Source: a bacterium (GTDB taxonomy: Bacteria; UBA8248). From it: 64,000 nucleotides of DNA. Location of the stretch: assembly GCA_965207065.1 (NCBI GenBank), contig OZ242260.1:3808001-3872000 (forward strand), read 5' to 3'. Below the pieces are notes generated by a model, which did not search any database, was not told where the DNA came from, and saw only the letters and a program-made list of their open reading frames with translations. The translations under genes and the position numbers were made by a program. Below are positions 1 to 64,000 of the stretch, piece after piece (the first letter of the stretch is position 1; the number at the start of each line of letters is the position of its first letter).

Positions 1-896
1 TCCACGTATTCGAGTCCCATCTCCGCAAACGCCGCATAGAGCGCTTCCCTGCCCTCCCGCACCAGCGCGACGGCGCGCTCCTTGTAGTCGTCGTCCTCGA
101 GCGCGGCCAGAGCCGCCGCCTGCGCGAGCTGATTCACGTTGAAAGGATCGCGAACGCGGTTCATGTACTCGACGACACCCTCCCGGCTCACGGCGAATCC
201 CACGCGCAGACCGGCCAGCCCATAAATTTTCGAGAACGAGCGCAGGACGACCAGCGGGAAGCGCTCGATCAGTGAGACGCTGTCCGGATAGGCCGGATCG
301 TCTACGAAATCGCCATAAGCCTCATCAAGGAGTACGAGAAGGCCATCTGGCAACTTTTCGAGGAAGGCGACGAGTTCACCCTCCGCCAGTATTCCGCCCG
401 TGGGGTTGTTCGGCGAACAGAGGAAGACGATTTTTGTGCGCCCGGAAATTTGAGCGAGAACGTTTTCCAAATCGACTCGCATGTCACGGAGGGGCGAGAA
501 AACGACTCGCGCTCCCATCACCCGGCTCACGTGTGCATAGGGGCTGAAGGTGGGCTGGGGGATCACCACCTCGTCGCCATCGTTCAGGAACGTCCTGCTC
601 AATACGGAGAGTACGTCGTCGCCCCCGTTTCCCATGAACACACACGATGGGGAGACGTCCAGTTTTTTCGCCAGGCGTTCCACCAACGCCTTCGCCCCGC
701 CGTCGGGATAACGATGCAGGTCCTCGAGCGCGCCGCGAATCGCATCCATCGACCCAGGCACGGGGCCGAGCGCGTTTTCGTTGCTGGCAAGCTTGACGAC
801 GTCGCTCAGCCCGTACTCGGCGGCCACCTCTTCGATGGAGCGCCCCGGCACATAGGCCTTAAGCGATGAAACGCCCTTTCTCAGCAGGTCTTCCAC
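1..896 (-). CDS. hisC: Histidinol-phosphate aminotransferase (3' end runs off the window)
   Basis: Not in the ORF track. Manual translation from GTG at 896 gives MEDLLRKGVSSLKAYVPGRSIEEVAAEYGLSDVVKLASNENALGP..., with later NPNNPTG, DEAY and RSFSKIYGLAGLRVG PLP motifs. A GAGAGGA RBS-like sequence lies upstream. Confidence 0.9.
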   Translation of the reverse strand, partial: MEDLLRKGVSSLKAYVPGRSIEEVAAEYGLSDVVKLASNENALGPVPGSMDAIRGALEDLHRYPDGGAKALVERLAKKLDVSPSCVFMGNGGDDVLSVLSRTFLNDGDEVVIPQPTFSPYAHVSRVMGARVVFSPLRDMRVDLENVLAQISGRTKIVFLCSPNNPTGGILAEGELVAFLEKLPDGLLVLLDEAYGDFVDDPAYPDSVSLIERFPLVVLRSFSKIYGLAGLRVGFAVSREGVVEYMNRVRDPFNVNQLAQAAALAALEDDDYKERAVALVREGREALYAAFAEMGLEYV

Positions 897-1135
897 GTTC
901 AAAGCCTTATCCTCTCTTTGTTATCCTCGTCATCGTCCTGAACTCCTGGAACGGCGAACATATAGACCATCCGAAGCGATTTGACCACACCCCCCGACGG
1001 GCGTGCTGCTTGTATCCTCCATACGAAGGAACCGGATATCGTCTTACGCCATGAGACCCGGAAAGTCGATGCGTTGCTCTCGGTAAGCGAGACGGGCTAA
1101 TATGTGTCGTATCAGCCGTCGAACGGAGGCTCATC

Positions 1136-1984
1136 TTGAGCGATGCGAAGCCGGATGCGAAACTGAAAAAACTCGAACGAACCCTCGAAGAGATGGGGAG
1201 CGTGCTGGTCGCGTTCTCGGCGGGCGTGGACAGCACCTTTCTGGCGAAAGTGGCCTACGACGTCCTCAGAGCGGGGGCGCTCGCCGTCACGGGCCGCTCC
1301 GTCACCCTGGCGGCATCCGAACTCGAAGAATCGGGCGTCCTTGCGGCGCAAATCGGGATTCGCCACATCATCATCGACACCGACGAGATAGCGGATGAAT
1401 CGTTCGGGAACAACCCGCCGAACCGCTGCTATTTCTGCAAAAACGAGCTCTATTCCGTCCTGAGCCGCGTGGCATCCCAGGAGGAGATGGCCGCCATCGT
1501 CGATGGTTCGAATGCCGACGACGTAGGCGACCACCGCCCCGGCATGCAGGCGGCGCGGGAGCTGGGCGTGCGGAGCCCGCTCATGGAAGTGGGCATGACG
1601 AAAGAGGACATCCGCACCCTCTCCCAATCGTTCGGACTCCCCACCTGGGACAAGCCCGCGCAGGCGTGCCTCTCGAGCCGCTTCCCGTATGGGGACCGCA
1701 TCACGCCAGAGAAGATCGCCCAGGTCGAAAAGGCGGAAAGCGGCTTGCGGGAGCTGGGCTTCCGGCAGCTGCGGGTGCGCCACCACGGCGACGTCGCCAG
1801 AATCGAGGTGCCCAAAGCCGACATCGCGCGGCTGGTCGATGAGGAGACATCCAGACAAGTGATCGCCCGCATGAAAGAGGCCGGCTTCACCTACGTGACC
1901 ATCGACCTGGAAGGATTCCGCTCGGGGAGCATGAACGAAGTGCTCAAAACCGGGCGCGGCTCCGATTTGCTCATACTCTCGTGA
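1136..1984 (+). CDS. larE: ATP-dependent sulfur transferase LarE (PP-loop family), [4Fe-4S]-type Cys signature
   Basis: PP-loop SAGVDS, NPPNRCYFCK, DGSNADD..DHRPG, ACLSSRFPYG, RVRHH and GFRSGSMN motifs. TTG start. Confidence 0.93.
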   Translation: MSDAKPDAKLKKLERTLEEMGSVLVAFSAGVDSTFLAKVAYDVLRAGALAVTGRSVTLAASELEESGVLAAQIGIRHIIIDTDEIADESFGNNPPNRCYFCKNELYSVLSRVASQEEMAAIVDGSNADDVGDHRPGMQAARELGVRSPLMEVGMTKEDIRTLSQSFGLPTWDKPAQACLSSRFPYGDRITPEKIAQVEKAESGLRELGFRQLRVRHHGDVARIEVPKADIARLVDEETSRQVIARMKEAGFTYVTIDLEGFRSGSMNEVLKTGRGSDLLILS

Positions 1985-2739
1985 ACCCCGAACTCATTCT
2001 CGAACTGCTCGAGCAGGTGAAGCAGGGCCGACTCGCGCCCGATGACGCCGCCGCGCGCCTTCGGGACCTGCCCTTCGAGGATCTGGGGCATACGCGGGTG
2101 GACCACCATCGCGCTCTCAGAAACGGCTTTCCCGAGGTCGTCTTCGGCGCGGGAAAAACGAGGGAACAAGTCGTCGAAATCGCAAAGAGCCTGATGGCGA
2201 AAGAGCAGACCGTCATGGTAACGCACGCGGGCGCGGATCAGGCGAAAGCCCTGCTCGAACTCTCTCCCCGCGCGAACCACCACGAAACCGCCCGCATCGT
2301 CGAAATCCAGTGCGAAAATCCGCCCGCTCCCATCGGCTCCATCTCGGTCGTCTGCGCGGGCACATCCGACATGCCCGTCGCAGAGGAGGCGGCAGTGACC
2401 GCGCGCATCCTGGGTTCTGAGGTGACGCGCGTCTACGACGTGGGCGTGGCGGGCCTGCACCGCCTCCTGGCGGAGGTAAAAACCCTTCGCGAGTCGAACG
2501 TCATCATCACCGTGGCGGGGATGGAAGGCGCCCTGCCCTCGGTGGTCGCCGGCCTGGTGGCCTGCCCCGTCATCGCGGTGCCAACGTCTGTGGGCTACGG
2601 CGCGAACCTGGGCGGACTGACGGCGCTGTTCGCCATGCTGAACTCATGCGCTTCCGGCTTGAGCGTGGTGAACATCGACAACGGATTCGGCGCTGCCTGT
2701 CAGGCGCACCTCATCAACCAGCAGACGGCTAGATCATGA
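1981..2739 (+). CDS. larB: Nickel-pincer cofactor biosynthesis carboxylase/hydrolase LarB
   Basis: DHHRALRNGFPEVVFGAGKT, AGTSD, DVGVAGLHRLL, VAGMEGAL, PTSVGYG and VNIDNGFGAA motifs. GTGA overlap with larE. Confidence 0.95.
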   Translation: MNPELILELLEQVKQGRLAPDDAAARLRDLPFEDLGHTRVDHHRALRNGFPEVVFGAGKTREQVVEIAKSLMAKEQTVMVTHAGADQAKALLELSPRANHHETARIVEIQCENPPAPIGSISVVCAGTSDMPVAEEAAVTARILGSEVTRVYDVGVAGLHRLLAEVKTLRESNVIITVAGMEGALPSVVAGLVACPVIAVPTSVGYGANLGGLTALFAMLNSCASGLSVVNIDNGFGAACQAHLINQQTARS

Positions 2740-3974
2740 AGACGATTTATTTCGACTGCTTTGCGGGGGCTGCGGGCGACATGCTCGTGGGCGTTCTGCT
2801 CGACTTGGGGCTGGACTTCACTGCCCTGGAAGGGGAGCTTGCGAAGCTCGAAATTGGAGGCTACTCATTGTCTAATGATAGCGTCCTAAAACAAGGGGTT
2901 ACAGCCTGCAAGTTCAGCGTGAACATCACCCATGAAACGCACCATCATCATCATGAAGGAGAAGGCGTCCACGGCGCGCATCATCACGGCCGCTCCTACC
3001 GCCAGATTCGGGAAATCCTGGAAAAGGCGGCGATTCCCGAGACTCCCAAAAGCCGAGCCATTTCCGCGTTTCACCGTCTGGGCGTTGTGGAGGCGGACAT
3101 CCACGGCGTCGAACTCGACGCCATCCATTTCCATGAAGTCGGAGCGGTGGATTCGATCATCGACATTACGGGCTATTTCCTGGGGCTCCACATGCTGGGC
3201 GTCGAGCGGGTGGCGGCCTCTCCCCTGCCGGTGGGGAGCGGGTTCGTGCAGTGCGCGCACGGGCGAATGCCGGTTCCAGCGCCCGCGACGGCGAAGCTGC
3301 TCGAAGGCATACCCGTGGCGAAGAGCAACCTCGAAGGCGAGATCCTGACGCCCACGGGCGCATTGCTGCTCGGCGAGAGCGCGGAATACTTCGGCCCCAT
3401 GCCCGAAATGACGATAACGCGGGTGGGCTACGGCGCAGGCGATAAGGACCAGCCAAACATCCCCAACGCCGTTCGCGCTTTTATGGGGGAAAGCGAAGCG
3501 AGCACCGAAGGCGAAGGACCACCCGCCACCATCGCCGTGCTGGAGGCCAACATCGACGACATGAGTCCAGAGCTATTCCCTCACGTGATCGAAGGGGCTA
3601 TGAAGGCGGGCGCGCTCGATGCGTTCTCCATACCCGTCACGGGCAAGAAGGGAAGGCCCGGACAACTGCTCACGATTTTAAGTCCCCTGGCGAAGCAAGA
3701 CACCCTCACCCGCTTCCTGTTCCGGGAGACGTCCACACTGGGCGTCCGCCGCCGCACAACGGAGCGCGCGGTTGCCGAGCGCGCGTGGGTGGAGGTCGAC
3801 CTCCCCTGGGGCCGGGTGCGCGTCAAGACAGGAACCTTCGAGGGCGCCCTCACCAATATCGCGCCCGAATACGAAGACTGCAGGCGCCTGGCGGAGGAGA
3901 GCGGGGTGCCGCTCAAGGGGGTGATCGAGGCGGCCTTGGCGCGCGCCAGAGAGATGTTGGAGAGCAGACCATGA
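2736..3974 (+). CDS. larC: Nickel insertase LarC
   Basis: YFDCFAGAAGDM, His-rich insert HETHHHHHEGEGVHGAHHHG, HFHEVGAVDSIID, PVPAPAT, TPTGA, EANIDD, KKGRPG and PEYEDC motifs. ATGA overlap with larB. Confidence 0.95.
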   Translation: MKTIYFDCFAGAAGDMLVGVLLDLGLDFTALEGELAKLEIGGYSLSNDSVLKQGVTACKFSVNITHETHHHHHEGEGVHGAHHHGRSYRQIREILEKAAIPETPKSRAISAFHRLGVVEADIHGVELDAIHFHEVGAVDSIIDITGYFLGLHMLGVERVAASPLPVGSGFVQCAHGRMPVPAPATAKLLEGIPVAKSNLEGEILTPTGALLLGESAEYFGPMPEMTITRVGYGAGDKDQPNIPNAVRAFMGESEASTEGEGPPATIAVLEANIDDMSPELFPHVIEGAMKAGALDAFSIPVTGKKGRPGQLLTILSPLAKQDTLTRFLFRETSTLGVRRRTTERAVAERAWVEVDLPWGRVRVKTGTFEGALTNIAPEYEDCRRLAEESGVPLKGVIEAALARAREMLESRP

Positions 3975-4213
3975 AAATCCGCATTAAATTGTTCGCGGAT
4001 TTTACGGACAAGATGCCGCCCGAACAAGATGCGGAGGGCACCGCCGAAATCACGCTGCCGGAGGGCGCCAGTGTTTACGACGTACTCGATCGCTTCCAGA
4101 TTCCCTACGAGGAGGCCTATATCGTCCTGCTCGACGGACGGCACGCGAAGAAATCGGTCGTGATACCCGAAGGCTCCGAGCTTTGCGTGTTCCCGCCCAT
4201 CGTGGGGGGGTGA
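3971..4213 (+). CDS. MoaD/ThiS family ubiquitin-like sulfur carrier (80 aa)
   Basis: ATG at 3971 overlaps the larC stop (ATGA). MKIRIKLFA...LPEGASVYDVL...LLDGR...ELCVFPPIVGG shows a beta-grasp pattern with C-terminal di-glycine. The ORF track start at 3785 is a spurious extension. Confidence 0.9.
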   Translation: MKIRIKLFADFTDKMPPEQDAEGTAEITLPEGASVYDVLDRFQIPYEEAYIVLLDGRHAKKSVVIPEGSELCVFPPIVGG

Positions 4214-4247
4214 GGGTCTCCCTGGCCGGGAACGGAGAATATAAGAC

Positions 4248-5090
4248 ATGCTGACGATAGACGCCCAGGTCCACGCCTATGAAAGGGACTGCCCGGAGCG
4301 GCCGTGGGCCGGTTCTCTGCCGGGACCCTCGGAAATCACCGGCGACGGCATGGCCGCGGCCATGGATGCGGTCGGCGTCGACGCCGCCGTGCTGATCTCC
4401 CCGTTCGCCCTGTACCGCTACGACGCCGGCTACGCGCTCGAGGTGCATGCCGCGCATCCGGGCCGGTTCGCCCTGATCAAGCCGGTCGACCCGACAGATC
4501 CGACCGTAGGGGAGACGATAGCCGAATGGGCCTCGCTGGAGGGGACGGTGGGGGTGAGAATCATGCTGAACCCGGGCCCCGGCCTCGATCCGGCCCATCC
4601 GGGGGTCGACCGGGTTCTCGACGCCGCCGCCCGCTGCTCGCTGCCGGTCAATCTCATGTGCTGGGGCCTGCTGGAGCATGTCGCGCGGTATGCGCGCGCG
4701 CATCCGGGCACGATGCTGGTGGTCGACCACTTGGGATTAGAGCAGCCTTTCCACCCGCCGGCGCCGCCTGAGCCATTCGCCGACCTCCCCGGTCTCCTGG
4801 CTCTGGCGGATTACGACAACGTCGCCGTGAAGATCACCGGCGCCTGCACGCTATCACGCGCCCCCTACCCCTACGACGATATCTGGGACCCGCTCTGCCG
4901 GGTCTTCGACGCGTTCGGCATCGATCGCTGCCTGTGGGGCACCGATTGGACGCGCGCGGTCAATCTGCTGACCTACGAGCAGGGCGTGGCGCCGTTCCGC
5001 CTCACGGACCGCCTGAACGACGAGGAGCGCGCGACGCTCATGGGCGGCGCCTTGCAGCGGATATACGACTGGTCGCCTGTGATCACCTGA
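4248..5090 (+). CDS. Amidohydrolase_2 family TIM-barrel protein (lactonase-like)
   Basis: IDAQVH, VVDHLG, VAVKITG and RCLWGTDW motifs. GGAGA RBS. Confidence 0.8.
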   Translation: MLTIDAQVHAYERDCPERPWAGSLPGPSEITGDGMAAAMDAVGVDAAVLISPFALYRYDAGYALEVHAAHPGRFALIKPVDPTDPTVGETIAEWASLEGTVGVRIMLNPGPGLDPAHPGVDRVLDAAARCSLPVNLMCWGLLEHVARYARAHPGTMLVVDHLGLEQPFHPPAPPEPFADLPGLLALADYDNVAVKITGACTLSRAPYPYDDIWDPLCRVFDAFGIDRCLWGTDWTRAVNLLTYEQGVAPFRLTDRLNDEERATLMGGALQRIYDWSPVIT

Positions 5091-5257
5091 GCGGGCGGGA
5101 TTCGACCCTCTACGGGGTCAACCCCGACTGAAGTAGGGGGGCGCCGACCAAGAATGGTTTCGAGACCCACTCCCGCCGCAGGGTGAACCCTTCTTCGGGC
5201 TCTTTCCACAGACTGTGACCCCGTGCCTACAGGTACGTTTCGATGCGCGAGGTATTC

Positions 5258-5381
5258 ATAGGGGCGGACCCGTGTGTCCGCCCGATTGCCCAGACGCGGA
5301 AAAATGGGAGAACACGCAGGCCCTTCCCTACGCCGCCTGGCCATTTTTCTCCAGTAGGGACAGGTCGCGACCTGTCCCTAC
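5258..5381. repeat. GTAG/CTAC REP-like palindrome cluster
   Basis: ataggggcggacccgtgtgtccgcccg (5258-5284), an inverted partner ending in ccctac (to 5331), and a perfect 28-bp palindrome gtagggacaggtcgcgacctgtccctac (5354-5381). Confidence 0.85.
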
Positions 5382-5409
5382 AATATCCGCGCCCCCTTTT
5401 GCCTACGTT

Positions 5410-5554
5410 CGTCATTCCGGCGGATGCCAAAATCCAGAAACGATTAAGGTGGAGATACTGCGGTTTTTTATTCTCTATCCGATTGGATTGGGGTGACTGA
5501 AAAACCAAAGGTGAAAAATAAGACCCCTGGATTCCTGCATTCGCCGCAATGACG
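5410..5554. repeat. Element bounded by 28-bp inverted repeats (cgtcattccggc...atccag / ctggat...aatgacg)
   Basis: 5410-5437 and 5527-5554 are imperfect reverse complements around an AT-richer spacer. The same arms recur at 38421-38563. Confidence 0.8.
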
Positions 5555-5593
5555 GTCAAAATCGAATGTCGGACAGGCGCGGGGGGCGCGCAC

Positions 5594-6622
5594 TCACGAA
5601 TCGATCACGACAGGCGCGCGGCCGATAATCCGGTTTTCCGAGAGATCGGCCAGCGCCTTTTCCACCTCGGCCAGGGGGTACGTCCCCGAAACGACCGGCT
5701 TCACCCGGCCCGAGCCGACCCAGTCGGCGGCCTCGGCCAGCTCCGCGCAATTCACGTAGCGCGATCCGGTTACCGTGATCTCATCGTTCACGAAGCGGGT
5801 GGGGTCGCTCGCGAAGACCGTTCCCGGCTGAAAGCCCACGACGACGAGGACGCCCGTCCTCGCCAGCGAAGCGAAGCTCTTCGGCAGCGTCTGCTCCGTG
5901 CCCACGAACTCCAGCACGGCCTCGGCTCCCTTGCCGCCGGTGATCTCTTCGACGACCTCGGCGAAGTCCTCCTCCAGGCCGTTCACCGCGTGGTCAGCGC
6001 CCAGCTCCCGGGCCCGGGCGAGCTTTGCGTCGTCGATGTCCACCGCGACGACGCGCGCGCCGAAGGCCTTGGCGATCTGGACGGCGTGGATTCCCACACC
6101 GCCGCAGGCGCCGACGACGACCACATCGTCCCCCGGGCGCACGCCCGCGCGCGTCTTGATGGCCTTGAGCGGGGTCGCCACCGGGCTCACGATGGTTGTG
6201 GCCTCGGCGTAGCCCACGCCTTCGGGAATGGCGCACAGGTTCCCCGCCGGGACCCGTACAAATTCGGCGTAGCCGCCGTCCTGGTGCACCCCGAAGTAGC
6301 CGCGGAAATTCTCGCACAGCGTCACCCGGCCGAGCCGGCAGAACCGGCATTGACCGCAGGTGAGATAGGCGTGGACGACCGCGCGGGTACCCTCCTCCCA
6401 TCCCTCGACGCCCGGTCCCCTTGCGGCCACTTCGCCCGCGATCTCGTGGCCCATGACGAGGGGCAGCTTTCCACCGATCCGGCCCGCGCGGATGGTCACG
6501 TCGAACTGGTCCGGCGCGCAGGCGTGAACGCGCAGCACGACCTCCCCGTATCCCGGCGCCGGGTCGGGCACCGTTTCGAGCGTCAGGGGACCTCCCCATT
6601 CATGCAGAACCATGGCGCGCAT
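5594..6622 (-). CDS. Medium-chain dehydrogenase/reductase (zinc-binding alcohol dehydrogenase family)
   Basis: GHE motif, structural-Zn CGQCRFCRLGRVTLC and Rossmann GACGGVG. Confidence 0.88.
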   Translation of the reverse strand: MRAMVLHEWGGPLTLETVPDPAPGYGEVVLRVHACAPDQFDVTIRAGRIGGKLPLVMGHEIAGEVAARGPGVEGWEEGTRAVVHAYLTCGQCRFCRLGRVTLCENFRGYFGVHQDGGYAEFVRVPAGNLCAIPEGVGYAEATTIVSPVATPLKAIKTRAGVRPGDDVVVVGACGGVGIHAVQIAKAFGARVVAVDIDDAKLARARELGADHAVNGLEEDFAEVVEEITGGKGAEAVLEFVGTEQTLPKSFASLARTGVLVVVGFQPGTVFASDPTRFVNDEITVTGSRYVNCAELAEAADWVGSGRVKPVVSGTYPLAEVEKALADLSENRIIGRAPVVIDS

Positions 6623-6783
6623 CGCAGCCTCCTCGTTGGTCGGACAAAATCATTACGAATCGTCCGGAAAAACGCATTTTCCTCATTTCCCGATGATTCT
6701 GTGGAGAACTACGCGTCCCCGAACTTCTGAAAACACATTCGGATAATGAGTTTATCTAATTGATAAAAAAGGAGATATTATTT

Positions 6784-7242
6784 TTATTCTTTCTCTCTTC
6801 GCTCGACCATGATGGTGACGTCGCCCTCGTGGATGAGCTCATCGCTCTGGTTCAAGAGTGTCAGCGACAACGTCACAATTCCCTGCCCCTTGCTTGAGAT
6901 GCGCTTCGATTTCACGACGACCTCGCCGGAAATCGTATCGCCGAAGCGAATCGGGCCGCGAAAACGCCACTGCAGGCCCAAGAATGCTTCCACCGTCCCC
7001 TCGATAATCCCGAGCCTGGTCACCAAGCCCATGAGGAAGGAGAGGCCGAGCAGCCCGTGGGCCACCCTTTCCCCGAAAGGAGTTTCAGCCGCCGCCTCCG
7101 CATCGGTGTGCAGGTAGGTGTAATCGCCCGTCAGGGCGGAGAAGGCGTTGACGTCGGACTCTCCTATCGTGCGCGCGGCGGTCTTCCATGCCCTGCCCTC
7201 TTCGAATTCCTCAAAAAACAAGCCTGTAGCCTCGTATTCCAA
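6784..7242 (-). CDS. MaoC family hot-dog dehydratase
   Basis: FSALTGDYTYLHTD..AAETPFGERVAHG and PIRFGDTI motifs. Confidence 0.85.
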   Translation of the reverse strand: MEYEATGLFFEEFEEGRAWKTAARTIGESDVNAFSALTGDYTYLHTDAEAAAETPFGERVAHGLLGLSFLMGLVTRLGIIEGTVEAFLGLQWRFRGPIRFGDTISGEVVVKSKRISSKGQGIVTLSLTLLNQSDELIHEGDVTIMVERREKE

Positions 7243-7252
7243 AACACGCTCC

Positions 7253-8098
7253 TCAATTCAAAAGAAAACGGAAGGTGATTTCGCCCCATTGCTCCTTGTC
7301 CTCAGCGCCTGGAGGCAGCGGACTGAAGCGCCAGCGCTTCAGGTGGTTCGAGGCCAGACCCTCGAGGTAAGCGCTTGCTTTTCTGGTCGGAATGACACGG
7401 CCGACGGTGCCGTCGGGCAGCACCCAAAACTTGAGCACGATCTCCGTCGTACTTTCGAGCCTCTCGAGTTTCGGGGGTTTGGGCTGAAACAGGATTCTCC
7501 GCCTCGCTGCAGGCCCTGCGATGTTGGTCCGCCTCTGCTGCCTGGAAGAGCGGGAGTCGCTCAGGCGCGATAATTGCTCCAACATCTTACGGTCCGCTTC
7601 GGAGCCCGGCAATGCTACTTTTTTTCTTCGCTTCAACCCCCTTGACTCGCCTGCCTTTGTCTTTTCATCTACCGGCAACACAATTTCGTCCACCGTCTCT
7701 CCCGCCTGCAAAGCGCCTAATGAGGGTATCTCGCCAGGCGCAAGCACCGGTTTTGGCATATCCAGAACGGGGGCATCGGGCAGTGGCTCGCTCTCGGGCA
7801 AAACCCCCGGATCGGGCGCTACGAGCTTCGTCTTCACATCCATGTTCAAGTCCCGCTCCGCCATGGATTTTTTTTCAAGCATATGGTTCAAATCAAGCGG
7901 TTCCGGCAGGGGAACTTCAGGCAAAACCTTCGGAAGCAACGCTTCGGGTATGGGAACCTCGCGGCGCACCAGATCGACTTCCATTCTTTCGGGCTGTTTG
8001 GCGAATATCGTCGGCAGTTTGAAGGCGGGACTGAACAGAATCACCCCCATATGAACGGTGATGGAAAACAGAATCGTCAGGATGAGTGAAAAACTCAT
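7253..8098 (-). CDS. TonB family energy-transducer protein
   Basis: N-terminal TM with S-x3-H (FSITVH), Pro-rich periplasmic linker and TonB-C-like end (LKFWVLPDGTV...LKRWRFSPLP). Lies downstream of exbB/exbD. Confidence 0.75.
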   Translation of the reverse strand: MSFSLILTILFSITVHMGVILFSPAFKLPTIFAKQPERMEVDLVRREVPIPEALLPKVLPEVPLPEPLDLNHMLEKKSMAERDLNMDVKTKLVAPDPGVLPESEPLPDAPVLDMPKPVLAPGEIPSLGALQAGETVDEIVLPVDEKTKAGESRGLKRRKKVALPGSEADRKMLEQLSRLSDSRSSRQQRRTNIAGPAARRRILFQPKPPKLERLESTTEIVLKFWVLPDGTVGRVIPTRKASAYLEGLASNHLKRWRFSPLPPGAEDKEQWGEITFRFLLN

Positions 8099-8123
8099 GG
8101 GATTTCAGCCAGCCTCCTTCGGG

Positions 8124-8549
8124 CTATTTCGTCTTCTTTTTTTCCACTCGTTTCGTTGGCGCCGTCGCAATCGACATGCGCAGGGCGCCCGCCTGTTTGG
8201 CAATATCCATCACCTGCACCACCATACCGTGCGGTACGCCCTTGTCCGCTCGAATGATGATCATACCCTCCGACTGCACTTTCAACTCTTCTATCAACCG
8301 GCCCCAGAGCGATTTCAGCGGCACCTGATCATTATTCAAAAACACCCTTTCATCACGCGAGATAATGAGGATCAAATCCTTGCGGACGGGGTGTTCCTGC
8401 GTGACGGTGCGCGGCAACTCCACCTTGACGCCCGGCTGCAAGACGAATGAAGAGCTCAGGACAAAGAACAGGAGCAGCAGGAAAATGATGTCGATCATGG
8501 CCGTCATGCCGGGTTCGGCCCGTACTCGCCTGAGGTCTCGAAATTTCAT
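8124..8549 (-). CDS. exbD: ExbD/TolR family protein
   Basis: MTAMIDIIFLLLLFF TM with the conserved Asp, VELP and IRADKGVPHGMVVQVMD motifs. Confidence 0.9.
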   Translation of the reverse strand: MKFRDLRRVRAEPGMTAMIDIIFLLLLFFVLSSSFVLQPGVKVELPRTVTQEHPVRKDLILIISRDERVFLNNDQVPLKSLWGRLIEELKVQSEGMIIIRADKGVPHGMVVQVMDIAKQAGALRMSIATAPTKRVEKKKTK

Positions 8550-8556
8550 CGCTTCC

Positions 8557-9156
8557 TCACCTCTTCAGCGACTCGACGACCCGGTAGGAGTGCTTTTCGA
8601 TTTCCAGGATGAGGCGGTCCGCCTTGTTGGTGAAATAGTTGTAAAAAATGAGCGTGGGTATGGCGATGACGAGCCCGGTCGCCGTCGTGATAAGGGCCTC
8701 GCTGATGCCGCCGGCGAGTTGACTTGGGTGAGCGATTCCCTTCTCGCTAATGATGGCGAAGGTCCGAATCATGCCAAAAACCGTGCCCGTCAGCCCCAGA
8801 AGCGGCGAAATGGCGGCAATCGTTCCCAGGGCGCCCAGATTCCTGTCGAGCGTGGTAACCTCCTGCCTGCCCGCATCCTCAACGACGGAGCGGAGTTCTT
8901 CCCGATTTCTATCGTGATTCGCTATCGTGACGAGCAGTATCCTGCCCATGACCGATGGATAGCGTCGGCAAAGGGTCATGGCGTCTGACACCTGGTTCTC
9001 CGCAACCAGATCCCTGACCTGCTGCAAAATATCGAGTTGAATGATTTTCTTGGTGCGCAGGTTGAGAGTCCGCTCCAGGACAATGGCCAAGGCCAAGATG
9101 GAGCAAACGCCCAACGGAATCATCAACACCCCGCCTCTGGCCAAAAATTCGAACAT
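8557..9156 (-). CDS. exbB: ExbB/TolQ/MotA proton-channel protein
   Basis: Probable start MFEFLARGGVLMIPL at 9156. LGTIAAISPLLGLTGTVFGMI and GISEALITTATGLVIAIP motifs. Confidence 0.92.
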   Translation of the reverse strand: MFEFLARGGVLMIPLGVCSILALAIVLERTLNLRTKKIIQLDILQQVRDLVAENQVSDAMTLCRRYPSVMGRILLVTIANHDRNREELRSVVEDAGRQEVTTLDRNLGALGTIAAISPLLGLTGTVFGMIRTFAIISEKGIAHPSQLAGGISEALITTATGLVIAIPTLIFYNYFTNKADRLILEIEKHSYRVVESLKR

Positions 9157-9193
9157 CAATATGCACCTTTGCGTAAATGGGAGCCTTCGATTT

Positions 9194-12100
9194 TCATCGT
9201 CGAGCACGCTTCCTGGTTTGTTTCGTAATTCGCCTGATGGCGAACCGGGCTTTTCGCTTCAATGCGGGATCTTCCACCACTTTGCTCATCTTCTGGTAAA
9301 TCCGGAGGGCAAGCGTGCGCTTTCCCGCTTTTTCATACAACTCACCTGCCCGCACATATGCCCGCGCTACCCATATTTTCTGATCAGGGTATCGATAGGT
9401 CAACTTCAAGTATTCAGCCGCTGCGCCCGGACCTCTTTGCTCAGTAGATATCCGGGCGTACGCGAAATACGCCTCCGCCGCTTGTTCCGGCGCCCCAAAC
9501 TCGACTGCGAAGCCCAGAGCGCGTTTCGCATCGGCATATTTTCTTCGCTTCCTGTACAACTCGGCCGCCAAGAGCGCGGATTGACTTCGCAAGTCCACGC
9601 CAGCGGACTCACTCCTCATGATTACCGCAAGGTGAGAGAGCGCCGCACGATCTTCGCCAAGCCGAATCAAGCAACGTCCCAAGGCGAATCGAGCAAGCAT
9701 TTCATAGTCATGCCCCGGAAACGTCTCCAAAAATTCCGTTAGCCTCTGCTTCGCCTCTTCGCACCGACCGATGCCGGCCAGTGTTTCCCCGACGCCAAAA
9801 AGCCCATCGGCGCGAAAAGCCTCCGCCGGAAGCCGGATCAACAATGTCTCATAAGAATCCAGGGCTTTGTCGATATCGTTTTTGCTCCGATATATGCCCG
9901 CCATTCGCAACATGGCATGAGCGGCCAGAGCATTGTTCGGGTATCGTGTGATGACGTCCTTGTACGCCGTAAGGGCTCCTTCCGTCTTCCTCTGCGTAAG
10001 CAAAACCTCGCCGATTTGAAAAACCAGGGAAATACTCAGATTGCTCTCCGGGTACCGTTCAATATATTCCCGTGCGCCCGATAAGAATTTCGAATACTCC
10101 CCGAGTTGAAGGTGACTGAGCAAACGGCCATAGACGGCTTCCGAGAACTTCGGGTGAGAAGGATACCCATTCATCATAAGTCGATATAAGCGGTTCGCTT
10201 CTCTGTAGCGACCTTCATTATACGATGAGTCGGCAAGGCGCAAATATGCTTCGCCCGCCAGGGGGGAATCTCGATATGATTCCTGAAATTCAAGAAGTTT
10301 CTTGCGCGCCAAGGCGTATTGGCCCTTTCGGAAAGGTACCAGCGCCAGAATATATTTTACCTCGGCCACCTTTTCGCTTTTGGGGTAGCGTTTCAAAAAG
10401 ATTTGAAAGTTCTTCTCCGACGCATCGAAACGACTACGCCTGAACAGCAATTTCGCCTTCTGGTACAACGCTTCCTTGGCGACATCGCTGCCCCGGTATT
10501 TCTTTTCTATTCTCTCGAAAGATTGCAAGGCGCCGTCATAGTTTCTAAGGTTGAAGCGAGCCTCCCCCGCGCGTGCGAGGGCTTCCGCCGCCAGGACGCC
10601 ACCCGGCTTATGTTCGAAAACGCGATCGAAGGCGAGCGCTGCTTCTTTCCAGTTCTTCTTCCGGTATTGAATCCACGCAAGACCTCCCAGAGCGCGGTAA
10701 TACTCGGGGCTCTTTCCGGGAAGCGCCCGGAAAGCGCGAGCGGCCTCATTCAGATCGCCCAATTCAAAAGCCGCCTCTCCATACCACAACATGGCCACAC
10801 CATCCGGAGAAATCGTGGATCCTCTCTCCGGCAAGAAGGCCCAATGCTTCAGCACATTCAACGCGCCCTTGAAATCCCGGAGCCTAAATGCGGCGAAAGC
10901 CGCCCCCATCGCTGCAGAACGAGCGGCATCCTGCTCCGCCAGCCGGTGAGTGGAAACCGGCGGGTAATCAGCGCCCTGACGCAGAATCCCGTAGGCGCGC
11001 TTCACTTTTCCGAGATGGTATTGAGAGAGGCCTTCCACAATTCTCGCGATGCGATAGATTCTGCCAAGCGGGAATTCATCGCTTACCTTTCCCGCCAGAA
11101 CGGATGCTTCTTGATACACCCCGATTTGGAACAACTTCCAGGCCAATTGCAGGCGTAAAGCGCCGGCGAGCGTTTTACGGCGATTGTCGCGAGAAAAATC
11201 CAGAATACGGGCTTTTATCGTTTTCAATTTTTTCTGAGATTTTTGTAGTGATTCGATTTCAGCGGATAGCAAACCCGCCTGCACGAAAACATTGAGGAAA
11301 TGCTTCGGGTGACGACGCATAAAAAGAGAAAAAGTGCGTTTTGCTTTCTCTATTTTGCCCAGGTACAACCGCGTCCAGCCGATACCGTACAGCGCTTCCC
11401 CCTGAAGCGCATTATCTGGCTTTTCTCTGCCTGATCCGAGCGCCTCGGCCGCGGCATAGCGTTTTTCCGCCTGCGCATAGTTTTTTCTTTGGAGATAGAG
11501 ATTTCCAAGCGCCACGAGGGCCTGTACGTCGAGCCGCCCCTTCGCATTCGCAAGCATCGTCCATGAGTCGATCGCTTCATCGACGGAACCCGTTTTCGCC
11601 TGCACCCAACCTTTCAGAAAAACCGCCTCCTCATAGGCGAATTTTCCTTTTTCCCACGATTTCCCTTCCAACAGAGCGAGGCACCCCTCGTAGTCACGCG
11701 CCTCGCAACGCTCTTGCGCCAATGTATATCTCGCAGCCGCCACGTAGCGAAGGCCGTCGGTCAGAAACAAGTTCAACAATCTTTCCCTTCTATCCCTGGC
11801 TTCCTGATTTCTTCTCAAATCAAGAAGCGTCTCTCCCGCCCAGAAGAGAGCCGCCGCGCGCCAGAAATGAATCTTCGTTTTCTTCGCCAATCCTTCGAAA
11901 AGAGTGAACGCCTCTACGGGCGAGCCTTTTTGCAGATAGGCATACGCCGTATTGAACTGTTCGCTCTCATCGACAAAGTCATCCGACGAACTACCGAAGT
12001 ATTGCGTCAAATCCAGGTCCGGCTTTTTTTCGGAAGGAATCGGGCGGGCGGGCAGGCGAATCAATGGAGTTTCAAGCTCAACAAAAACGGCGGGAAGACG

Positions 12101-12328
12101 AACACCCAATCGCTTGGGCGGGATGGGGCGCACACGAGTTGCAGTGAGGTGCTCGATATTGGGCGATTCCACCACGACTTCGGGCAAGGAAATGGTGAGC
12201 TGCTTCCCTTGAGCGGCGCTTCCATCCCTGGACCACGCGGTACTTTCCGCTCCCCAGTAGACGAAACATGCGACCACCAGGCCAAGGAGAAGCCTGCACC
12301 TGAATTTATACGCGGCAAATCGCATCAT
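9194..12328 (-). CDS. Large exported tetratricopeptide-repeat protein (1044 aa)
   Basis: N-terminal hydrophobic signal/TM followed by many TPR helices of the YbgF/BamD-like type (EALYQKAKLLF, RYPKSEKVAEVKY, YPNNALAAHAMLRMA). Confidence 0.8.
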   Translation of the reverse strand: MMRFAAYKFRCRLLLGLVVACFVYWGAESTAWSRDGSAAQGKQLTISLPEVVVESPNIEHLTATRVRPIPPKRLGVRLPAVFVELETPLIRLPARPIPSEKKPDLDLTQYFGSSSDDFVDESEQFNTAYAYLQKGSPVEAFTLFEGLAKKTKIHFWRAAALFWAGETLLDLRRNQEARDRRERLLNLFLTDGLRYVAAARYTLAQERCEARDYEGCLALLEGKSWEKGKFAYEEAVFLKGWVQAKTGSVDEAIDSWTMLANAKGRLDVQALVALGNLYLQRKNYAQAEKRYAAAEALGSGREKPDNALQGEALYGIGWTRLYLGKIEKAKRTFSLFMRRHPKHFLNVFVQAGLLSAEIESLQKSQKKLKTIKARILDFSRDNRRKTLAGALRLQLAWKLFQIGVYQEASVLAGKVSDEFPLGRIYRIARIVEGLSQYHLGKVKRAYGILRQGADYPPVSTHRLAEQDAARSAAMGAAFAAFRLRDFKGALNVLKHWAFLPERGSTISPDGVAMLWYGEAAFELGDLNEAARAFRALPGKSPEYYRALGGLAWIQYRKKNWKEAALAFDRVFEHKPGGVLAAEALARAGEARFNLRNYDGALQSFERIEKKYRGSDVAKEALYQKAKLLFRRSRFDASEKNFQIFLKRYPKSEKVAEVKYILALVPFRKGQYALARKKLLEFQESYRDSPLAGEAYLRLADSSYNEGRYREANRLYRLMMNGYPSHPKFSEAVYGRLLSHLQLGEYSKFLSGAREYIERYPESNLSISLVFQIGEVLLTQRKTEGALTAYKDVITRYPNNALAAHAMLRMAGIYRSKNDIDKALDSYETLLIRLPAEAFRADGLFGVGETLAGIGRCEEAKQRLTEFLETFPGHDYEMLARFALGRCLIRLGEDRAALSHLAVIMRSESAGVDLRSQSALLAAELYRKRRKYADAKRALGFAVEFGAPEQAAEAYFAYARISTEQRGPGAAAEYLKLTYRYPDQKIWVARAYVRAGELYEKAGKRTLALRIYQKMSKVVEDPALKRKARFAIRRITKQTRKRARR

Positions 12329-12335
12329 ACGTCCC

Positions 12336-14999
12336 TCACCGAAGCATCGGCTTTTGGTTTTTCATTTCCCATTCACGCTTATTGACCGAAGCCAGATAAG
12401 ACTCAAGCCGGCGGATCCTTAATCTCGCTTTCTTGATTTCTTCTCCCATCCGAGGCGAAGCCTTTCCGTTTTTGAGCGCCGCAATGCTACGGTAATGACC
12501 GATGGCCTTCTTCCACTCCCGGCGCGATTCACGAATCGCAGCGGCGCGCCAGGTCGCCGAGCGCACCCACTCCCTGTGACCTGGACCTGTGCGCTTCAAC
12601 GTCTCGAAAAGATCGAGCGCCTTGTTCCATTCCCCCTCTTGCTCAAACCGCACTGCGATTTGAAACAACGCAGGACCGGAAATGTTTCCATCGTTCGACT
12701 TTGCCGCGATCTGGAAAGCCGCCGACGACGCTTCGGGCCTTTTTCTCTGCAACTCAATCGTACCGAGGCGCAAAGCCACCATACCCGCTTTGTCGTTTTC
12801 GGGAAAATTGCCGAGAAAATCCGTATAGGCTTGAGCGGCTTTATCGTTATCACCCATGGTCTCGAACGTTTCCCCCAGCCTCAGCGCCACCTCGGCGTCA
12901 TGAGGGGCAAGGGCGAGAACATGGCGCAGCGCACCCGCGAATTCCTGCAAATTGTTCTCTTTCAGAAAACACGACGCCCGCAGCCGGTGTAAAACCAACT
13001 TCTCGTTCTTCGTCCTCTCGTGTTGCAGCGCCCGCCCCGATGTCTTTACTGCGCGGCCACAGTCTTTTTGCTCGAACAACACGAGCGCCCACAGCCTGAG
13101 CCCCTCGCCAGGCTCGGACGGGGCGAGTGCATCCCAGGAAGAGAAGGCCGCATCCGCGCCTTTCCAGTCTTGCGCGCTGACGGCATTTCGAGCCAGGAAA
13201 TACCAGATCGAACGCCTCCTTGAGGCGCTCACCGCCTCATCACTTGCAAGCGGGAGGAGATATTTCCGCGCATTTTGCAAATCGCCCTGCGCGCGATAGA
13301 GGTTGCCAATTTTGAGGCGCGCCTCGCGTTTTAATTCTTCGGAAAGAAGGGGGAGAACGCTCTGGAAACGCTTCAAAGCCTCTTTTTTGTCGCCGCGCTT
13401 CTCCGACAACTCGCCCAGACGATACCGCGACCGGACGGCGAGTTCAGGGTGTCTTGAGCCTGAGGCGACTTGGCGGTAAAAAACACCCGCCGCATCGAAC
13501 CTAGCGGAATTCCACGCACACTCGGCTCTCAGGAATGCCACCTCGGAGCGCAAGGTCCGGGGTACATACGCTTCGGGAACCACTTTCAACAGGGCGATGG
13601 AGCGGGCGCAATCCTCTCGCGCATTGTGGATGAACGCCGACCGCAGAACGCCCTGGTATACGGCCCGCATCATCTCGGGCTCGAGTTTTTTTTCCGATTT
13701 CCCGAGTCCGCCAAATGACGCCAATATCTGTTGATACCGCTTGAGCAGTGCTGGCGTGTTTCGCTCAGGCTCTTTTTCCAGCATCTCGGCCAGGCGCAGA
13801 CCGGACCACACCGCCTCACGCGTATCCGGGGCGCGCCGGATAAGTTCGCCGTATTGGTTCACCGCTTCTTTCTTCAAGCCCGCGCCGAGCAGACAATCCG
13901 CCATCCTGAATCGAGACGAAGAAGGCAGTGGCGCGCCCTTTCCGATAACGTCGAGCGCAAGAACGAGATACTTTCTGCCTCCTTCCGCACAAAGCCCTGC
14001 TTTTTCAACGCTTTGCAAGAAAAACAGGAGATAGGCGCCATCCCTGGCCGGCTCCCGAATCAAGCGTTGATAGGCCGGTGCGGCTTTCGCGTATTCCCCG
14101 GCGCGCCACCACGAAGACGCCAGACCCCGCTCCGCCGCCATGCGCTGTGACTTTGATAGTTTCATGTCCAAAACGGCTTCGAACGCCGCGCCCGCCTCGG
14201 GGTATTTCTTTTGCGCAAAAAGGCTTGCAGCCTGGCCCAGCCTCAAGTCGGCGCGTTTTTTCTCTCCGGGACTCCCCTGAAACAAAGAGTCGAAAGTCTT
14301 CTCCGCCGAGGCGAACTTTTTCAGGTCCAATTGCAATTTTGCCAGCCGCAGCGAGAAGGCATGCACCCGCGGGTTTTTGGGGAAACGGCGCACGACCAGG
14401 CTGTGCGCCTTCTCGGCCTCCCTGATCCGCGGAATGTGATCAAGGGCGATGGCGCGCTCGAAGAGGGCATCTTGCACGCGGGGGTCTTTGGGCGCTGACT
14501 TGATGAATTCATCGAGCGCATCGACCGCGCCCTGCCAATCGCGCGCCGCCAGCCTGAGCGCGGCGACACGGTAGACGGCCTCCACCCGGTAGCGACCGGG
14601 CTTTACGGACGCATAGGCGCGTATCGCCCCCTTTCTGTCGCCGATCCGCTCGGCGAGCACCCCAACCCGGAACTGAACCTCGCCGGCCCTCTCATGGCGG
14701 GGATGACGATTCAGGAACGCCTGATACGCAGCGACCGCCTCTTTGAGCCGATCATCGCGACGCAGCGCCTCAGCGAGAAGATAACGCACGATTGAAGCCG
14801 CTTTGCTGTTCCCCGCAGCTTTTAAGTAGGCCCTGAAAGCGTCAATCGCAGGCTCATAAAACCCGTCCCGGAAGGTATTCAGGCCGAATTCGAGACGAGA
14901 CTGCGGCGTTTCCTTGAACTGCGCCCGGGCAGGTGTAATCGGCGCGAGAACAGACCCCGCTAGAACGAACGCCGCAATAGTAAGAAGACTACGCCTCAT
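12336..14999 (-). CDS. Large exported tetratricopeptide-repeat protein (887 aa)
   Basis: Signal peptide ending ARA-QF, then repeated TPR motifs (AYQAFLNRHPRH, DALFERA, FPENDKAGMVALRLG). Overlaps the panC stop. Confidence 0.8.
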   Translation of the reverse strand: MRRSLLTIAAFVLAGSVLAPITPARAQFKETPQSRLEFGLNTFRDGFYEPAIDAFRAYLKAAGNSKAASIVRYLLAEALRRDDRLKEAVAAYQAFLNRHPRHERAGEVQFRVGVLAERIGDRKGAIRAYASVKPGRYRVEAVYRVAALRLAARDWQGAVDALDEFIKSAPKDPRVQDALFERAIALDHIPRIREAEKAHSLVVRRFPKNPRVHAFSLRLAKLQLDLKKFASAEKTFDSLFQGSPGEKKRADLRLGQAASLFAQKKYPEAGAAFEAVLDMKLSKSQRMAAERGLASSWWRAGEYAKAAPAYQRLIREPARDGAYLLFFLQSVEKAGLCAEGGRKYLVLALDVIGKGAPLPSSSRFRMADCLLGAGLKKEAVNQYGELIRRAPDTREAVWSGLRLAEMLEKEPERNTPALLKRYQQILASFGGLGKSEKKLEPEMMRAVYQGVLRSAFIHNAREDCARSIALLKVVPEAYVPRTLRSEVAFLRAECAWNSARFDAAGVFYRQVASGSRHPELAVRSRYRLGELSEKRGDKKEALKRFQSVLPLLSEELKREARLKIGNLYRAQGDLQNARKYLLPLASDEAVSASRRRSIWYFLARNAVSAQDWKGADAAFSSWDALAPSEPGEGLRLWALVLFEQKDCGRAVKTSGRALQHERTKNEKLVLHRLRASCFLKENNLQEFAGALRHVLALAPHDAEVALRLGETFETMGDNDKAAQAYTDFLGNFPENDKAGMVALRLGTIELQRKRPEASSAAFQIAAKSNDGNISGPALFQIAVRFEQEGEWNKALDLFETLKRTGPGHREWVRSATWRAAAIRESRREWKKAIGHYRSIAALKNGKASPRMGEEIKKARLRIRRLESYLASVNKREWEMKNQKPMLR

Positions 15000-15843
15000 C
15001 GCGAGGCTCCAACAGGATGTTGTCGATAAGCCTGGTTTCTCCGATATAGGCCGCCACCGCCATCCGGGCGGCGCCGTTTATGGTTTCCACCCTTTCGAGT
15101 GTCACAGGGTCCACGATCTCCACGTAATCGACCCTGGACCCGGCTTTCTTAAGCTTATCCAAGCAAGACTGAATGATGGCGACAGAAAATCGCTCCCCGG
15201 CCGCCACCGTCTTTTTCGCATCGAACAAGGCCACGCTGATGGCGCGCGCGCGCAACCTCTCCTCGGCCGACAGATAGGCGTTCCTGCTGCTCAAGGCTAT
15301 ACCATCTTCTTCGCGGATTATCGGACAGGGAACAATCTCCACCCCGAGATCCAGATCGTGCGTCATGCGGCGGAGCAGGACGAGTTGCTGATAATCCTTC
15401 TCTCCGAAATAAGCCCGGTGCGGAAGACACGCGGAGAACAGCTTGAGCACGACCGTGGCGACGCCCCGGAAGTGTCCCGCCCGGTGGCTCCCGCAAAGAG
15501 GCGCGCCCAGGCCGGGCACGTCCACCCATGTGTCGTATCCGCCGGGATACATCGAACTCGCTTTGGGCGCGTAGGCGCATGCTACGCCCATCTCCCGGCA
15601 GGTCTCCAAATCCGCCTCGAAAGTTCTCGGGTAGGTGTCGTAATCCTCACCGGCTGCGAATTGGGCCGGATTCACGAAAATACTCACGACAACGGCGCCG
15701 CACTCGCTCGTCGCCCGGGCGATGAGGCTTTTGTGGCCCTCGTGCAGCGCGCCCATCGTGGGAACCAGCCCGAGCGGGGCGTCATCCCGCCTGAGAATTT
15801 CGGCCAGTTCACGCATTTTTTGAGGCGTATCGACGACTTTCAT
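14989..15843 (-). CDS. panC: Pantoate-beta-alanine ligase
   Basis: VPTMGALHEGH, SIFVNPAQF, FGEKDYQQ, LSSRN and RLIDN motifs. Confidence 0.97.
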   Translation of the reverse strand: MKVVDTPQKMRELAEILRRDDAPLGLVPTMGALHEGHKSLIARATSECGAVVVSIFVNPAQFAAGEDYDTYPRTFEADLETCREMGVACAYAPKASSMYPGGYDTWVDVPGLGAPLCGSHRAGHFRGVATVVLKLFSACLPHRAYFGEKDYQQLVLLRRMTHDLDLGVEIVPCPIIREEDGIALSSRNAYLSAEERLRARAISVALFDAKKTVAAGERFSVAIIQSCLDKLKKAGSRVDYVEIVDPVTLERVETINGAARMAVAAYIGETRLIDNILLEPRDEA

Positions 15844-15969
15844 CGGTAATCACCGGGAAAACGGGCAACATGCACCAGTACGGGCGGCGGTAGGGTATCT
15901 TCTCAAATATCACACGGGAAAAACAAGGCTAAAAAAACAAGGGGTTGCCTTTGCGAGACGCCGGAGGCC

Positions 15970-16479
15970 TCAGGGGGATTCCGATTCCAGTTTCTCGACC
16001 CAGAAATCCCCGGGAGGAAGCTCGTCCAGCAGCTGAGAAACGGGCTTTTTGAGGACGGGATGAACGAAGTCTGGCGCGATTTCAGCCAGCGGCCCGAGGA
16101 CGAAGCGCCTCTCGTGCAGCCTGGGATGCGGAAGTTCCAGACCCTGTTCCTCGATGACCGCATCGTCGCAAAAGAGCAGATCCAGGTCGATCAGCCGTGG
16201 CCCCCACCGCTCCATTCTGACGCGGCCCATTTTTTGCTCAATATCCAGAAGGAGCGCGAGCAATTCCTGCGGGCTGTTCCCGCATTCGAGCGAAAAAACG
16301 GCGTTCACGAAGGGAGGCTGTTCGACGGGACCCATGGGCTGCGTGCGATAAAAAGACGACGCGCCCAAAAATACAATGCCCGGGTTTTGGCTTAGCGCAT
16401 CTTGCGCCTGCCTGATCTGGCGAACCGGCTCGCCCAGATTGGCGCCCGCGCCGATAAAGGCGCGCGCCTTATCGATCAA
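15970..16479 (-). CDS. folK: 2-amino-4-hydroxy-6-hydroxymethyldihydropteridine diphosphokinase
   Basis: [17 protein letters not shown] and [13 protein letters not shown] motifs. Confidence 0.96.
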
Positions 16480-17651
16480 AAGCCCGTCTTCTCGATTCTA
16501 TCGAGCGCTTCCTTGAGCCTGGCTTCGGGGACCGTCAGGGCGAAACGGATATATCCCTCACCGGAGGGGCCGAAACCGTTCCCCGGCGTGGTGACGACGC
16601 CGCAATTTCTCAAAACATGCGCCGTGAACTCGCTCGACGTGAAGCCATCGGGGCACCTCACCCAGACGTAGAACGTTGCCTTGGGCGTATTGGCTTCGAG
16701 GCCGAGTTTCTTGAGGCCTTCCATTACGACGTCGCGCCTGCCCTGGTACATCTTGCGCATATCGGCCACGCATGTCTGATCCGCGCTCATCGCCTTGATG
16801 CCCGCTTCCTGCACCGCGCCGAACACGCCCGAATCCACGTTCGTCTTGATGGCGCCGAGTCCGGCGAGGACTTCCGCGTTCCCCACGGCGCTGGCGATGC
16901 GCCAGCCCGTCATGTTGTAGGTCTTGGAGCACGAGTGGAACTCGACGCCCACGTCCTTCGCGCCCTCGGCGTTTAAGAAGCTGATGGGCTCGTAGCCGTC
17001 AAAAGCCATTTCGGAGTAGGCGTTGTCGCTGCACACGATGATGTCGTACGTGCGGGCGAACTCGACGAGCTCGTTGTAGAAATCCACTTCCGCGCAGGCG
17101 GCGGTGGGATTGTTCGGGTAGTTGATGAACATGAGTTTCGTGTTTTTCGCCACGTCGGTGGGAATCGCGCCCAGATCCGGCAGAAAATCGTTCTCCGCGG
17201 TCAGGGGCATGAAGTGCACCTTCCCGTCCGCGAAATAGGTCCCTATCTCATAGACGGGATAGGCCGGGTCCGGCACGAGCACGGTGTCGCCGGGGTCCAC
17301 GAACGCGAGCGGGATATGGGCGATGCCCTCTTTCGAGCCGATGAGGGATATCGCCTCAGATGCCGGGTCGAGAGCGACCCCGAAACGCGAGCCGTACCAG
17401 TCCGCCACGGCCTTGCGGTAGGACGGCATGCCCTCGTAGGAGGGATACTGGTGGTTCGTGAGCCTCCGCGAAGCCACGTCGAGTTCTTCGATGATGTGGC
17501 CGGGCGTCGGCAAGTCCGGGTCGCCGATGCCAAGGCTGATGATGTCCATGCCCGAATCGGCGACTTCCGCCTTCATCCGGTCGATTTCCGCGAAGAGATA
17601 GGGAGGCAGGCGCTTGAGCCTGTGCGCGCGTTCGATATTGATTGACGCCAT
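16476..17651 (-). CDS. dapL: LL-diaminopimelate aminotransferase
   Basis: [32 protein letters not shown] and [10 protein letters not shown] motifs in a lysine-gene context. Start set at ATG 17651, which has a GAGGA RBS. Confidence 0.85.
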
Positions 17652-18000
17652 GAAATTCCTCAAAAGTGGTGTTTGATAGAAGTGGTTATTTTCGTTACCT
17701 GCATATTTTCAGGTGGTTACATAGTATTCCTGATGCAATTTCTCGTAAAATGCGCGGTATTCCGCGTTCCATGAGCCGGAAACCTAGCACGGCTTGGATG
17801 GAACGGCAAGGTTTGGGAGTGGATGAAAGATATGCGCTCATCCCTGCCATTTCTCATCCCAAAACCCCAAAACCCTCACCCCATCCCTCCCGCATATTGT
17901 GTTTCTTGGGAAAAAAGTGCTAACATCCCCGCGTCAAAAATCGCGCCCGTGAGGTGCGCGATCCATACGCCCTGAATAACTGCTTGAGGAGCGCATTCCG

Positions 18001-18969
18001 ATGACCCACGTCATCGCGGAACCCTGCATCGACACCAAGGACACCGCATGCGTCGACGTATGCCCGGTCGACTGCATCCATGAGGCGGCGGACGGCTCGA
18101 GCCCGATGCTCTACATCGACCCTGTGGAGTGCATCGACTGCGCGGCCTGCGTGCCGGCGTGTCCTGTGGACGCCATTTTCGAAGAAAGCGACCTGCCCTC
18201 CCAGTGGAACAAATACACGCAGATAAACGCGGATTTCTTCGCGGGCGGCGGCGCGGCGGCCCCGGCGGCAGCGGCCGCAGGAGGTGGCGCGGCGGCGGCA
18301 CCGGCGGCGAAGAAGGCGGCACCCGAACCCGAGCCGATGCCGGAGCCTCTGGAGCTCACGGTCGAGGAGATGTACAAGGAACTCTCCGAGATACGCGAGG
18401 ACGTGGCCACCAACCGGGGCCGGGAAGAAGAAGGAAAACCGGCGAGGAGGTCTCCCAGCCTCGTATTCCTGGCCGCGGCGGTGATACTGCTCGTCGTTTA
18501 CGGCATCTCGAACAACTTCTCGAAATCCGTCAACACCAGTCTCTACGGAAAACTGAGCGCCTTCGCGCTGGGGGACAAGAAACCGACGCTTTCGGGCAGC
18601 GTCTACTCGGTCAACCAGACGATCGGCGGCAAGAAATATACGCTCCTGGTATCCGATTCGATATTCGGGGGACGGACCTTGCAACTCCAGGCGCCGGCCG
18701 GCCCGATTCAGAAGATCTACCACAAGGATGAGAAATTCTTCGACAACGTATCGAACCAGTACAGCCGCTACTACTATACGTTCGTTGACGACAAGAGCGA
18801 CGGAACCGTCGATTCCATCCTCCAGGTCCGGGAAATATGGAGCAAGGAGAACCGTTTCCTGGGCCGCTACCACAACCCGATAGCGCCGAATCCCGAACTC
18901 CAGAAATCCTACCAGGAGGCGGCGAAAACGCTCGCCAAACAATTCGGGATCGCAGGAGCCGGCGCGTAG
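18001..18969 (+). CDS. 7Fe-type ferredoxin domain fused to an Ala/Pro linker, a TM helix and an unknown C-terminal domain
   Basis: C9-x7-C17-x3-C21P and C44xxC47xxC50xxxC54P patterns, linker AGGGAAAPAAAAAGGGAAAAPAAKKAAPEPEP and TM LVFLAAAVILLVVYGI. Strong GAGGAG RBS. Confidence 0.85.
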   Translation: MTHVIAEPCIDTKDTACVDVCPVDCIHEAADGSSPMLYIDPVECIDCAACVPACPVDAIFEESDLPSQWNKYTQINADFFAGGGAAAPAAAAAGGGAAAAPAAKKAAPEPEPMPEPLELTVEEMYKELSEIREDVATNRGREEEGKPARRSPSLVFLAAAVILLVVYGISNNFSKSVNTSLYGKLSAFALGDKKPTLSGSVYSVNQTIGGKKYTLLVSDSIFGGRTLQLQAPAGPIQKIYHKDEKFFDNVSNQYSRYYYTFVDDKSDGTVDSILQVREIWSKENRFLGRYHNPIAPNPELQKSYQEAAKTLAKQFGIAGAGA

Positions 18970-18993
18970 GACGTACGTAAGCCTTACGACTTT

Positions 18994-19133
18994 GTAGGGG
19001 TCGCATATATGCGACCCTACTTAATCGCCTTCCAGCCGTGGGCCGCATATATGCGGCCCCTACACATCACCCTCGAATGGCGACCGTAACGGACAGGTCT
19101 CGACCTCGGACAGGCACAGGGGCCTGTCCCTAC
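18994..19133. repeat. GTAG/CTAC REP-like palindrome cluster
   Basis: gtaggggtcgcatatatgcgaccctac (18994-19020), gggccgcatatatgcggcccctac (19040-19063) and aggtctcgacctcggacaggcacaggggcctgtccctac (19095-19133). Confidence 0.85.
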
Positions 19134-19229
19134 GGAACCTTCTCGCATCCCCGCTCCATAAGCTGAATCACGAAATGAAGAGTTTTTTCAACCCCCTAGG
19201 ACGGGGATAGGCTACACAGCAATAATTCC

Positions 19230-19751
19230 TCAAAAATCGACCTTGTCGGCCTCGTCGGTTTCCGGGAAGGGGCCCTCTTTTATCTCGATGGCCTTGGTGC
19301 CCGGCTCCAGAAACTCGATGCGGTGCCCCTCGTACATGAGAATCATGTCGCCGGGCGCCAGGTCCACGTCGCCCGCATGGTCGCCCTCTTTGGCGTAGAC
19401 GCCGATACGCATCCGGCCCGAGCGGCATATCATGATCTGGTGGCGCGTCGTGTTCACGGGGCGATCCGTTACCTCGTGGTAGTGGGGGTTCACCACGGCG
19501 CCGGGGTTTCGGTTCAGCATGACGATTTGAAGCGGATTTTCGTCCGGCGTCATATGGGCCTTCGTTCTCCGCTCGGTTTCGGGGTCGGCGCCCGAGTAGG
19601 CCTCCGCCAGATGGGCGCGCTCTTCTTCTGAATCCAGGTAGGGCGGGAAGGCGGCGTAATCGTCAAAGTTGTGCCTGATGACCTGCGCCAGCGTTCTCCC
19701 GTCAGCGGCCTTCACATATTCAATACCGGCAGCTTCGATTTCCCCTGCCAT
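19230..19751 (-). CDS. Cupin-fold hypothetical protein
   Basis: Likely start MAGEIEAAG at 19751 with a GAGGAGG RBS. PHYH...SGRMRIGVY...LAPGDMILMYEGH...EIKEGPF is a cupin-like pattern. The ORF track extension into dapB is spurious. Confidence 0.7.
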   Translation of the reverse strand: MAGEIEAAGIEYVKAADGRTLAQVIRHNFDDYAAFPPYLDSEEERAHLAEAYSGADPETERRTKAHMTPDENPLQIVMLNRNPGAVVNPHYHEVTDRPVNTTRHQIMICRSGRMRIGVYAKEGDHAGDVDLAPGDMILMYEGHRIEFLEPGTKAIEIKEGPFPETDEADKVDF

Positions 19752-19794
19752 CCGTAACCTCCTCACAATGTCGTGAACACACAGATTACAAGTA

Positions 19795-20592
19795 TTACAG
19801 CCCCAGCACGTCCGCCATGCCGTAGATGCCGGGGGCCTTGCCGGCCACCCAGCGGACCGCGCGGACGGCGCCCGCCGCGAAATTATCCCGGCTGCCCGCC
19901 CTGTGGGTGATCTCCACCCGCTCGCCCATCCCGAAGAAATAGACGGTGTGCTCGCCCGGAACGTCGCCGCCGCGCAGCGTCTGCATGCCGATGACGCCTT
20001 CGGGGCGGACGCCCGTCTGGCCTTCGCGGTGAAAAACGGCGTCTTCGGGGTATTTTTTACCCGTAACCCGGGCAAGAATCTCGCCCATGCGCACCGCTGT
20101 TCCCGAGGGAGCGTCTATTTTCTGGTTGTGGTGAGTTTCGATTACCTCGATATCGTAAGCATCGCCGAGAAGCCGTGCCGCCTCTTCTATCAGGCGAAAG
20201 GAGACGTTCACCCCCACGCTCATGTTCGGCGCCAGTACGCAGGCGATATTCTCGCCCAGTCCTGCGATTTCCTCGCGCTGGGCATCGCTGAAGCCCGTGG
20301 TGCCGACGACGGCCGCCATCCCCTTCTCGGCCGCGAGGCGCACGTGGGCGACGCTGGCTTCGGGGATCGCGAAGGAGACCAGCACGTCGCCGCTTAATGA
20401 AGATGTATCGGAAGTAAGGCTGACGCCCATATCACCGCAGCCTGCGTGAGCGCCCGCATCCGCTCCCAAAGCGTCAAACTCCTCGCGTTCGAGCGCGCCC
20501 GAGAGAGAGAGATCGCTTGAGGAGACGATCTGGTGGATGATGCGGCCTCCCATCCTGCCGCCGGCTCCGGCCACGACGATTCGTATCGACAC
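19795..20592 (-). CDS. dapB: 4-hydroxy-tetrahydrodipicolinate reductase
   Basis: GAGGRMG, GTTG, APNMSVG, ETHHNQKIDAPSGTA and HRAGSRDNFAAGA motifs. Confidence 0.97.
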   Translation of the reverse strand: MSIRIVVAGAGGRMGGRIIHQIVSSSDLSLSGALEREEFDALGADAGAHAGCGDMGVSLTSDTSSLSGDVLVSFAIPEASVAHVRLAAEKGMAAVVGTTGFSDAQREEIAGLGENIACVLAPNMSVGVNVSFRLIEEAARLLGDAYDIEVIETHHNQKIDAPSGTAVRMGEILARVTGKKYPEDAVFHREGQTGVRPEGVIGMQTLRGGDVPGEHTVYFFGMGERVEITHRAGSRDNFAAGAVRAVRWVAGKAPGIYGMADVLGL

Positions 20593-20763
20593 GGGATTCC
20601 CCTTCCCTGATTTAGAAATATCAACAAGTCATTGATTGTAAAGCGTATTATATGCGCTTTGCCTCGAAGTGGGAACCTGCCTGCGTCATAATGGGTGTAG
20701 GAAGAGGAAACGTGAAAAACGCCCGCTTTTGGACAGCTTATTTGATACTATAAGGCGACGAGG

Positions 20764-21387
20764 ATGTTCACTCTGGCGATACCGGCTTGGGGGTTGGGAC
20801 TTTTGGAAGCCCCGCACGAAGAGCACGAAGAGTCTGCCTGGATCAAACGCTGCCAGAACGGCGACAAGGACGCCTTCGAACCCCTGGTTCGCCAGAACGC
20901 CGGTAAAATCCAGCGCCTCGTGTGGGGGATGCTCGGGGAACGCAGGGAAGACACCGACGACATCGTTCAGGAGATATTCCTGAAAGCCTACATCTCGCTT
21001 CCGAAATTCCGGGGAGACGCCCGGTTTTCCACCTGGGTCTACCGGATCGCGGTCAATCATTGCCGCGATTACCTCAAGCGCGGCGCGCCGCTGCCGCTGG
21101 AACTCAAAGAAGAGCAAGTCGCCGATGCGCCACCACCCGAAGACAAGGATGAACAGGACGCATTGCGAGAGATGCAGGAGATGCGCGCGAGTGATGAACT
21201 GCAGCGGCTCCTGGCGCAACTGCCGGAGAAACACCGGCGGATTCTGGTGATGCGCGAACTCGAGGGCATGAGTTACGATGAGATAGGCGAAGTGCTCCAG
21301 ATAAGGCCCGGCACGGTGCGCTCGAGACTCAACCGGGCGCGCGCGGGTATTATTCGCGTGGCGGTGAGAGCCCGGGAGGCGAAGTGA
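20764..21387 (+). CDS. ECF RNA polymerase sigma factor (sigma-24 type); start uncertain
   Basis: Region 2 DDIVQEIFLKAY..LPKFRGDARFSTWVYRIAVN and region 4 LEGMSYDEIGEVLQIRPGTVRSRLNRAR. Confidence 0.92.
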   Translation: MFTLAIPAWGLGLLEAPHEEHEESAWIKRCQNGDKDAFEPLVRQNAGKIQRLVWGMLGERREDTDDIVQEIFLKAYISLPKFRGDARFSTWVYRIAVNHCRDYLKRGAPLPLELKEEQVADAPPPEDKDEQDALREMQEMRASDELQRLLAQLPEKHRRILVMRELEGMSYDEIGEVLQIRPGTVRSRLNRARAGIIRVAVRAREAK

Positions 21388-21845
21388 TGCGCTGGTGGGA
21401 CAACATTTTCAACAGAGGTCGAAACGCGCAGGATTGGGACGCTCACAAGCCCGACGATGATACTGTCGCCGAGCTGCAAGCCCTCTTCGAGTCCGCGCGC
21501 GAGGATGCGCCTGAGCCTGACGATAAACTCTGGGAGAAGCTGCGCCCCCAGCTCGCCGCCCATGAGGGGCAACAAGCCCAGGGCGCCCTCTCCTTCATCT
21601 CGGTTGTTGCCGCTACGGGGCCGAGATTCGCCGCCGCGGCCCTGGGAATCCTGCTCCTCGCGGCGGGCCTTCTCTGGAACCAGGGCGTGGAGAGGCAGGC
21701 GCGCATCCTGGAACGCCAGGCGGCAGTAGCACTCTATACAGACAGAAATCCCCTGAACCCGATTGTGATGATCGGTGGCGAACTCGAGGCGCAGAGGGGC
21801 GAAGATCTGCTCCAATTCGTCGCCTACGGCTCGACGGATCGTTAG
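21384..21845 (+). CDS. Putative single-pass anti-sigma factor
   Basis: GTGA overlap with the ECF gene, a short cytoplasmic N-domain and one TM (FAAAALGILLLAAGLLW). Confidence 0.6.
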   Translation: MMRWWDNIFNRGRNAQDWDAHKPDDDTVAELQALFESAREDAPEPDDKLWEKLRPQLAAHEGQQAQGALSFISVVAATGPRFAAAALGILLLAAGLLWNQGVERQARILERQAAVALYTDRNPLNPIVMIGGELEAQRGEDLLQFVAYGSTDR

Positions 21846-21862
21846 CCTGTGAGATTGAGACG

Positions 21863-22408
21863 ATGAAAACCTGGTTCACGAAAGAATTCATGAAGGCGTC
21901 GGCGGTGCTGTTGATCGTGTTCCTGGCGGGCGCGGGCGTCGGCTACGTCGGCGGCCATAAATACGCGGCATACAAGTTCCACAACGATTACATGTCCCGC
22001 GTATTCAAGTCCCGCATCGAAGCCACAACACCCTCGCCTCCCATGATGCGCTCCCGCCGCGCAGAACGCGCCGGAAGCGAAAGAAGCGCCGCAAGACGCC
22101 GCTCCAGAGGCGAAAGACGCTTCATGCGCAGGCTCGAGCGTGACTTGAACCTGAACACCTCGCAGCGCGAAAACGTGGACCGCGCGCTCGAGCGCCATTA
22201 TGCGCGAATCCGCGACATCAGGAGCCAGATGAGGCCGCAGATCAACTCCATCATGCAGGAAATACGCAAGGACGTGCGCTCTTTCCTGGACAATGAGCAA
22301 AAAACATCTTTTGACGAAATGGTCCGGAAATTCGAGGAAAGACGCAAAAGAAGATGGAGGAAGCACAGGAAGCACCACCCAGGCGACCCGGCCGGTCAGT
22401 CGAAGTAG
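21863..22408 (+). CDS. Membrane-anchored Spy/CpxP-like (periplasmic heavy-metal-sensor-like) helical protein
   Basis: N-terminal TM, with LNLNTSQRE and FLDNEQKTSF LTxxQ-like repeats. Confidence 0.65.
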   Translation: MKTWFTKEFMKASAVLLIVFLAGAGVGYVGGHKYAAYKFHNDYMSRVFKSRIEATTPSPPMMRSRRAERAGSERSAARRRSRGERRFMRRLERDLNLNTSQRENVDRALERHYARIRDIRSQMRPQINSIMQEIRKDVRSFLDNEQKTSFDEMVRKFEERRKRRWRKHRKHHPGDPAGQSK

Positions 22409-22479
22409 CAGTGAGTACCTGTAAGCAAATGCAACGCCGCCAGAATGGAACGCAAACGCAACACCGGAGGAAACAATAC

Positions 22480-23100
22480 ATGAAACGTCAAAAACGCCGC
22501 ACCCTTTCGACAGCCGTCATCGCCGCCGTATTGAGCCTCGGTCTCGCAGGCGCGGCGGCCTGGGCCCAATCTCCCACGCCCACCCCTCCGCACCACATGC
22601 AGAATCTTCCGCAATTCATGCAAAACATGATGGAAGACGCGCATTTCGGCCAGCGCGGCCACCGGGGACGCCGCGGAATGCGCGGCCCGAGGCCCTACTC
22701 GGCGCGTCCGCTGGTTTCCATCGCGCTGAGAAACCACGAAGAGCTCAAGCTCACCGACGACCAGATGAAACGCCTCAAGGATATCCGAGACGCGTTCTCC
22801 AAGAAGGCGGTGAAAGAAGGCGCTGAAATGAAGAGCCTCAGAATCGACCTCAGGCGCGCGCTCGACGCCGAAAAGCTCGACCTCGCCGACGTGGAAAAGA
22901 AAATCCGCGAGATCTCGAAGATGCGGGTGGACTTGCGGATCGCGCGCCTCAAGGCGATTCAGGAAGGAAAATCCGTCCTGAACGATGAGCAGCAGAAGCA
23001 GTTGACGAAAATCGCCCGGAAACGCCGCGGCAGGGGTCCCGGAATGCATGAACAGATGTTCAGGGGACCTGGCCGAGGGAACCAGTCCCAGACTTACTAG
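22480..23100 (+). CDS. Spy/CpxP family periplasmic protein
   Basis: ATG 22480 with a GGAGG RBS, signal peptide ending AWA-Q, LKLTDDQ and VLNDEQ motifs, and His/Met/Gly-rich ends. Confidence 0.8.
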   Translation: MKRQKRRTLSTAVIAAVLSLGLAGAAAWAQSPTPTPPHHMQNLPQFMQNMMEDAHFGQRGHRGRRGMRGPRPYSARPLVSIALRNHEELKLTDDQMKRLKDIRDAFSKKAVKEGAEMKSLRIDLRRALDAEKLDLADVEKKIREISKMRVDLRIARLKAIQEGKSVLNDEQQKQLTKIARKRRGRGPGMHEQMFRGPGRGNQSQTY

Positions 23101-23113
23101 TAGACATCCCGGC

Positions 23114-23146
23114 GCCCCGGGGCATGGCGTAAAAACCATGTCCCGG
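23114..23146 (+). terminator. Stem-loop downstream of the ECF-Spy operon
   Basis: cccggggcatgg-cgtaaaaa-ccatgtcccggg hairpin. It has no clear U-tract. Confidence 0.45.
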
Positions 23147-23438
23147 GCTTCCGGGCCTCTCTGTTGGAGCCGCCATGTGGATTCTGATGTATGAGATATA
23201 CGCCGGTTACGATTTGCTCGATTTCACCCTGGCGGGCGCCATCCTCATCGTTTCGGGGATGGTTTGCCTTCTCCTGAGAGAACTCCGGCTGGATGATTTG
23301 CAGAACGCGGTCCCATCCGGGGGAGAAGGATAACGCAGCCTCCGATTCAAAGGGGCTATTGAAAAAGCCTTTGTCGAGGGAGCAACCCCCCTTATCAGGG
23401 TCTGTTGAAAAAGCCCACATAAGAAGCGTACCGAATTT

Positions 23439-23623
23439 CACTCCCCCCTTGAGGGTCGGTCTATCCTCCTCGGGTAGACCGACGAAGAGCTGAGGGCGTA
23501 AGCCCGAAAGCGATTCGGTGGGGGGCATAACTCGGAGTGGCAATAAAACGCGATTCACCCCCCACCGCATCAGCCTTCGCAAAAAACGCTCGGCTTCTGC
23601 GACTCCCCCTCAAGGGGGGAGTG
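23439..23623. repeat. 185-bp MITE-like structured element with perfect 17-bp terminal inverted repeats
   Basis: cactccccccttgaggg (23439-23455) pairs with ccctcaaggggggagtg (23607-23623). Internal hairpin gtcggtctatc...ggtagaccgac and a cggtgggggg/ccccccaccg pair. Confidence 0.75.
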
Positions 23624-23769
23624 GTGTCTCCATGCTGAATTGGAAAAATCATTAAGAGCCAGCTGAAAAATGGTGATGTCTGAGGTTTTATCGCGACCGA
23701 ATTAGGGAAGGCGTGCTAAATTCATTTTTGCTCGTCATTCCAGCACTACAGGGTATTACTACAGTCCCT

Positions 23770-24594
23770 TCACAGCAGAGCCTCTTCCGTCATCTCGCCT
23801 TTGTAGACGAGCCTGGTCTCGCCTTCCATGTAGACGTCGCGCACATCTGAGCCTGCGCCCTCGAAATAGATCTTGAGAATTTCGCCGCTGCGCACCGTAA
23901 CGTCCACGGGAGCGGTTACGAAGCCGCGCGTAGCGGCGAGTATCGCCGTCGCCACCGCGCCCGTGCCGCAGGCCAGGGTCTCGTTCTCCACCCCTCGCTC
24001 ATAGGTTCTCAGAATCACGGAATTAGCCCCGCTCACCCGGGCGAAATTCGCATTCGCGCCGGCCGGCGCAAAGGCATCGTGCGTGCGGATCGCCCGGCCG
24101 TCGCCCACGACCTCCACGGACTCCACGTCGTCCATGAACTCCACGGCATGGGGGACGCCGGTATTCATGTGATCCACGACCACCCCTCTCCCGTTGATAT
24201 CGAGTTCAACCCCCGCGCGGAAATCAAAGGGCTGGGTCATCCGCAACTTGACACGCGAGCCGTTCATCGTCGCGTCGATGACGCCCGCGATGGTCTCGAA
24301 CGACACCGAGTCCGTAGCCAGACCCAATTCTTTGGCAAAACGCGCGGCGCAGCGCCCGCCGTTGCCGCACATCTCGCCCTCCGAACCGTCGGCGTTGAAG
24401 AAGCGCCACTTGAAATCAGCCCGTTCGCTCGGTTCGATGAACATCAGCCCGTCGGCGCCCACGGACTGGCCCCTGCGACAAACCCGCTGGACGAAATCGA
24501 TCATCTCATCGGCCCGGTGCTCCAGGTTCCTGTTGTCGATGAAGATGAAATCGTTCCCGCTTCCGCTGAACTTGGTAAAAGCGATTTTGCTCAC
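23770..24594 (-). CDS. dapF: Diaminopimelate epimerase
   Basis: GSGNDF, NADGSEGEMCGNGGRC, GVPH and ERGVENETLACGTG motifs. Confidence 0.97.
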   Translation of the reverse strand: MSKIAFTKFSGSGNDFIFIDNRNLEHRADEMIDFVQRVCRRGQSVGADGLMFIEPSERADFKWRFFNADGSEGEMCGNGGRCAARFAKELGLATDSVSFETIAGVIDATMNGSRVKLRMTQPFDFRAGVELDINGRGVVVDHMNTGVPHAVEFMDDVESVEVVGDGRAIRTHDAFAPAGANANFARVSGANSVILRTYERGVENETLACGTGAVATAILAATRGFVTAPVDVTVRSGEILKIYFEGAGSDVRDVYMEGETRLVYKGEMTEEALL

Positions 24595-25868
24595 GGAATC
24601 CGCCTCTCCTCGATGAATGCCGGTATGTGCTCGCCGCGAATGAGGTCGTCATACGACTCGCGCTCCCTGATTATATGATACTCATCCCCGCGCACAAGAA
24701 TCTCGGGCGGACGGGGGCGCGAGTTGTAGTTCGACGCCATGGTGAAGCCGTACGCGCCCGAACTCATGACGGCCACCAGGTCGTCGCGGTACAGTTCGGG
24801 CAAATCCCGGTCTTTCGCCAGGTAGTCCCCGCTCTCGCATACGGGACCCACCAGGTCCGTAACATGTTTCGGCCTCTCCCGCGCCGCCTCCTCCACGGGC
24901 CATACATCCTGGAAGGCCTGATACAGGCTGGGCCTGATGAGGTCATTCATGCCGGCGTCGATGATCACGAAGCGCTTTTCGGGATTTTCCTTCTGATACA
25001 GCACGCGCGTGACGAGCACCCCTGCGTTGCCCGTGATGACGCGGCCCGGCTCGAAAATGAGCGTGCAGCCCAAATCCTTCAGCTTCGGCAATATGGCCGC
25101 CGCATATTCTTTTGGCAGCGGCGGCGCCTCGTCGTGATAAGTGATGCCGAGGCCGCCGCCCAGGTTCAAGTAGCGGATGTCGTGGCCGTCTCCGCGCAAT
25201 TCGCCCACCAGGCGCGCCACGATTTCCACCGAATCGGCGAACGGACTGCTCGACGTGATCTGGCTTCCGATATGGCAGTGCACGCCGGAGGGTTCGATGC
25301 CCTCGAGATTCGCGGCGGTCTGGTACTGCTCCCTCGCCCGATTGATGTCGATGCCGAACTTGCTCTTCTTGAGTCCGGTGGTGATGTAAGGGTGGGTCTG
25401 GGGATCGACGTCGGGGTTCACCCGAATCGCGACTTGCGCTTTTTTGCCGATGCGGCTCGCCACCGCGCCGATGTTCACCAACTCCTCTTCGCTCTCCACG
25501 TTGAACAACAAAACGCCTTTTTCGAGCGCGTAGGCAATCTCCTCATCCGACTTGCCGACACCCGCGAACACGATGCGGTCGGCGGGCATCCCGGCCTTGA
25601 CCGCGCGGAACAGTTCCCCGCCCGATACGATGTCCAGCCCCCCGCCCATCGCGCCGAAGAGCCGGAGTATCGCCAGGTTCGAATTGCTCTTCATGGCGAA
25701 ACAGACAAGGTGCGGAACGGATGCGAACGCCTCGTCGAAGACGCGGAAATGCCTCGTAAGCGTCTCGTGGCTGTAGGCGTAAAAAGGCGTTCCCACCTCC
25801 TCGGCCAGCCGCGTCAAGGATACGTCTTCGGCGCACAACTCGCCGCCTTTGTAGTCAAAATGGTGCAT
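24591..25868 (-). CDS. lysA: Diaminopimelate decarboxylase
   Basis: Start MHHFDYK at 25868. FAMKSNSN, HIGSQI, EPGR, GPVCESGD and GAYGFTMASNYNSRPRP motifs. Confidence 0.97.
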   Translation of the reverse strand: MHHFDYKGGELCAEDVSLTRLAEEVGTPFYAYSHETLTRHFRVFDEAFASVPHLVCFAMKSNSNLAILRLFGAMGGGLDIVSGGELFRAVKAGMPADRIVFAGVGKSDEEIAYALEKGVLLFNVESEEELVNIGAVASRIGKKAQVAIRVNPDVDPQTHPYITTGLKKSKFGIDINRAREQYQTAANLEGIEPSGVHCHIGSQITSSSPFADSVEIVARLVGELRGDGHDIRYLNLGGGLGITYHDEAPPLPKEYAAAILPKLKDLGCTLIFEPGRVITGNAGVLVTRVLYQKENPEKRFVIIDAGMNDLIRPSLYQAFQDVWPVEEAARERPKHVTDLVGPVCESGDYLAKDRDLPELYRDDLVAVMSSGAYGFTMASNYNSRPRPPEILVRGDEYHIIRERESYDDLIRGEHIPAFIEERRIP

Positions 25869-25908
25869 TCTGAAAGCTCTCCTTCCGGGTCCCTTTGAGC
25901 TTGCGTTC

Positions 25909-26028
25909 TTACAAGCTCTTAGCGACCGGACTCTTCGGTGGTTTCGGCGGTCCCTTGACGCCGCAACCCACGGCCATGCAGGCCATCCCGACAATAAGGA
26001 CGCCCACCAGTAAAATTCTCTTCATCAT
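25909..26028 (-). CDS. Small lipoprotein of the LptM/YifL/LppL type (39 aa)
   Basis: Below the ORF track cutoff. Manual translation gives MMKRILLVGVLIVGMACMAVGCGVKGPPKPPKSPVAKSL*, with a lipobox (AVG-C) and CGxKGP signature. Lies between argH and lysA. Confidence 0.8.
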   Translation of the reverse strand: MMKRILLVGVLIVGMACMAVGCGVKGPPKPPKSPVAKSL

Positions 26029-26029
26029 C

Positions 26030-27457
26030 CTATATTCCCAGTCGTTTTTTCTCGGCCCGTATCTGGGCCCTCACGCTTCTCTTCGAAGCCCCGCCTGCGC
26101 TGCTTCTCGAACGCAGGGACTTCTGCAAATCCGTTTCCGCCAAATCGCCCACGTCGAGCATGGGGTCGGCCTCCTCCAGGTCCTCGGCGCTCAACGCCCC
26201 GAGCGCCACCCCTTTGTCGACCGCGATTCGCACGGCGCGCCCCGCCGCCTCATGCGCCTGGCGGAAGGGAACCCCCCGCCGCACCATGGCGTCCGCCAGG
26301 TCCGTCGCCGTCATGTAGCCGCCCTCTGCGGCTTGCGCCATCGCCTGCTTTTTAAACCGCATGGATTCGACCATGGGCGCCATGACCTCCAGTGAGGCCA
26401 GCAGCGTGTCCGCGGCGTCGAAGAGGGATTCCTTGTCCTCCTGCATATCGCGGTTATAGGTGAGCGGCAGCCCTTTCATCAACGTGAGCAGGGCGATGAG
26501 ATCACCGAAGACGCGCCCGCTCTTGCCCCGGACGATCTCGGCCACGTCGGGGTTTTTCTTCTGCGGCATGAGCGAGCTTCCCGTCGCGAAGGAATCCGCA
26601 AGCTCCACGAAACCGAACTCACCGCTCGCCCAGAGAATGACCTCCTCCCCCAGGCGGCTTAAGTGCATCATCGAAATAGCGGCGGCGGAAGCGAATTCGA
26701 GCGCGAAATCCCTGTCGCTCACCGCGTCCATGCTGTTCTCGGCGACGGAGGCGAACCCGAGCTTTTTCGCCACCATTTTTCTGTCTATCGGGTGGCTCGT
26801 GCCCGCAAGCGCTCCCGCGCCCAGCGGCAGGACGTTGACGCGTGCGCGCGCTTCGGCGAACCGCTCCCCGTCGCGCCTGAGCATCTGGGAATACGCGAGC
26901 AGATGATGCGCCAGCGAGACGGGCTGCGCGCGCTGTAAATGCGTGTAGCCTGGCATCACCGCCTCGACGTGCTCTTCCGCCTGCGCGAGCAGGGCGCGCC
27001 TCAGCTTCAGGAGCGCCTCCCCTATCTCATCTATCCGGTTCCTGAGCCAAAGCCTGAGTGAGGTGGCCACCTGGTCGTTCCGGCTCCGGGCCGTGTGCAG
27101 CCTGCCGCCGACGGCGCCGATTCGCTCCGTCAGCGCCGCCTCGACGTTCATGTGCACGTCTTCGAGTTCGGCCCGGAATTCGAACTTGCCCGCCTCCACT
27201 TCCTTGAATATAGCCTTGAGGCCGGTGACGATTTTCCGCGCATCCGCTTTCGTGATGACCCCCTGCGCTCCGAGCATCTCCGCGTGGGCGACCGAAGCCA
27301 GGACGTCATACGGCGCCAGGCGGTAGTCGAACGAGACGCTCTCGGTGAAGGCCTCCACGCGCGCATCCGTCCCCCCCCGGAACCTCCCGCCCCAGGGTTT
27401 CATGGTCTTCGTCTTCGGAGACTTCGCCACTCGCTTCGGCATCATCTTACTTCCCAT
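26030..27457 (-). CDS. argH: Argininosuccinate lyase
   Basis: WGGRF, EDVHMNVE, HTARSRNDQ, PGYTHLQRAQP and GSSLMPQKKNPD motifs. Confidence 0.97.
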   Translation of the reverse strand: MGSKMMPKRVAKSPKTKTMKPWGGRFRGGTDARVEAFTESVSFDYRLAPYDVLASVAHAEMLGAQGVITKADARKIVTGLKAIFKEVEAGKFEFRAELEDVHMNVEAALTERIGAVGGRLHTARSRNDQVATSLRLWLRNRIDEIGEALLKLRRALLAQAEEHVEAVMPGYTHLQRAQPVSLAHHLLAYSQMLRRDGERFAEARARVNVLPLGAGALAGTSHPIDRKMVAKKLGFASVAENSMDAVSDRDFALEFASAAAISMMHLSRLGEEVILWASGEFGFVELADSFATGSSLMPQKKNPDVAEIVRGKSGRVFGDLIALLTLMKGLPLTYNRDMQEDKESLFDAADTLLASLEVMAPMVESMRFKKQAMAQAAEGGYMTATDLADAMVRRGVPFRQAHEAAGRAVRIAVDKGVALGALSAEDLEEADPMLDVGDLAETDLQKSLRSRSSAGGASKRSVRAQIRAEKKRLGI

Positions 27458-27659
27458 GTTGAACCACGGCGCGCCCCGGAAATTACGCTCAGGGGCGCAA
27501 AGAGAACTGCTTACACGATAGCATGCGGATAGGGCAACCGGGGGACCTGGAAATCAGGCGGAACCGCCCGAATCGCTTGCGGGCGAGCGCCGCATCTTCT
27601 AGGATGAGCCTTACATAGTTTTTTTCAAACCTTTCCGCTGCATTTTTGGGAAAACGTAT

Positions 27660-28940
27660 TTGGAACAAAGAAACCGTTTATTCTCACCCGGACAATGGAT
27701 TTTCATCGTCTCCGCATTTGTCCTCATGGGGCTCTTCTCGGGCCTTAATTTTCTATTCGGCGTATTCCTGAACCCCCTGGTGGACGAGTTCGCCTGGAAC
27801 CGATCGACGGCCTCGGCGGCGTATTCCCTCAACATGTTCATGATAGCGTTCTGCTCGATGATTGCGGGCGGCTTCTCCGATAAATTCGGGACGAGACCCG
27901 TGCTGATCGTCGGGATCCTGATCGCAGGCGGTTCGCTGCTCCTCTCTTTTTTCATCCAGAACCTGTGGCACTACTTCCTGTTCACCGGCGTGATGGCGGG
28001 CACGGGACGCGCGGCCATCGCAACGCCCGTGCAAGCCTTTATTCAGCGCAACCTGAACAGACACCGGGGGCTGGCCACCGGGCTTGCCGGCTCGGGCACG
28101 GGTCTCGGCATATTGATCCTGGCGCCCCTCACCGGCTTTTTCATCAGCAATCACGGATGGAGACTCTCCTATCTGTACCTGGGCGTCATATTTTTCGTTT
28201 TCGCCGTTCCCGCGGCGCTGTCCCTGAAGCCACAAAGACAATCCATGACGGGCGGCGACGGCTCCAAGCAATCCCCGGCCAGACAGGAAGAACCCGACCC
28301 GATTCTCCCCGAAGCGTCCATGGGAATGCGGGAAATACTCAAGCGCAGGCCGTTCTGGATGATCATTTCCAGTCACGCCACCGACTGCATGTGCCACTCG
28401 GTTCTCATCGTTCACCTGGTGCCCATCGCGATTGAGGCGGGCATACCGCACCTGCAGGCGGCGGGACTCGTGGGCGTCATGGGTCTGGGGACGCTCATCG
28501 GGCGAATCAGCATGGGCGTGCTCTCGGACCGAATCGGCTCGAAATGGGCGTTGTTCACCACGCTCACGACGCAGACACTGGCTGTTCCCTTCCTGTTCTG
28601 GATTGATTCCACCTACGCGTTCTATGCCGTCGCCCTGGTGGTCGGGGTCGGCATGGGAGGACACGGGACGATGTATCCCGTGGTCACGCGCGAATACTAT
28701 GGCCCCAAGAAAATAGGCCTCCTCTTCGGGGCCTTCATCACGGGCGCGAGTTCGGGAATGGCCACGGGCGGATTCATGGGCGGGCTGCTCCACGATCTGA
28801 GCGGTAATTACACGCTCTCCATCCTGTTCAGCTTCCTGACCGGGGTCGCCTCGCTGTTCTTCGTGCTCTCCTACCCTTCCAGAGAAAAACCGAGCAGGAA
28901 AGAGGAGGTGGCGCACCCCGCCGCACAACCCGCGGGTTGA
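27660..28940 (+). CDS. MFS transporter (OFA/monocarboxylate-like)
   Basis: About 12 hydrophobic segments and motif A in both halves (GGFSDKFGTR, GVLSDRIGSK). Confidence 0.88.
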   Translation: MEQRNRLFSPGQWIFIVSAFVLMGLFSGLNFLFGVFLNPLVDEFAWNRSTASAAYSLNMFMIAFCSMIAGGFSDKFGTRPVLIVGILIAGGSLLLSFFIQNLWHYFLFTGVMAGTGRAAIATPVQAFIQRNLNRHRGLATGLAGSGTGLGILILAPLTGFFISNHGWRLSYLYLGVIFFVFAVPAALSLKPQRQSMTGGDGSKQSPARQEEPDPILPEASMGMREILKRRPFWMIISSHATDCMCHSVLIVHLVPIAIEAGIPHLQAAGLVGVMGLGTLIGRISMGVLSDRIGSKWALFTTLTTQTLAVPFLFWIDSTYAFYAVALVVGVGMGGHGTMYPVVTREYYGPKKIGLLFGAFITGASSGMATGGFMGGLLHDLSGNYTLSILFSFLTGVASLFFVLSYPSREKPSRKEEVAHPAAQPAG

Positions 28941-29045
28941 GGCGCATTCGCGCAATCGCGGATGCGTGTTCTTGAGCCGGCAAGCGCCGGAATCGATCAG
29001 AAGCGCATTCACATCTTGTAGTGGGCCGTTGTTATGAACGGCTCA

Positions 29046-29249
29046 AGGTCGCGACCTCGGACAGGCACAGGGGCCTGTCCCTACGCAATACGCGATGGTT
29101 CCGTAGGGGCGGCCCCCCGTGGCCGCCCATGCGATCAACGTGTTCCATCATTTCGCATTCGGGATGTATGTCAGCCATATATGTCTGACATATTATGCGA
29201 CCCGTTTTGGGCTGCGGAAGGGCCGGGCCGCATAATATGCGGCCCCTAC
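29046..29249. repeat. GTAG/CTAC REP-like palindrome cluster
   Basis: 29046-29084 matches 19095-19133 at 38/39 nt. Also gtaggggcggccccccgtggccgccc (29103-29128) and gggccgcataatatgcggcccctac (29225-29249). Confidence 0.85.
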
Positions 29250-29292
29250 ACTCTCAAACGGCGCCGTCCGCTGGTGGATTCGGCGAGATACG

Positions 29293-29325
29293 ACACCGGG
29301 CCGCGTCTGAGACGCGGCCCGGTGT
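29293..29325. terminator. Perfect GC-rich hairpin just downstream of katG
   Basis: acaccgggccgcgtct-g-agacgcggcccggtgt, between the convergent MFS and katG genes. Confidence 0.6.
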
Positions 29326-29358
29326 TTCAGCCTGTTTTCCTCGTTTCCCGTTACCCGC

Positions 29359-31608
<2,250 letters not shown>

Positions 31609-31878
31609 TCACACCTACTTCGCCCGGCGCTTCCCGGAGAACAGCGGGCGATTCTGAGTAGCAAAGGAGAGCCGCGTCGTCAATCCGCGCCCGGTGGTAT
31701 TGCGGCGTTGTCGATGGGGCAGCCGAAGAAACGGGTTTCAGAGCCGGGCGGCGCCGTTGCGCCTCGTATTGCGCCTGTCGAGATGGCGGATGAACGGACT
31801 GCGTCCGCCCTCTCTTTGCCGCCTGCCACGGCGAAGAAGTTTACCCGAGGACGCATTCATGGGGGCCGAAAGATTTTT

Positions 31879-31907
31879 TTGACAATTCAGCCCTTCAAAC
31901 CTATTTT
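31879..31907 (+). promoter_or_regulatory. Sigma70-like promoter of the cytochrome c/Nap-like operon
   Basis: TTGACA (31879-31884), 17-nt spacer, TATTTT (31902-31907) in an AT-rich patch. Confidence 0.6.
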
Positions 31908-32039
31908 TATTATATAGGCGTGAGTTCAGCGCATCGAAGAACCATGAGGTCAGACCCCCATTCGGGGGAGAAAAAAGGAGCCAAAGCAACGATCGTCCCA
32001 CCAAAATAGCAGCACGGACTGTTCGAGAGGAGATCACTC

Positions 32040-32780
32040 ATGAAGAAGTGGCGCTCATTCCCGGTTCTCGTCGGTTTTCTCTTCTCTATCCTGCTTACCG
32101 CCACGTTCCTGTACCCCACCGGAACCGACGCCTTCGATCGGGATTCCAAATGGGATACCGTCTATTCGAAGGGCAGCCGGCTCTACCTGACACACTGCGC
32201 GGCCTGCCACGGTAAAAACGGCAAAGGAGGCGTGGGTCTCCCCCTGAACCTGCAAAGCTTCCTGTCCGTCGCGCCCGAAGGGTACATCCGCCGCTCCATC
32301 TTCTACGGGCGCTTGCCGCGCCAGATGATCCCATACGGGACTTTCCTGAAAAAAGAAGACATTGAAGCCATCGCGACCTACGTGCGCAGCTGGCAGCTCC
32401 GCGACTACGCAGGGATCGATCAAAAGCGGGTGGCGGGCTCCGTTTCCCGCGGAAAACTCTTCTTCGACGGGATGTGCTCCGGCTGCCACGGGCGGGACGG
32501 CCTCGGCGGCCCCCAGGTGGGCGGAGGGCACGTGACGAACGCCATGGCGGGCTACGCGGGACCCGCATTGAACAACCAGGGTTTTCTCAAATCCGCCACC
32601 GACGGCTACATCAAGGCGACGATGATGCAGGGCCGGGTCGGTACGCCGATGGGCGCCTACCTCAAGGGAAAGCAGGGGATGGTGGAGCTGACCGAGGAAG
32701 AGATTAACGACATCGTCGCCTACATCCGCACCTGGGAAAAACGCGATTCGGGACTCGTAGACCCCTGGAGGGACAAGTGA
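32040..32780 (+). CDS. Diheme class I c-type cytochrome with N-terminal signal/TM
   Basis: Two CxxCH motifs (CAACH, CSGCH) in two repeated domains with distal Met-like motifs (RQMIPY, TPMGAY). GAGGAG RBS. Confidence 0.9.
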   Translation: MKKWRSFPVLVGFLFSILLTATFLYPTGTDAFDRDSKWDTVYSKGSRLYLTHCAACHGKNGKGGVGLPLNLQSFLSVAPEGYIRRSIFYGRLPRQMIPYGTFLKKEDIEAIATYVRSWQLRDYAGIDQKRVAGSVSRGKLFFDGMCSGCHGRDGLGGPQVGGGHVTNAMAGYAGPALNNQGFLKSATDGYIKATMMQGRVGTPMGAYLKGKQGMVELTEEEINDIVAYIRTWEKRDSGLVDPWRDK

Positions 32781-35416
32781 TGCCGAAATTCAATCGCCGT
32801 GCGTTTCTGCAGTCGTCCACCGCGCTGGCCACCGGACTCGCCATGGGCGGGAGCCTGACCCGCGACAAGGAGCTGTTCCAGCTCGTCGGAGAAGCGGAAG
32901 GCGCCCAGGACACGCGGAAGCTGGTCCCCACGCAATGCCCCTACTGCGGCGTGGGCTGCCACACCTACTACGTCGTCGAGAACGAGAAGATCGTGGCGTG
33001 CATCCCGGACAAGGACTCTCCGGTCAACCTGGGTCTGCAGTGCATCAAGGGCCTCACGGCAGCGGAGTCCCTCTACGTCGACCGGCTGGAGGAGGTGCTC
33101 ATCCGCAAGGACATGTCCAACCCGCTGACCGGGCACGTCTCGAAGACGAAGGGGCGCTTCGATGACGATGTCTTCCGGGTCGGCACGTGGGAAGAAGGCA
33201 TGGAGATCGTCTCCAACATGGTCGCCGGTGTCGTGAAGAAGTATGGGGGAAACTCCGTCGGGGTCTACCAGTCCGGCCAGTTGACCATGGAGGAGCAATG
33301 GCTGGACAACATCTTCTACAAGGGCGTCCTCCAGTCGAACAGCATCGAGGCCAACGCCCGGATGTGCATGACCTCCGCCGTGACGGGCTACATTCACAGC
33401 CTCGGGAGCGACCATCCGCCGGGGAACTATTCCGATATCGAGGATGCCGACTTCATCAACCACTGGGGCCATAACGCGCGCGGGTCGCACCCCGTCCTGT
33501 TCTGGCGCGTGGCGGCCACCAAGGAGAAGCGCAACATCCCGACCATGGTGGTCGACCCGCGCTACACCGGAACCATGGACGGCTACGCCCAGATCAACCC
33601 CAACAACAGCCTCTCGATCACCCTCCGCCCCAACGGCGATCTTTCCCTTCAGAACGCCATCGCCCACGTCCTGATGAAGGAGTTCCCCCAGGCCGTGGAC
33701 GAGGCCTTCATCCGGCAGCACACGGACGGGTTCGACGACTACCGGGCGGGCATCATGGCCCGCTACAGCCCGGAGCAGGTCATCGACCGGACGGGTATCG
33801 CCCCCTCCGTGGTCAGGCGCATCGCCTCGATCTGGGCGGACGCCACACTGAAGGGGAAGCGGCGCAAGAAAGGCGGCGTCCTCTCCTTCTGGGGGATCGG
33901 TTACAACCAGTCGCTCCACGGGCAGCACCGCAACATCAACATCATCAACCTCCATCTGCTGACCGGGAACATCGGCAGGCCGGGCGCCGGCCCGTTCTCC
34001 ATGACGGGGCAGCCCAACGCCATGAGCGAGCGCCTCATGGGCGGCCTGACCGGACGGCTCCCGTTCAACGAGGGCATCAAGAACGCGGCGCACCGCCGGA
34101 AGATAAACGAGGCATGGGGCCTCCCTCCGGGACGGCTCGACGTCACCGCCGAAGCCCCGAACAAGGGCATGACCATCGGCATGTTCGAGCGCGCCCTGAA
34201 GGGAGACATCAAGATAATGCAGTTCGCCTACGCCACCCACGTGGACCTGCCGGAGGTGGAGACCCTCATCCGGCCCGCCATCACCAAGACGTTCACCTAC
34301 ATGGTCGAGGCCTACCGGCACGCCCCGAACCTGCTCTACGGCGACGTCATCTTCCCCGCCGCCACCCACGGCGAGAAATGGGGGGTGTACCAGAACAGCG
34401 AGCGAAAGATGTACGTCACGGACAAGGCCATGGAGCCGCCCAAAAACTGCAGGCCCGACCTGGACGTCATCATCGACGAGGGCAAGTCCATCGCCACGAA
34501 GCTCGGCCTGGATGCGGAGAAGATATTCCCCTACAAGCGGAAGGCGGACGGTTACTATGACCCCGAAGAGGTCTACCGGGACATATGCCGGGCCAGCAAG
34601 GGATCGGATGCGGATTTGACGGGCATCCTGGAGGTGGAAAAGCGGGACAAGCTCTCTCCCTACGAGCAACTCCGCAAGCGCAAGGGAATCTTCTATCCCG
34701 CCCCCACGTATGAGATCGCCAGAGAGGGAGGGGTCGCGCGCAAGTACATGGCGCAGGAGAAGGGCTGGAAGGACAAGCCCTACAGCGCGTTCCGGCGCAA
34801 GGACGGCAAGGCGAAGTTCAAGCTCACCGAGCAGGACTATTCGCGCGCCAAGGAGCTGACGGACATCTTCGCCAAAGCGGGCAAAGACCCGGATTTCTTC
34901 GCCATGGACCATTACGACGTGCTGGTCGAGATGCGCGACAACGGGCTGACGCCGGAACTCCCGGACTTCGACTACTACGGAAAATCCATGGCGGAGATCA
35001 AGCAGGCCGACAAGTACCCCTTCTGGCTGAACCTGGGCGTCGTCTTCGAGCACTTCCACACCACCAAGACGATACGGGCGGCCACCACACGGCGTCTGGT
35101 GCCGGAGCAGTATCTCGAAATGAATCCCCGCGACGCGCGCCGACTGGGGATCGAGGACGGGGAATGGGTCCGGGTCGTGACGCCTCGGGGCAGCTACGAG
35201 GCGCGGGCCAGCATCGGCACGAAGAGCAAGGTCAAGCCCGCGCGCAACAAGGTCATGCCGGGGCAGGTGTTCTCCCCGTGGAACCTTTCCGTCGCGGACA
35301 GCGCCGACCCGAAGAAGAACCGGTGGCTGGTCAACGCGGTCACGCACCGGGCTTTCGATCCGGTATCCGGCCAGGCGGACTTCAAGCACGTAAAAGCGAG
35401 GATCGAGAAGATATAG
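32780..35416 (+). CDS. Tat-exported Mo/W-bisPGD oxidoreductase, nitrate reductase NapA/NasA-like
   Basis: Tat motif NRRAFLQ, [4Fe-4S] CPYCGVGC...CIKG, Cys-ligand region NARMCMTSA, SMTGQPNAM and a C-terminal molydopterin-binding domain. Confidence 0.88.
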   Translation: MPKFNRRAFLQSSTALATGLAMGGSLTRDKELFQLVGEAEGAQDTRKLVPTQCPYCGVGCHTYYVVENEKIVACIPDKDSPVNLGLQCIKGLTAAESLYVDRLEEVLIRKDMSNPLTGHVSKTKGRFDDDVFRVGTWEEGMEIVSNMVAGVVKKYGGNSVGVYQSGQLTMEEQWLDNIFYKGVLQSNSIEANARMCMTSAVTGYIHSLGSDHPPGNYSDIEDADFINHWGHNARGSHPVLFWRVAATKEKRNIPTMVVDPRYTGTMDGYAQINPNNSLSITLRPNGDLSLQNAIAHVLMKEFPQAVDEAFIRQHTDGFDDYRAGIMARYSPEQVIDRTGIAPSVVRRIASIWADATLKGKRRKKGGVLSFWGIGYNQSLHGQHRNINIINLHLLTGNIGRPGAGPFSMTGQPNAMSERLMGGLTGRLPFNEGIKNAAHRRKINEAWGLPPGRLDVTAEAPNKGMTIGMFERALKGDIKIMQFAYATHVDLPEVETLIRPAITKTFTYMVEAYRHAPNLLYGDVIFPAATHGEKWGVYQNSERKMYVTDKAMEPPKNCRPDLDVIIDEGKSIATKLGLDAEKIFPYKRKADGYYDPEEVYRDICRASKGSDADLTGILEVEKRDKLSPYEQLRKRKGIFYPAPTYEIAREGGVARKYMAQEKGWKDKPYSAFRRKDGKAKFKLTEQDYSRAKELTDIFAKAGKDPDFFAMDHYDVLVEMRDNGLTPELPDFDYYGKSMAEIKQADKYPFWLNLGVVFEHFHTTKTIRAATTRRLVPEQYLEMNPRDARRLGIEDGEWVRVVTPRGSYEARASIGTKSKVKPARNKVMPGQVFSPWNLSVADSADPKKNRWLVNAVTHRAFDPVSGQADFKHVKARIEKI

Positions 35417-35500
35417 TTCCTCGATGAACCGAGAGGGACGGGCAGGGAGTTCTCCCCTTCCCCGTCTCGCAGGACCAGGAGGTTTTGGGGAGGCGGGAGA

Positions 35501-36091
35501 ATGGGCCTGAACAGACGGAGGTTCCTGCTCGCGGGGGCGGCGGCGCTCACCGGCGTCGCTTCCCTGCTCGCGACCGGACGAAGGAGTTTCGCGAGGGCCG
35601 GGGCGCGTTTTCGTCGCCTCCTCCGGCCGCCCGGCGCGCTGAGCGAGCAGGAGTTCCTCGATCAGTGCATCCGCTGCGCGAGGTGCGCCGCCGTCTGCCC
35701 GAACACCGCCATTCAGATGACCGGGTTCGGGGAGGGGCTCCGGAACCTCAACACCCCCTACATCGTCCCCCGCGAACAGGCCTGCATGCTCTGCATGAAG
35801 TGCACCGAAGTCTGCCCGACGGGCGCCTTGACCCGAATCTCCGCAGACGATGACGCCGTCCTCACGCAGGTCAAGATGGGACGCGCGGTGGTGGATCGCT
35901 CCATGTGCTTCTCCTACCAGGGGCGCACCTGCGGGGTGTGCATTCGCGCATGCCCCTTTCCCGGGGTGGCCATGAAGACCGGAATGTACGAGCAGCCCAT
36001 CGTGACGGACGCCTGCGTGGGCTGCGGGCTATGCGAGCGCGCCTGCATCCACGTGCCCCAGGCGATCCGCATCGTCCCGGTGGAGTCCTGA
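35501..36091 (+). CDS. NapG/MauM-like polyferredoxin
   Basis: NRRRFLL Tat-like leader, LRPPGA and four Cys clusters (CIRCARCAAVCP, CMLCMKCTEVCP, CGVCIRACP, CVGCGLCERAC). Confidence 0.85.
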   Translation: MGLNRRRFLLAGAAALTGVASLLATGRRSFARAGARFRRLLRPPGALSEQEFLDQCIRCARCAAVCPNTAIQMTGFGEGLRNLNTPYIVPREQACMLCMKCTEVCPTGALTRISADDDAVLTQVKMGRAVVDRSMCFSYQGRTCGVCIRACPFPGVAMKTGMYEQPIVTDACVGCGLCERACIHVPQAIRIVPVES

Positions 36092-36095
36092 TACC

Positions 36096-37619
36096 GTGGT
36101 CGCCTGGCTCAGAAGAGCGATCCAGCTGGGGGCGCTCGGCCTGCTCCTGGCCGTGCCCGCCCTCAATTACGGGGGGATCCTCTACCAGCAGTACGGCAAG
36201 AACGGCTACCACAAGATATCCCTGACGGGGACCGTTTTCGAGCAATGGCTCTACCACCTGTTTTCTGTCACGGTCGGGCGCCTGGCGGACCCCGCCGTCC
36301 GCTCGATGGACTGGGTGGGAAATTTCGGGTCGTTCTCCGTGTTCGGGTTCCCGATTCTCGATCCGGCCGTTGCGGCGGAGACCGTGCTGCGGACCCCGGT
36401 CGTCTGGCCGGCTCTCCTGGCGGGGGCCGCGCTCCCGTTTCTCGTGGCCGTCGTCCTCGGGCGGGTCTTCTGCGGGTGGGTCTGCCCGGTCAACACGCTT
36501 CTCGAGGGATTCGACCTCCTGAGACGGCGCGCGCTGCCGAAGATCGGGGTCCGTCCGCCGGACTTCAAAGTCCCCCGGTGGGCCAAGTGGGTATTGCTCT
36601 TCGCCGGGCTGGGCGCGGCAATCGCCTTCGACATCGCCCTGTGGGCGAACCTCCTCCCCCACGTTCAGATCGGGAGGGACGTGTTCTCTCTGATGGTATT
36701 CGGCGTCACCAACGGCGGCGTCCTGATCTTCTCAGGCGTCATCCTGGCGGAACTGCTCCTCTCCCGCCGGGCCTGGTGCCGCTCCCTCTGCCCGACCGGC
36801 GCGCTGCTGGGATTCTTCGGCTCGCTGGCGCCCTTCCGGGTGCGCAAGGCCGAGCGCGCCTGCATCGACGGCTGCACGGCCTGTGCGCGAGCCTGCCCGA
36901 TGGGAGTCAACCCGGCGGAGCCGTTCTCCCTGGCCGAATGCTACAACTGCGGGGTCTGTACGACCGCGTGCCCCGCAGACCTCCTGACCCTGGGAATCCC
37001 CCCTTCCCCGAGACGCTTCCCGGCCACCCTGCTCTCGCGCCTGAAAAAAGGCGTCTCCCTGGGGTTGGGGCTGGCGTTGCTCCTGGTTCCGCTCGCCGCT
37101 TCGGCCCACCACATGCGGGGAAAGCCCCATTACGGCTATGCGGAGAATTACCCCCAGATCCCCACACGCGAGACGCGCGTCCGGGTCGGCCGATATGACA
37201 TCACCGTGGTGAGCTATTTTTTTGAGGGGCTGCGCCGGCAGACATCGGACACGCCGGACGACGTGCAGTTCTACGTCAGCCTCACGGACGCCAAGACCGG
37301 ACAAAGCTACACCGGTCCCCTGACCATCGAGGTGCGCCGGGGGAAGACCCGGCTTGCGGTCTTCCAGCACGACCGGCCTTTCGAGGAAGCCGTATACCGG
37401 GTCCGCCAGTCGGTGCCGGGAACGGGGCTTTACGACTTGAGGCTCGTCGCCGAGGGGTTTCAGGGGTCCGTCCCGGTCGACGTCCGGGGCGACAGCGTCT
37501 CCTGGATGCCGTACGCGGCGTCGGGCGGGGTCGTACTGTTCGTCCTGCTCCTCTTTATCCACCGCAGGCGCGCCCGCGCGTCCCGCCGGAGGAAGACCCA
37601 TGCGGCATCCGGCGCGTAA
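36096..37619 (+). CDS. NapH/MauN-like membrane polyferredoxin fused to an extra C-terminal membrane-anchored domain
   Basis: GRVFCGWVCP and AWCRSLCPTG motifs and two [4Fe-4S] motifs, then LALLLVPLAASA-HHMRGKPHYGYAENYP... and a final TM with an Arg-rich tail. Confidence 0.82.
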   Translation: MVAWLRRAIQLGALGLLLAVPALNYGGILYQQYGKNGYHKISLTGTVFEQWLYHLFSVTVGRLADPAVRSMDWVGNFGSFSVFGFPILDPAVAAETVLRTPVVWPALLAGAALPFLVAVVLGRVFCGWVCPVNTLLEGFDLLRRRALPKIGVRPPDFKVPRWAKWVLLFAGLGAAIAFDIALWANLLPHVQIGRDVFSLMVFGVTNGGVLIFSGVILAELLLSRRAWCRSLCPTGALLGFFGSLAPFRVRKAERACIDGCTACARACPMGVNPAEPFSLAECYNCGVCTTACPADLLTLGIPPSPRRFPATLLSRLKKGVSLGLGLALLLVPLAASAHHMRGKPHYGYAENYPQIPTRETRVRVGRYDITVVSYFFEGLRRQTSDTPDDVQFYVSLTDAKTGQSYTGPLTIEVRRGKTRLAVFQHDRPFEEAVYRVRQSVPGTGLYDLRLVAEGFQGSVPVDVRGDSVSWMPYAASGGVVLFVLLLFIHRRRARASRRRKTHAASGA

Positions 37620-37692
37620 GACAACCCGGACCCTCGTCTTTCTCCCGGCGCCGGCGACGCCTGCCCGGCGGCCGGCCTGAGGCTGCGAGAAG

Positions 37693-38268
37693 ATGCCGAT
37701 AGAATTCGACCGGCGGGCTTTCCTGCAAAGGGGGCCTTTCGCATTTATCCAGGCGGTTCTCTCCGAATCTTCCGCCGGTAACGCCGATACGCCCCGCCCC
37801 CCGCTCCGGCCCCCGGGCGCAGCGCCGGAGGAGGAATTCCTGGAGCTTTGCTGCGGCGTCGGCGCATGCGCGGAGGTCTGCCCGGCCGACGCCATCCGGT
37901 TGGTCCCCAGAGAGGGGGATTCGGGAACCCGCCACCCGGTCATCGTCCCCCAGGAGGCCGCCTGCATCGTCTGTGAGGACCTCGCCTGCATGAAGGCCTG
38001 CCCGAGCGGCGCCCTCTCCCTGGTGTCAGTTGAGGAGATCCGTATCGGGCGCGCGCAGGTGAGTCCCGACCGCTGCCTCGCGTGGAGCGGGACGGACCCG
38101 GGGTGCGATTACTGCGTGGACCGGTGCCCCCTCGGGTCAGAAGCCATCCGCCTCGAGCGCGCAGGAGGAGTGCGCGGCCCCGTGGTCGAGAAAGGGTGCG
38201 TCGGGTGCGGCGTATGCGAGTATTTCTGCCCGACGCAGCCCTCCGCCATCCGGGTGTATCCCTGCTGA
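37693..38268 (+). CDS. NapF/MauM-like polyferredoxin
   Basis: DRRAFLQ, LRPPGA and clusters CCGVGACAEVCP, CIVCEDLACMKACP, CDYCVDRCP and CVGCGVCEYFCP. Confidence 0.82.
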   Translation: MPIEFDRRAFLQRGPFAFIQAVLSESSAGNADTPRPPLRPPGAAPEEEFLELCCGVGACAEVCPADAIRLVPREGDSGTRHPVIVPQEAACIVCEDLACMKACPSGALSLVSVEEIRIGRAQVSPDRCLAWSGTDPGCDYCVDRCPLGSEAIRLERAGGVRGPVVEKGCVGCGVCEYFCPTQPSAIRVYPC

Positions 38269-38341
38269 TCCCCGCCGGAAAAGCTGCAAACACTCGCTCT
38301 TCGCTCGCGTCAAACGCTCCCTCACTGGTGTCGGAGTTGTC

Positions 38342-38734
38342 CCACAGGTCGCGACTTCGGACAGGCACGGGGGCCTCGGACAGGCGCGGGGGCCTGTCCG
38401 CTACGGTACTCGCTTTTGATCGTCATTCCGGCGCATGCCGGAATCCAGGTACTTTGCCTTTGTTTCTTTATTTCTTCTGCATTCCCGCCAGTGAATGGGG
38501 GATGAAAAACCGGAGCGACGCCATTCTCCTCGGCTCTGGATTCCGGCTTTCGCCGGAATGACGGTGGTTTTCCTGCATCGAGGGGGTTTTCAACAACCCT
38601 GACAAGGGGGTGTGTTTTTTTAGCGGACAGGCGAGGAAGCCGAAATCATATCCCCGTTCCCCGTAGTGACAGCCCCTGCTCGGGGCTGTTCCACAGGTCG
38701 CGACTTCGGACAGGCACGGGGGCCTGTCCGCTAC
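38342..38734. repeat. Mixed repeat cluster: two REP-like copies flanking a cgtcattccggc inverted-repeat element
   Basis: ccacaggtcgcgacttcggacaggcacgggggcctgtccgctac at 38691-38734 and, with an internal duplication, at 38342-38404. Inverted arms at 38421-38448 and 38536-38563. Confidence 0.85.
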
Positions 38735-39263
38735 ACCCCCTTCTTCCGGGGGGCATCGCCGACCGACGCGCATGGAGGCATCCCTCCCCCTGCAAGCAAT
38801 CAGACATTCCCTCTATGGGGGCGGCCGTAAGCTGCGCGCATTTGCCCGCATTTGCGGCGGCGGGCGGCGAGAGGTTCGGGGGTATCCTGAGAGGTTGGCC
38901 TGACGTGCGGCTCCCCTTCCCGGGATGGGCCGGCTTCGTTTTCCGGCAGGAACCGCCCGCGCATTTCCGCGCATTTGCGGCGGCGCGCGGAGCGGCGCGT
39001 GCGGGTATGATGGCGGAGCGGCTCGGCGCGTTCAAAATTATGGAATTTCCGTAAATATAGATAAATTCACGGGGTAATTCAGTAAATTACTGAAAATTTT
39101 CAAGGGGAAATGCGGGAGGATGCGCCCGTGAAAACCGGTTCCGACGACCCGATCCGGCCGCCGCCATAACCAGGCGCGGGGGAATTCTGCCACGGCCCGC
39201 CAGGCCCGCGACAACGGCAAATGCGGGGAAACGCGCTTTTCCCGCCAAGACCTCCGGGTCGTC

Positions 39264-39292
39264 TTGACACCCACCGGCTGTGTTGGTAGGTT
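39264..39292 (+). promoter_or_regulatory. Sigma70-like promoter of the F0 operon
   Basis: TTGACA (39264-39269), 17-nt spacer, TAGGTT (39287-39292) preceded by TGn (extended -10). Confidence 0.65.
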
Positions 39293-39333
39293 CCCGCCCG
39301 TAAATTCGTCGCCGCACTTCTCGTCCGGGGAGA

Positions 39334-39606
39334 ATGCAGGGCATGGCCTCCGATCCTCCTCCAGAGCCGGGCCGCGGACCACTAGCGAAGAAACCGGCCA
39401 GGGCGCGGGACAGGAAAATCCGCAAGGGCGTGCGGAACGTGCACCTCGCGGCACTGGGCTGGAACTTCGTGACGGCGCCGCTCGTAGGCGGCGGCATCGG
39501 GTATGTCATTGATCATTATGCCGGTACATATCCGTGGGCGATGGTAATCGGGTTGTTTCTGGGTTTTGTTTCCGCTTTTATCGATCTCATCAGAGGCGTC
39601 CGCTGA
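39334..39606 (+). CDS. AtpZ/AtpI-family small membrane protein (start may be 39343)
   Basis: GGGIGYVIDHYAGTYPWAMVIGLFLGFVSAF pattern. First gene of the F0 operon. Confidence 0.85.
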   Translation: MQGMASDPPPEPGRGPLAKKPARARDRKIRKGVRNVHLAALGWNFVTAPLVGGGIGYVIDHYAGTYPWAMVIGLFLGFVSAFIDLIRGVR

Positions 39607-40002
39607 ATGCGAAACCAAGACCCGCCGTCATCCATCCTCAGGAGCATATCGAACTCCGGCTGGCTGATTCTGGCTCTGATGAGCGCGGCGGGGCTGGTTC
39701 TCAAGGACGTTCCGACGGCCCTGGGCGTGGCGACAGGCGGGGCTTGCGGGCTTGGAAGTTTCCGGATGATGGATGTATACTTCGCCCGCATTTTTCAACA
39801 AAACGTCAGCCGCCCGAAATGGTGGCATCACGTTTTATACATATTGCGCTTTTTCGCCCTCATGGGCGTCGTAGCGCTCGCGATAGGCTGGGCAGGGCTT
39901 CCCGTCGTGAGCGTGGTGATAGGGTTGACCATTCCGCCGTTGGCCATATTCATTCACGGGGCTCGATACGCCCTGCGAATACAAGGATCTACAAGAGCAT
40001 AA
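39607..40002 (+). CDS. atpI: ATP synthase subunit I
   Basis: Four hydrophobic segments with YILRFF, located directly before atpB. Confidence 0.75.
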   Translation: MRNQDPPSSILRSISNSGWLILALMSAAGLVLKDVPTALGVATGGACGLGSFRMMDVYFARIFQQNVSRPKWWHHVLYILRFFALMGVVALAIGWAGLPVVSVVIGLTIPPLAIFIHGARYALRIQGSTRA

Positions 40003-40005
40003 CAC

Positions 40006-40725
40006 ATGGAAAAATTTCACCCGTTCCTGTATTTCGACATCTACCCGGGGCTCTCCGCCTATCCCAACATCGTGTACAGCTGGCTGGTGATGGTGTTCCT
40101 CATCGTGACCTCACTGCTCGTCACCAAAGCGCTGCAAAAGATACCCGTTGGCGGACAAAACCTCTTCGAGGCGATTTTCGACGGGTTTTCCGCCTTCATG
40201 GAAGGCCCCCTCGGCAATGAGGGGCGTCCCTTCTTCCCCCTCGTATTCACGCTGGGCACCTACATTTTCCTGTGCAACGTCATTGGAATCCTGCCCGGCT
40301 TCATGGCGCCGACGAGCAACCTGAACACCAACGTGGGTTGTGCGCTCACCGTGTTTTTCGCCACCCATTACGTGGGACTCAAGAGAAGCGGCATGGCGTA
40401 TCTCAAGCATTTCACGGGCCCCATCATGTGGCTGGCGCCGCTCATGATACCCATCGAGATTATCTCTCATCTGAGCCGTCCCCTTTCACTCACTTTGCGC
40501 CTTTTCGGGAACATCACGGGCGAGGAACTCGTACTCGGCGTTCTGATGCTGCTCTGCCTGCAGATTTTCCTGCCCGTTCCCTGGGCGATGCAGATGTTCG
40601 TCATTTTCGGAAGTTTCATTCAGGCCTTTGTTTTCACCCTCTTGACCATGATATATATCGCCGGGTCGCTTGAAGGACACGACCACGACGAGGAGCATGG
40701 CCATGAGGCCGCCCACGCTCATTAA
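40006..40725 (+). CDS. atpB: F0F1 ATP synthase subunit a
   Basis: QNLFE, APTSNLN, PIEIISHLSRPLSLTLRLFGNI and IQAFVFTLLTMIYI motifs, with a His-rich tail. Confidence 0.97.
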   Translation: MEKFHPFLYFDIYPGLSAYPNIVYSWLVMVFLIVTSLLVTKALQKIPVGGQNLFEAIFDGFSAFMEGPLGNEGRPFFPLVFTLGTYIFLCNVIGILPGFMAPTSNLNTNVGCALTVFFATHYVGLKRSGMAYLKHFTGPIMWLAPLMIPIEIISHLSRPLSLTLRLFGNITGEELVLGVLMLLCLQIFLPVPWAMQMFVIFGSFIQAFVFTLLTMIYIAGSLEGHDHDEEHGHEAAHAH

Positions 40726-40771
40726 CGATAACGGTTCATGTAGGAATCACTTCAACAAGGAGAAGCAAGGG

Positions 40772-41092
40772 ATGAAACGCTTGGGGATAATCGGATTCAC
40801 GTTAGCCAGCTTCGCAGCCATGGCCACCAATGCCTTCGCCGCCGCAGCCGGCGATGCCGGAAGCGGTGAGGTTATGAAATGGAGAATGATCTCCTCGTCG
40901 TTCGCTCTGGCCATCGCCGCCGCAGCGGGCGCCTTCGCCCAGAGCAGGAGCATCGCCAGCGCCTTGGACGGCACGGCGCGCAACCCGGGAGCCGGCGGAG
41001 ATCTTCGCGTGTCGATGATCATCGGTCTCGCCTTAATCGAGTCCCTTGTCATTTATACGTTCGTAATCTGCCTCATCATCATCCTTGGCTAG
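40772..41092 (+). CDS. atpE: F0F1 ATP synthase subunit c with N-terminal extension
   Basis: ATG 40772 with an AGGAG RBS, ARNP loop and GLALIESLVIY. Confidence 0.96.
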   Translation: MKRLGIIGFTLASFAAMATNAFAAAAGDAGSGEVMKWRMISSSFALAIAAAAGAFAQSRSIASALDGTARNPGAGGDLRVSMIIGLALIESLVIYTFVICLIIILG

Positions 41093-41115
41093 ATAAACCA
41101 GCGCTCGCAAGACTC

Positions 41116-41143
41116 AAGGGGGGGCCGGACGGCTCCCCCTTTT
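41116..41143 (+). terminator. Rho-independent terminator after atpE
   Basis: G-rich arm ending ggcc, ggac loop, then ggctccccc followed by tttt. Confidence 0.75.
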
Positions 41144-41345
41144 CGCGTTGGCCGACGACGATTGTCTGGATACGCGTTCCCAGGATGTCCTGTTTACTGA
41201 AGCATTGAAAATATCTGCTTTTTCGATGCCGGCTGAGCCCCACTTGCCCTTCTCATCAAAACGCATAGAATCTACTCTCGCCCTGGAGAGCCATACGCAG
41301 CGAGACTCTCTTCTGGCCTTTAAATCGCGGGTGTTTATAAAGCCG

Positions 41346-41987
41346 ATGTGGGAAAACACAAAAACAAGAATCCCCGAGGCTACCGTCAACCGGTTGTCCA
41401 CCTACGCCCGCATTCTGGATCAGATAAAAAGCGAGGAGACCGAACTCATCGCGTCCGCCGACCTGGCACGGCAGTGCGGATTCAAGCCTGCGCAAATCAG
41501 GAAAGACCTTGCCTATTTCGGAGATTTCGGTGTCCGCGGGAAGGGCTATTACATCAAGGAGTTGAGGGATAATCTAAAAAAAATCCTGGGCGTAACGCAG
41601 ACATGGAAAGTCGTACTCGTCGGGGCGGGCCATCTCGGTTCGGCCCTATTGGCGTATAAAGGATTTCTGGCTCATGGCTTTGAAATCGACGCTGTTTTCG
41701 ACAAATTCCCTGAAAAAATACCCCCTCACCGGACCGGCTCTCACCCTGTTTTGGCGATGTCGGATTTGCATGAGGTCGTGAAAGAAAAACAAATCAAGAT
41801 CGGCATCATTGCGGTGCCGAGTGAAAGCGCGCAAAATGTAGGGACGGCTCTCGTGAATGCCGGCATAACCGGCATATTGAATTTCGCTCCCACCCAAATT
41901 CAAACGCCGCTCCACATAAAGGTGAAAAACGTGGATCTAGGCAGTGAACTGGAACATCTCTCATTTTATCTCTCAAAAAACCCTTGA
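41346..41987 (+). CDS. rex: Redox-sensing transcriptional repressor Rex
   Basis: IPEATVNRLSTY, QIRKDLAYFGDFGVRGKGY, VGAGHLG and ILNFAP motifs. Start set at ATG 41346. Confidence 0.95.
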   Translation: MWENTKTRIPEATVNRLSTYARILDQIKSEETELIASADLARQCGFKPAQIRKDLAYFGDFGVRGKGYYIKELRDNLKKILGVTQTWKVVLVGAGHLGSALLAYKGFLAHGFEIDAVFDKFPEKIPPHRTGSHPVLAMSDLHEVVKEKQIKIGIIAVPSESAQNVGTALVNAGITGILNFAPTQIQTPLHIKVKNVDLGSELEHLSFYLSKNP

Positions 41988-42001
41988 GGGGCCGCACCTG
42001 T

Positions 42002-42745
42002 ATGGATGACCCCCGCTATATCCTGGCCCTTGATACATCGACACCGAGAGGAAGGTGCTCTCTTTTATGCTCAACAGGATCCACCGAGGAAGAGGCGCTT
42101 CTCTCGGGAGAGGTTCGGATTTCCAGGACGCTATTGCCCCATGTGGAGCAACTTCTGAATTCAAGAAACATACCCGCCGATATGGTTCAGGCCGTCGGGG
42201 TGAGCATCGGCCCGGGGACGTTCACCGGACTGCGGGTGGGACTCTCTTGCGCAAAAGGGCTTTCTTTGGGCTGGGGCTGTCCGTTGTATGGATTTTCATC
42301 CCTGGAGATCATGGCTATGGCAGCGCTTTTGAATGAAATGCGCACGGGCCGCAACCTGCCCGATTACATTCTTCCCTATCGAGACGCCAGATACGGGGAG
42401 TTGTTCACCGCGTTGTTTCAAGTTTCCGGAAACCCAGAGTCATCACTGGGAAATCCCCTTTCCCGCGTCCGGGAGGATGAAATCATCGCACCCGTGGAGT
42501 TCCGCCTCCCGGAGGATGGAGACACGCTTCTCGCTGGGCAAAAAGAAGAATTGCCCGAAAGCCTTGCCATTGGCGCTTCACAAGGAGCGCTCAGGCACCA
42601 TGATATTGATTCATCGGCCGTTGCGACCGCATGGTTGACCCACAAGGCGCTAGAGAGCCGAACACCCCCGCATAGCGCCAACATATCTCTGAATTATTGC
42701 CGGAAATCACAGGCGCAAACCAAATGGGCCGACCCGAAGGGTTGA
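42002..42745 (+). CDS. tsaB: tRNA threonylcarbamoyladenosine biosynthesis protein TsaB
   Basis: ILALDTST, GPGTFTGLRVG, AKGL and DAR motifs. Confidence 0.9.
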   Translation: MDDPRYILALDTSTPRGRCSLLCSTGSTEEEALLSGEVRISRTLLPHVEQLLNSRNIPADMVQAVGVSIGPGTFTGLRVGLSCAKGLSLGWGCPLYGFSSLEIMAMAALLNEMRTGRNLPDYILPYRDARYGELFTALFQVSGNPESSLGNPLSRVREDEIIAPVEFRLPEDGDTLLAGQKEELPESLAIGASQGALRHHDIDSSAVATAWLTHKALESRTPPHSANISLNYCRKSQAQTKWADPKG

Positions 42746-42851
42746 TCCAAGCATCAACATTTCGTAGATTAAACGATTATTCACAGACACGAATACAACC
42801 AAAATGAGAGCCTGAAATTTTCACCATGGATACCCGGAAGGAGACTTTTCA

Positions 42852-43058
42852 TTGGAAGCAACTGAAAAAATGGAAGAAACTCTGAATGAAGACGATGAAC
42901 TCACACTATTGAAGAAAGAGCATTCCGTTTTGGATGAAAAGATTTTATCGCTTGAAGAAATTCGGTTTCCATCACCGGAAGAACAACAGCAGATAAAACG
43001 ACTCAAAAAAGAAAAACTCGCTATCAAGACACAATTGGAAAAGATGGAGAAATCTTAA
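42852..43058 (+). CDS. DUF465/YdcH-like small coiled-coil protein
   Basis: LKKEHSVLDEKI...IKRLKKEKLAIK pattern. GGAG RBS before TTG. Confidence 0.75.
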   Translation: MEATEKMEETLNEDDELTLLKKEHSVLDEKILSLEEIRFPSPEEQQQIKRLKKEKLAIKTQLEKMEKS

Positions 43059-43423
43059 AATTTCGGTGTTTCGCTCTCTGAAGTATGCTAGAGCCTTGAA
43101 ACAAAAGATTTTACGTTTTCATCCTTGACCAGAAGGAAAAACATGCAGTAATATCACGCGTCGTGTACTTGAGATATCGGGATGAATCACTCACCCGGGC
43201 TTTTCTGAGACGTATTCAGCGTTTTAGCACACGAATTATTATGGAAAACGGCCAAATGGGTCCGAAAAAGATGTTGTGGAATAAGGAGTCTGGCGTAAGA
43301 AGGGGGCGGTGTGCCCTCGTGCGCCGTCCCCTGATTTCTTCTTAACGACCCGCCGGCATCATCGGCGTTTTTCGGATCAACTTCATTGTCAGCGTGAGAA
43401 CAAGCTCAACTGGCAGAGAGGAA

Positions 43424-45208
43424 ATGGCCGTGGCGACCAAGGCGAAAAGCCAAACTACAAAACAACCTGCAAAACTGAAACCGAAGAAAATCTCTGGGGC
43501 CGAGATTATCTACCGCAGCCTTGAGCGCGAGGGCGTAAAGTACGTTTTCGGACATCCGGGCGCTATACTTCTTACGCTCCTGGACCTGTTTCTCGAGAGA
43601 AGCAAAATCAAGCATCTGCTGATCCGGCATGAGCAATGCGCCGCTCATATGGCCGAGGGTTATGCTCGCGCAAGTGGGACGGTAGGCGTATGCCTTACTA
43701 CATCCGGTCCGGGCGCTACGAATCTCATCACAGGCATCACAGATGCCTACATGGATTCCATTCCTATCGTATGCCTCACGGGGCAAGTCGCCACTACGAT
43801 GGTGGGCAACGACGCCTTTCAGGAAGCCGACATCGTCGGCATGACCAGAACCATCACCAAGCACAGCTATTTGGTTCAGAGCACGGATGATCTTGCGGAA
43901 ACAATCCAGGAGGCTTTCTACATCGCACGCACGGGAAGGCCCGGCCCGGTCCTCGTTGATTTGCCCAAAGACGTCCTCCTCGGTGATGGGTTCTACCAGA
44001 TTCCAGAGAAAGTGGATCTTCGCGGCTACAAGCCCACGACCAAAGGCCATCCCAGGCAAATCCAGCGCGTAGCCGAAGCCATAAAAGAATCCAAACAACC
44101 CCTTCTCTACGTGGGCGGTGGCGCCATTCATTCGGAAGCGAACAAGGAGATACTGAAACTCGCGGAAACGGCGGAGATTCCAGTCACATACACTCTTCTG
44201 GGAGCAGGTGCTTTCCCAAGCGCACATGAACTCTCTTTGGGAATGCTCGGCATGCACGGGACGGCATACGCCAACTACGCGACCATGGAGTGCGATTTGC
44301 TCATCGCCGTCGGCGCGCGGTTTGACGACCGCGTCACCGGCAAGGTCTCGGAATTCGCGACCCGGGCGAAAATCATCCATATCGACATTGACCCCACGGC
44401 CATCGGAAAAAACAAGGCAGCGGATATCCCGGTCGTCGGTGACGCGCGCCAAGTGCTCGCCGAGGTCAACAAACTCGTCAAGCCTCAAAAGCGCGCCTTG
44501 TGGAAAAAGCGGTTCCAGAATCTGAGATCGGAATATCCGCTTTCGTTCGACTCCCCCGAGGGTGCGCCGATCAAGCCGCAAGAGGCTATCGTCGCCTTGA
44601 GTGAGGAAGTGGGCGATAAAGCGGTCATCACCACCGAGGTTGGACAACACCAGATGTGGGCCGCCCAATTTTACAATTTCACCTTCCCTCGCCAGTTCAT
44701 CTCGTCCGGCGGCCTTGGAACCATGGGCTTCGGCTTTCCCGCGGCCATCGGCGCGGCGCTGGCAAGACCGGATAAGTTGGCCATCGACATTGCGGGAGAC
44801 GGAAGTTTTCAGATGGTGATGCAGGAAATCGCCACGGCCGTTCAATACGACATTCCCGTAAAAGTATTTTTGCTCAACAACGCCACGCTGGGCATGGTTC
44901 GTCAATGGCAGGACCTGTTTATGGATCGACGATTCAGCGAAGTGGATTTCGATTCCTCGCCTGATTACGTCAAACTAGCGGAAGCATTCGGCGCCAGTGG
45001 TCGCCGGATCGTAGACAAAGAAGAAATCAGACCCGCCATTCAGGAAATGATCAATACGCCGGGACCCTACATCCTGGACGTGATCGTCGACCCTGACGAA
45101 TTGGTGTTCCCGATGGTGCCCGCAGGCGGCGCGACAAAAGACATGATCGTGCGCGACAGCCGAAAAAAAGTACTTCAAGGCAAGCTCAGCGCCTTGCCTG
45201 ATAACTAG
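43424..45208 (+). CDS. ilvB: Acetolactate synthase large subunit (paralog 1)
   Basis: RHEQ, TSGPGATN, DAFQEAD, GRPGPVLVDLPKD, RFDDRVTG, VGQHQMWAAQ and GDGSF...LNN...GMVRQWQ motifs. Confidence 0.93.
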   Translation: MAVATKAKSQTTKQPAKLKPKKISGAEIIYRSLEREGVKYVFGHPGAILLTLLDLFLERSKIKHLLIRHEQCAAHMAEGYARASGTVGVCLTTSGPGATNLITGITDAYMDSIPIVCLTGQVATTMVGNDAFQEADIVGMTRTITKHSYLVQSTDDLAETIQEAFYIARTGRPGPVLVDLPKDVLLGDGFYQIPEKVDLRGYKPTTKGHPRQIQRVAEAIKESKQPLLYVGGGAIHSEANKEILKLAETAEIPVTYTLLGAGAFPSAHELSLGMLGMHGTAYANYATMECDLLIAVGARFDDRVTGKVSEFATRAKIIHIDIDPTAIGKNKAADIPVVGDARQVLAEVNKLVKPQKRALWKKRFQNLRSEYPLSFDSPEGAPIKPQEAIVALSEEVGDKAVITTEVGQHQMWAAQFYNFTFPRQFISSGGLGTMGFGFPAAIGAALARPDKLAIDIAGDGSFQMVMQEIATAVQYDIPVKVFLLNNATLGMVRQWQDLFMDRRFSEVDFDSSPDYVKLAEAFGASGRRIVDKEEIRPAIQEMINTPGPYILDVIVDPDELVFPMVPAGGATKDMIVRDSRKKVLQGKLSALPDN

Positions 45209-45220
45209 GAGGTTTCATTC

Positions 45221-46915
45221 GTGGAGCTCAATGGCTCGCAAATCCTTATCGAAGAGTTGAAAGCGGCAGGCATCGAGATGGCTTTCGGCATCCCGGGTGG
45301 CGCCATCATGCCTTTTTACGATGAGTTGATGAAGTCGGATTTCCCTCACATCCTCACACGGCACGAACAAGGAGCCGCGCACATGGCGGACGGGTACGCG
45401 CGCGTGAGCGGAAAAGTCGCCATCGTCGTCACTACGTCCGGCCCCGGGGCCACGAACCTCATTACCGGCCTCGCAAACGCGCAGATGGATTCCGTACCGC
45501 TCATCGCCATTACAGGACAAGTCGCGACCAATATGATAGGGACCGACGCCTTTCAGGAAGCCGATATGTACGGCTGCTCCATTCCGGTCACTAAATTCAA
45601 CTGGCTCATCAAGGATGTCAATGAAATTCAACACGTTACACGGGAAGCGATTCGCGTAGCGACGACGGGTCGACCCGGCCCCGTCCTGATCGATTTTCCT
45701 AAAGACATCCAAATCACCAAAACGGAATACACGCCGCGAGAATCCGCTGAATCCCCTCTTCCGGCTATCAGGGAATATCCCGAACTAGATACCGAAGGAA
45801 TCGACAAACTACTTGAAGCCATAGAGCGGGCCAAGCGACCTGTCATCATTGGCGGCGCCGGAATTATCAAGTCCGGGGCATCCACAGAACTAGTGAAATT
45901 CGCAAAAGCAGCAGGCATCCCGGTCATCAACACATTGCTGGGGCTCGGGGGTTTCCCGGGAACGGACGATCTCTTCCTCGGTATGCCGGGTATGCACGGC
46001 ACGGCCTACGCGAACTTTGCTCTTTGCGAGTGTGATTTGCTCATCAATCTCGGCGCCCGCTTCGACGACCGCGTGACTGGCAAGGTATCGAGTTTTTGCC
46101 CCAATGCGACCATCGCTCACGTCGACATCGACGACGCCGAGATCGACAAGCGAGTGCACACCCATATCCCGATACTCGGGAATGTACGGGACGTGCTTAT
46201 CGCACTCAACGAGCGCCTGACACCCAGAGATTACGATGAATGGCGGCAGACCTGGACGGACTGGAAGGAGAACTATCCCCTTCAATACGACTGGGACGGC
46301 TCCATCAAACCTCAGTACGTGATCGATCAGATTCAGGAAATTACCGAGGGTAACGGCATATACGTGACCGGTGTGGGCCAGCACCAGATGTGGGCGGCGC
46401 AGTTCATCCGCTTCAACGAGCCGAAGACCTGGGTGACTTCCGGCGGTCTCGGCACGATGGGCTTCGGTCTTCCCGCCGCCATCGGCGCTAAATTCGCCCG
46501 CCCGGAGAAAGACGTTTGGCTCATCGACGGCGACGGCAGTTTTGCGATGACGCTCGTCGAACTCGCCACGGCGGCAACATATAACGTCCCTGTGAAGGTC
46601 GCCATCCTGAACAATGCGTATCTGGGAATGGTCCGCCAGTGGCAGGAACTGTTCTTTGAGAAACGCTATTCGCATTCGCATTACCCGGAAAATCCCGATT
46701 TCGCCGCCATCGCAGAAGGCTATGGCGTAAAGGGCATCAACGTTACCGACGTGAATGAAGTGCGGAATTCCCTTGAGACGGCGGCCGAGCACGACGGGCC
46801 AGTGGTGTTGAATTTCCTTGTCAACAAGGAAGAAAACGTCTGGCCTATGGTTCCTGCCGGAGCCGGAAACGATGAAATGCAACTTGCACCCCCCTCCAGG
46901 GAAGCCAAATCATGA
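45221..46915 (+). CDS. ilvB: Acetolactate synthase large subunit (paralog 2)
   Basis: FGIPGGAI, RHEQ, TSGPGATN, RFDDRVTG and GDGSF...LNN..LGMVRQWQ motifs. GGAGG RBS before GTG. Confidence 0.93.
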   Translation: MELNGSQILIEELKAAGIEMAFGIPGGAIMPFYDELMKSDFPHILTRHEQGAAHMADGYARVSGKVAIVVTTSGPGATNLITGLANAQMDSVPLIAITGQVATNMIGTDAFQEADMYGCSIPVTKFNWLIKDVNEIQHVTREAIRVATTGRPGPVLIDFPKDIQITKTEYTPRESAESPLPAIREYPELDTEGIDKLLEAIERAKRPVIIGGAGIIKSGASTELVKFAKAAGIPVINTLLGLGGFPGTDDLFLGMPGMHGTAYANFALCECDLLINLGARFDDRVTGKVSSFCPNATIAHVDIDDAEIDKRVHTHIPILGNVRDVLIALNERLTPRDYDEWRQTWTDWKENYPLQYDWDGSIKPQYVIDQIQEITEGNGIYVTGVGQHQMWAAQFIRFNEPKTWVTSGGLGTMGFGLPAAIGAKFARPEKDVWLIDGDGSFAMTLVELATAATYNVPVKVAILNNAYLGMVRQWQELFFEKRYSHSHYPENPDFAAIAEGYGVKGINVTDVNEVRNSLETAAEHDGPVVLNFLVNKEENVWPMVPAGAGNDEMQLAPPSREAKS

Positions 46916-47415
46916 GACAAGTCTATTCTATTCTCGTTAACAACCACGCTGGCGTGCTTTCCCACGTAGCAGGCCTTTTCACGCGCCGTGGATACAACAT
47001 CGAAAGCATCGCCGCCGGACCGACGGAGGATGCCACGATAACGCGCATCGTCATCGTCGCCTTAGGCGAGGAAAACGAACTCGACCAGATCGCCAAACAA
47101 CTCCGCAAGCTCTACGACGTGCGAGAGGTTGAGCAAATCTCATACAACCAAGCCGTCACGCGCGAACTCGTTCTCGCGACAATCAAAGCGCCCATTAGCC
47201 AAAGAAGTGAAGTCATCCAACTCGCCAACGCCTTCGGCGCTCAGGTGATCAACATGACTGACGATACTGTAACCCTCGAAGCGAGCGGCAACGATCACAA
47301 GGTCAGAACCCTCCTCAAGGCGTTCGAGGGCTACGGAATATCGCAAATGGCGCGCACGGGAATGATTTCGCTGCCCTACGACGGCATGCCCGAAGATTGG
47401 GAGCCCATCGCATAA
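46912..47415 (+). CDS. ilvN: Acetolactate synthase small subunit (paralog 1)
   Basis: ACT domain NHAGVLSHVAGLFTRRGYNIESI and MARTG. ATGA overlap with ilvB paralog 2. Confidence 0.92.
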   Translation: MRQVYSILVNNHAGVLSHVAGLFTRRGYNIESIAAGPTEDATITRIVIVALGEENELDQIAKQLRKLYDVREVEQISYNQAVTRELVLATIKAPISQRSEVIQLANAFGAQVINMTDDTVTLEASGNDHKVRTLLKAFEGYGISQMARTGMISLPYDGMPEDWEPIA

Positions 47416-47936
47416 TGCCCAGAAATTCCAAGGACGATACACATACGATAGCGGTTTTGGTGGAGAACAAATTCGGCGTTCTCGCCAAGGTAGCGAGTCT
47501 TTTCAGCGCCCGCGGCTACAACATCGACAGCCTTTGCGTGGGGGTGACGCAGGACCCGAGCGTATCCCGAATCACTCTCGTCACGCGCGGAGACGAAAAA
47601 GTTCTCGAACAAATCAGAAAACACCTCAGCAAGCTCATCGACACCTTCAAGGTGATGGATATGGGCGAGTCGGACAGCGTCGAGCGTGAAATGATTCTCA
47701 TCAAGATTTCTGCTCCGAAAGCCGCGCGGCCGGAGATTTTTCAAATCATCGACGTTTTCCGGGGCCGCGTCGTTGATGTGTCCACAGATACCATCACCGT
47801 CGAAGTCACAGGAGACGAGGGAAAGATTCACGCCATATTGAATTTGCTCCAACCATTCGGCATCAAAGAGATCGCCCGCACAGGCAAGGTTGCACTCACC
47901 CGAGGGGCCAAAACCCTCAAGGGCGCAAAAAATTGA
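47415..47936 (+). CDS. ilvN: Acetolactate synthase small subunit (paralog 2)
   Basis: ENKFGVLAKVASLFSARGYNIDSL and EIARTGKVAL. TAATG overlap with the preceding gene. Confidence 0.92.
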   Translation: MPRNSKDDTHTIAVLVENKFGVLAKVASLFSARGYNIDSLCVGVTQDPSVSRITLVTRGDEKVLEQIRKHLSKLIDTFKVMDMGESDSVEREMILIKISAPKAARPEIFQIIDVFRGRVVDVSTDTITVEVTGDEGKIHAILNLLQPFGIKEIARTGKVALTRGAKTLKGAKN

Positions 47937-47939
47937 CCG

Positions 47940-48596
47940 ATGAGTGAAAGAGACAACTCCAGCAGACCATTCGTTGCGAGAGAGGGTTGGGGCTATGTTT
48001 CGGGTTTAATGGCCATCGGCCTCATTTCGATCCTCTTGGGTGGATGGATATGGGCGGTTCTTTTTTTTCTGCTTACCGCGGCTGTAGCCGGTTTTTTCAG
48101 GGACCCTCACCGCACCCCGCCTGATGAGCCGGGCGTTGTCTTATCTCCAGCGGATGGCCGGGTCGTGGAGGTCACCTCCACCGAAAATGGCGGAAGCGTG
48201 GTCCGGATTTTCCTCTCTCCTCTAGACGTTCATATCAACAGATCGCCCGTAGAGGGGAGAATATCGAGCATCCACTATCAAAAAGGTCGTTTCCTGGCTG
48301 CCTACAAAGAAGCCGCATCGAGCAACAATGAGCAAAATATACTGGAAATCGAGACGAACACAGGCGATAATTTCAGAGTAATTCAAATCGCCGGTGTACT
48401 GGCACGGCGGATTGTCTGCTGGACAAAAGCGGGAGATACAATATATGCGGGCGAACGCTTTGGGCTGATTCAGTTCGGCTCGCGAACAGATCTATATTTT
48501 CCGAAAGGTTTTGATATATCCGTAGAACAGGGTCAGCGAGTTCGCGGAGGAGAGACTATCGTTGGACGATCAAACCACCAGACAGCCACGGAATAA
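47940..48596 (+). CDS. psd: Phosphatidylserine decarboxylase proenzyme (short type)
   Basis: FFRDP, SPADG, IFLSPLDVHINRSP, QIAG..ARRI and FGS cleavage motif. Confidence 0.93.
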   Translation: MSERDNSSRPFVAREGWGYVSGLMAIGLISILLGGWIWAVLFFLLTAAVAGFFRDPHRTPPDEPGVVLSPADGRVVEVTSTENGGSVVRIFLSPLDVHINRSPVEGRISSIHYQKGRFLAAYKEAASSNNEQNILEIETNTGDNFRVIQIAGVLARRIVCWTKAGDTIYAGERFGLIQFGSRTDLYFPKGFDISVEQGQRVRGGETIVGRSNHQTATE

Positions 48597-49398
48597 ATTT
48601 GGTCGTCGTTCACGCAGAAGAAGACGCCGCTCAGGAAGGCGCTCTTTTCAGCGAGGGATATTCCTGGTTCCCAATCTGCTGACGACAGGCAGTCTTTTTG
48701 CCGGTTTCTATGCAATCGTCGCCTCTATACAGGGAAACTTCATCTGGGCCTCGCTGGCCATATTGTTGGCCATCGTCTTAGATGGGCTTGACGGCACTGT
48801 CGCCAGGTTGACGAAAAGCACGAGCGCTTTTGGGCTACAATACGACTCTTTGTGCGACCTGACGGCTTTCGGCATCGCACCTGCCGTTTTGATATATACC
48901 TGGCTCCTCGCCCCTTACGGGAGAATCGGCTGGCTGGCCACCTTCATATTCGCTGCTTGCGGCGCCTTGAGGCTGGCGCGCTTCAACGTGCTGGCGCAAG
49001 CGGGCAGCGGTTCCATGGATTTCCGTGGCCTGCCGATACCCGGGGCGGCGGGTGTCTTGGCATCCATCGTATACTTGGTTGAAGATTTTTCGATCAAGCC
49101 CCACGTCCCCCTCATCCTCATTGCGGCGCTCAGCTATGTTCTGGCATTCCTGATGGTGAGCACCATCCGCTACAAGAGTTTCAAGGATATAAGCGGACCG
49201 CTCAGGAGACCATTCCGCGTCCTCGTCGGCGCGGTGCTTGCTCTGTTCGTGGCGGCGGCGATTCCTCAGGTGGTCGCCTGTCTGGCTTTTGTCGGTTATG
49301 CTGCATCCGGCCCCTATGGAATGATAACGAGGTGGCAGAGAATAAAACGAGAGCGCGCCTCGGACAACCTCGAAGAAACACATCCGGAATCAACATAA
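48562..49398 (+). CDS. pssA: CDP-diacylglycerol--serine O-phosphatidyltransferase
   Basis: PNLLT, DGLDGTVARL, DSLCD, LRLARFN and GLPIP motifs. Start uncertain. Confidence 0.93.
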   Translation: MDDQTTRQPRNKFGRRSRRRRRRSGRRSFQRGIFLVPNLLTTGSLFAGFYAIVASIQGNFIWASLAILLAIVLDGLDGTVARLTKSTSAFGLQYDSLCDLTAFGIAPAVLIYTWLLAPYGRIGWLATFIFAACGALRLARFNVLAQAGSGSMDFRGLPIPGAAGVLASIVYLVEDFSIKPHVPLILIAALSYVLAFLMVSTIRYKSFKDISGPLRRPFRVLVGAVLALFVAAAIPQVVACLAFVGYAASGPYGMITRWQRIKRERASDNLEETHPEST

Positions 49399-49580
49399 CC
49401 CTTCCCGAAGCGCATCTCATACCGCTATAAACGGCTCGTATGATGAGACGTATCTCATCTTGTTCCTTATGCCCCCTGGATTGCGATCTCATCAAATTGG
49501 ATTCATAATCTATCCGACTCAAAACCGTTATAGAAAAGCTTAGCTCATCTGAAGTCAGAGACAGTTCCTAGTGATTCACG

Positions 49581-51911
49581 ATGATGAGAGTCTCCGTGAC
49601 GAAGAATAAATATGTAGCTTTTTTGAAAACAGATGGGCTTTATTTATCAATCGCAATTTTCTCCTTTGTAATTTTCTGGACGCCATCATCCCCGAGAGCA
49701 CAGCAAAACAGCGTTGCGCAAGTCCAAGCGCCGCCCACTACGTCCACAAAAAGTGACGAGGACCCTCGATCCTCAAGAGAACGTGAAGAATCCATCGCCA
49801 TCACGGCTGATGAGATACGAGAAGACCGGGAGCGGCAGCGGATTATCGGCCGCGGAGCTGCGGACATCCGGTATTTGGGCAAAAGGATCCGGGCGGACCA
49901 TATCGAGGTGCAAACATCCACGCGAGATGGCGTCGCCACCGGTAACATTGTTTTTCAAACTGCGAACGACCGTATTTTAGCCAACCGCATTGAATTCAAT
50001 CTCGATACCGAACGGTTGGTCGTGTTCAACGCGCGCGGCACCATCGGCACCACATATTATGTAACGGGACGAGTGATTCGGCGCCTGTCAGAAAACCGGT
50101 ATGAAGTCCAGGGGGGCACTTTCACCACATGTGAAGGGGAGCTTCCAGACTGGGCTTTCGGTTTCGAGCGGGCGACCTTCGAGGTCGAGGGCTACGCTAA
50201 ACTTGAAGCCCCCACCATGACGGTTAAGGGGGTGCCGGCAACTTTTTTACCCTGGGTTATGGTGCCGATAAAAACGAAAAGAGCCACCGGCTTCCTCCTG
50301 CCGGGCATCGGCTCGAGCAGTCGAAGCGGTTTCCAGTTTTCCCCCTCATTTTTCTGGGCCATCAACGATTCTACGGACGCCACTCTCGGTGTCGATTATT
50401 TCACAAAGCGCGGTACCCGCTATAAAGGAGAGTACCGCTACGCACCGAATCAAAACACCTCGGGACAGATAGCGGGTCGCTACCTGAAAGATAAAATCGA
50501 GCGGTCGACCTTCTGGGACGTCAGAGGCTTCCATCGCACGAATTTCAAGGATAAGGGCGCAAATCTACACGCCGTGGTCGATTTCCAAAAACGACCGCAG
50601 AACGACCGCTCTCTCGAAGACGGTTTGCTGACTCGCACACGCCAGGCTACCGACACCCATGTCACCTTCATGCAAAATCTCCCCCAAATATCCGGACAAC
50701 TCCAACTGGGAATGAGACGACGCGAGGGATTGGGCGAAAACGACGGGCAATTGTTCCAACGAGCTCCGGATATTGTCCTGGGCATCCACAACAAACGTCT
50801 GGGTAAAAGCAATTTTTATTTCAACCTGGATTCCTCCTTCACAAATTTCAGAAAAACGGAGTACGAAAATACGCTCCGCTTGAGCCGGTTTCATGTCGAA
50901 CCATCTTTGTCGCTTCGTTTGGAGACTGTTCCCTGGCTCGGCCTGACGCCCGAAATCGGATTCCGCAGAACCCACTGGACGCACCAAAGAACAGTACCTG
51001 GATTGGGCTCGGACTTCGATGACACGCAACATATAGAATCCGGCCTTTCACGTGAAATGTGGTTTACGAGGCTTCATGCGATTGGCCCGCGATACAGTAA
51101 AGTCTACCCAGGTGAACTAGGCCCCTTCCAGGATTTCAAGCATATCCTCTCGTTTGAAGCGAAATATCTATACAGCCCGAACAACGACTCGTACGACAGA
51201 AGCCTGATCATCCCCTTGGACCCGGTGGACACTCTGCAGCATGAACATGCCGTCGAATACGCCATCGTGAACCGTGTACTGACGAAACTACCCACAAAAG
51301 ACGGGTTCCAGACAAGGCAGTTGTTTCGCTACCGAATCAGCCAGACTTATGATCTCGTCGAAGCGCGAAGGAATGAAGGACTGGACACGAAACCGAAACG
51401 TCCTTTGAGCGACATTACTTTCAGGCTCGAATCACAGCCCTTTTCCAAACTACGTCTGCTGCAACAATTCAAATACAACCCCTACGACCTGGAAATCAGC
51501 GAACACTCCACAGGTGTCTTTCTCGACGGCGGGAAGGAGTGGTATCTCAACGTAGATAGAACCTGGACGCGTCAAAGGGTCAATTATCAGGAAAACGAAG
51601 AAGGTAGTTACCTGAATTTCGCCGGGGGGTTCTCTCTCAACGAGAATCTTTCCTTCGAATATTTTTCGCGTATTAACAAAACGGAAAAGACAACATTGGA
51701 GCAAAGCATAACGGCACGCTACCTCGATTGTTGCTGGGGCATGGAACTCACGATCACCGACACCAAGGATAAAAGCGACGTCTTCCTCGGCTTTAGCCTC
51801 ATCGGTCTGCTCGAAAGCGAGAGGGGCCTGGGTTTCACGAGTAGACCAACTGTTTCACGAAGAGGCGGATTTGGGGCAATCAGCTCATGGGCGTCTTCAT
51901 TTTTTGAGTAA
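49581..51911 (+). CDS. lptD: LPS-assembly protein LptD
   Basis: OstA-like N-domain (ITADEI, IRADHI), FTTC, RATGFLLP and a C-terminal beta-barrel with CCWG. Confidence 0.85.
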   Translation: MMRVSVTKNKYVAFLKTDGLYLSIAIFSFVIFWTPSSPRAQQNSVAQVQAPPTTSTKSDEDPRSSREREESIAITADEIREDRERQRIIGRGAADIRYLGKRIRADHIEVQTSTRDGVATGNIVFQTANDRILANRIEFNLDTERLVVFNARGTIGTTYYVTGRVIRRLSENRYEVQGGTFTTCEGELPDWAFGFERATFEVEGYAKLEAPTMTVKGVPATFLPWVMVPIKTKRATGFLLPGIGSSSRSGFQFSPSFFWAINDSTDATLGVDYFTKRGTRYKGEYRYAPNQNTSGQIAGRYLKDKIERSTFWDVRGFHRTNFKDKGANLHAVVDFQKRPQNDRSLEDGLLTRTRQATDTHVTFMQNLPQISGQLQLGMRRREGLGENDGQLFQRAPDIVLGIHNKRLGKSNFYFNLDSSFTNFRKTEYENTLRLSRFHVEPSLSLRLETVPWLGLTPEIGFRRTHWTHQRTVPGLGSDFDDTQHIESGLSREMWFTRLHAIGPRYSKVYPGELGPFQDFKHILSFEAKYLYSPNNDSYDRSLIIPLDPVDTLQHEHAVEYAIVNRVLTKLPTKDGFQTRQLFRYRISQTYDLVEARRNEGLDTKPKRPLSDITFRLESQPFSKLRLLQQFKYNPYDLEISEHSTGVFLDGGKEWYLNVDRTWTRQRVNYQENEEGSYLNFAGGFSLNENLSFEYFSRINKTEKTTLEQSITARYLDCCWGMELTITDTKDKSDVFLGFSLIGLLESERGLGFTSRPTVSRRGGFGAISSWASSFFE

Positions 51912-51963
51912 AATCGCGCGTTTATTCTCTAATTTTACGTACAACCTGCTTGTTTGATGAAGG

Positions 51964-53307
51964 GTGAGCAGTCCAGTGAACATTTGCGTTATCGGCTGTG
52001 GATATGTCGGGTTGGTCACAGGAGCCGTGTTTGCCGATTTGGGCAACGATGTCATCGGCGTGGATATCGACAAGAGCCGCGTGGATATCCTGAACACGGG
52101 CGACTGCCCCATTCATGAACCCAGACTGCCCGAACTGCTGAAGCGTAACTTAAGTGAGGGCAGGCTCACGTTCACCACCTCGATACCCGAAGCCGTTTCG
52201 GAGAGTGAGATCATTTTCATTTGCGTGGGCACCCCAACTGCAGAGGATGGCGGCACCGATCTCTCGCAAGTAGAAGCGGCTGCCGCGGATATCGCCCGCT
52301 CGGTGCATGATTACAAGATCATCGTCAACAAAAGCACCGTGCCCGTCGGCACTGGGGATTTCGTTCGTGAGGTCATCGAAAAAAATGGCGTCGCCCCGAC
52401 AGATTTCGACGTAGTATGCAATCCGGAATTCCTGCGCGAAGGGCAAGCAGTGCGGGATACGCTCCAGCCGGAACGTATCGTCATCGGCTCATCATCTGAG
52501 AAAGCGGCGGAAATCGTCCAGCTTCTATATCAGGCCCTGAACGCACCTTGCATCATCACGGACACGCAAAGCGCCGAGTTAATCAAATATGCTTCGAACG
52601 CGTTTTTGGCGACGAAAATTACTTTCATCAACGCGGTGGCAAACCTTTGCGAGAAGACACAGGCGGACATCCGCGAAGTGGCAAAAGGAGTTGGCGCGGA
52701 CTCGCGGATTGGCCACGACTTTCTGGGTGCAGGACTGGGCTATGGCGGTTCCTGCTTTCCCAAAGACGTGGACGCCCTATTGCACGCCTCTAGAAGGCTT
52801 GGCGTTGAAATGTCGATTTTAGAAGCCGTACGAGCGGAAAACGACAGTCGGGTGCCACGTTTCGTGCAAAGAATCATCGAGAGACTCGGTGAGAAACATT
52901 CCCTGCCGCTCGAGGGGCAAACCATCGGCCTTTTGGGGCTATCGTTCAAGCCTGACACGGATGACATGCGAGAGGCGAAAAGCATCGAGATTTGTTACGC
53001 GCTCCGCAAAGCTGGCGCCAGGCTGCGCGCATACGACCCCATTGCCACCGCAAACGCCAGACGGATTGTTGGCAATGAGAGCATCGAATACTGCCAAAGC
53101 CCCTACGAGGCGGCGAAAGGAACAAGCGGAATTGTTATCGTCACCGAGTGGCGCGAATTTATTCAGTTGAATCTGAATCGCCTGAAATCAGAGATGGTGG
53201 AGCCAATTATATTCGACGGCCGAAACATATACTCTTCTGAGCAAGTAACAGATGCTGGCTTTGAATATTTCAGCATCGGGAAAACACCGGCTAATCCTCG
53301 AGAATGA
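51964..53307 (+). CDS. ugd: UDP-glucose 6-dehydrogenase
   Basis: [33 protein letters not shown] and FKPDTDDMR motifs. Confidence 0.95.
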
Positions 53308-54260
53308 AAAACTCTCGCGTTGTGGTTACAGGTGGAGCGGGCTTCATCGGATCCCATTTGTGCGACAAACTCATCGCTCTGGGCAACGATGTCGTTTGCG
53401 TCGACAATTTCCTTACCGGAAACCTCTCCAACATCGCACACCTCCTCGAAAACGAACATCCGAATTTTGCTCTCATTAAACACAACGTTAGCGAACATAT
53501 TTACGTCGAGGGAAACGTGGACGCGGTTTTTCATCTCGCAAGTCCGGCAAGCCCGAATGACTATTTGAAGTTTCCCATCCAAACACTAAAGGTCGGCTCC
53601 CTCGGCACACACAATGCCCTTGGGCTTGCAAAAGAGAAACAAGCGCGCTTTTTGCTGGCATCCACCTCGGAAGTATATGGCGACCCCCAGATTCATCCGC
53701 AGCACGAGGAATATTGGGGCCACGTAAACCCCATAGGTCCGCGCGGCGTATATGACGAAGCCAAGAGATTCTCAGAAGCCATGACCATGGCCTATCATCG
53801 AACGCATGGCCTCAACGCGCACATAGCTCGCATCTTCAATACTTATGGTCCGAGAATGCGAATCGCAGACGGACGCGCCATACCCGCCTTCATCACGCAA
53901 TCCATACGGAACGAACCCATCAGCGTTTTTGGCGATGGCAAGCAGACGCGAAGTTTTTGTTTCATCACCGATCTCATCAATGGACTAATCAAGCTGATGG
54001 ACAGTGAAATTCATGAACCCATCAACCTCGGAAATCCTTCCGAGATGACGATTCTCGACCTCGCGGAGAAAATCATCGCACTCGCGGGCACAGACTCAAA
54101 CATTCAGCATGAACCACTGCCCGTAGATGATCCGAAGATTCGCCAACCTGACATCACGAAAGCGGAAAAACATCTTGCTTGGGAGCCAGCGATTTCCATT
54201 GAGGAGGGTCTCCTAGTCACAATAGATGACTTCAGGGAACGATTAAACATCAACCCTTGA
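53304..54260 (+). CDS. UDP-glucuronate decarboxylase (UDP-xylose synthase family SDR)
   Basis: [32 protein letters not shown] and [10 protein letters not shown] motifs. Confidence 0.9.
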
Positions 54261-54298
54261 AATACAGCACGTGGATCGGCTAGATTGCAGGGCACTGG

Positions 54299-54928
54299 GT
54301 GGATTCCCTGTTCCACCCTCCTTACCGCCCCAATACTCAGAGGCATCCTTTGGGATCATCGGCAAAGGAATTCCTGGCCGAACGCGCCGTGAAATATGAA
54401 TCGCTTGCCACGAGCGACTACCCCCGGGACGTAGACTATATCTGCAGCGTCATCGTCGAATGCCTGGAATCTGAAAGGAAAATTATCGCCTTCGGCAACG
54501 GAGGGAGCGCCGCGCTCGCCATGCACTTCACGGGTGAACTCGTAGGCCGCTTTCTGGCTGATCGCGCTCCTCTGCCCGCTATCTGCCTCAGCGGCGATAC
54601 AAGCGCCCTCACCGCCATCGGGAACGACTACGCATATGAGGAAATTTTTGCGCGGCAAGTTCAGGCGCACGGACGAATGGGAGACGTCGCCCTGGGTCTG
54701 AGCACGAGCGGCAAGTCAGCCAATGTCGTCAACGCTATCAAACGAGCCGACGCCCTTGGATTAATTGGCATCGCGATGACCGGCGGGGGTGGTGGCCCAG
54801 CCTCCCAGGCTGCGAAACATTCAGTGAATGTGCCCTCGAATGACACCGGGTTCATACAGGAAGCCCATGAAGCCGCTCTTCATTATATCTGCCACCGCAT
54901 TGATGAGGTTTTCACCAAGGACCCGTAA
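54299..54928 (+). CDS. gmhA: Phosphoheptose isomerase (SIS domain); start uncertain
   Basis: FGNGGSAA, TAIGNDY, STSGKS and IQEAH motifs. Confidence 0.88.
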   Translation: MDSLFHPPYRPNTQRHPLGSSAKEFLAERAVKYESLATSDYPRDVDYICSVIVECLESERKIIAFGNGGSAALAMHFTGELVGRFLADRAPLPAICLSGDTSALTAIGNDYAYEEIFARQVQAHGRMGDVALGLSTSGKSANVVNAIKRADALGLIGIAMTGGGGGPASQAAKHSVNVPSNDTGFIQEAHEAALHYICHRIDEVFTKDP

Positions 54929-54981
54929 TAACGAAAAATCGCCCTCAATGGCTGAGTGTAAATTACGACGGGACGCGAAAC

Positions 54982-55776
54982 ATGGAAATTGGAATTTTAG
55001 GGAGCGGTAGTCGGGGAAACGCCGCTTTGGTTCGCTCAAACGGCGCGACGTTTCTCGTCGATGCGGGCCTCAGCGCACGGCAAATCACAAAACGACTCGA
55101 AACTTATGGCCTTAGCCCGCAGGACCTGATGGCCATCGTGCTAACGCATGAACACATTGATCACATCAGAAGCGCGGGCACTTTGGCGAGAAGGTGGAAT
55201 CTACCCCTTTGGACAAACAAAGCCACATACACGGCGAGCCTGGAAACAATAGGCGAAACCCCTGCGTGGACGGAAATTGAAGTGGGGCTCCCCTTTCAAC
55301 TTGGTAGTATTAAAGTGGAGCCTTTCAGCACACCCCATGACGCAGCCGATCCCTTCGGGATGATATTGAACGCCGAAGACGGGCGACGAGTCGGCTTCGC
55401 CACCGACATGGGATTCGCCACGAATCTGGCGCGCCAGCGGCTTCAGGGGCTTCAAGGACTTGTCCTGGAATTCAATCATGACGTGGAAATGCTCATCAAC
55501 GGCCCCTACCCCTGGCCGATCAAACAGAGGATTCGAGGAAAACTCGGACACCTCAGCAACGAGGAAGCTGCGAATCTGCTCAAGAATATCGTTACAGCCG
55601 ACTTCGAGTGGCTCATCTGCGCTCATATCTCACTAGAGAACAACGAGAACCAGCTTATTCTGGAGACGGCTCGAAAAGCGTTGAACGGCCACGGCCGGAG
55701 AAATCTCCTGAGCGCCTCCCAGGATGAACCGACACCCATTATGGGCGCCGGTGGAATAACGGAGGGTCTTCCTTGA
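54982..55776 (+). CDS. MBL-fold metallo-hydrolase (YycJ/WalJ-like)
   Basis: GSGSRGN, DAG, THEHIDH, PHDA, EFNHD and GHLSN motifs. Confidence 0.88.
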   Translation: MEIGILGSGSRGNAALVRSNGATFLVDAGLSARQITKRLETYGLSPQDLMAIVLTHEHIDHIRSAGTLARRWNLPLWTNKATYTASLETIGETPAWTEIEVGLPFQLGSIKVEPFSTPHDAADPFGMILNAEDGRRVGFATDMGFATNLARQRLQGLQGLVLEFNHDVEMLINGPYPWPIKQRIRGKLGHLSNEEAANLLKNIVTADFEWLICAHISLENNENQLILETARKALNGHGRRNLLSASQDEPTPIMGAGGITEGLP

Positions 55777-57080
55777 TTCCGAGATATACACGCCCCGAAA
55801 TGGCGAAAATATGGGAAGAACGGGAAAAGCTGCAACGCATGCTCGACGTGGAGATAGCCGTTTGTGAGGAAATGAGCGCTCGTGGCGAAATTCCTGAGGA
55901 GGCGCTTGAGGAAATCAAGTCGAAGGCAGCTTTCGAACCCGAGCGAATCAAAGATATCGAGCGCGTCACCAAGCACGACGTCATCGCCTTTCTCACCAAC
56001 GTAGCGGAGCATGTAGGGCCATCCTCGCGCTACATCCACCTCGGCATGACGAGCAGCGACGTCCTCGATACCGGCCTTGCGCTTCAGCTCATTTCTGCGG
56101 CCGACATCATTCTCGATGATATTCAGGAACTCAAAAAGACACTGAAAGAACGGGCTCTGGAGCAAAAACGCACCATCATATCGGGCAGAACCCACGGGAT
56201 GCACGCCGAGCCGACCACCTTGGGCCTCAAAATTGCCACCTGGTACACCGAGTTCGAGCGCGCATACGAGCGAATGCAACGCGCGCGAGAAGCCGTTCGT
56301 GTCGGCCAGATATCAGGCGCCGTAGGCGCGTGTCCCCACATCCCGCCGGATGCCGAAAAGGCCATCTGCGAGCGCCTGGGACTCAAGGTGGACCGCGTGA
56401 GCAGCCAAATCATCCAGCGCGACCGCCATGCGGAGTACCACCTTGCTCTAGCTCTCGTGGCGGCGAGCATCTCCCGCGTGGCGACTGAGGTGCGCCACCT
56501 GCAAAGGAACGAAGTGGGCGAGGCGGAAGAGTTCTTCAGCAAGGGCCAGAAAGGAAGCTCCGCCATGCCCCACAAGAGAAACCCCGTAGTTTCGGAACAA
56601 CTGTGCGGCCTTGCCCGCGTAGTGCAGGGGAACGCCACGGCGGCTCTGCAGAACGTCCCTCTATGGCACGAACGCGATATATCCCATTCATCCGTGGAAC
56701 GCGTCATATTGCCGGACAGCACGATTCTCGTGGATTACATGCTGGTCAAACTTAACGATTTGATGAAGAACTGGGTCGTGTATCCCGACAAAATGCTGGA
56801 AAACCTCGCGCGCTCGAAAGGATTGCTCCTCAGTGAGCACGTCATGCTCGCCCTGATACGAAAAACGGGCATCACACGGGAAGAAGCCTACGCGCGAGTT
56901 CAGGCTCCCGCCATGGAAATTTGGGCAGAGGGAGGCGATTTTCAGGCGAAACTGGCGGCGAACCCGGAAGTGGGGGGCGTGTTGGGTAAAGAGGAACTCG
57001 CGCATTGCTTTGACATGGACGCCCACCTGAAAAATCTGGACCGGATTTTCGAGCGTGTCTTCGATTCCGAAGGAGACTGA
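55773..57080 (+). CDS. purB: Adenylosuccinate lyase
   Basis: MIPRY, HDVIAF, GRTHG and GSSAMPHKRNP motifs. Confidence 0.97.
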   Translation: MIPRYTRPEMAKIWEEREKLQRMLDVEIAVCEEMSARGEIPEEALEEIKSKAAFEPERIKDIERVTKHDVIAFLTNVAEHVGPSSRYIHLGMTSSDVLDTGLALQLISAADIILDDIQELKKTLKERALEQKRTIISGRTHGMHAEPTTLGLKIATWYTEFERAYERMQRAREAVRVGQISGAVGACPHIPPDAEKAICERLGLKVDRVSSQIIQRDRHAEYHLALALVAASISRVATEVRHLQRNEVGEAEEFFSKGQKGSSAMPHKRNPVVSEQLCGLARVVQGNATAALQNVPLWHERDISHSSVERVILPDSTILVDYMLVKLNDLMKNWVVYPDKMLENLARSKGLLLSEHVMLALIRKTGITREEAYARVQAPAMEIWAEGGDFQAKLAANPEVGGVLGKEELAHCFDMDAHLKNLDRIFERVFDSEGD

Positions 57081-57233
57081 AACTGAATACGCGGGGTGAC
57101 AAACATCGGCTCGGTTATGTTAGGATAGCACCTCTTTACCGCCCGGAATGGTCGTTTTCAACCCATTCAAATGATGGAATAACCCCCTGAGACGAAGGCT
57201 CGAATTCAGCGACCCTCGTATGGAGAATTGTTC

Positions 57234-57947
57234 ATGGAACGCGGCAGACATGTTTACGAAGGCAAGGCCAAAATCATCTACGAGACCGACAACCCGGACT
57301 ATTATATCCAGTTCTTCAAAGACGATGCGTCCGCCTTTAATGCCAAGAAACTGGGCACCATCGAGGCGAAAGGGGTTTTCAACAACTCCATCTCATCTCG
57401 CCTGCTGCAAGAGGTAGAGCGCCAGGGCATTCCCACGCATTTCGTGGAAAAACTCTCCGATCGGGAGATGCTGGTGAAGAAACTCGACATCATCCTGGTC
57501 GAGGTTGTGCTGAGAAATATCATCGCGGGAAGTCTGGCCAAAAGAATGGGCGTGGAAGAAGGCGCGCGTCTTCCGAACACAATCGTCGATCTACATCTGA
57601 AAAACGATGAGCTCGACGATCCGCTCATCAACGAAGACACCGCCGTGGCCTTCGGCTTGGCGACACGAGAAGAACTCGCCCAGATGCGTGAATACGCCTT
57701 CCAAGTGAACGACATCCTCACCGCGTTCTTCTCCGAGCGAAATATTGACCTCGTGGATTTCAAGCTCGAATTCGGACGCTGCGCAGCCGAGGACGGCAAG
57801 CTGCTCCTGGGCGATGAAATCACCCCGGACGGTTGCCGATTCTGGGAAAAGGGTACGGGCCGAAAACTGGATAAGGACCGCTTCCGCAGGGATTTAGGAC
57901 AGGTCGAAGACGCATACGCCGAAGTCGAAAAACTCGTTATAGAATAA
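57234..57947 (+). CDS. purC: SAICAR synthetase
   Basis: YEGKAK, LVDFKLEFG, DEITPD and DKDRFR motifs. Confidence 0.97.
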   Translation: MERGRHVYEGKAKIIYETDNPDYYIQFFKDDASAFNAKKLGTIEAKGVFNNSISSRLLQEVERQGIPTHFVEKLSDREMLVKKLDIILVEVVLRNIIAGSLAKRMGVEEGARLPNTIVDLHLKNDELDDPLINEDTAVAFGLATREELAQMREYAFQVNDILTAFFSERNIDLVDFKLEFGRCAAEDGKLLLGDEITPDGCRFWEKGTGRKLDKDRFRRDLGQVEDAYAEVEKLVIE

Positions 57948-57966
57948 CTTTCGCCCTGAGGTGGTT

Positions 57967-58230
57967 ATGCCGAAAGCCCTCGTCTACGTGACATACAAAG
58001 CGGGCGTACTCGACCCCCAGGGGGAAGCCGTCCGGGGAGCGCTCTCCTCTCTCGGATTCAAAGGAGTGAACGACGTGCGCGTAGGGAAATACATAGAGAT
58101 AGAGATCGATGACACGGGCAACATTCATGACGATCTGGAGAGAATGTGCCACGACCTGCTCGCCAACCCCGTAATCGAAGACTATCGTATCGAAATGGCG
58201 GATGAATCCACGAACGGCGAGAGACAATAA
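57967..58230 (+). CDS. purS: FGAM synthase subunit PurS
   Basis: VLDPQG, VRVGK and [10 protein letters not shown] motifs. Confidence 0.96.
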
Positions 58231-58925
58231 TGCAGTTCGCCGTCATCGTCTTTCCCGGATCAAATTGCGATCACGACTGCTACCATGCCATCAAGGACGT
58301 CCTCAAGCAGCCGGTGCGTTTCGTCTGGCACAAGGAAACCTCCCTGGGAGACACGGAGGTAGCTATACTCCCCGGAGGTTTCAGTTATGGGGATTATCTG
58401 AGAGCCGGCGCCATATCGCGTTTCTCACCTATCATGAATGCTGTCTCGGCGCATGCCCGGGAAGGGCGTCCCCTGCTCGGCATATGCAACGGCTTTCAGT
58501 GTCTGACTGAATCGGGCCTCCTGCCCGGCGCCTTGAGGCGAAATGAGTCGCTTCGCTTCGTTTGTGACGAGGTTTGGCTCAAATGCGAAACCCCGAGAAC
58601 CCCCTTCACCTGCGGCATCGAGCCGGAAGAAATCCTCAAAATGACCATCGCACACGGCGAGGGAAACTACTATTGCGATTCTGAGACGCTCGCCGAACTC
58701 GAAGACAACGACCAAATCGTTTTTCGCTACACCGACGCGGAGGGTGACGTGAACCCCGAAGCGAATCCCAACGGATCGATGAATAATATCGCGGGTATAT
58801 CCAATCTAGCGGGTAACGTAGTAGGCCTGATGCCACATCCCGAGCGCAGTTGCGATTCCCAGCTGGGCGGTGAGGACGGGCTCAAGATGTTCATGTCCGT
58901 TCTGCGGATGGTGGCCTCGTCGTGA
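58230..58925 (+). CDS. purQ: FGAM synthase glutaminase subunit PurQ
   Basis: [24 protein letters not shown] and MPHPER motifs. Confidence 0.97.
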
Positions 58926-61159
58926 TCACGACAGACACACTCGCCACGAGGGAGATGGCCCTCGACCATGGCCTTTCCGCGGATGAGTGGGAAAAGATAA
59001 CGGAAACCCTGGGGCGCAAACCCAACGTTACGGAACTCGGCGTATTCTCCGCCATGTGGAATGAGCACTGCTCGTATAAAAGCAGCCGCATCCACCTGAA
59101 AAAGTTTCCCACACAAGGCCCCCACGTCCTTCAAGGACCCGGAGAAAACGCGGGCGTCGTCGACTTAGGTGAAGGACTAGCCGTCGCATTCAAGATGGAG
59201 AGCCACAATCACCCCTCTTTCATCGAGCCCTACCAAGGCGCAGCCACCGGAGTGGGCGGCATTTTGAGGGATATCTTCACGATGGGCGCGCGGCCCATCG
59301 CATTGCTCGACAGCCTGCGTTTCGGAGCGCCGGAACATCCCCGCACGCCCTATCTCGTCGGGGGTGTCGTGGGCGGCATCGCAGGTTACGGGAATTGCAT
59401 CGGCGTTCCAACGGTGGGTGGAGAAACGAAATTTCATCCCTGCTACAACGGGAACATTCTGGTGAACGTCATGTGCGCGGGCATCATGCGCTCAGACGCG
59501 ATATTCCGGGGCACGGCTTCTGGCGTCGGAAACCCGGTCATCTACGTCGGCGCGCCCACCGGGCGAGACGGAATTCACGGCGCTTCCATGGCGTCGGCGG
59601 GTTTCGATGATACCGCTCTGGAAAAGAGACCCACCGTTCAGGTGGGAGATCCGTTCCGGGAAAAACTCCTGCTCGAGGCGTGCCTGGAATTGATGAAGCG
59701 CGGCTCCGTGGTCGGCATCCAGGATATGGGAGCCGCCGGCCTCACCTCCTCTTCCGTCGAAATGGCGGGCCGCGCAGGTACCGGCCTTCTGCTTCGCCTG
59801 GATGCGGTGCCTTGCCGGGAAGAGGCAATGACGCCTTATGAGATGATGCTCTCGGAAAGCCAGGAGCGGATGCTGCTGGTAGCTGAGAAAGGCAGAGAAT
59901 CCGAGGTACGGGAAATATTCGAACGGTGGGATTTGCCGGTGTCCGTTGTGGGGGAAGTAACCCGGGACGGGAGGCTTCGCGCAACCTTCTGTGGGGATGA
60001 AGTCGCCGATCTGCCCGTATCTTCGCTGACGGATGACGCGCCTTCCTATGACCGCTCAAGAAAACCAGAACGCAGGCTCCCACTCGAAGAGCCCTTAAAC
60101 AAACTGCCGGAGCCGAAAGATTTAGGGGCCACCCTGCTCAAGATGCTGGCTCACCCCAACCATGGGGACAAAAAGCCGATATGGCGTCAGTATGACTACA
60201 AGGTTCGCACGAACACGATGACACCTCCGGGCGGAGACGCCGCCGTCATCCGAATAAAGGGCACGAACAAGGCAATGGCCCTCACGACGGATGGGAACGC
60301 ACGATACAGCATGCTCGATCCCTACAAAGGGGGGATGCTGGCCGTGGCGGAAGCCGCGCGAAACATCTGCTGCGTAGGCGCAAAACCGCTCGCGATTACG
60401 AATTGCCTCAACTTCGGCAATCCGGAGCGCCCCGCCGTCATGTCCCAATTCTCCTCCTCGATTGAGGGCATGGCGCAAGCGTGCCGTTCTCTGGGCTTGC
60501 CCGTGGTGAGCGGTAACGTGAGCTTCTACAACGAAACGCACCAAGTCGATATCTACCCCACCCCGATCATCGGCATGGTGGGTCTGCTCGAAGACACCCA
60601 AAAAAGAGCAGGCCATGGATTCGTCTCGGAGGATGACGTCATCGCTCTGATTCACCCCAAAGACGAAGCGCCATTGCCGCATGCATGCGCCCATGAGTAC
60701 GTTTGGGTGGAAACAGGGGAAGAAGGAGGCGACGCACCGGAGATTTCGCTGGATGCGGAAAAGGCCGTGCAGGCGGCTTGCAGGCGCGGCATCGAATCAG
60801 ATCTGTTGCGGTCCGCACACGATCTTTCCGAAGGCGGTTTGGGAATCGCTTTGGCCGAATCCGCGCTCGCATCGCCAAAAAGCAGCCTTGGAGCCGAGTT
60901 GCGGCTTCCCGAGCAGGAGGGCAGGCTCGACGGCTTATTATATGGCGAAGCCGCATCGCGTATTCTGGTGAGCGTATCTCCTCAGTCGGTGAGCGCTCTG
61001 CGAGAGACCGTACAAAGTTGCGGTGCGGAACTAACGCACATCGGTCGCGTGCAGGAGAGTGCTTTCGTCGTCAAAACAACCGATAATGCCCCCCTCATTA
61101 ACCTGGCCATGCCCGAAATCGTGGCGGCATGGTCGAACGCCCTCTCCGAGGTGCTGTGA
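58922..61159 (+). CDS. purL: FGAM synthase subunit PurL
   Basis: [33 protein letters not shown] and NCLNFGNPE motifs. Confidence 0.97.
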
Positions 61160-61160
61160 G

Positions 61161-62609
61161 ATGTCTACCTGGATAGATGATCATCCAAAAGAAGAATGCG
61201 GCGTATTCGGGATCTACGGCCACCCTGAGGCGGCCAACATGGCCTACCTGGGTCTCTACGCACTTCAGCACAGAGGACAGGAGAGTGCGGGCATCGTGGC
61301 CTCCAACGGGGATAGGGTACACAGCGAAGTCGGTATGGGCCTCGTTGCTGATGTATTTACGGAAGAACGTATCGCTAAGCTTACCGGCAGCATCGCCATC
61401 GGACACAATCGCTACTCCACTTCCGGGCAATCCGACATCAAAAACGCACAACCGTTTCTGGTGAACTACGCCAAGGGAACAATCGCTCTCGGCCACAACG
61501 GGAACCTCGTCAATGGCGGCACCTTGCGTCAGGAGCTCGAAGCGAACGGCTCCATTTTCCGCAGTACGACGGACAGTGAGGTTATCTTGCATCTCATCGC
61601 GCGCTCCGATGAGAAAACCACCGAGGGAGCCATCATCGAAGCTATCCTGAGATTAGAGGGAGCCTATACGCTCACGATGATGACCGAGGAGAAGTTGATC
61701 GGTATCCGTGATCCCCTTGGCTTCCGTCCTCTGGTTTTGGGCAAACTCCCCGCCGCACAAAGCGGGAGCGATTCCTGGGTTCTCGCGAGCGAATCTTGCG
61801 CACTCGACCTGATTGACGCCGAATACGTACGGGAAGTGGAACCAGGCGAAATGGTCGTGATCGATAAAGACGGAGTAGCAAGCATCACTTATGCTCCGGC
61901 CGTTGAGCAACAGCAATGTATATTCGAGTTCATATATTTCGCCCGCCCGGACAGTTTCATTTTCGGAAAAAACGCCTATGCCGTCAGGAGAAAACTAGGC
62001 GCTCGACTCGCCGCGGAAGATAATGTGGAGGCGGATATCGTCACGCCTGTTCCAGACTCGGGCCTATCCGCCGCGCTCGGATACGCGAACGCATCGGGCT
62101 TGCCTCTTGAATGGGGCCTGATTCGTAACCACTATGTGGGCCGTACGTTTATCGAGCCGGAGCAGTCCATTCGAAATTTCGGCGTCAAACTCAAATTGAA
62201 TCCTATGAAAGAGTTCCTGGCGGACAAGCGGGTCATCGTGGTCGATGATTCCCTCGTCAGGGGCACGACGAGCCAAAAAATTGTAGAACTCATCCGGAAA
62301 GCAGGCGCAAAAGAAGTTCATATGCGTATCAGTTCCCCTCCCATCACCCACCCATGTTTTTTCGGTATCGACATGCCTACCCTCTCGGAACTAAAGGCCT
62401 CTTCGAACAGCGTTGAGGAAATCCGGCAATTCCTCAGAGCGGACAGTCTTCGCTATTTATCACTGGAGGGCCTGCTCCACTGCGTTCACCCGGATGAAGA
62501 ATCGTTTTGCACGGCTTGTTTCTCGGGAAAATATCCGATTTCCGTCGAAGACAATGACTACCAACTCTCTTTATTCCGGGATTCCCGCACTTCGGAGCAC
62601 CGCGCATAA
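61161..62609 (+). CDS. purF: Amidophosphoribosyltransferase (propeptide, Fe-S type)
   Basis: Propeptide ending EE-CGVFG, LQHRGQESAG, VDDSLVRGTT, CIFE, PCFFG and FCTAC motifs. Confidence 0.97.
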   Translation: MSTWIDDHPKEECGVFGIYGHPEAANMAYLGLYALQHRGQESAGIVASNGDRVHSEVGMGLVADVFTEERIAKLTGSIAIGHNRYSTSGQSDIKNAQPFLVNYAKGTIALGHNGNLVNGGTLRQELEANGSIFRSTTDSEVILHLIARSDEKTTEGAIIEAILRLEGAYTLTMMTEEKLIGIRDPLGFRPLVLGKLPAAQSGSDSWVLASESCALDLIDAEYVREVEPGEMVVIDKDGVASITYAPAVEQQQCIFEFIYFARPDSFIFGKNAYAVRRKLGARLAAEDNVEADIVTPVPDSGLSAALGYANASGLPLEWGLIRNHYVGRTFIEPEQSIRNFGVKLKLNPMKEFLADKRVIVVDDSLVRGTTSQKIVELIRKAGAKEVHMRISSPPITHPCFFGIDMPTLSELKASSNSVEEIRQFLRADSLRYLSLEGLLHCVHPDEESFCTACFSGKYPISVEDNDYQLSLFRDSRTSEHRA

Positions 62610-62719
62610 CCAATTTGACCAAGCTTGCCGGTGATTGTTATCCTATCGGGCGATTTTTGATCAGCCTACTGGAACACTATAAGAGAACAGCCTGAAATTA
62701 GGGAGAAAGTGTCTTGCTC

Positions 62720-64000
62720 ATGAATCGAAGATGTTTTCTCCTGATCTGCGCACTCGCAGCAGGCTGCAGCGCAGCGCCTGTCGCCCAGAATGAAATTCAG
62801 CAGAAAATATTACCAAATGATATTTCTTTTGAGACGCGCACCCACACAGCTCCCCAAACAAGAGTTTTACTCCCATCCCCGGCTCCAACACCTGAAACGC
62901 GCGAACAACCTGAAATCACTCCGAAAGAATCGCCTATTGCCTCGGTATCCATACCATTAAATAATATCGAAGCGGACAAAATCACAAAGCAGTCAGACCC
63001 TGTAGATTCCAGGGATGAAAAGGCGGACATAGACTCTGAACCTTCCCCACATGACATCAGCCTGCCGGTGCCCGAAATCGAAGAAAGGCTCAAGTTCCGG
63101 CCAACACCGGAAGCCAAGAAGCCCAAGGCCTTTTTGTATGACGTCCCCGTTGTTCGAAACGCCATCGTGGATCGATGGGTAGAGTACTTTACAGGTCCCG
63201 GGCGCGCCAGTTTTTCCGTCTGGCTTAGCAGGGGGGGGCGCTATATCAATTTGTTCCGTGAAATCCTGAAGGAACACCAACTTCCGCAGGACCTGGCATA
63301 TCTCTCTTTGATCGAGAGCGGATTCAGCCCGAAGGCACGCTCCAGAGCCGGCGCGGTTGGTCCCTGGCAGTTCATGCCGGGCACCGCGAGGCGGATGGGC
63401 CTGAAGATAAATTATTATATAGATGAGCGACGCCACCCGATGAAATCCACGCGGGCGGCTTCGGCTTACCTATCGAAACTTTACAAGAAATTCGGCGACT
63501 GGCATCTGGCGCTCTCCGCATACAACGCGGGGGAGCACCGCATCGCCAGGGCCATTCGCAGATCGAAGCGAAAAGACTACTGGTCACTCGCCAGAACAAG
63601 ATACATACCGAACGAAACTCGCAACTACGTCGCGAAGTACCTGGCAGGGATGATTATCGCGAAAAACCCGGAAGTTTTCGGATTCGTGGACATCGATTAT
63701 GCAAAATCCTGGAATTACAAAACCGTCAAACTTTCTCATGGCGCCAGCTTAAGAGCAATTTCCCGTATTTCGAACGTCTCTTTGCGCACATTGAGGGAAA
63801 TAAATGCAGAGCTGAGAACCTCCGTCACGCCGCCGGGCAATGGATACCATCTCTTTCTTCCGGGTGAAAAAGCGAAAAAATTTGCCGTGAAACTGGCGAA
63901 ACTGACCGAGAAATATCTCGCTTCTCCCAACGGTTACCGCATACAGCCAGGTGATACTTTCGGCGCCATCGCGCAAAGATTCGGAGTCCCGTTAGACAGG
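62720..64000 (+). CDS. MltD-like lytic transglycosylase lipoprotein with LysM (runs off the window)
   Basis: Not in the ORF track. Manual translation gives lipobox MNRRCFLLICALAAG-C, a Pro-rich linker, SLT motifs IESGF, AVGPWQFMPGTA, AYNAGE and ETRNYV, and a LysM start YRIQPGDTFGAIA. Confidence 0.9.
   Translation, partial: MNRRCFLLICALAAGCSAAPVAQNEIQQKILPNDISFETRTHTAPQTRVLLPSPAPTPETREQPEITPKESPIASVSIPLNNIEADKITKQSDPVDSRDEKADIDSEPSPHDISLPVPEIEERLKFRPTPEAKKPKAFLYDVPVVRNAIVDRWVEYFTGPGRASFSVWLSRGGRYINLFREILKEHQLPQDLAYLSLIESGFSPKARSRAGAVGPWQFMPGTARRMGLKINYYIDERRHPMKSTRAASAYLSKLYKKFGDWHLALSAYNAGEHRIARAIRRSKRKDYWSLARTRYIPNETRNYVAKYLAGMIIAKNPEVFGFVDIDYAKSWNYKTVKLSHGASLRAISRISNVSLRTLREINAELRTSVTPPGNGYHLFLPGEKAKKFAVKLAKLTEKYLASPNGYRIQPGDTFGAIAQRFGVPLDR

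Follow-up and report, generated by a model that had tools for sequence, protein, structure and literature searches.

Nap operons fall into four types, all of which include napD in the available text of a 2026 review. Among the described systems closest to the locus analysed here are those in which a monomeric NapA is accompanied by NapG and NapH, namely that of D. desulfuricans (PDB 2nap and 2jio; gene order napCMADGH) and the Selenomonas ruminantium cluster napD-G-H-C-A (L093). The epsilonproteobacterial NapAGHBFLD systems of Wolinella succinogenes and Campylobacter jejuni are NapC-independent, and in the accessible parts of the accounts of them NapGH is a quinol dehydrogenase that feeds a diheme cytochrome, which in turn donates to the enzyme. 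In Bacillus azotoformans, the cluster napG1ABDG2 encodes two NapG-type ferredoxins, one of which carries a Tat signal; the other is proposed, in the accessible part of that report, as a cytoplasmic replacement for NapF (PMC3475470).

Within the window, by which we mean the whole 64,000-nt stretch of contig OZ242260.1 that was analysed, we found a five-gene operon of co-directional open reading frames on the forward strand (32040-38268), in the order diheme class I cytochrome c, MopB enzyme, NapG-like ferredoxin, NapH-like protein with a C-terminal extension, and NapF-like ferredoxin. The original prediction had placed the five genes at these same positions, and every string that it quoted (NRRAFLQ, NARMCMTSA, YQSGQL, GQPNAM, and NLGVVFEHFHT) is present in the translation. 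The source genome is closed, comprising one contig of 4.48 Mb that is 96.06% complete, and inside the genus the operon is a 7.5-kb presence/absence cassette. A promoter-like site (TTGACA, 17-nt spacer, TATTTT; 31879..31907, forward strand) lies ~130 nt 5′ of the cytochrome c start codon; it is a pattern match from a consensus scan at 10 of 12 positions, and the scanned region (31400-39400) contained 2 sites compared with 1.2 expected from shuffles. Pattern scans also gave a terminator-like hairpin followed by a T run 3′ of the last gene (38596..38621, forward strand) and a second terminator-like site (38550-38577), both being consensus matches. The TGA stop codon of the cytochrome c gene (32778-32780) overlaps the MopB start codon (GTG at 32777 or ATG at 32780), which suggests that these two genes are translationally coupled. 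Parts of the operon are covered at 90-99% likeness by RNA-library contigs of relatives from four studies, one of which, 1817 nt long, spans the cytochrome/MopB junction; this coverage is no proof of transcription.

The catalytic subunit (879 aa; 32777..35416, forward strand) has the Pfam domains Fe4S4, Molybdopterin, and Molydop_binding, together with a Tat signal (NRRAFLQ), a [4Fe-4S] motif (CPYCGVGC...C), the Mo-ligand motif NARMCMTSA, and a conserved Arg in GQPNAMSER. An RRxF motif was present on the MopB enzymes at all 17 related loci inspected. Among solved structures, D. desulfuricans NapA is the nearest in sequence (6e-80), and 2nap is also the closest fold match of the structural model (E 4.1e-46; model mean pLDDT 70.3). 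None of the curated NCBIfam nitrate-reductase models reached its cut-off for the enzyme or for family representatives. The NapA models (NF010055, TIGR01706) scored 336.1 bits (cut-off 904) and 306.5 bits (cut-off 930.55), and the representatives P0121-P0123 scored 286-400 bits with these models; NasA scored 247.9 bits against 1000, and the other assimilatory model 242.5 against 1100.

In our phylogeny, the 17 sequences of the MopB family formed a separate clade (support 100/100, stem 0.51) outside both the Nas clade (100/100) and the NapA clade (100/99), the latter comprising 12 sequences that include the E. coli, Cereibacter, Burkholderia, and Selenomonas references. FastTree analysis of 128 sequences recovered the same placement. 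In AU tests, both Nas (p 0.164) and Nap (p 0.148) remained acceptable as the sister group. Judged by its sequence, the enzyme belongs to a distinct, uncharacterised MopB family that branches beside Nap and Nas. Our search of the literature found no published study or assay of any member, and some sources already name members NapA, nitrate reductase, or ferredoxin-nitrate reductase. The enzyme thus does not nest within the characterised NapA clade, and its description in the original prediction as an exported enzyme of assimilatory type does not hold, since the tree puts it in a separate family outside the Nas clade, even though the AU test leaves a sister relationship to Nas standing. Identity as NasA, NasC, or NarB was rejected based on the Tat signal, the scores under cut-offs, and this position in the tree.

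A search of the closed genome for partners encoded away from the operon gave no match to NapD (PF03927) or NapB (PF03892) and one weak match to the NapC/NirT family (27.4 bits, ~204 kb from the operon), and napD, napB, napC, and napM are all absent from the cluster itself. The gene content therefore bears out the earlier view of a non-canonical periplasmic Nap-like system that lacks NapB, NapC, and NapD and uses a different cytochrome. It is accordingly very improbable that the operon is a divergent canonical NapA system within the known nap operon types: the NapG-, NapH-, and NapF-like genes, the best solved match to a NapA, and the naming of family members as NapA would fit such a system, but the well-supported placement outside the NapA clade, NapA scores of about one third of the cut-offs, the four missing genes, and the presence of a constant extra domain (see below) all speak against it. 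Among the 51 genomes of the window's phylum set, the MopB family occurs in 19, and NapD in a single genome that lacks the family. The sole TorD-type chaperone gene of the source genome adjoins another MopB gene, and a separate cytoplasmic Nas-like enzyme (L083) is also encoded; neither NarG nor NxrA was found in it as a rival nitrate reductase. No nitrite reductase above a curated score was detected in the genome (NirK scored too low for its model, and only weak d1-like and NrfA-like matches appeared), so a downstream pathway is not evident, a point against the nitrate-reductase reading set out below.

Alignment with D. desulfuricans NapA showed that Cys140, Met141, Asp155, Gln346, and Arg354 are kept, and that two residues near the active site are changed, Glu156 to His and Met308 to Ile. 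Invariant columns of the family (alignment A2) include C54, C57, C61, C89, C197, M198, and R419, and the active-site Arg is conserved throughout. At the Mo-ligand Cys, the motif reads CMASA in Nap, CMSSA in Nas, and CMTSA in the MopB family, all of them Cys-Met; a formate dehydrogenase alpha subunit of the FdhF/FdsA type was rejected on this feature, as six formate dehydrogenase sequences have Cys-His where the family has Cys-Met. The family shares the Nas form GQPNAM (GQPSAC in NapA), and where Nap, Nas, formate dehydrogenase, and a fourth group conserve a TGR segment, all of its members have LGV. Further family-specific changes are GSNxAExHP to WGHNARGxHP and HWHT to HFHT; the altered segments are otherwise conserved among Nap, Nas, and formate dehydrogenase enzymes, though only in part in D. 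desulfuricans NapA. The comparison of NasA-like with NapA-like motifs made earlier, including the altered TGR segment, is correct at the family level.

Because the enzyme retains both the Cys-Met ligand motif and the Arg of the active site, nitrate reduction appears to be the likeliest function, and the closest solved relatives by both sequence and fold are periplasmic nitrate reductases. We consider the chances somewhat better than even that the operon specifies a periplasmic reductase for respiration, with nitrate as the most likely substrate. It is possible but unlikely that the enzyme instead reduces a different oxyanion or oxide (for example chlorate, perchlorate, selenate, or iodate), supplied through the same NapGH-like and cytochrome c path. 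The stem length, the invariant family-specific changes near cofactor-binding segments, the substitutions E156 to H and M308 to I, and the curated nitrate-reductase scores far under cut-offs would all be consistent with a different substrate, and C. jejuni NapA also reduces chlorate and perchlorate according to the available text of the source, which points to a permissive fold. On the other hand, the nitrate-reductase Cys-Met motif and Arg are invariant in the family, no gene recognisable as handling a toxic product such as chlorite was found among the recurrent neighbours with a Pfam match in the conserved neighbourhoods, and in the marine and host-associated samples that appear in the titles of the metagenome-assembled genomes (MAGs), nitrate is much more common than any other acceptor of this kind.

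The first gene of the operon encodes a diheme class I cytochrome c (246 aa; 32040..32780, forward strand; Pfam Cytochrom_C 5.9e-21, Cytochrome_CBB3 2.2e-18) with heme motifs CAACH at 53 and CSGCH at 146, Met ligands M96 and M204 that are invariant in the family (alignment A3), and a Sec-type N-terminal signal with a hydrophobic segment at 6-24. It reached none of the NCBIfam cut-offs, the best score being to CcoP (61.9 bits against 179.95). A two-domain diheme cytochrome overlapping the enzyme start had been anticipated, and both the two CxxCH motifs and the TGA lying over the MopB start codon agree with this. Class I cytochromes c often partner oxidising enzymes, which counts against the nitrate-reductase reading; to our knowledge, all characterised Cys-Met members of the branch are reductases. 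We regard as quite unlikely an oxidase or dehydrogenase that would pass electrons from nitrite or another reduced oxyanion through the class I cytochrome c to a terminal oxidase, with the NapGH-like pair feeding some electrons to quinone or serving activation. Such a direction would suit a partner that is a CcoP-like diheme cytochrome and not NapB, and at 10-12 related loci genes encoding a Rieske protein, cytochrome b, and an FeS flavoprotein precede the cluster; MAG titles give the carriers the label Nitrospinota, yet NXR was found in 0 of the 51 genomes (E 1e-50). However, members of the family occur in MAGs from many phyla, most of them heterotrophic, a link to a bc-type complex would suit electron supply just as well, and NapGH-type modules that oxidise quinol are established electron donors in the accessible text of Kern and Simon.

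Two of the remaining proteins are ferredoxins with four Cys clusters each. The NapG-like periplasmic ferredoxin (196 aa; 35501..36091, forward strand) has a Tat signal (NRRRFLL followed by a hydrophobic stretch at 8-26), and a Tat-type N-terminus was also seen in the relatives inspected; it scored 129.9 bits with the NCBIfam NapG model (cut-off 269) and 112.1 with a second model of the NapG/MauM family (178.85). NapG/H-type pairs also serve other periplasmic enzymes, as reflected in the NCBIfam names MauM/NapG and NapH/MauN, a point against the nitrate reading. The fifth protein, a poly-ferredoxin (191 aa; 37693..38268, forward strand) in which two of the Cys clusters are non-canonical, scored higher with the NapG model (108.6 bits, cut-off 269) than with the NapF model (40.3, cut-off 102.2), both under cut-off. 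Its RR motif (DRRAFLQ) is not followed by a hydrophobic stretch, and in the related clusters inspected the final ferredoxin genes show this pattern too. As an export-type hydrophobic stretch is missing, a NapF-like, probably cytoplasmic protein is the better reading despite the higher NapG score; the earlier NapF call is favoured in this respect, whereas the model scores do not single out NapF.

The NapH-like protein (507 aa; 36096-37619, forward strand) consists of two parts. The membrane ferredoxin core (approximately aa 1-305; 36096..37010, forward strand), supported by Pfam Fer4_5, hydropathy, and motifs, contains within residues 1-300 four hydrophobic helices, two CX3CP motifs (CGWVCP and CRSLCP), and two [4Fe-4S] motifs; it scored 115.2 bits with the NCBIfam NapH model (residues 5-299; cut-off 234) and 108 with a second model of the NapH/MauN family (213.05). 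The C-terminal extension (approximately aa 306-507; 37011..37619, forward strand) is an unnamed domain that had no Pfam match at E up to 5. A signal-like helix ending in ASA comes first, followed by HHMRGKPHYGYAENYPQIP and a beta-sandwich, and the extension closes with a membrane helix and a basic tail at the C-terminus. The periplasmic beta-sandwich domain itself begins with HHxxGxPHYxYxxNYPQxP, which is invariant in 26 aligned sequences. The AF2 model (mean pLDDT 84.8) places the beta-sandwich at residues 59-164 of the modelled piece. The predicted structure indicates that the extension is a periplasmic beta-sandwich domain outside the NapH/MauN family; the fusion reported originally is thus real as regards an extension, and its actual nature is this unnamed domain. 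The domain is present at 66 of 80 related loci and occurs in other lineages as a separate secreted protein of ~190-216 aa, and from this distribution the His-rich beta-sandwich is a constant fifth component of the module. It may bind metal, and it may be freed from NapH by signal peptidase. A further, improbable proposal is that the MopB family is no plain nitrate reductase but the core of a distinct respiratory module. Its obligatory extra part would be a periplasmic protein, anchored in the membrane, whose mature N-terminus is His-His and forms a histidine-brace-like metal site, freed from NapH by signal peptidase where fused. Such a module would act on a non-nitrate substrate or in the oxidising direction and would in some lineages be coupled to anammox-type Rieske/cytochrome b complexes.

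In many phyla the genes for cytochrome c, MopB, NapG, and NapH are found in one another's company, and the same gene order was found in Nitrospinota-labelled MAGs, Myxococcota, Planctomycetota, Poribacteria, Sericytochromatia, and others. Dereplication of the 80 related loci, many of which are cut by contig ends, left 69 units, with an upstream cytochrome c gene in 59, NapG/F-like genes in 63, and a NapH-type gene in 49. The recurrent neighbours with a Pfam match are all electron-transfer proteins; the two unnamed neighbours that recur most, X9 and X22, lack one, and other clusters are unannotated. The persistence of this gene order from Nitrospinota-labelled MAGs to other phyla indicates that the module is old, mobile, and conserved. 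It was consequently not built in this lineage, contrary to the suggestion that it had been independently assembled here.

Under the preferred reading of a periplasmic respiratory nitrate reductase, electrons would pass from membrane quinol to the NapH-like protein and on to the Tat-exported NapG-like ferredoxin, from there to the diheme class I cytochrome c as a stand-in for NapB, and then to the [4Fe-4S] cluster and the Cys-ligated Mo-bis-pterin site of the enzyme, where nitrate would presumably be reduced to nitrite. The fifth protein would remain in the cytoplasm with a NapF-like part in maturation, and the enzyme would mature without NapD.

Nitrogen-cycle surveys count napA by profile models, as in the methods text available for PMC10359470, and may therefore count the MopB family as ordinary napA. 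If its members reduce nitrate, many uncultured bacteria from marine and host-associated settings would possess a route that needs neither NapB nor NapD. The energetics of this route may differ from those of Nap, given its class I cytochrome and, in some lineages, a bc-type link; if the members do something else, such surveys overcount napA. The unnamed His-rich periplasmic domain, constant in the module, offers a defined target for testing, and how a Tat-exported molybdoenzyme matures without a nearby NapD- or TorD-type chaperone gene is a testable question.

Compared with the monomeric NapA systems, the operon has in common a Tat-exported MopB enzyme with an N-terminal [4Fe-4S] cluster, Cys-Met, and Arg, a NapG/NapH-like pair, and the lack of NapB. 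However, identity to those enzymes is only 27-32%, the operon enzyme falls outside their clade, and NapD, NapC, and NapM are missing from the gene inventory, which has a class I diheme cytochrome instead and, in addition, an extra periplasmic domain on the NapH-like protein. The likeness to NapAGHBFLD extends, in the accessible accounts, to NapC independence, a NapF-like ferredoxin, and, on the path proposed here, a NapGH-type route into a diheme cytochrome, but those systems have the NapB cytochrome, NapD, and NapL, whereas the operon cytochrome is of the Cytochrom_C/CBB3 type in a genome without NapB and NapD. The B. azotoformans cluster resembles the operon in its two NapG-type ferredoxins and differs, within the accessible part of the report, in retaining NapB, NapD, and a bona fide NapA (PMC3475470). 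NasA, NasC, and NarB share the GQPNAM and SGQL variants with the MopB family, but Nas enzymes are cytoplasmic and adjoin nirBD in the reference loci, whereas the operon enzyme has a Tat signal and respiratory partners. Lastly, NosGH with the NosC cytochromes of Wolinella-type nos clusters, and MauMN, combine a NapG/NapH-type pair and small c-type cytochromes with a non-Nap periplasmic enzyme in the available descriptions; these serve a copper N2O reductase and methylamine dehydrogenase, whereas the operon described here would serve a MopB enzyme.

Between positions 32040 and 38268 the + strand carries a head-to-tail series of five genes, as described in the original prediction, and every motif string quoted there is present. 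The first, starting at 32040, encodes a 246-aa cytochrome c with an N-terminal hydrophobic signal and two Cytochrom_C domains, its heme motifs being CAACH and CSGCH; its TGA stop (32778-32780) overlaps the start codon of the second, either GTG at 32777 or ATG at 32780. This second gene encodes a MopB enzyme of 879 aa that bears the twin-arginine motif NRRAFLQ and has Fe4S4, Molybdopterin, and Molydop_binding domains. The third encodes a NapG-like ferredoxin of 196 aa with a Tat signal (129.9 against the NCBIfam NapG cut-off of 269), the fourth a 507-aa NapH-like protein (115.2 against the NCBIfam NapH cut-off of 234, over residues 5-299 only), and the fifth, ending at 38268, a 191-aa ferredoxin that scored 108.6 with the NapG model and 40.3 with the NapF model; none of these three reached the curated NCBIfam cut-offs. 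Pattern matching alone gave a promoter-like site at 31879-31907 and terminator-like hairpins at 38550-38621. An FNR-type box upstream was considered and dropped because the only candidate, TTGA-N12-TCAA at the promoter-like site, has a spacing that differs from the known one. The genome is a single contig of 4,476,866 bases (96.06% complete), of which the window covers positions 3808001-3872000, and loci near-identical to the operon occur in MAGs titled Nitrospinota or Nitrospinaceae.

The MopB enzyme scored 336.1 bits with the NapA model, about one third of the cut-off of 904; formate dehydrogenase and Nas models were similarly low, and the curated cut-offs were passed by none of the ten representatives scanned. 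Among solved structures, the best relative by sequence was a monomeric NapA, that of D. desulfuricans (6e-80). The enzyme's family is reduced to a few representatives in a library clustered at 50% identity, namely P0121-P0123 (966.5, 803.3, and 514.0 bits) and a shorter row of 680 aa, P0124 (388.5 bits), after which the next full-length protein scored 340.9 bits at 38% identity. We constructed phylogenies with FastTree, using 128 rows (17 rows of the family, nine references, and those 102 of 150 representatives that were 640-1000 long), and with IQ-TREE, using 58 hand-picked rows that covered every clade (726 columns, LG+G4); the references were proteins annotated as NapA, Nas, or FdhF in public records of plasmids and E. 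coli. The IQ-TREE topology recovered separate clades for the family (17 rows, support 100/100, stem 0.51), NapA (12 rows, 100/99), and Nas (14 rows, 100/100). The original prediction had proposed an exported NasA, or assimilatory-type enzyme, and the separation of the family from the Nas clade argues against this; judged by these well-supported clades, the window's enzyme is not a NapA, and not an exported NasA either. The family was placed beside Nap and Nas with weak support (84/52), and AU tests rejected neither a sister relation with Nas (p = 0.164) nor one with Nap (p = 0.148).

At the active site, the Mo-ligand motif EANARMCMTSAVTGY is invariant within the family, compared with CMASA in Nap, CMSSA in Nas, and CH in formate dehydrogenases, and three segments conserved in Nap, Nas, formate dehydrogenase, and a fourth group are replaced throughout: TGR by LGV, GSNxAExHP by WGHNARGxHP, and HWHT by HFHT. 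The earlier motif comparison was correct in that GQPNAM is as in Nas. In a HMMER alignment with the NapA of D. desulfuricans (chain numbering as in the literature), the enzyme keeps Cys140, Met141, Asp155, Gln346, and Arg354, and has His in place of Glu156 and Ile in place of Met308. An AF2 model from 17 sequences was mediocre (mean pLDDT 70.3, low at the cofactor-binding segments) and was used solely for ranking folds; the best match was the NapA structure 2nap (E 4.1e-46), followed by the NapA structures of C. necator and E. coli and by formate dehydrogenases. A complex prediction of MopB residues 48-879 with the C-terminal heme domain of the cytochrome (residues 130-246) and one heme scored 0.00 in both runs, which we take as evidence neither for nor against an interaction.

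We then considered which partners and other molybdoenzymes the genome encodes. A genome search for napD and napB, which the original prediction had proposed, gave no NapD or NapB match. A single NapC/NirT-family match, ~204 kb away from the operon, was weak (27.4 bits). NirK was matched below its cut-off, cytochrome d1-like and NrfA-like matches were weak, and NarG/NxrA was not found in the genome. The sole TorD/NarJ-type chaperone gene lies directly after a different, Psr-like MopB gene. Nine ORFs have Molybdopterin domain matches; the six others scanned include one NAD-type formate dehydrogenase, one BisC/TorA-family reductase, and one signal-less Nas-like enzyme of 719 aa, and given the last of these the organism already has a candidate assimilatory nitrate reductase. 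On this inventory the operon's enzyme would be the organism's only candidate respiratory nitrate reductase. An 888-aa MopB ORF at locus L091 (G000:C1:2224413-2227079) has an N-terminus containing TTACDYCIVGCGY, which may resemble that of arsenite-oxidase or iodate-reductase-type enzymes. For the operon's enzyme we consider the likeliest function, at slightly better than even chances, to be that of a putative periplasmic nitrate reductase, NapB- and NapD-independent, of an uncharacterised family. The initial observation is confirmed. The initial interpretation is partly supported: it is borne out as to a non-canonical periplasmic Nap-like system that has another cytochrome and lacks NapB, NapC, and NapD, and not as to the export of an assimilatory-type enzyme or an independent assembly of the module.

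To place the module in a broader context, one genome per species was scanned, which found 239 relatives; the best 80 loci (56-97% identity) were taken. MAG titles among these best 80 of 239 include Nitrospinota, Methylomirabilales, Binatia, Entotheonella, Myxococcota, Planctomycetota, Poribacteria, Omnitrophota, Latescibacterota, Gemmatimonadota, Sericytochromatia, Wallbacteria, Cloacimonadota, and others. The ORFs of the 80 loci were clustered, and counting 12 near-identical loci as one left 69 units, many of them cut by contig ends; among these, a cytochrome c gene lies upstream in 59, NapG/F-like genes are found in 63, and a NapH-type gene in 49. RRxF motifs were present in all 17 MopB proteins inspected, and both heme motifs and both Met ligands were invariant across 17 cytochromes. 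The module is old and widespread. An unnamed protein of 520-720 aa (cluster X9) lies downstream of the NapH-type gene in 33 of the 69 units (L021, L027, L030, L039, L042, L064, L068, L071, L075, and others) and is absent from the window's lineage; it has a weak likeness to the NapH core by tblastn, and the L023 copy tested had no Pfam match. A look-up of the clusters of ten family members for cultured carriers gave no accession, the source name being only a generic JGI one.

There was some variation in layout among the related loci. Upstream genes include cytochrome b in 12 of the 69 units, a Rieske protein in 11, and an FeS-flavoprotein in 10. At L060, L064, L068, L075, and ~8 more loci, in MAGs of Phycisphaerae and Wallbacteria, the FeS-flavoprotein (Pyr_redox_2 + Fer4), Rieske, and cytochrome b genes stand upstream of the cytochrome gene; this set is followed by a long multi-domain cytochrome c and then MopB, a layout that we take to resemble anammox-type Rieske/cytochrome b complexes. 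The close relatives L003, L019, and L050 have an extra pair of NapH-like (~345 aa) and NapG-like genes between the extended NapH and the last ferredoxin. A comparison of L015 and L016 with L013 and L014 shows enzyme copies with 84-85% identity to that of the window in MAGs titled Binatia, Methylomirabilales, and Nitrospinota with similar accession series, which reflects either recent inter-phylum transfer or binning error.

Residues ~306-507 of the NapH-like protein matched no Pfam family. This extension runs from a signal-like helix ending in ASA through HHMRGKPHYGYAENYPQIP and a beta-sandwich to a last membrane helix with a basic tail behind it, and its AF2 model had a mean pLDDT of 84.8 (>90 in the sandwich). 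An alignment of 26 sequences shows no variation at the motif residues G, P, H, Y, N, Y, Q, and P, and almost none at the two leading His. The domain is present in 66 of the 80 loci and forms a separate gene (cluster X22) in 12 of the 69 units; in six free-standing homologues (188-216 aa), the Sec signal ends in AxA directly before HH, and a C-terminal anchor is present. A profile search with the domain gave 110 matches, in none of which a Pfam family fell on it, ferredoxin families being found only on fused fragments. A fold search gave nothing at E <=0.001; the top rows (E 1.7e-3 to 1.3e-2) included the periplasmic copper-binding CrdA and FetP among unrelated beta-sandwiches, weak and mixed matches of a predicted model that serve as a lead only. 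A protein atlas gave 0.87-0.88, with YtkA on 18% of one cluster, which is below the trusted level. On a periplasmic beta-sandwich, a mature N-terminus of His-His would point to a metal site, and given the AxA site the fused form may be cleaved there.

Within the window's phylum set, the family was found in 19 of 51 genomes (13 of 22 genus mates, the window's genome, and 5 others); NarG was found in none of the 51 at E <=1e-50, and NapD in one, which lacks the family. Five family-less genus mates have syntenic argH and atp genes, with gaps of 3.0-9.5 kb versus 12.5 kb here. In the genome G027 the flanks match the window at 89-94%, and 264 bases stand in place of 31695-39158, a segment comprising the promoter region, all five genes, and downstream repeats. 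The operon thereby forms a discrete accessory cassette.

The argH-atp interval (27457-40006), compared with G022, G027, G033, G034, and G035, varies within the genus: G027 has MFS and katG there, G035 has MFS only, and G022 has MFS with ~6.4 kb lacking a match to window positions 26000-42000, the stretch compared. Short interspersed intergenic repeats occur at 19080-19125, 29031-29076, 38331-38395, and 38680-38725, and also at 5409-5437, 38420-38448, and 38534-38569. One repeat family has the core GGTCGCGAC.TCGGACAGGCAC.GGGGCCT, another is palindromic, of the type TCATTCCGGCG...CGCCGGAATGA, and copies lie on either side of katG and the operon. Adjacent paralogous genes of ~600 aa at 43394-45208 and 45221-46915 show a repeat spacing of 1734-1740 bases with stretches 70-83% identical.

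Among the runs listed with part of the stretch, six are recorded as RNA, and coverage was taken from four of these, from four studies; because all of it consists of contigs, which may derive from DNA carry-over, it shows presence only. At 90-99% likeness, contigs covered 25, 10, 19, and 8 of the 30 bins, and one contig of 1817 nt (31974-33738, 103 differences) spans the cytochrome/MopB junction. Contig cover was sparse or absent over parts of napH and the last gene, from which we draw no conclusion. In one RNA run, the summed depth over the repeat at 38534-38569 exceeded 1000, in many contigs with unrelated flanks.

Full-text searches of the literature gave no description of the family or operon; supplementary tables may list such genes as napA. 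Related work (PMC10839748, PMC12769810, PMC10732223, PMC13223375, PMC3475470, PMC10359470) includes a 2026 review with four nap operon types, all with napD, a 2025 NapA phylogeny of cultured organisms only, and a Nitrospinota comparison with napAB in four MAGs. Among the window and relatives inspected, RRxF precedes a hydrophobic stretch in each cluster's first NapG-like protein, and an RR or RK motif precedes a polar segment in the last ferredoxin, a pattern that fits a predicted cytoplasmic, NapF-like role for the latter. This ferredoxin has a parallel in B. azotoformans, where a Tat-less NapG1 was proposed as a substitute for NapF (PMC3475470).
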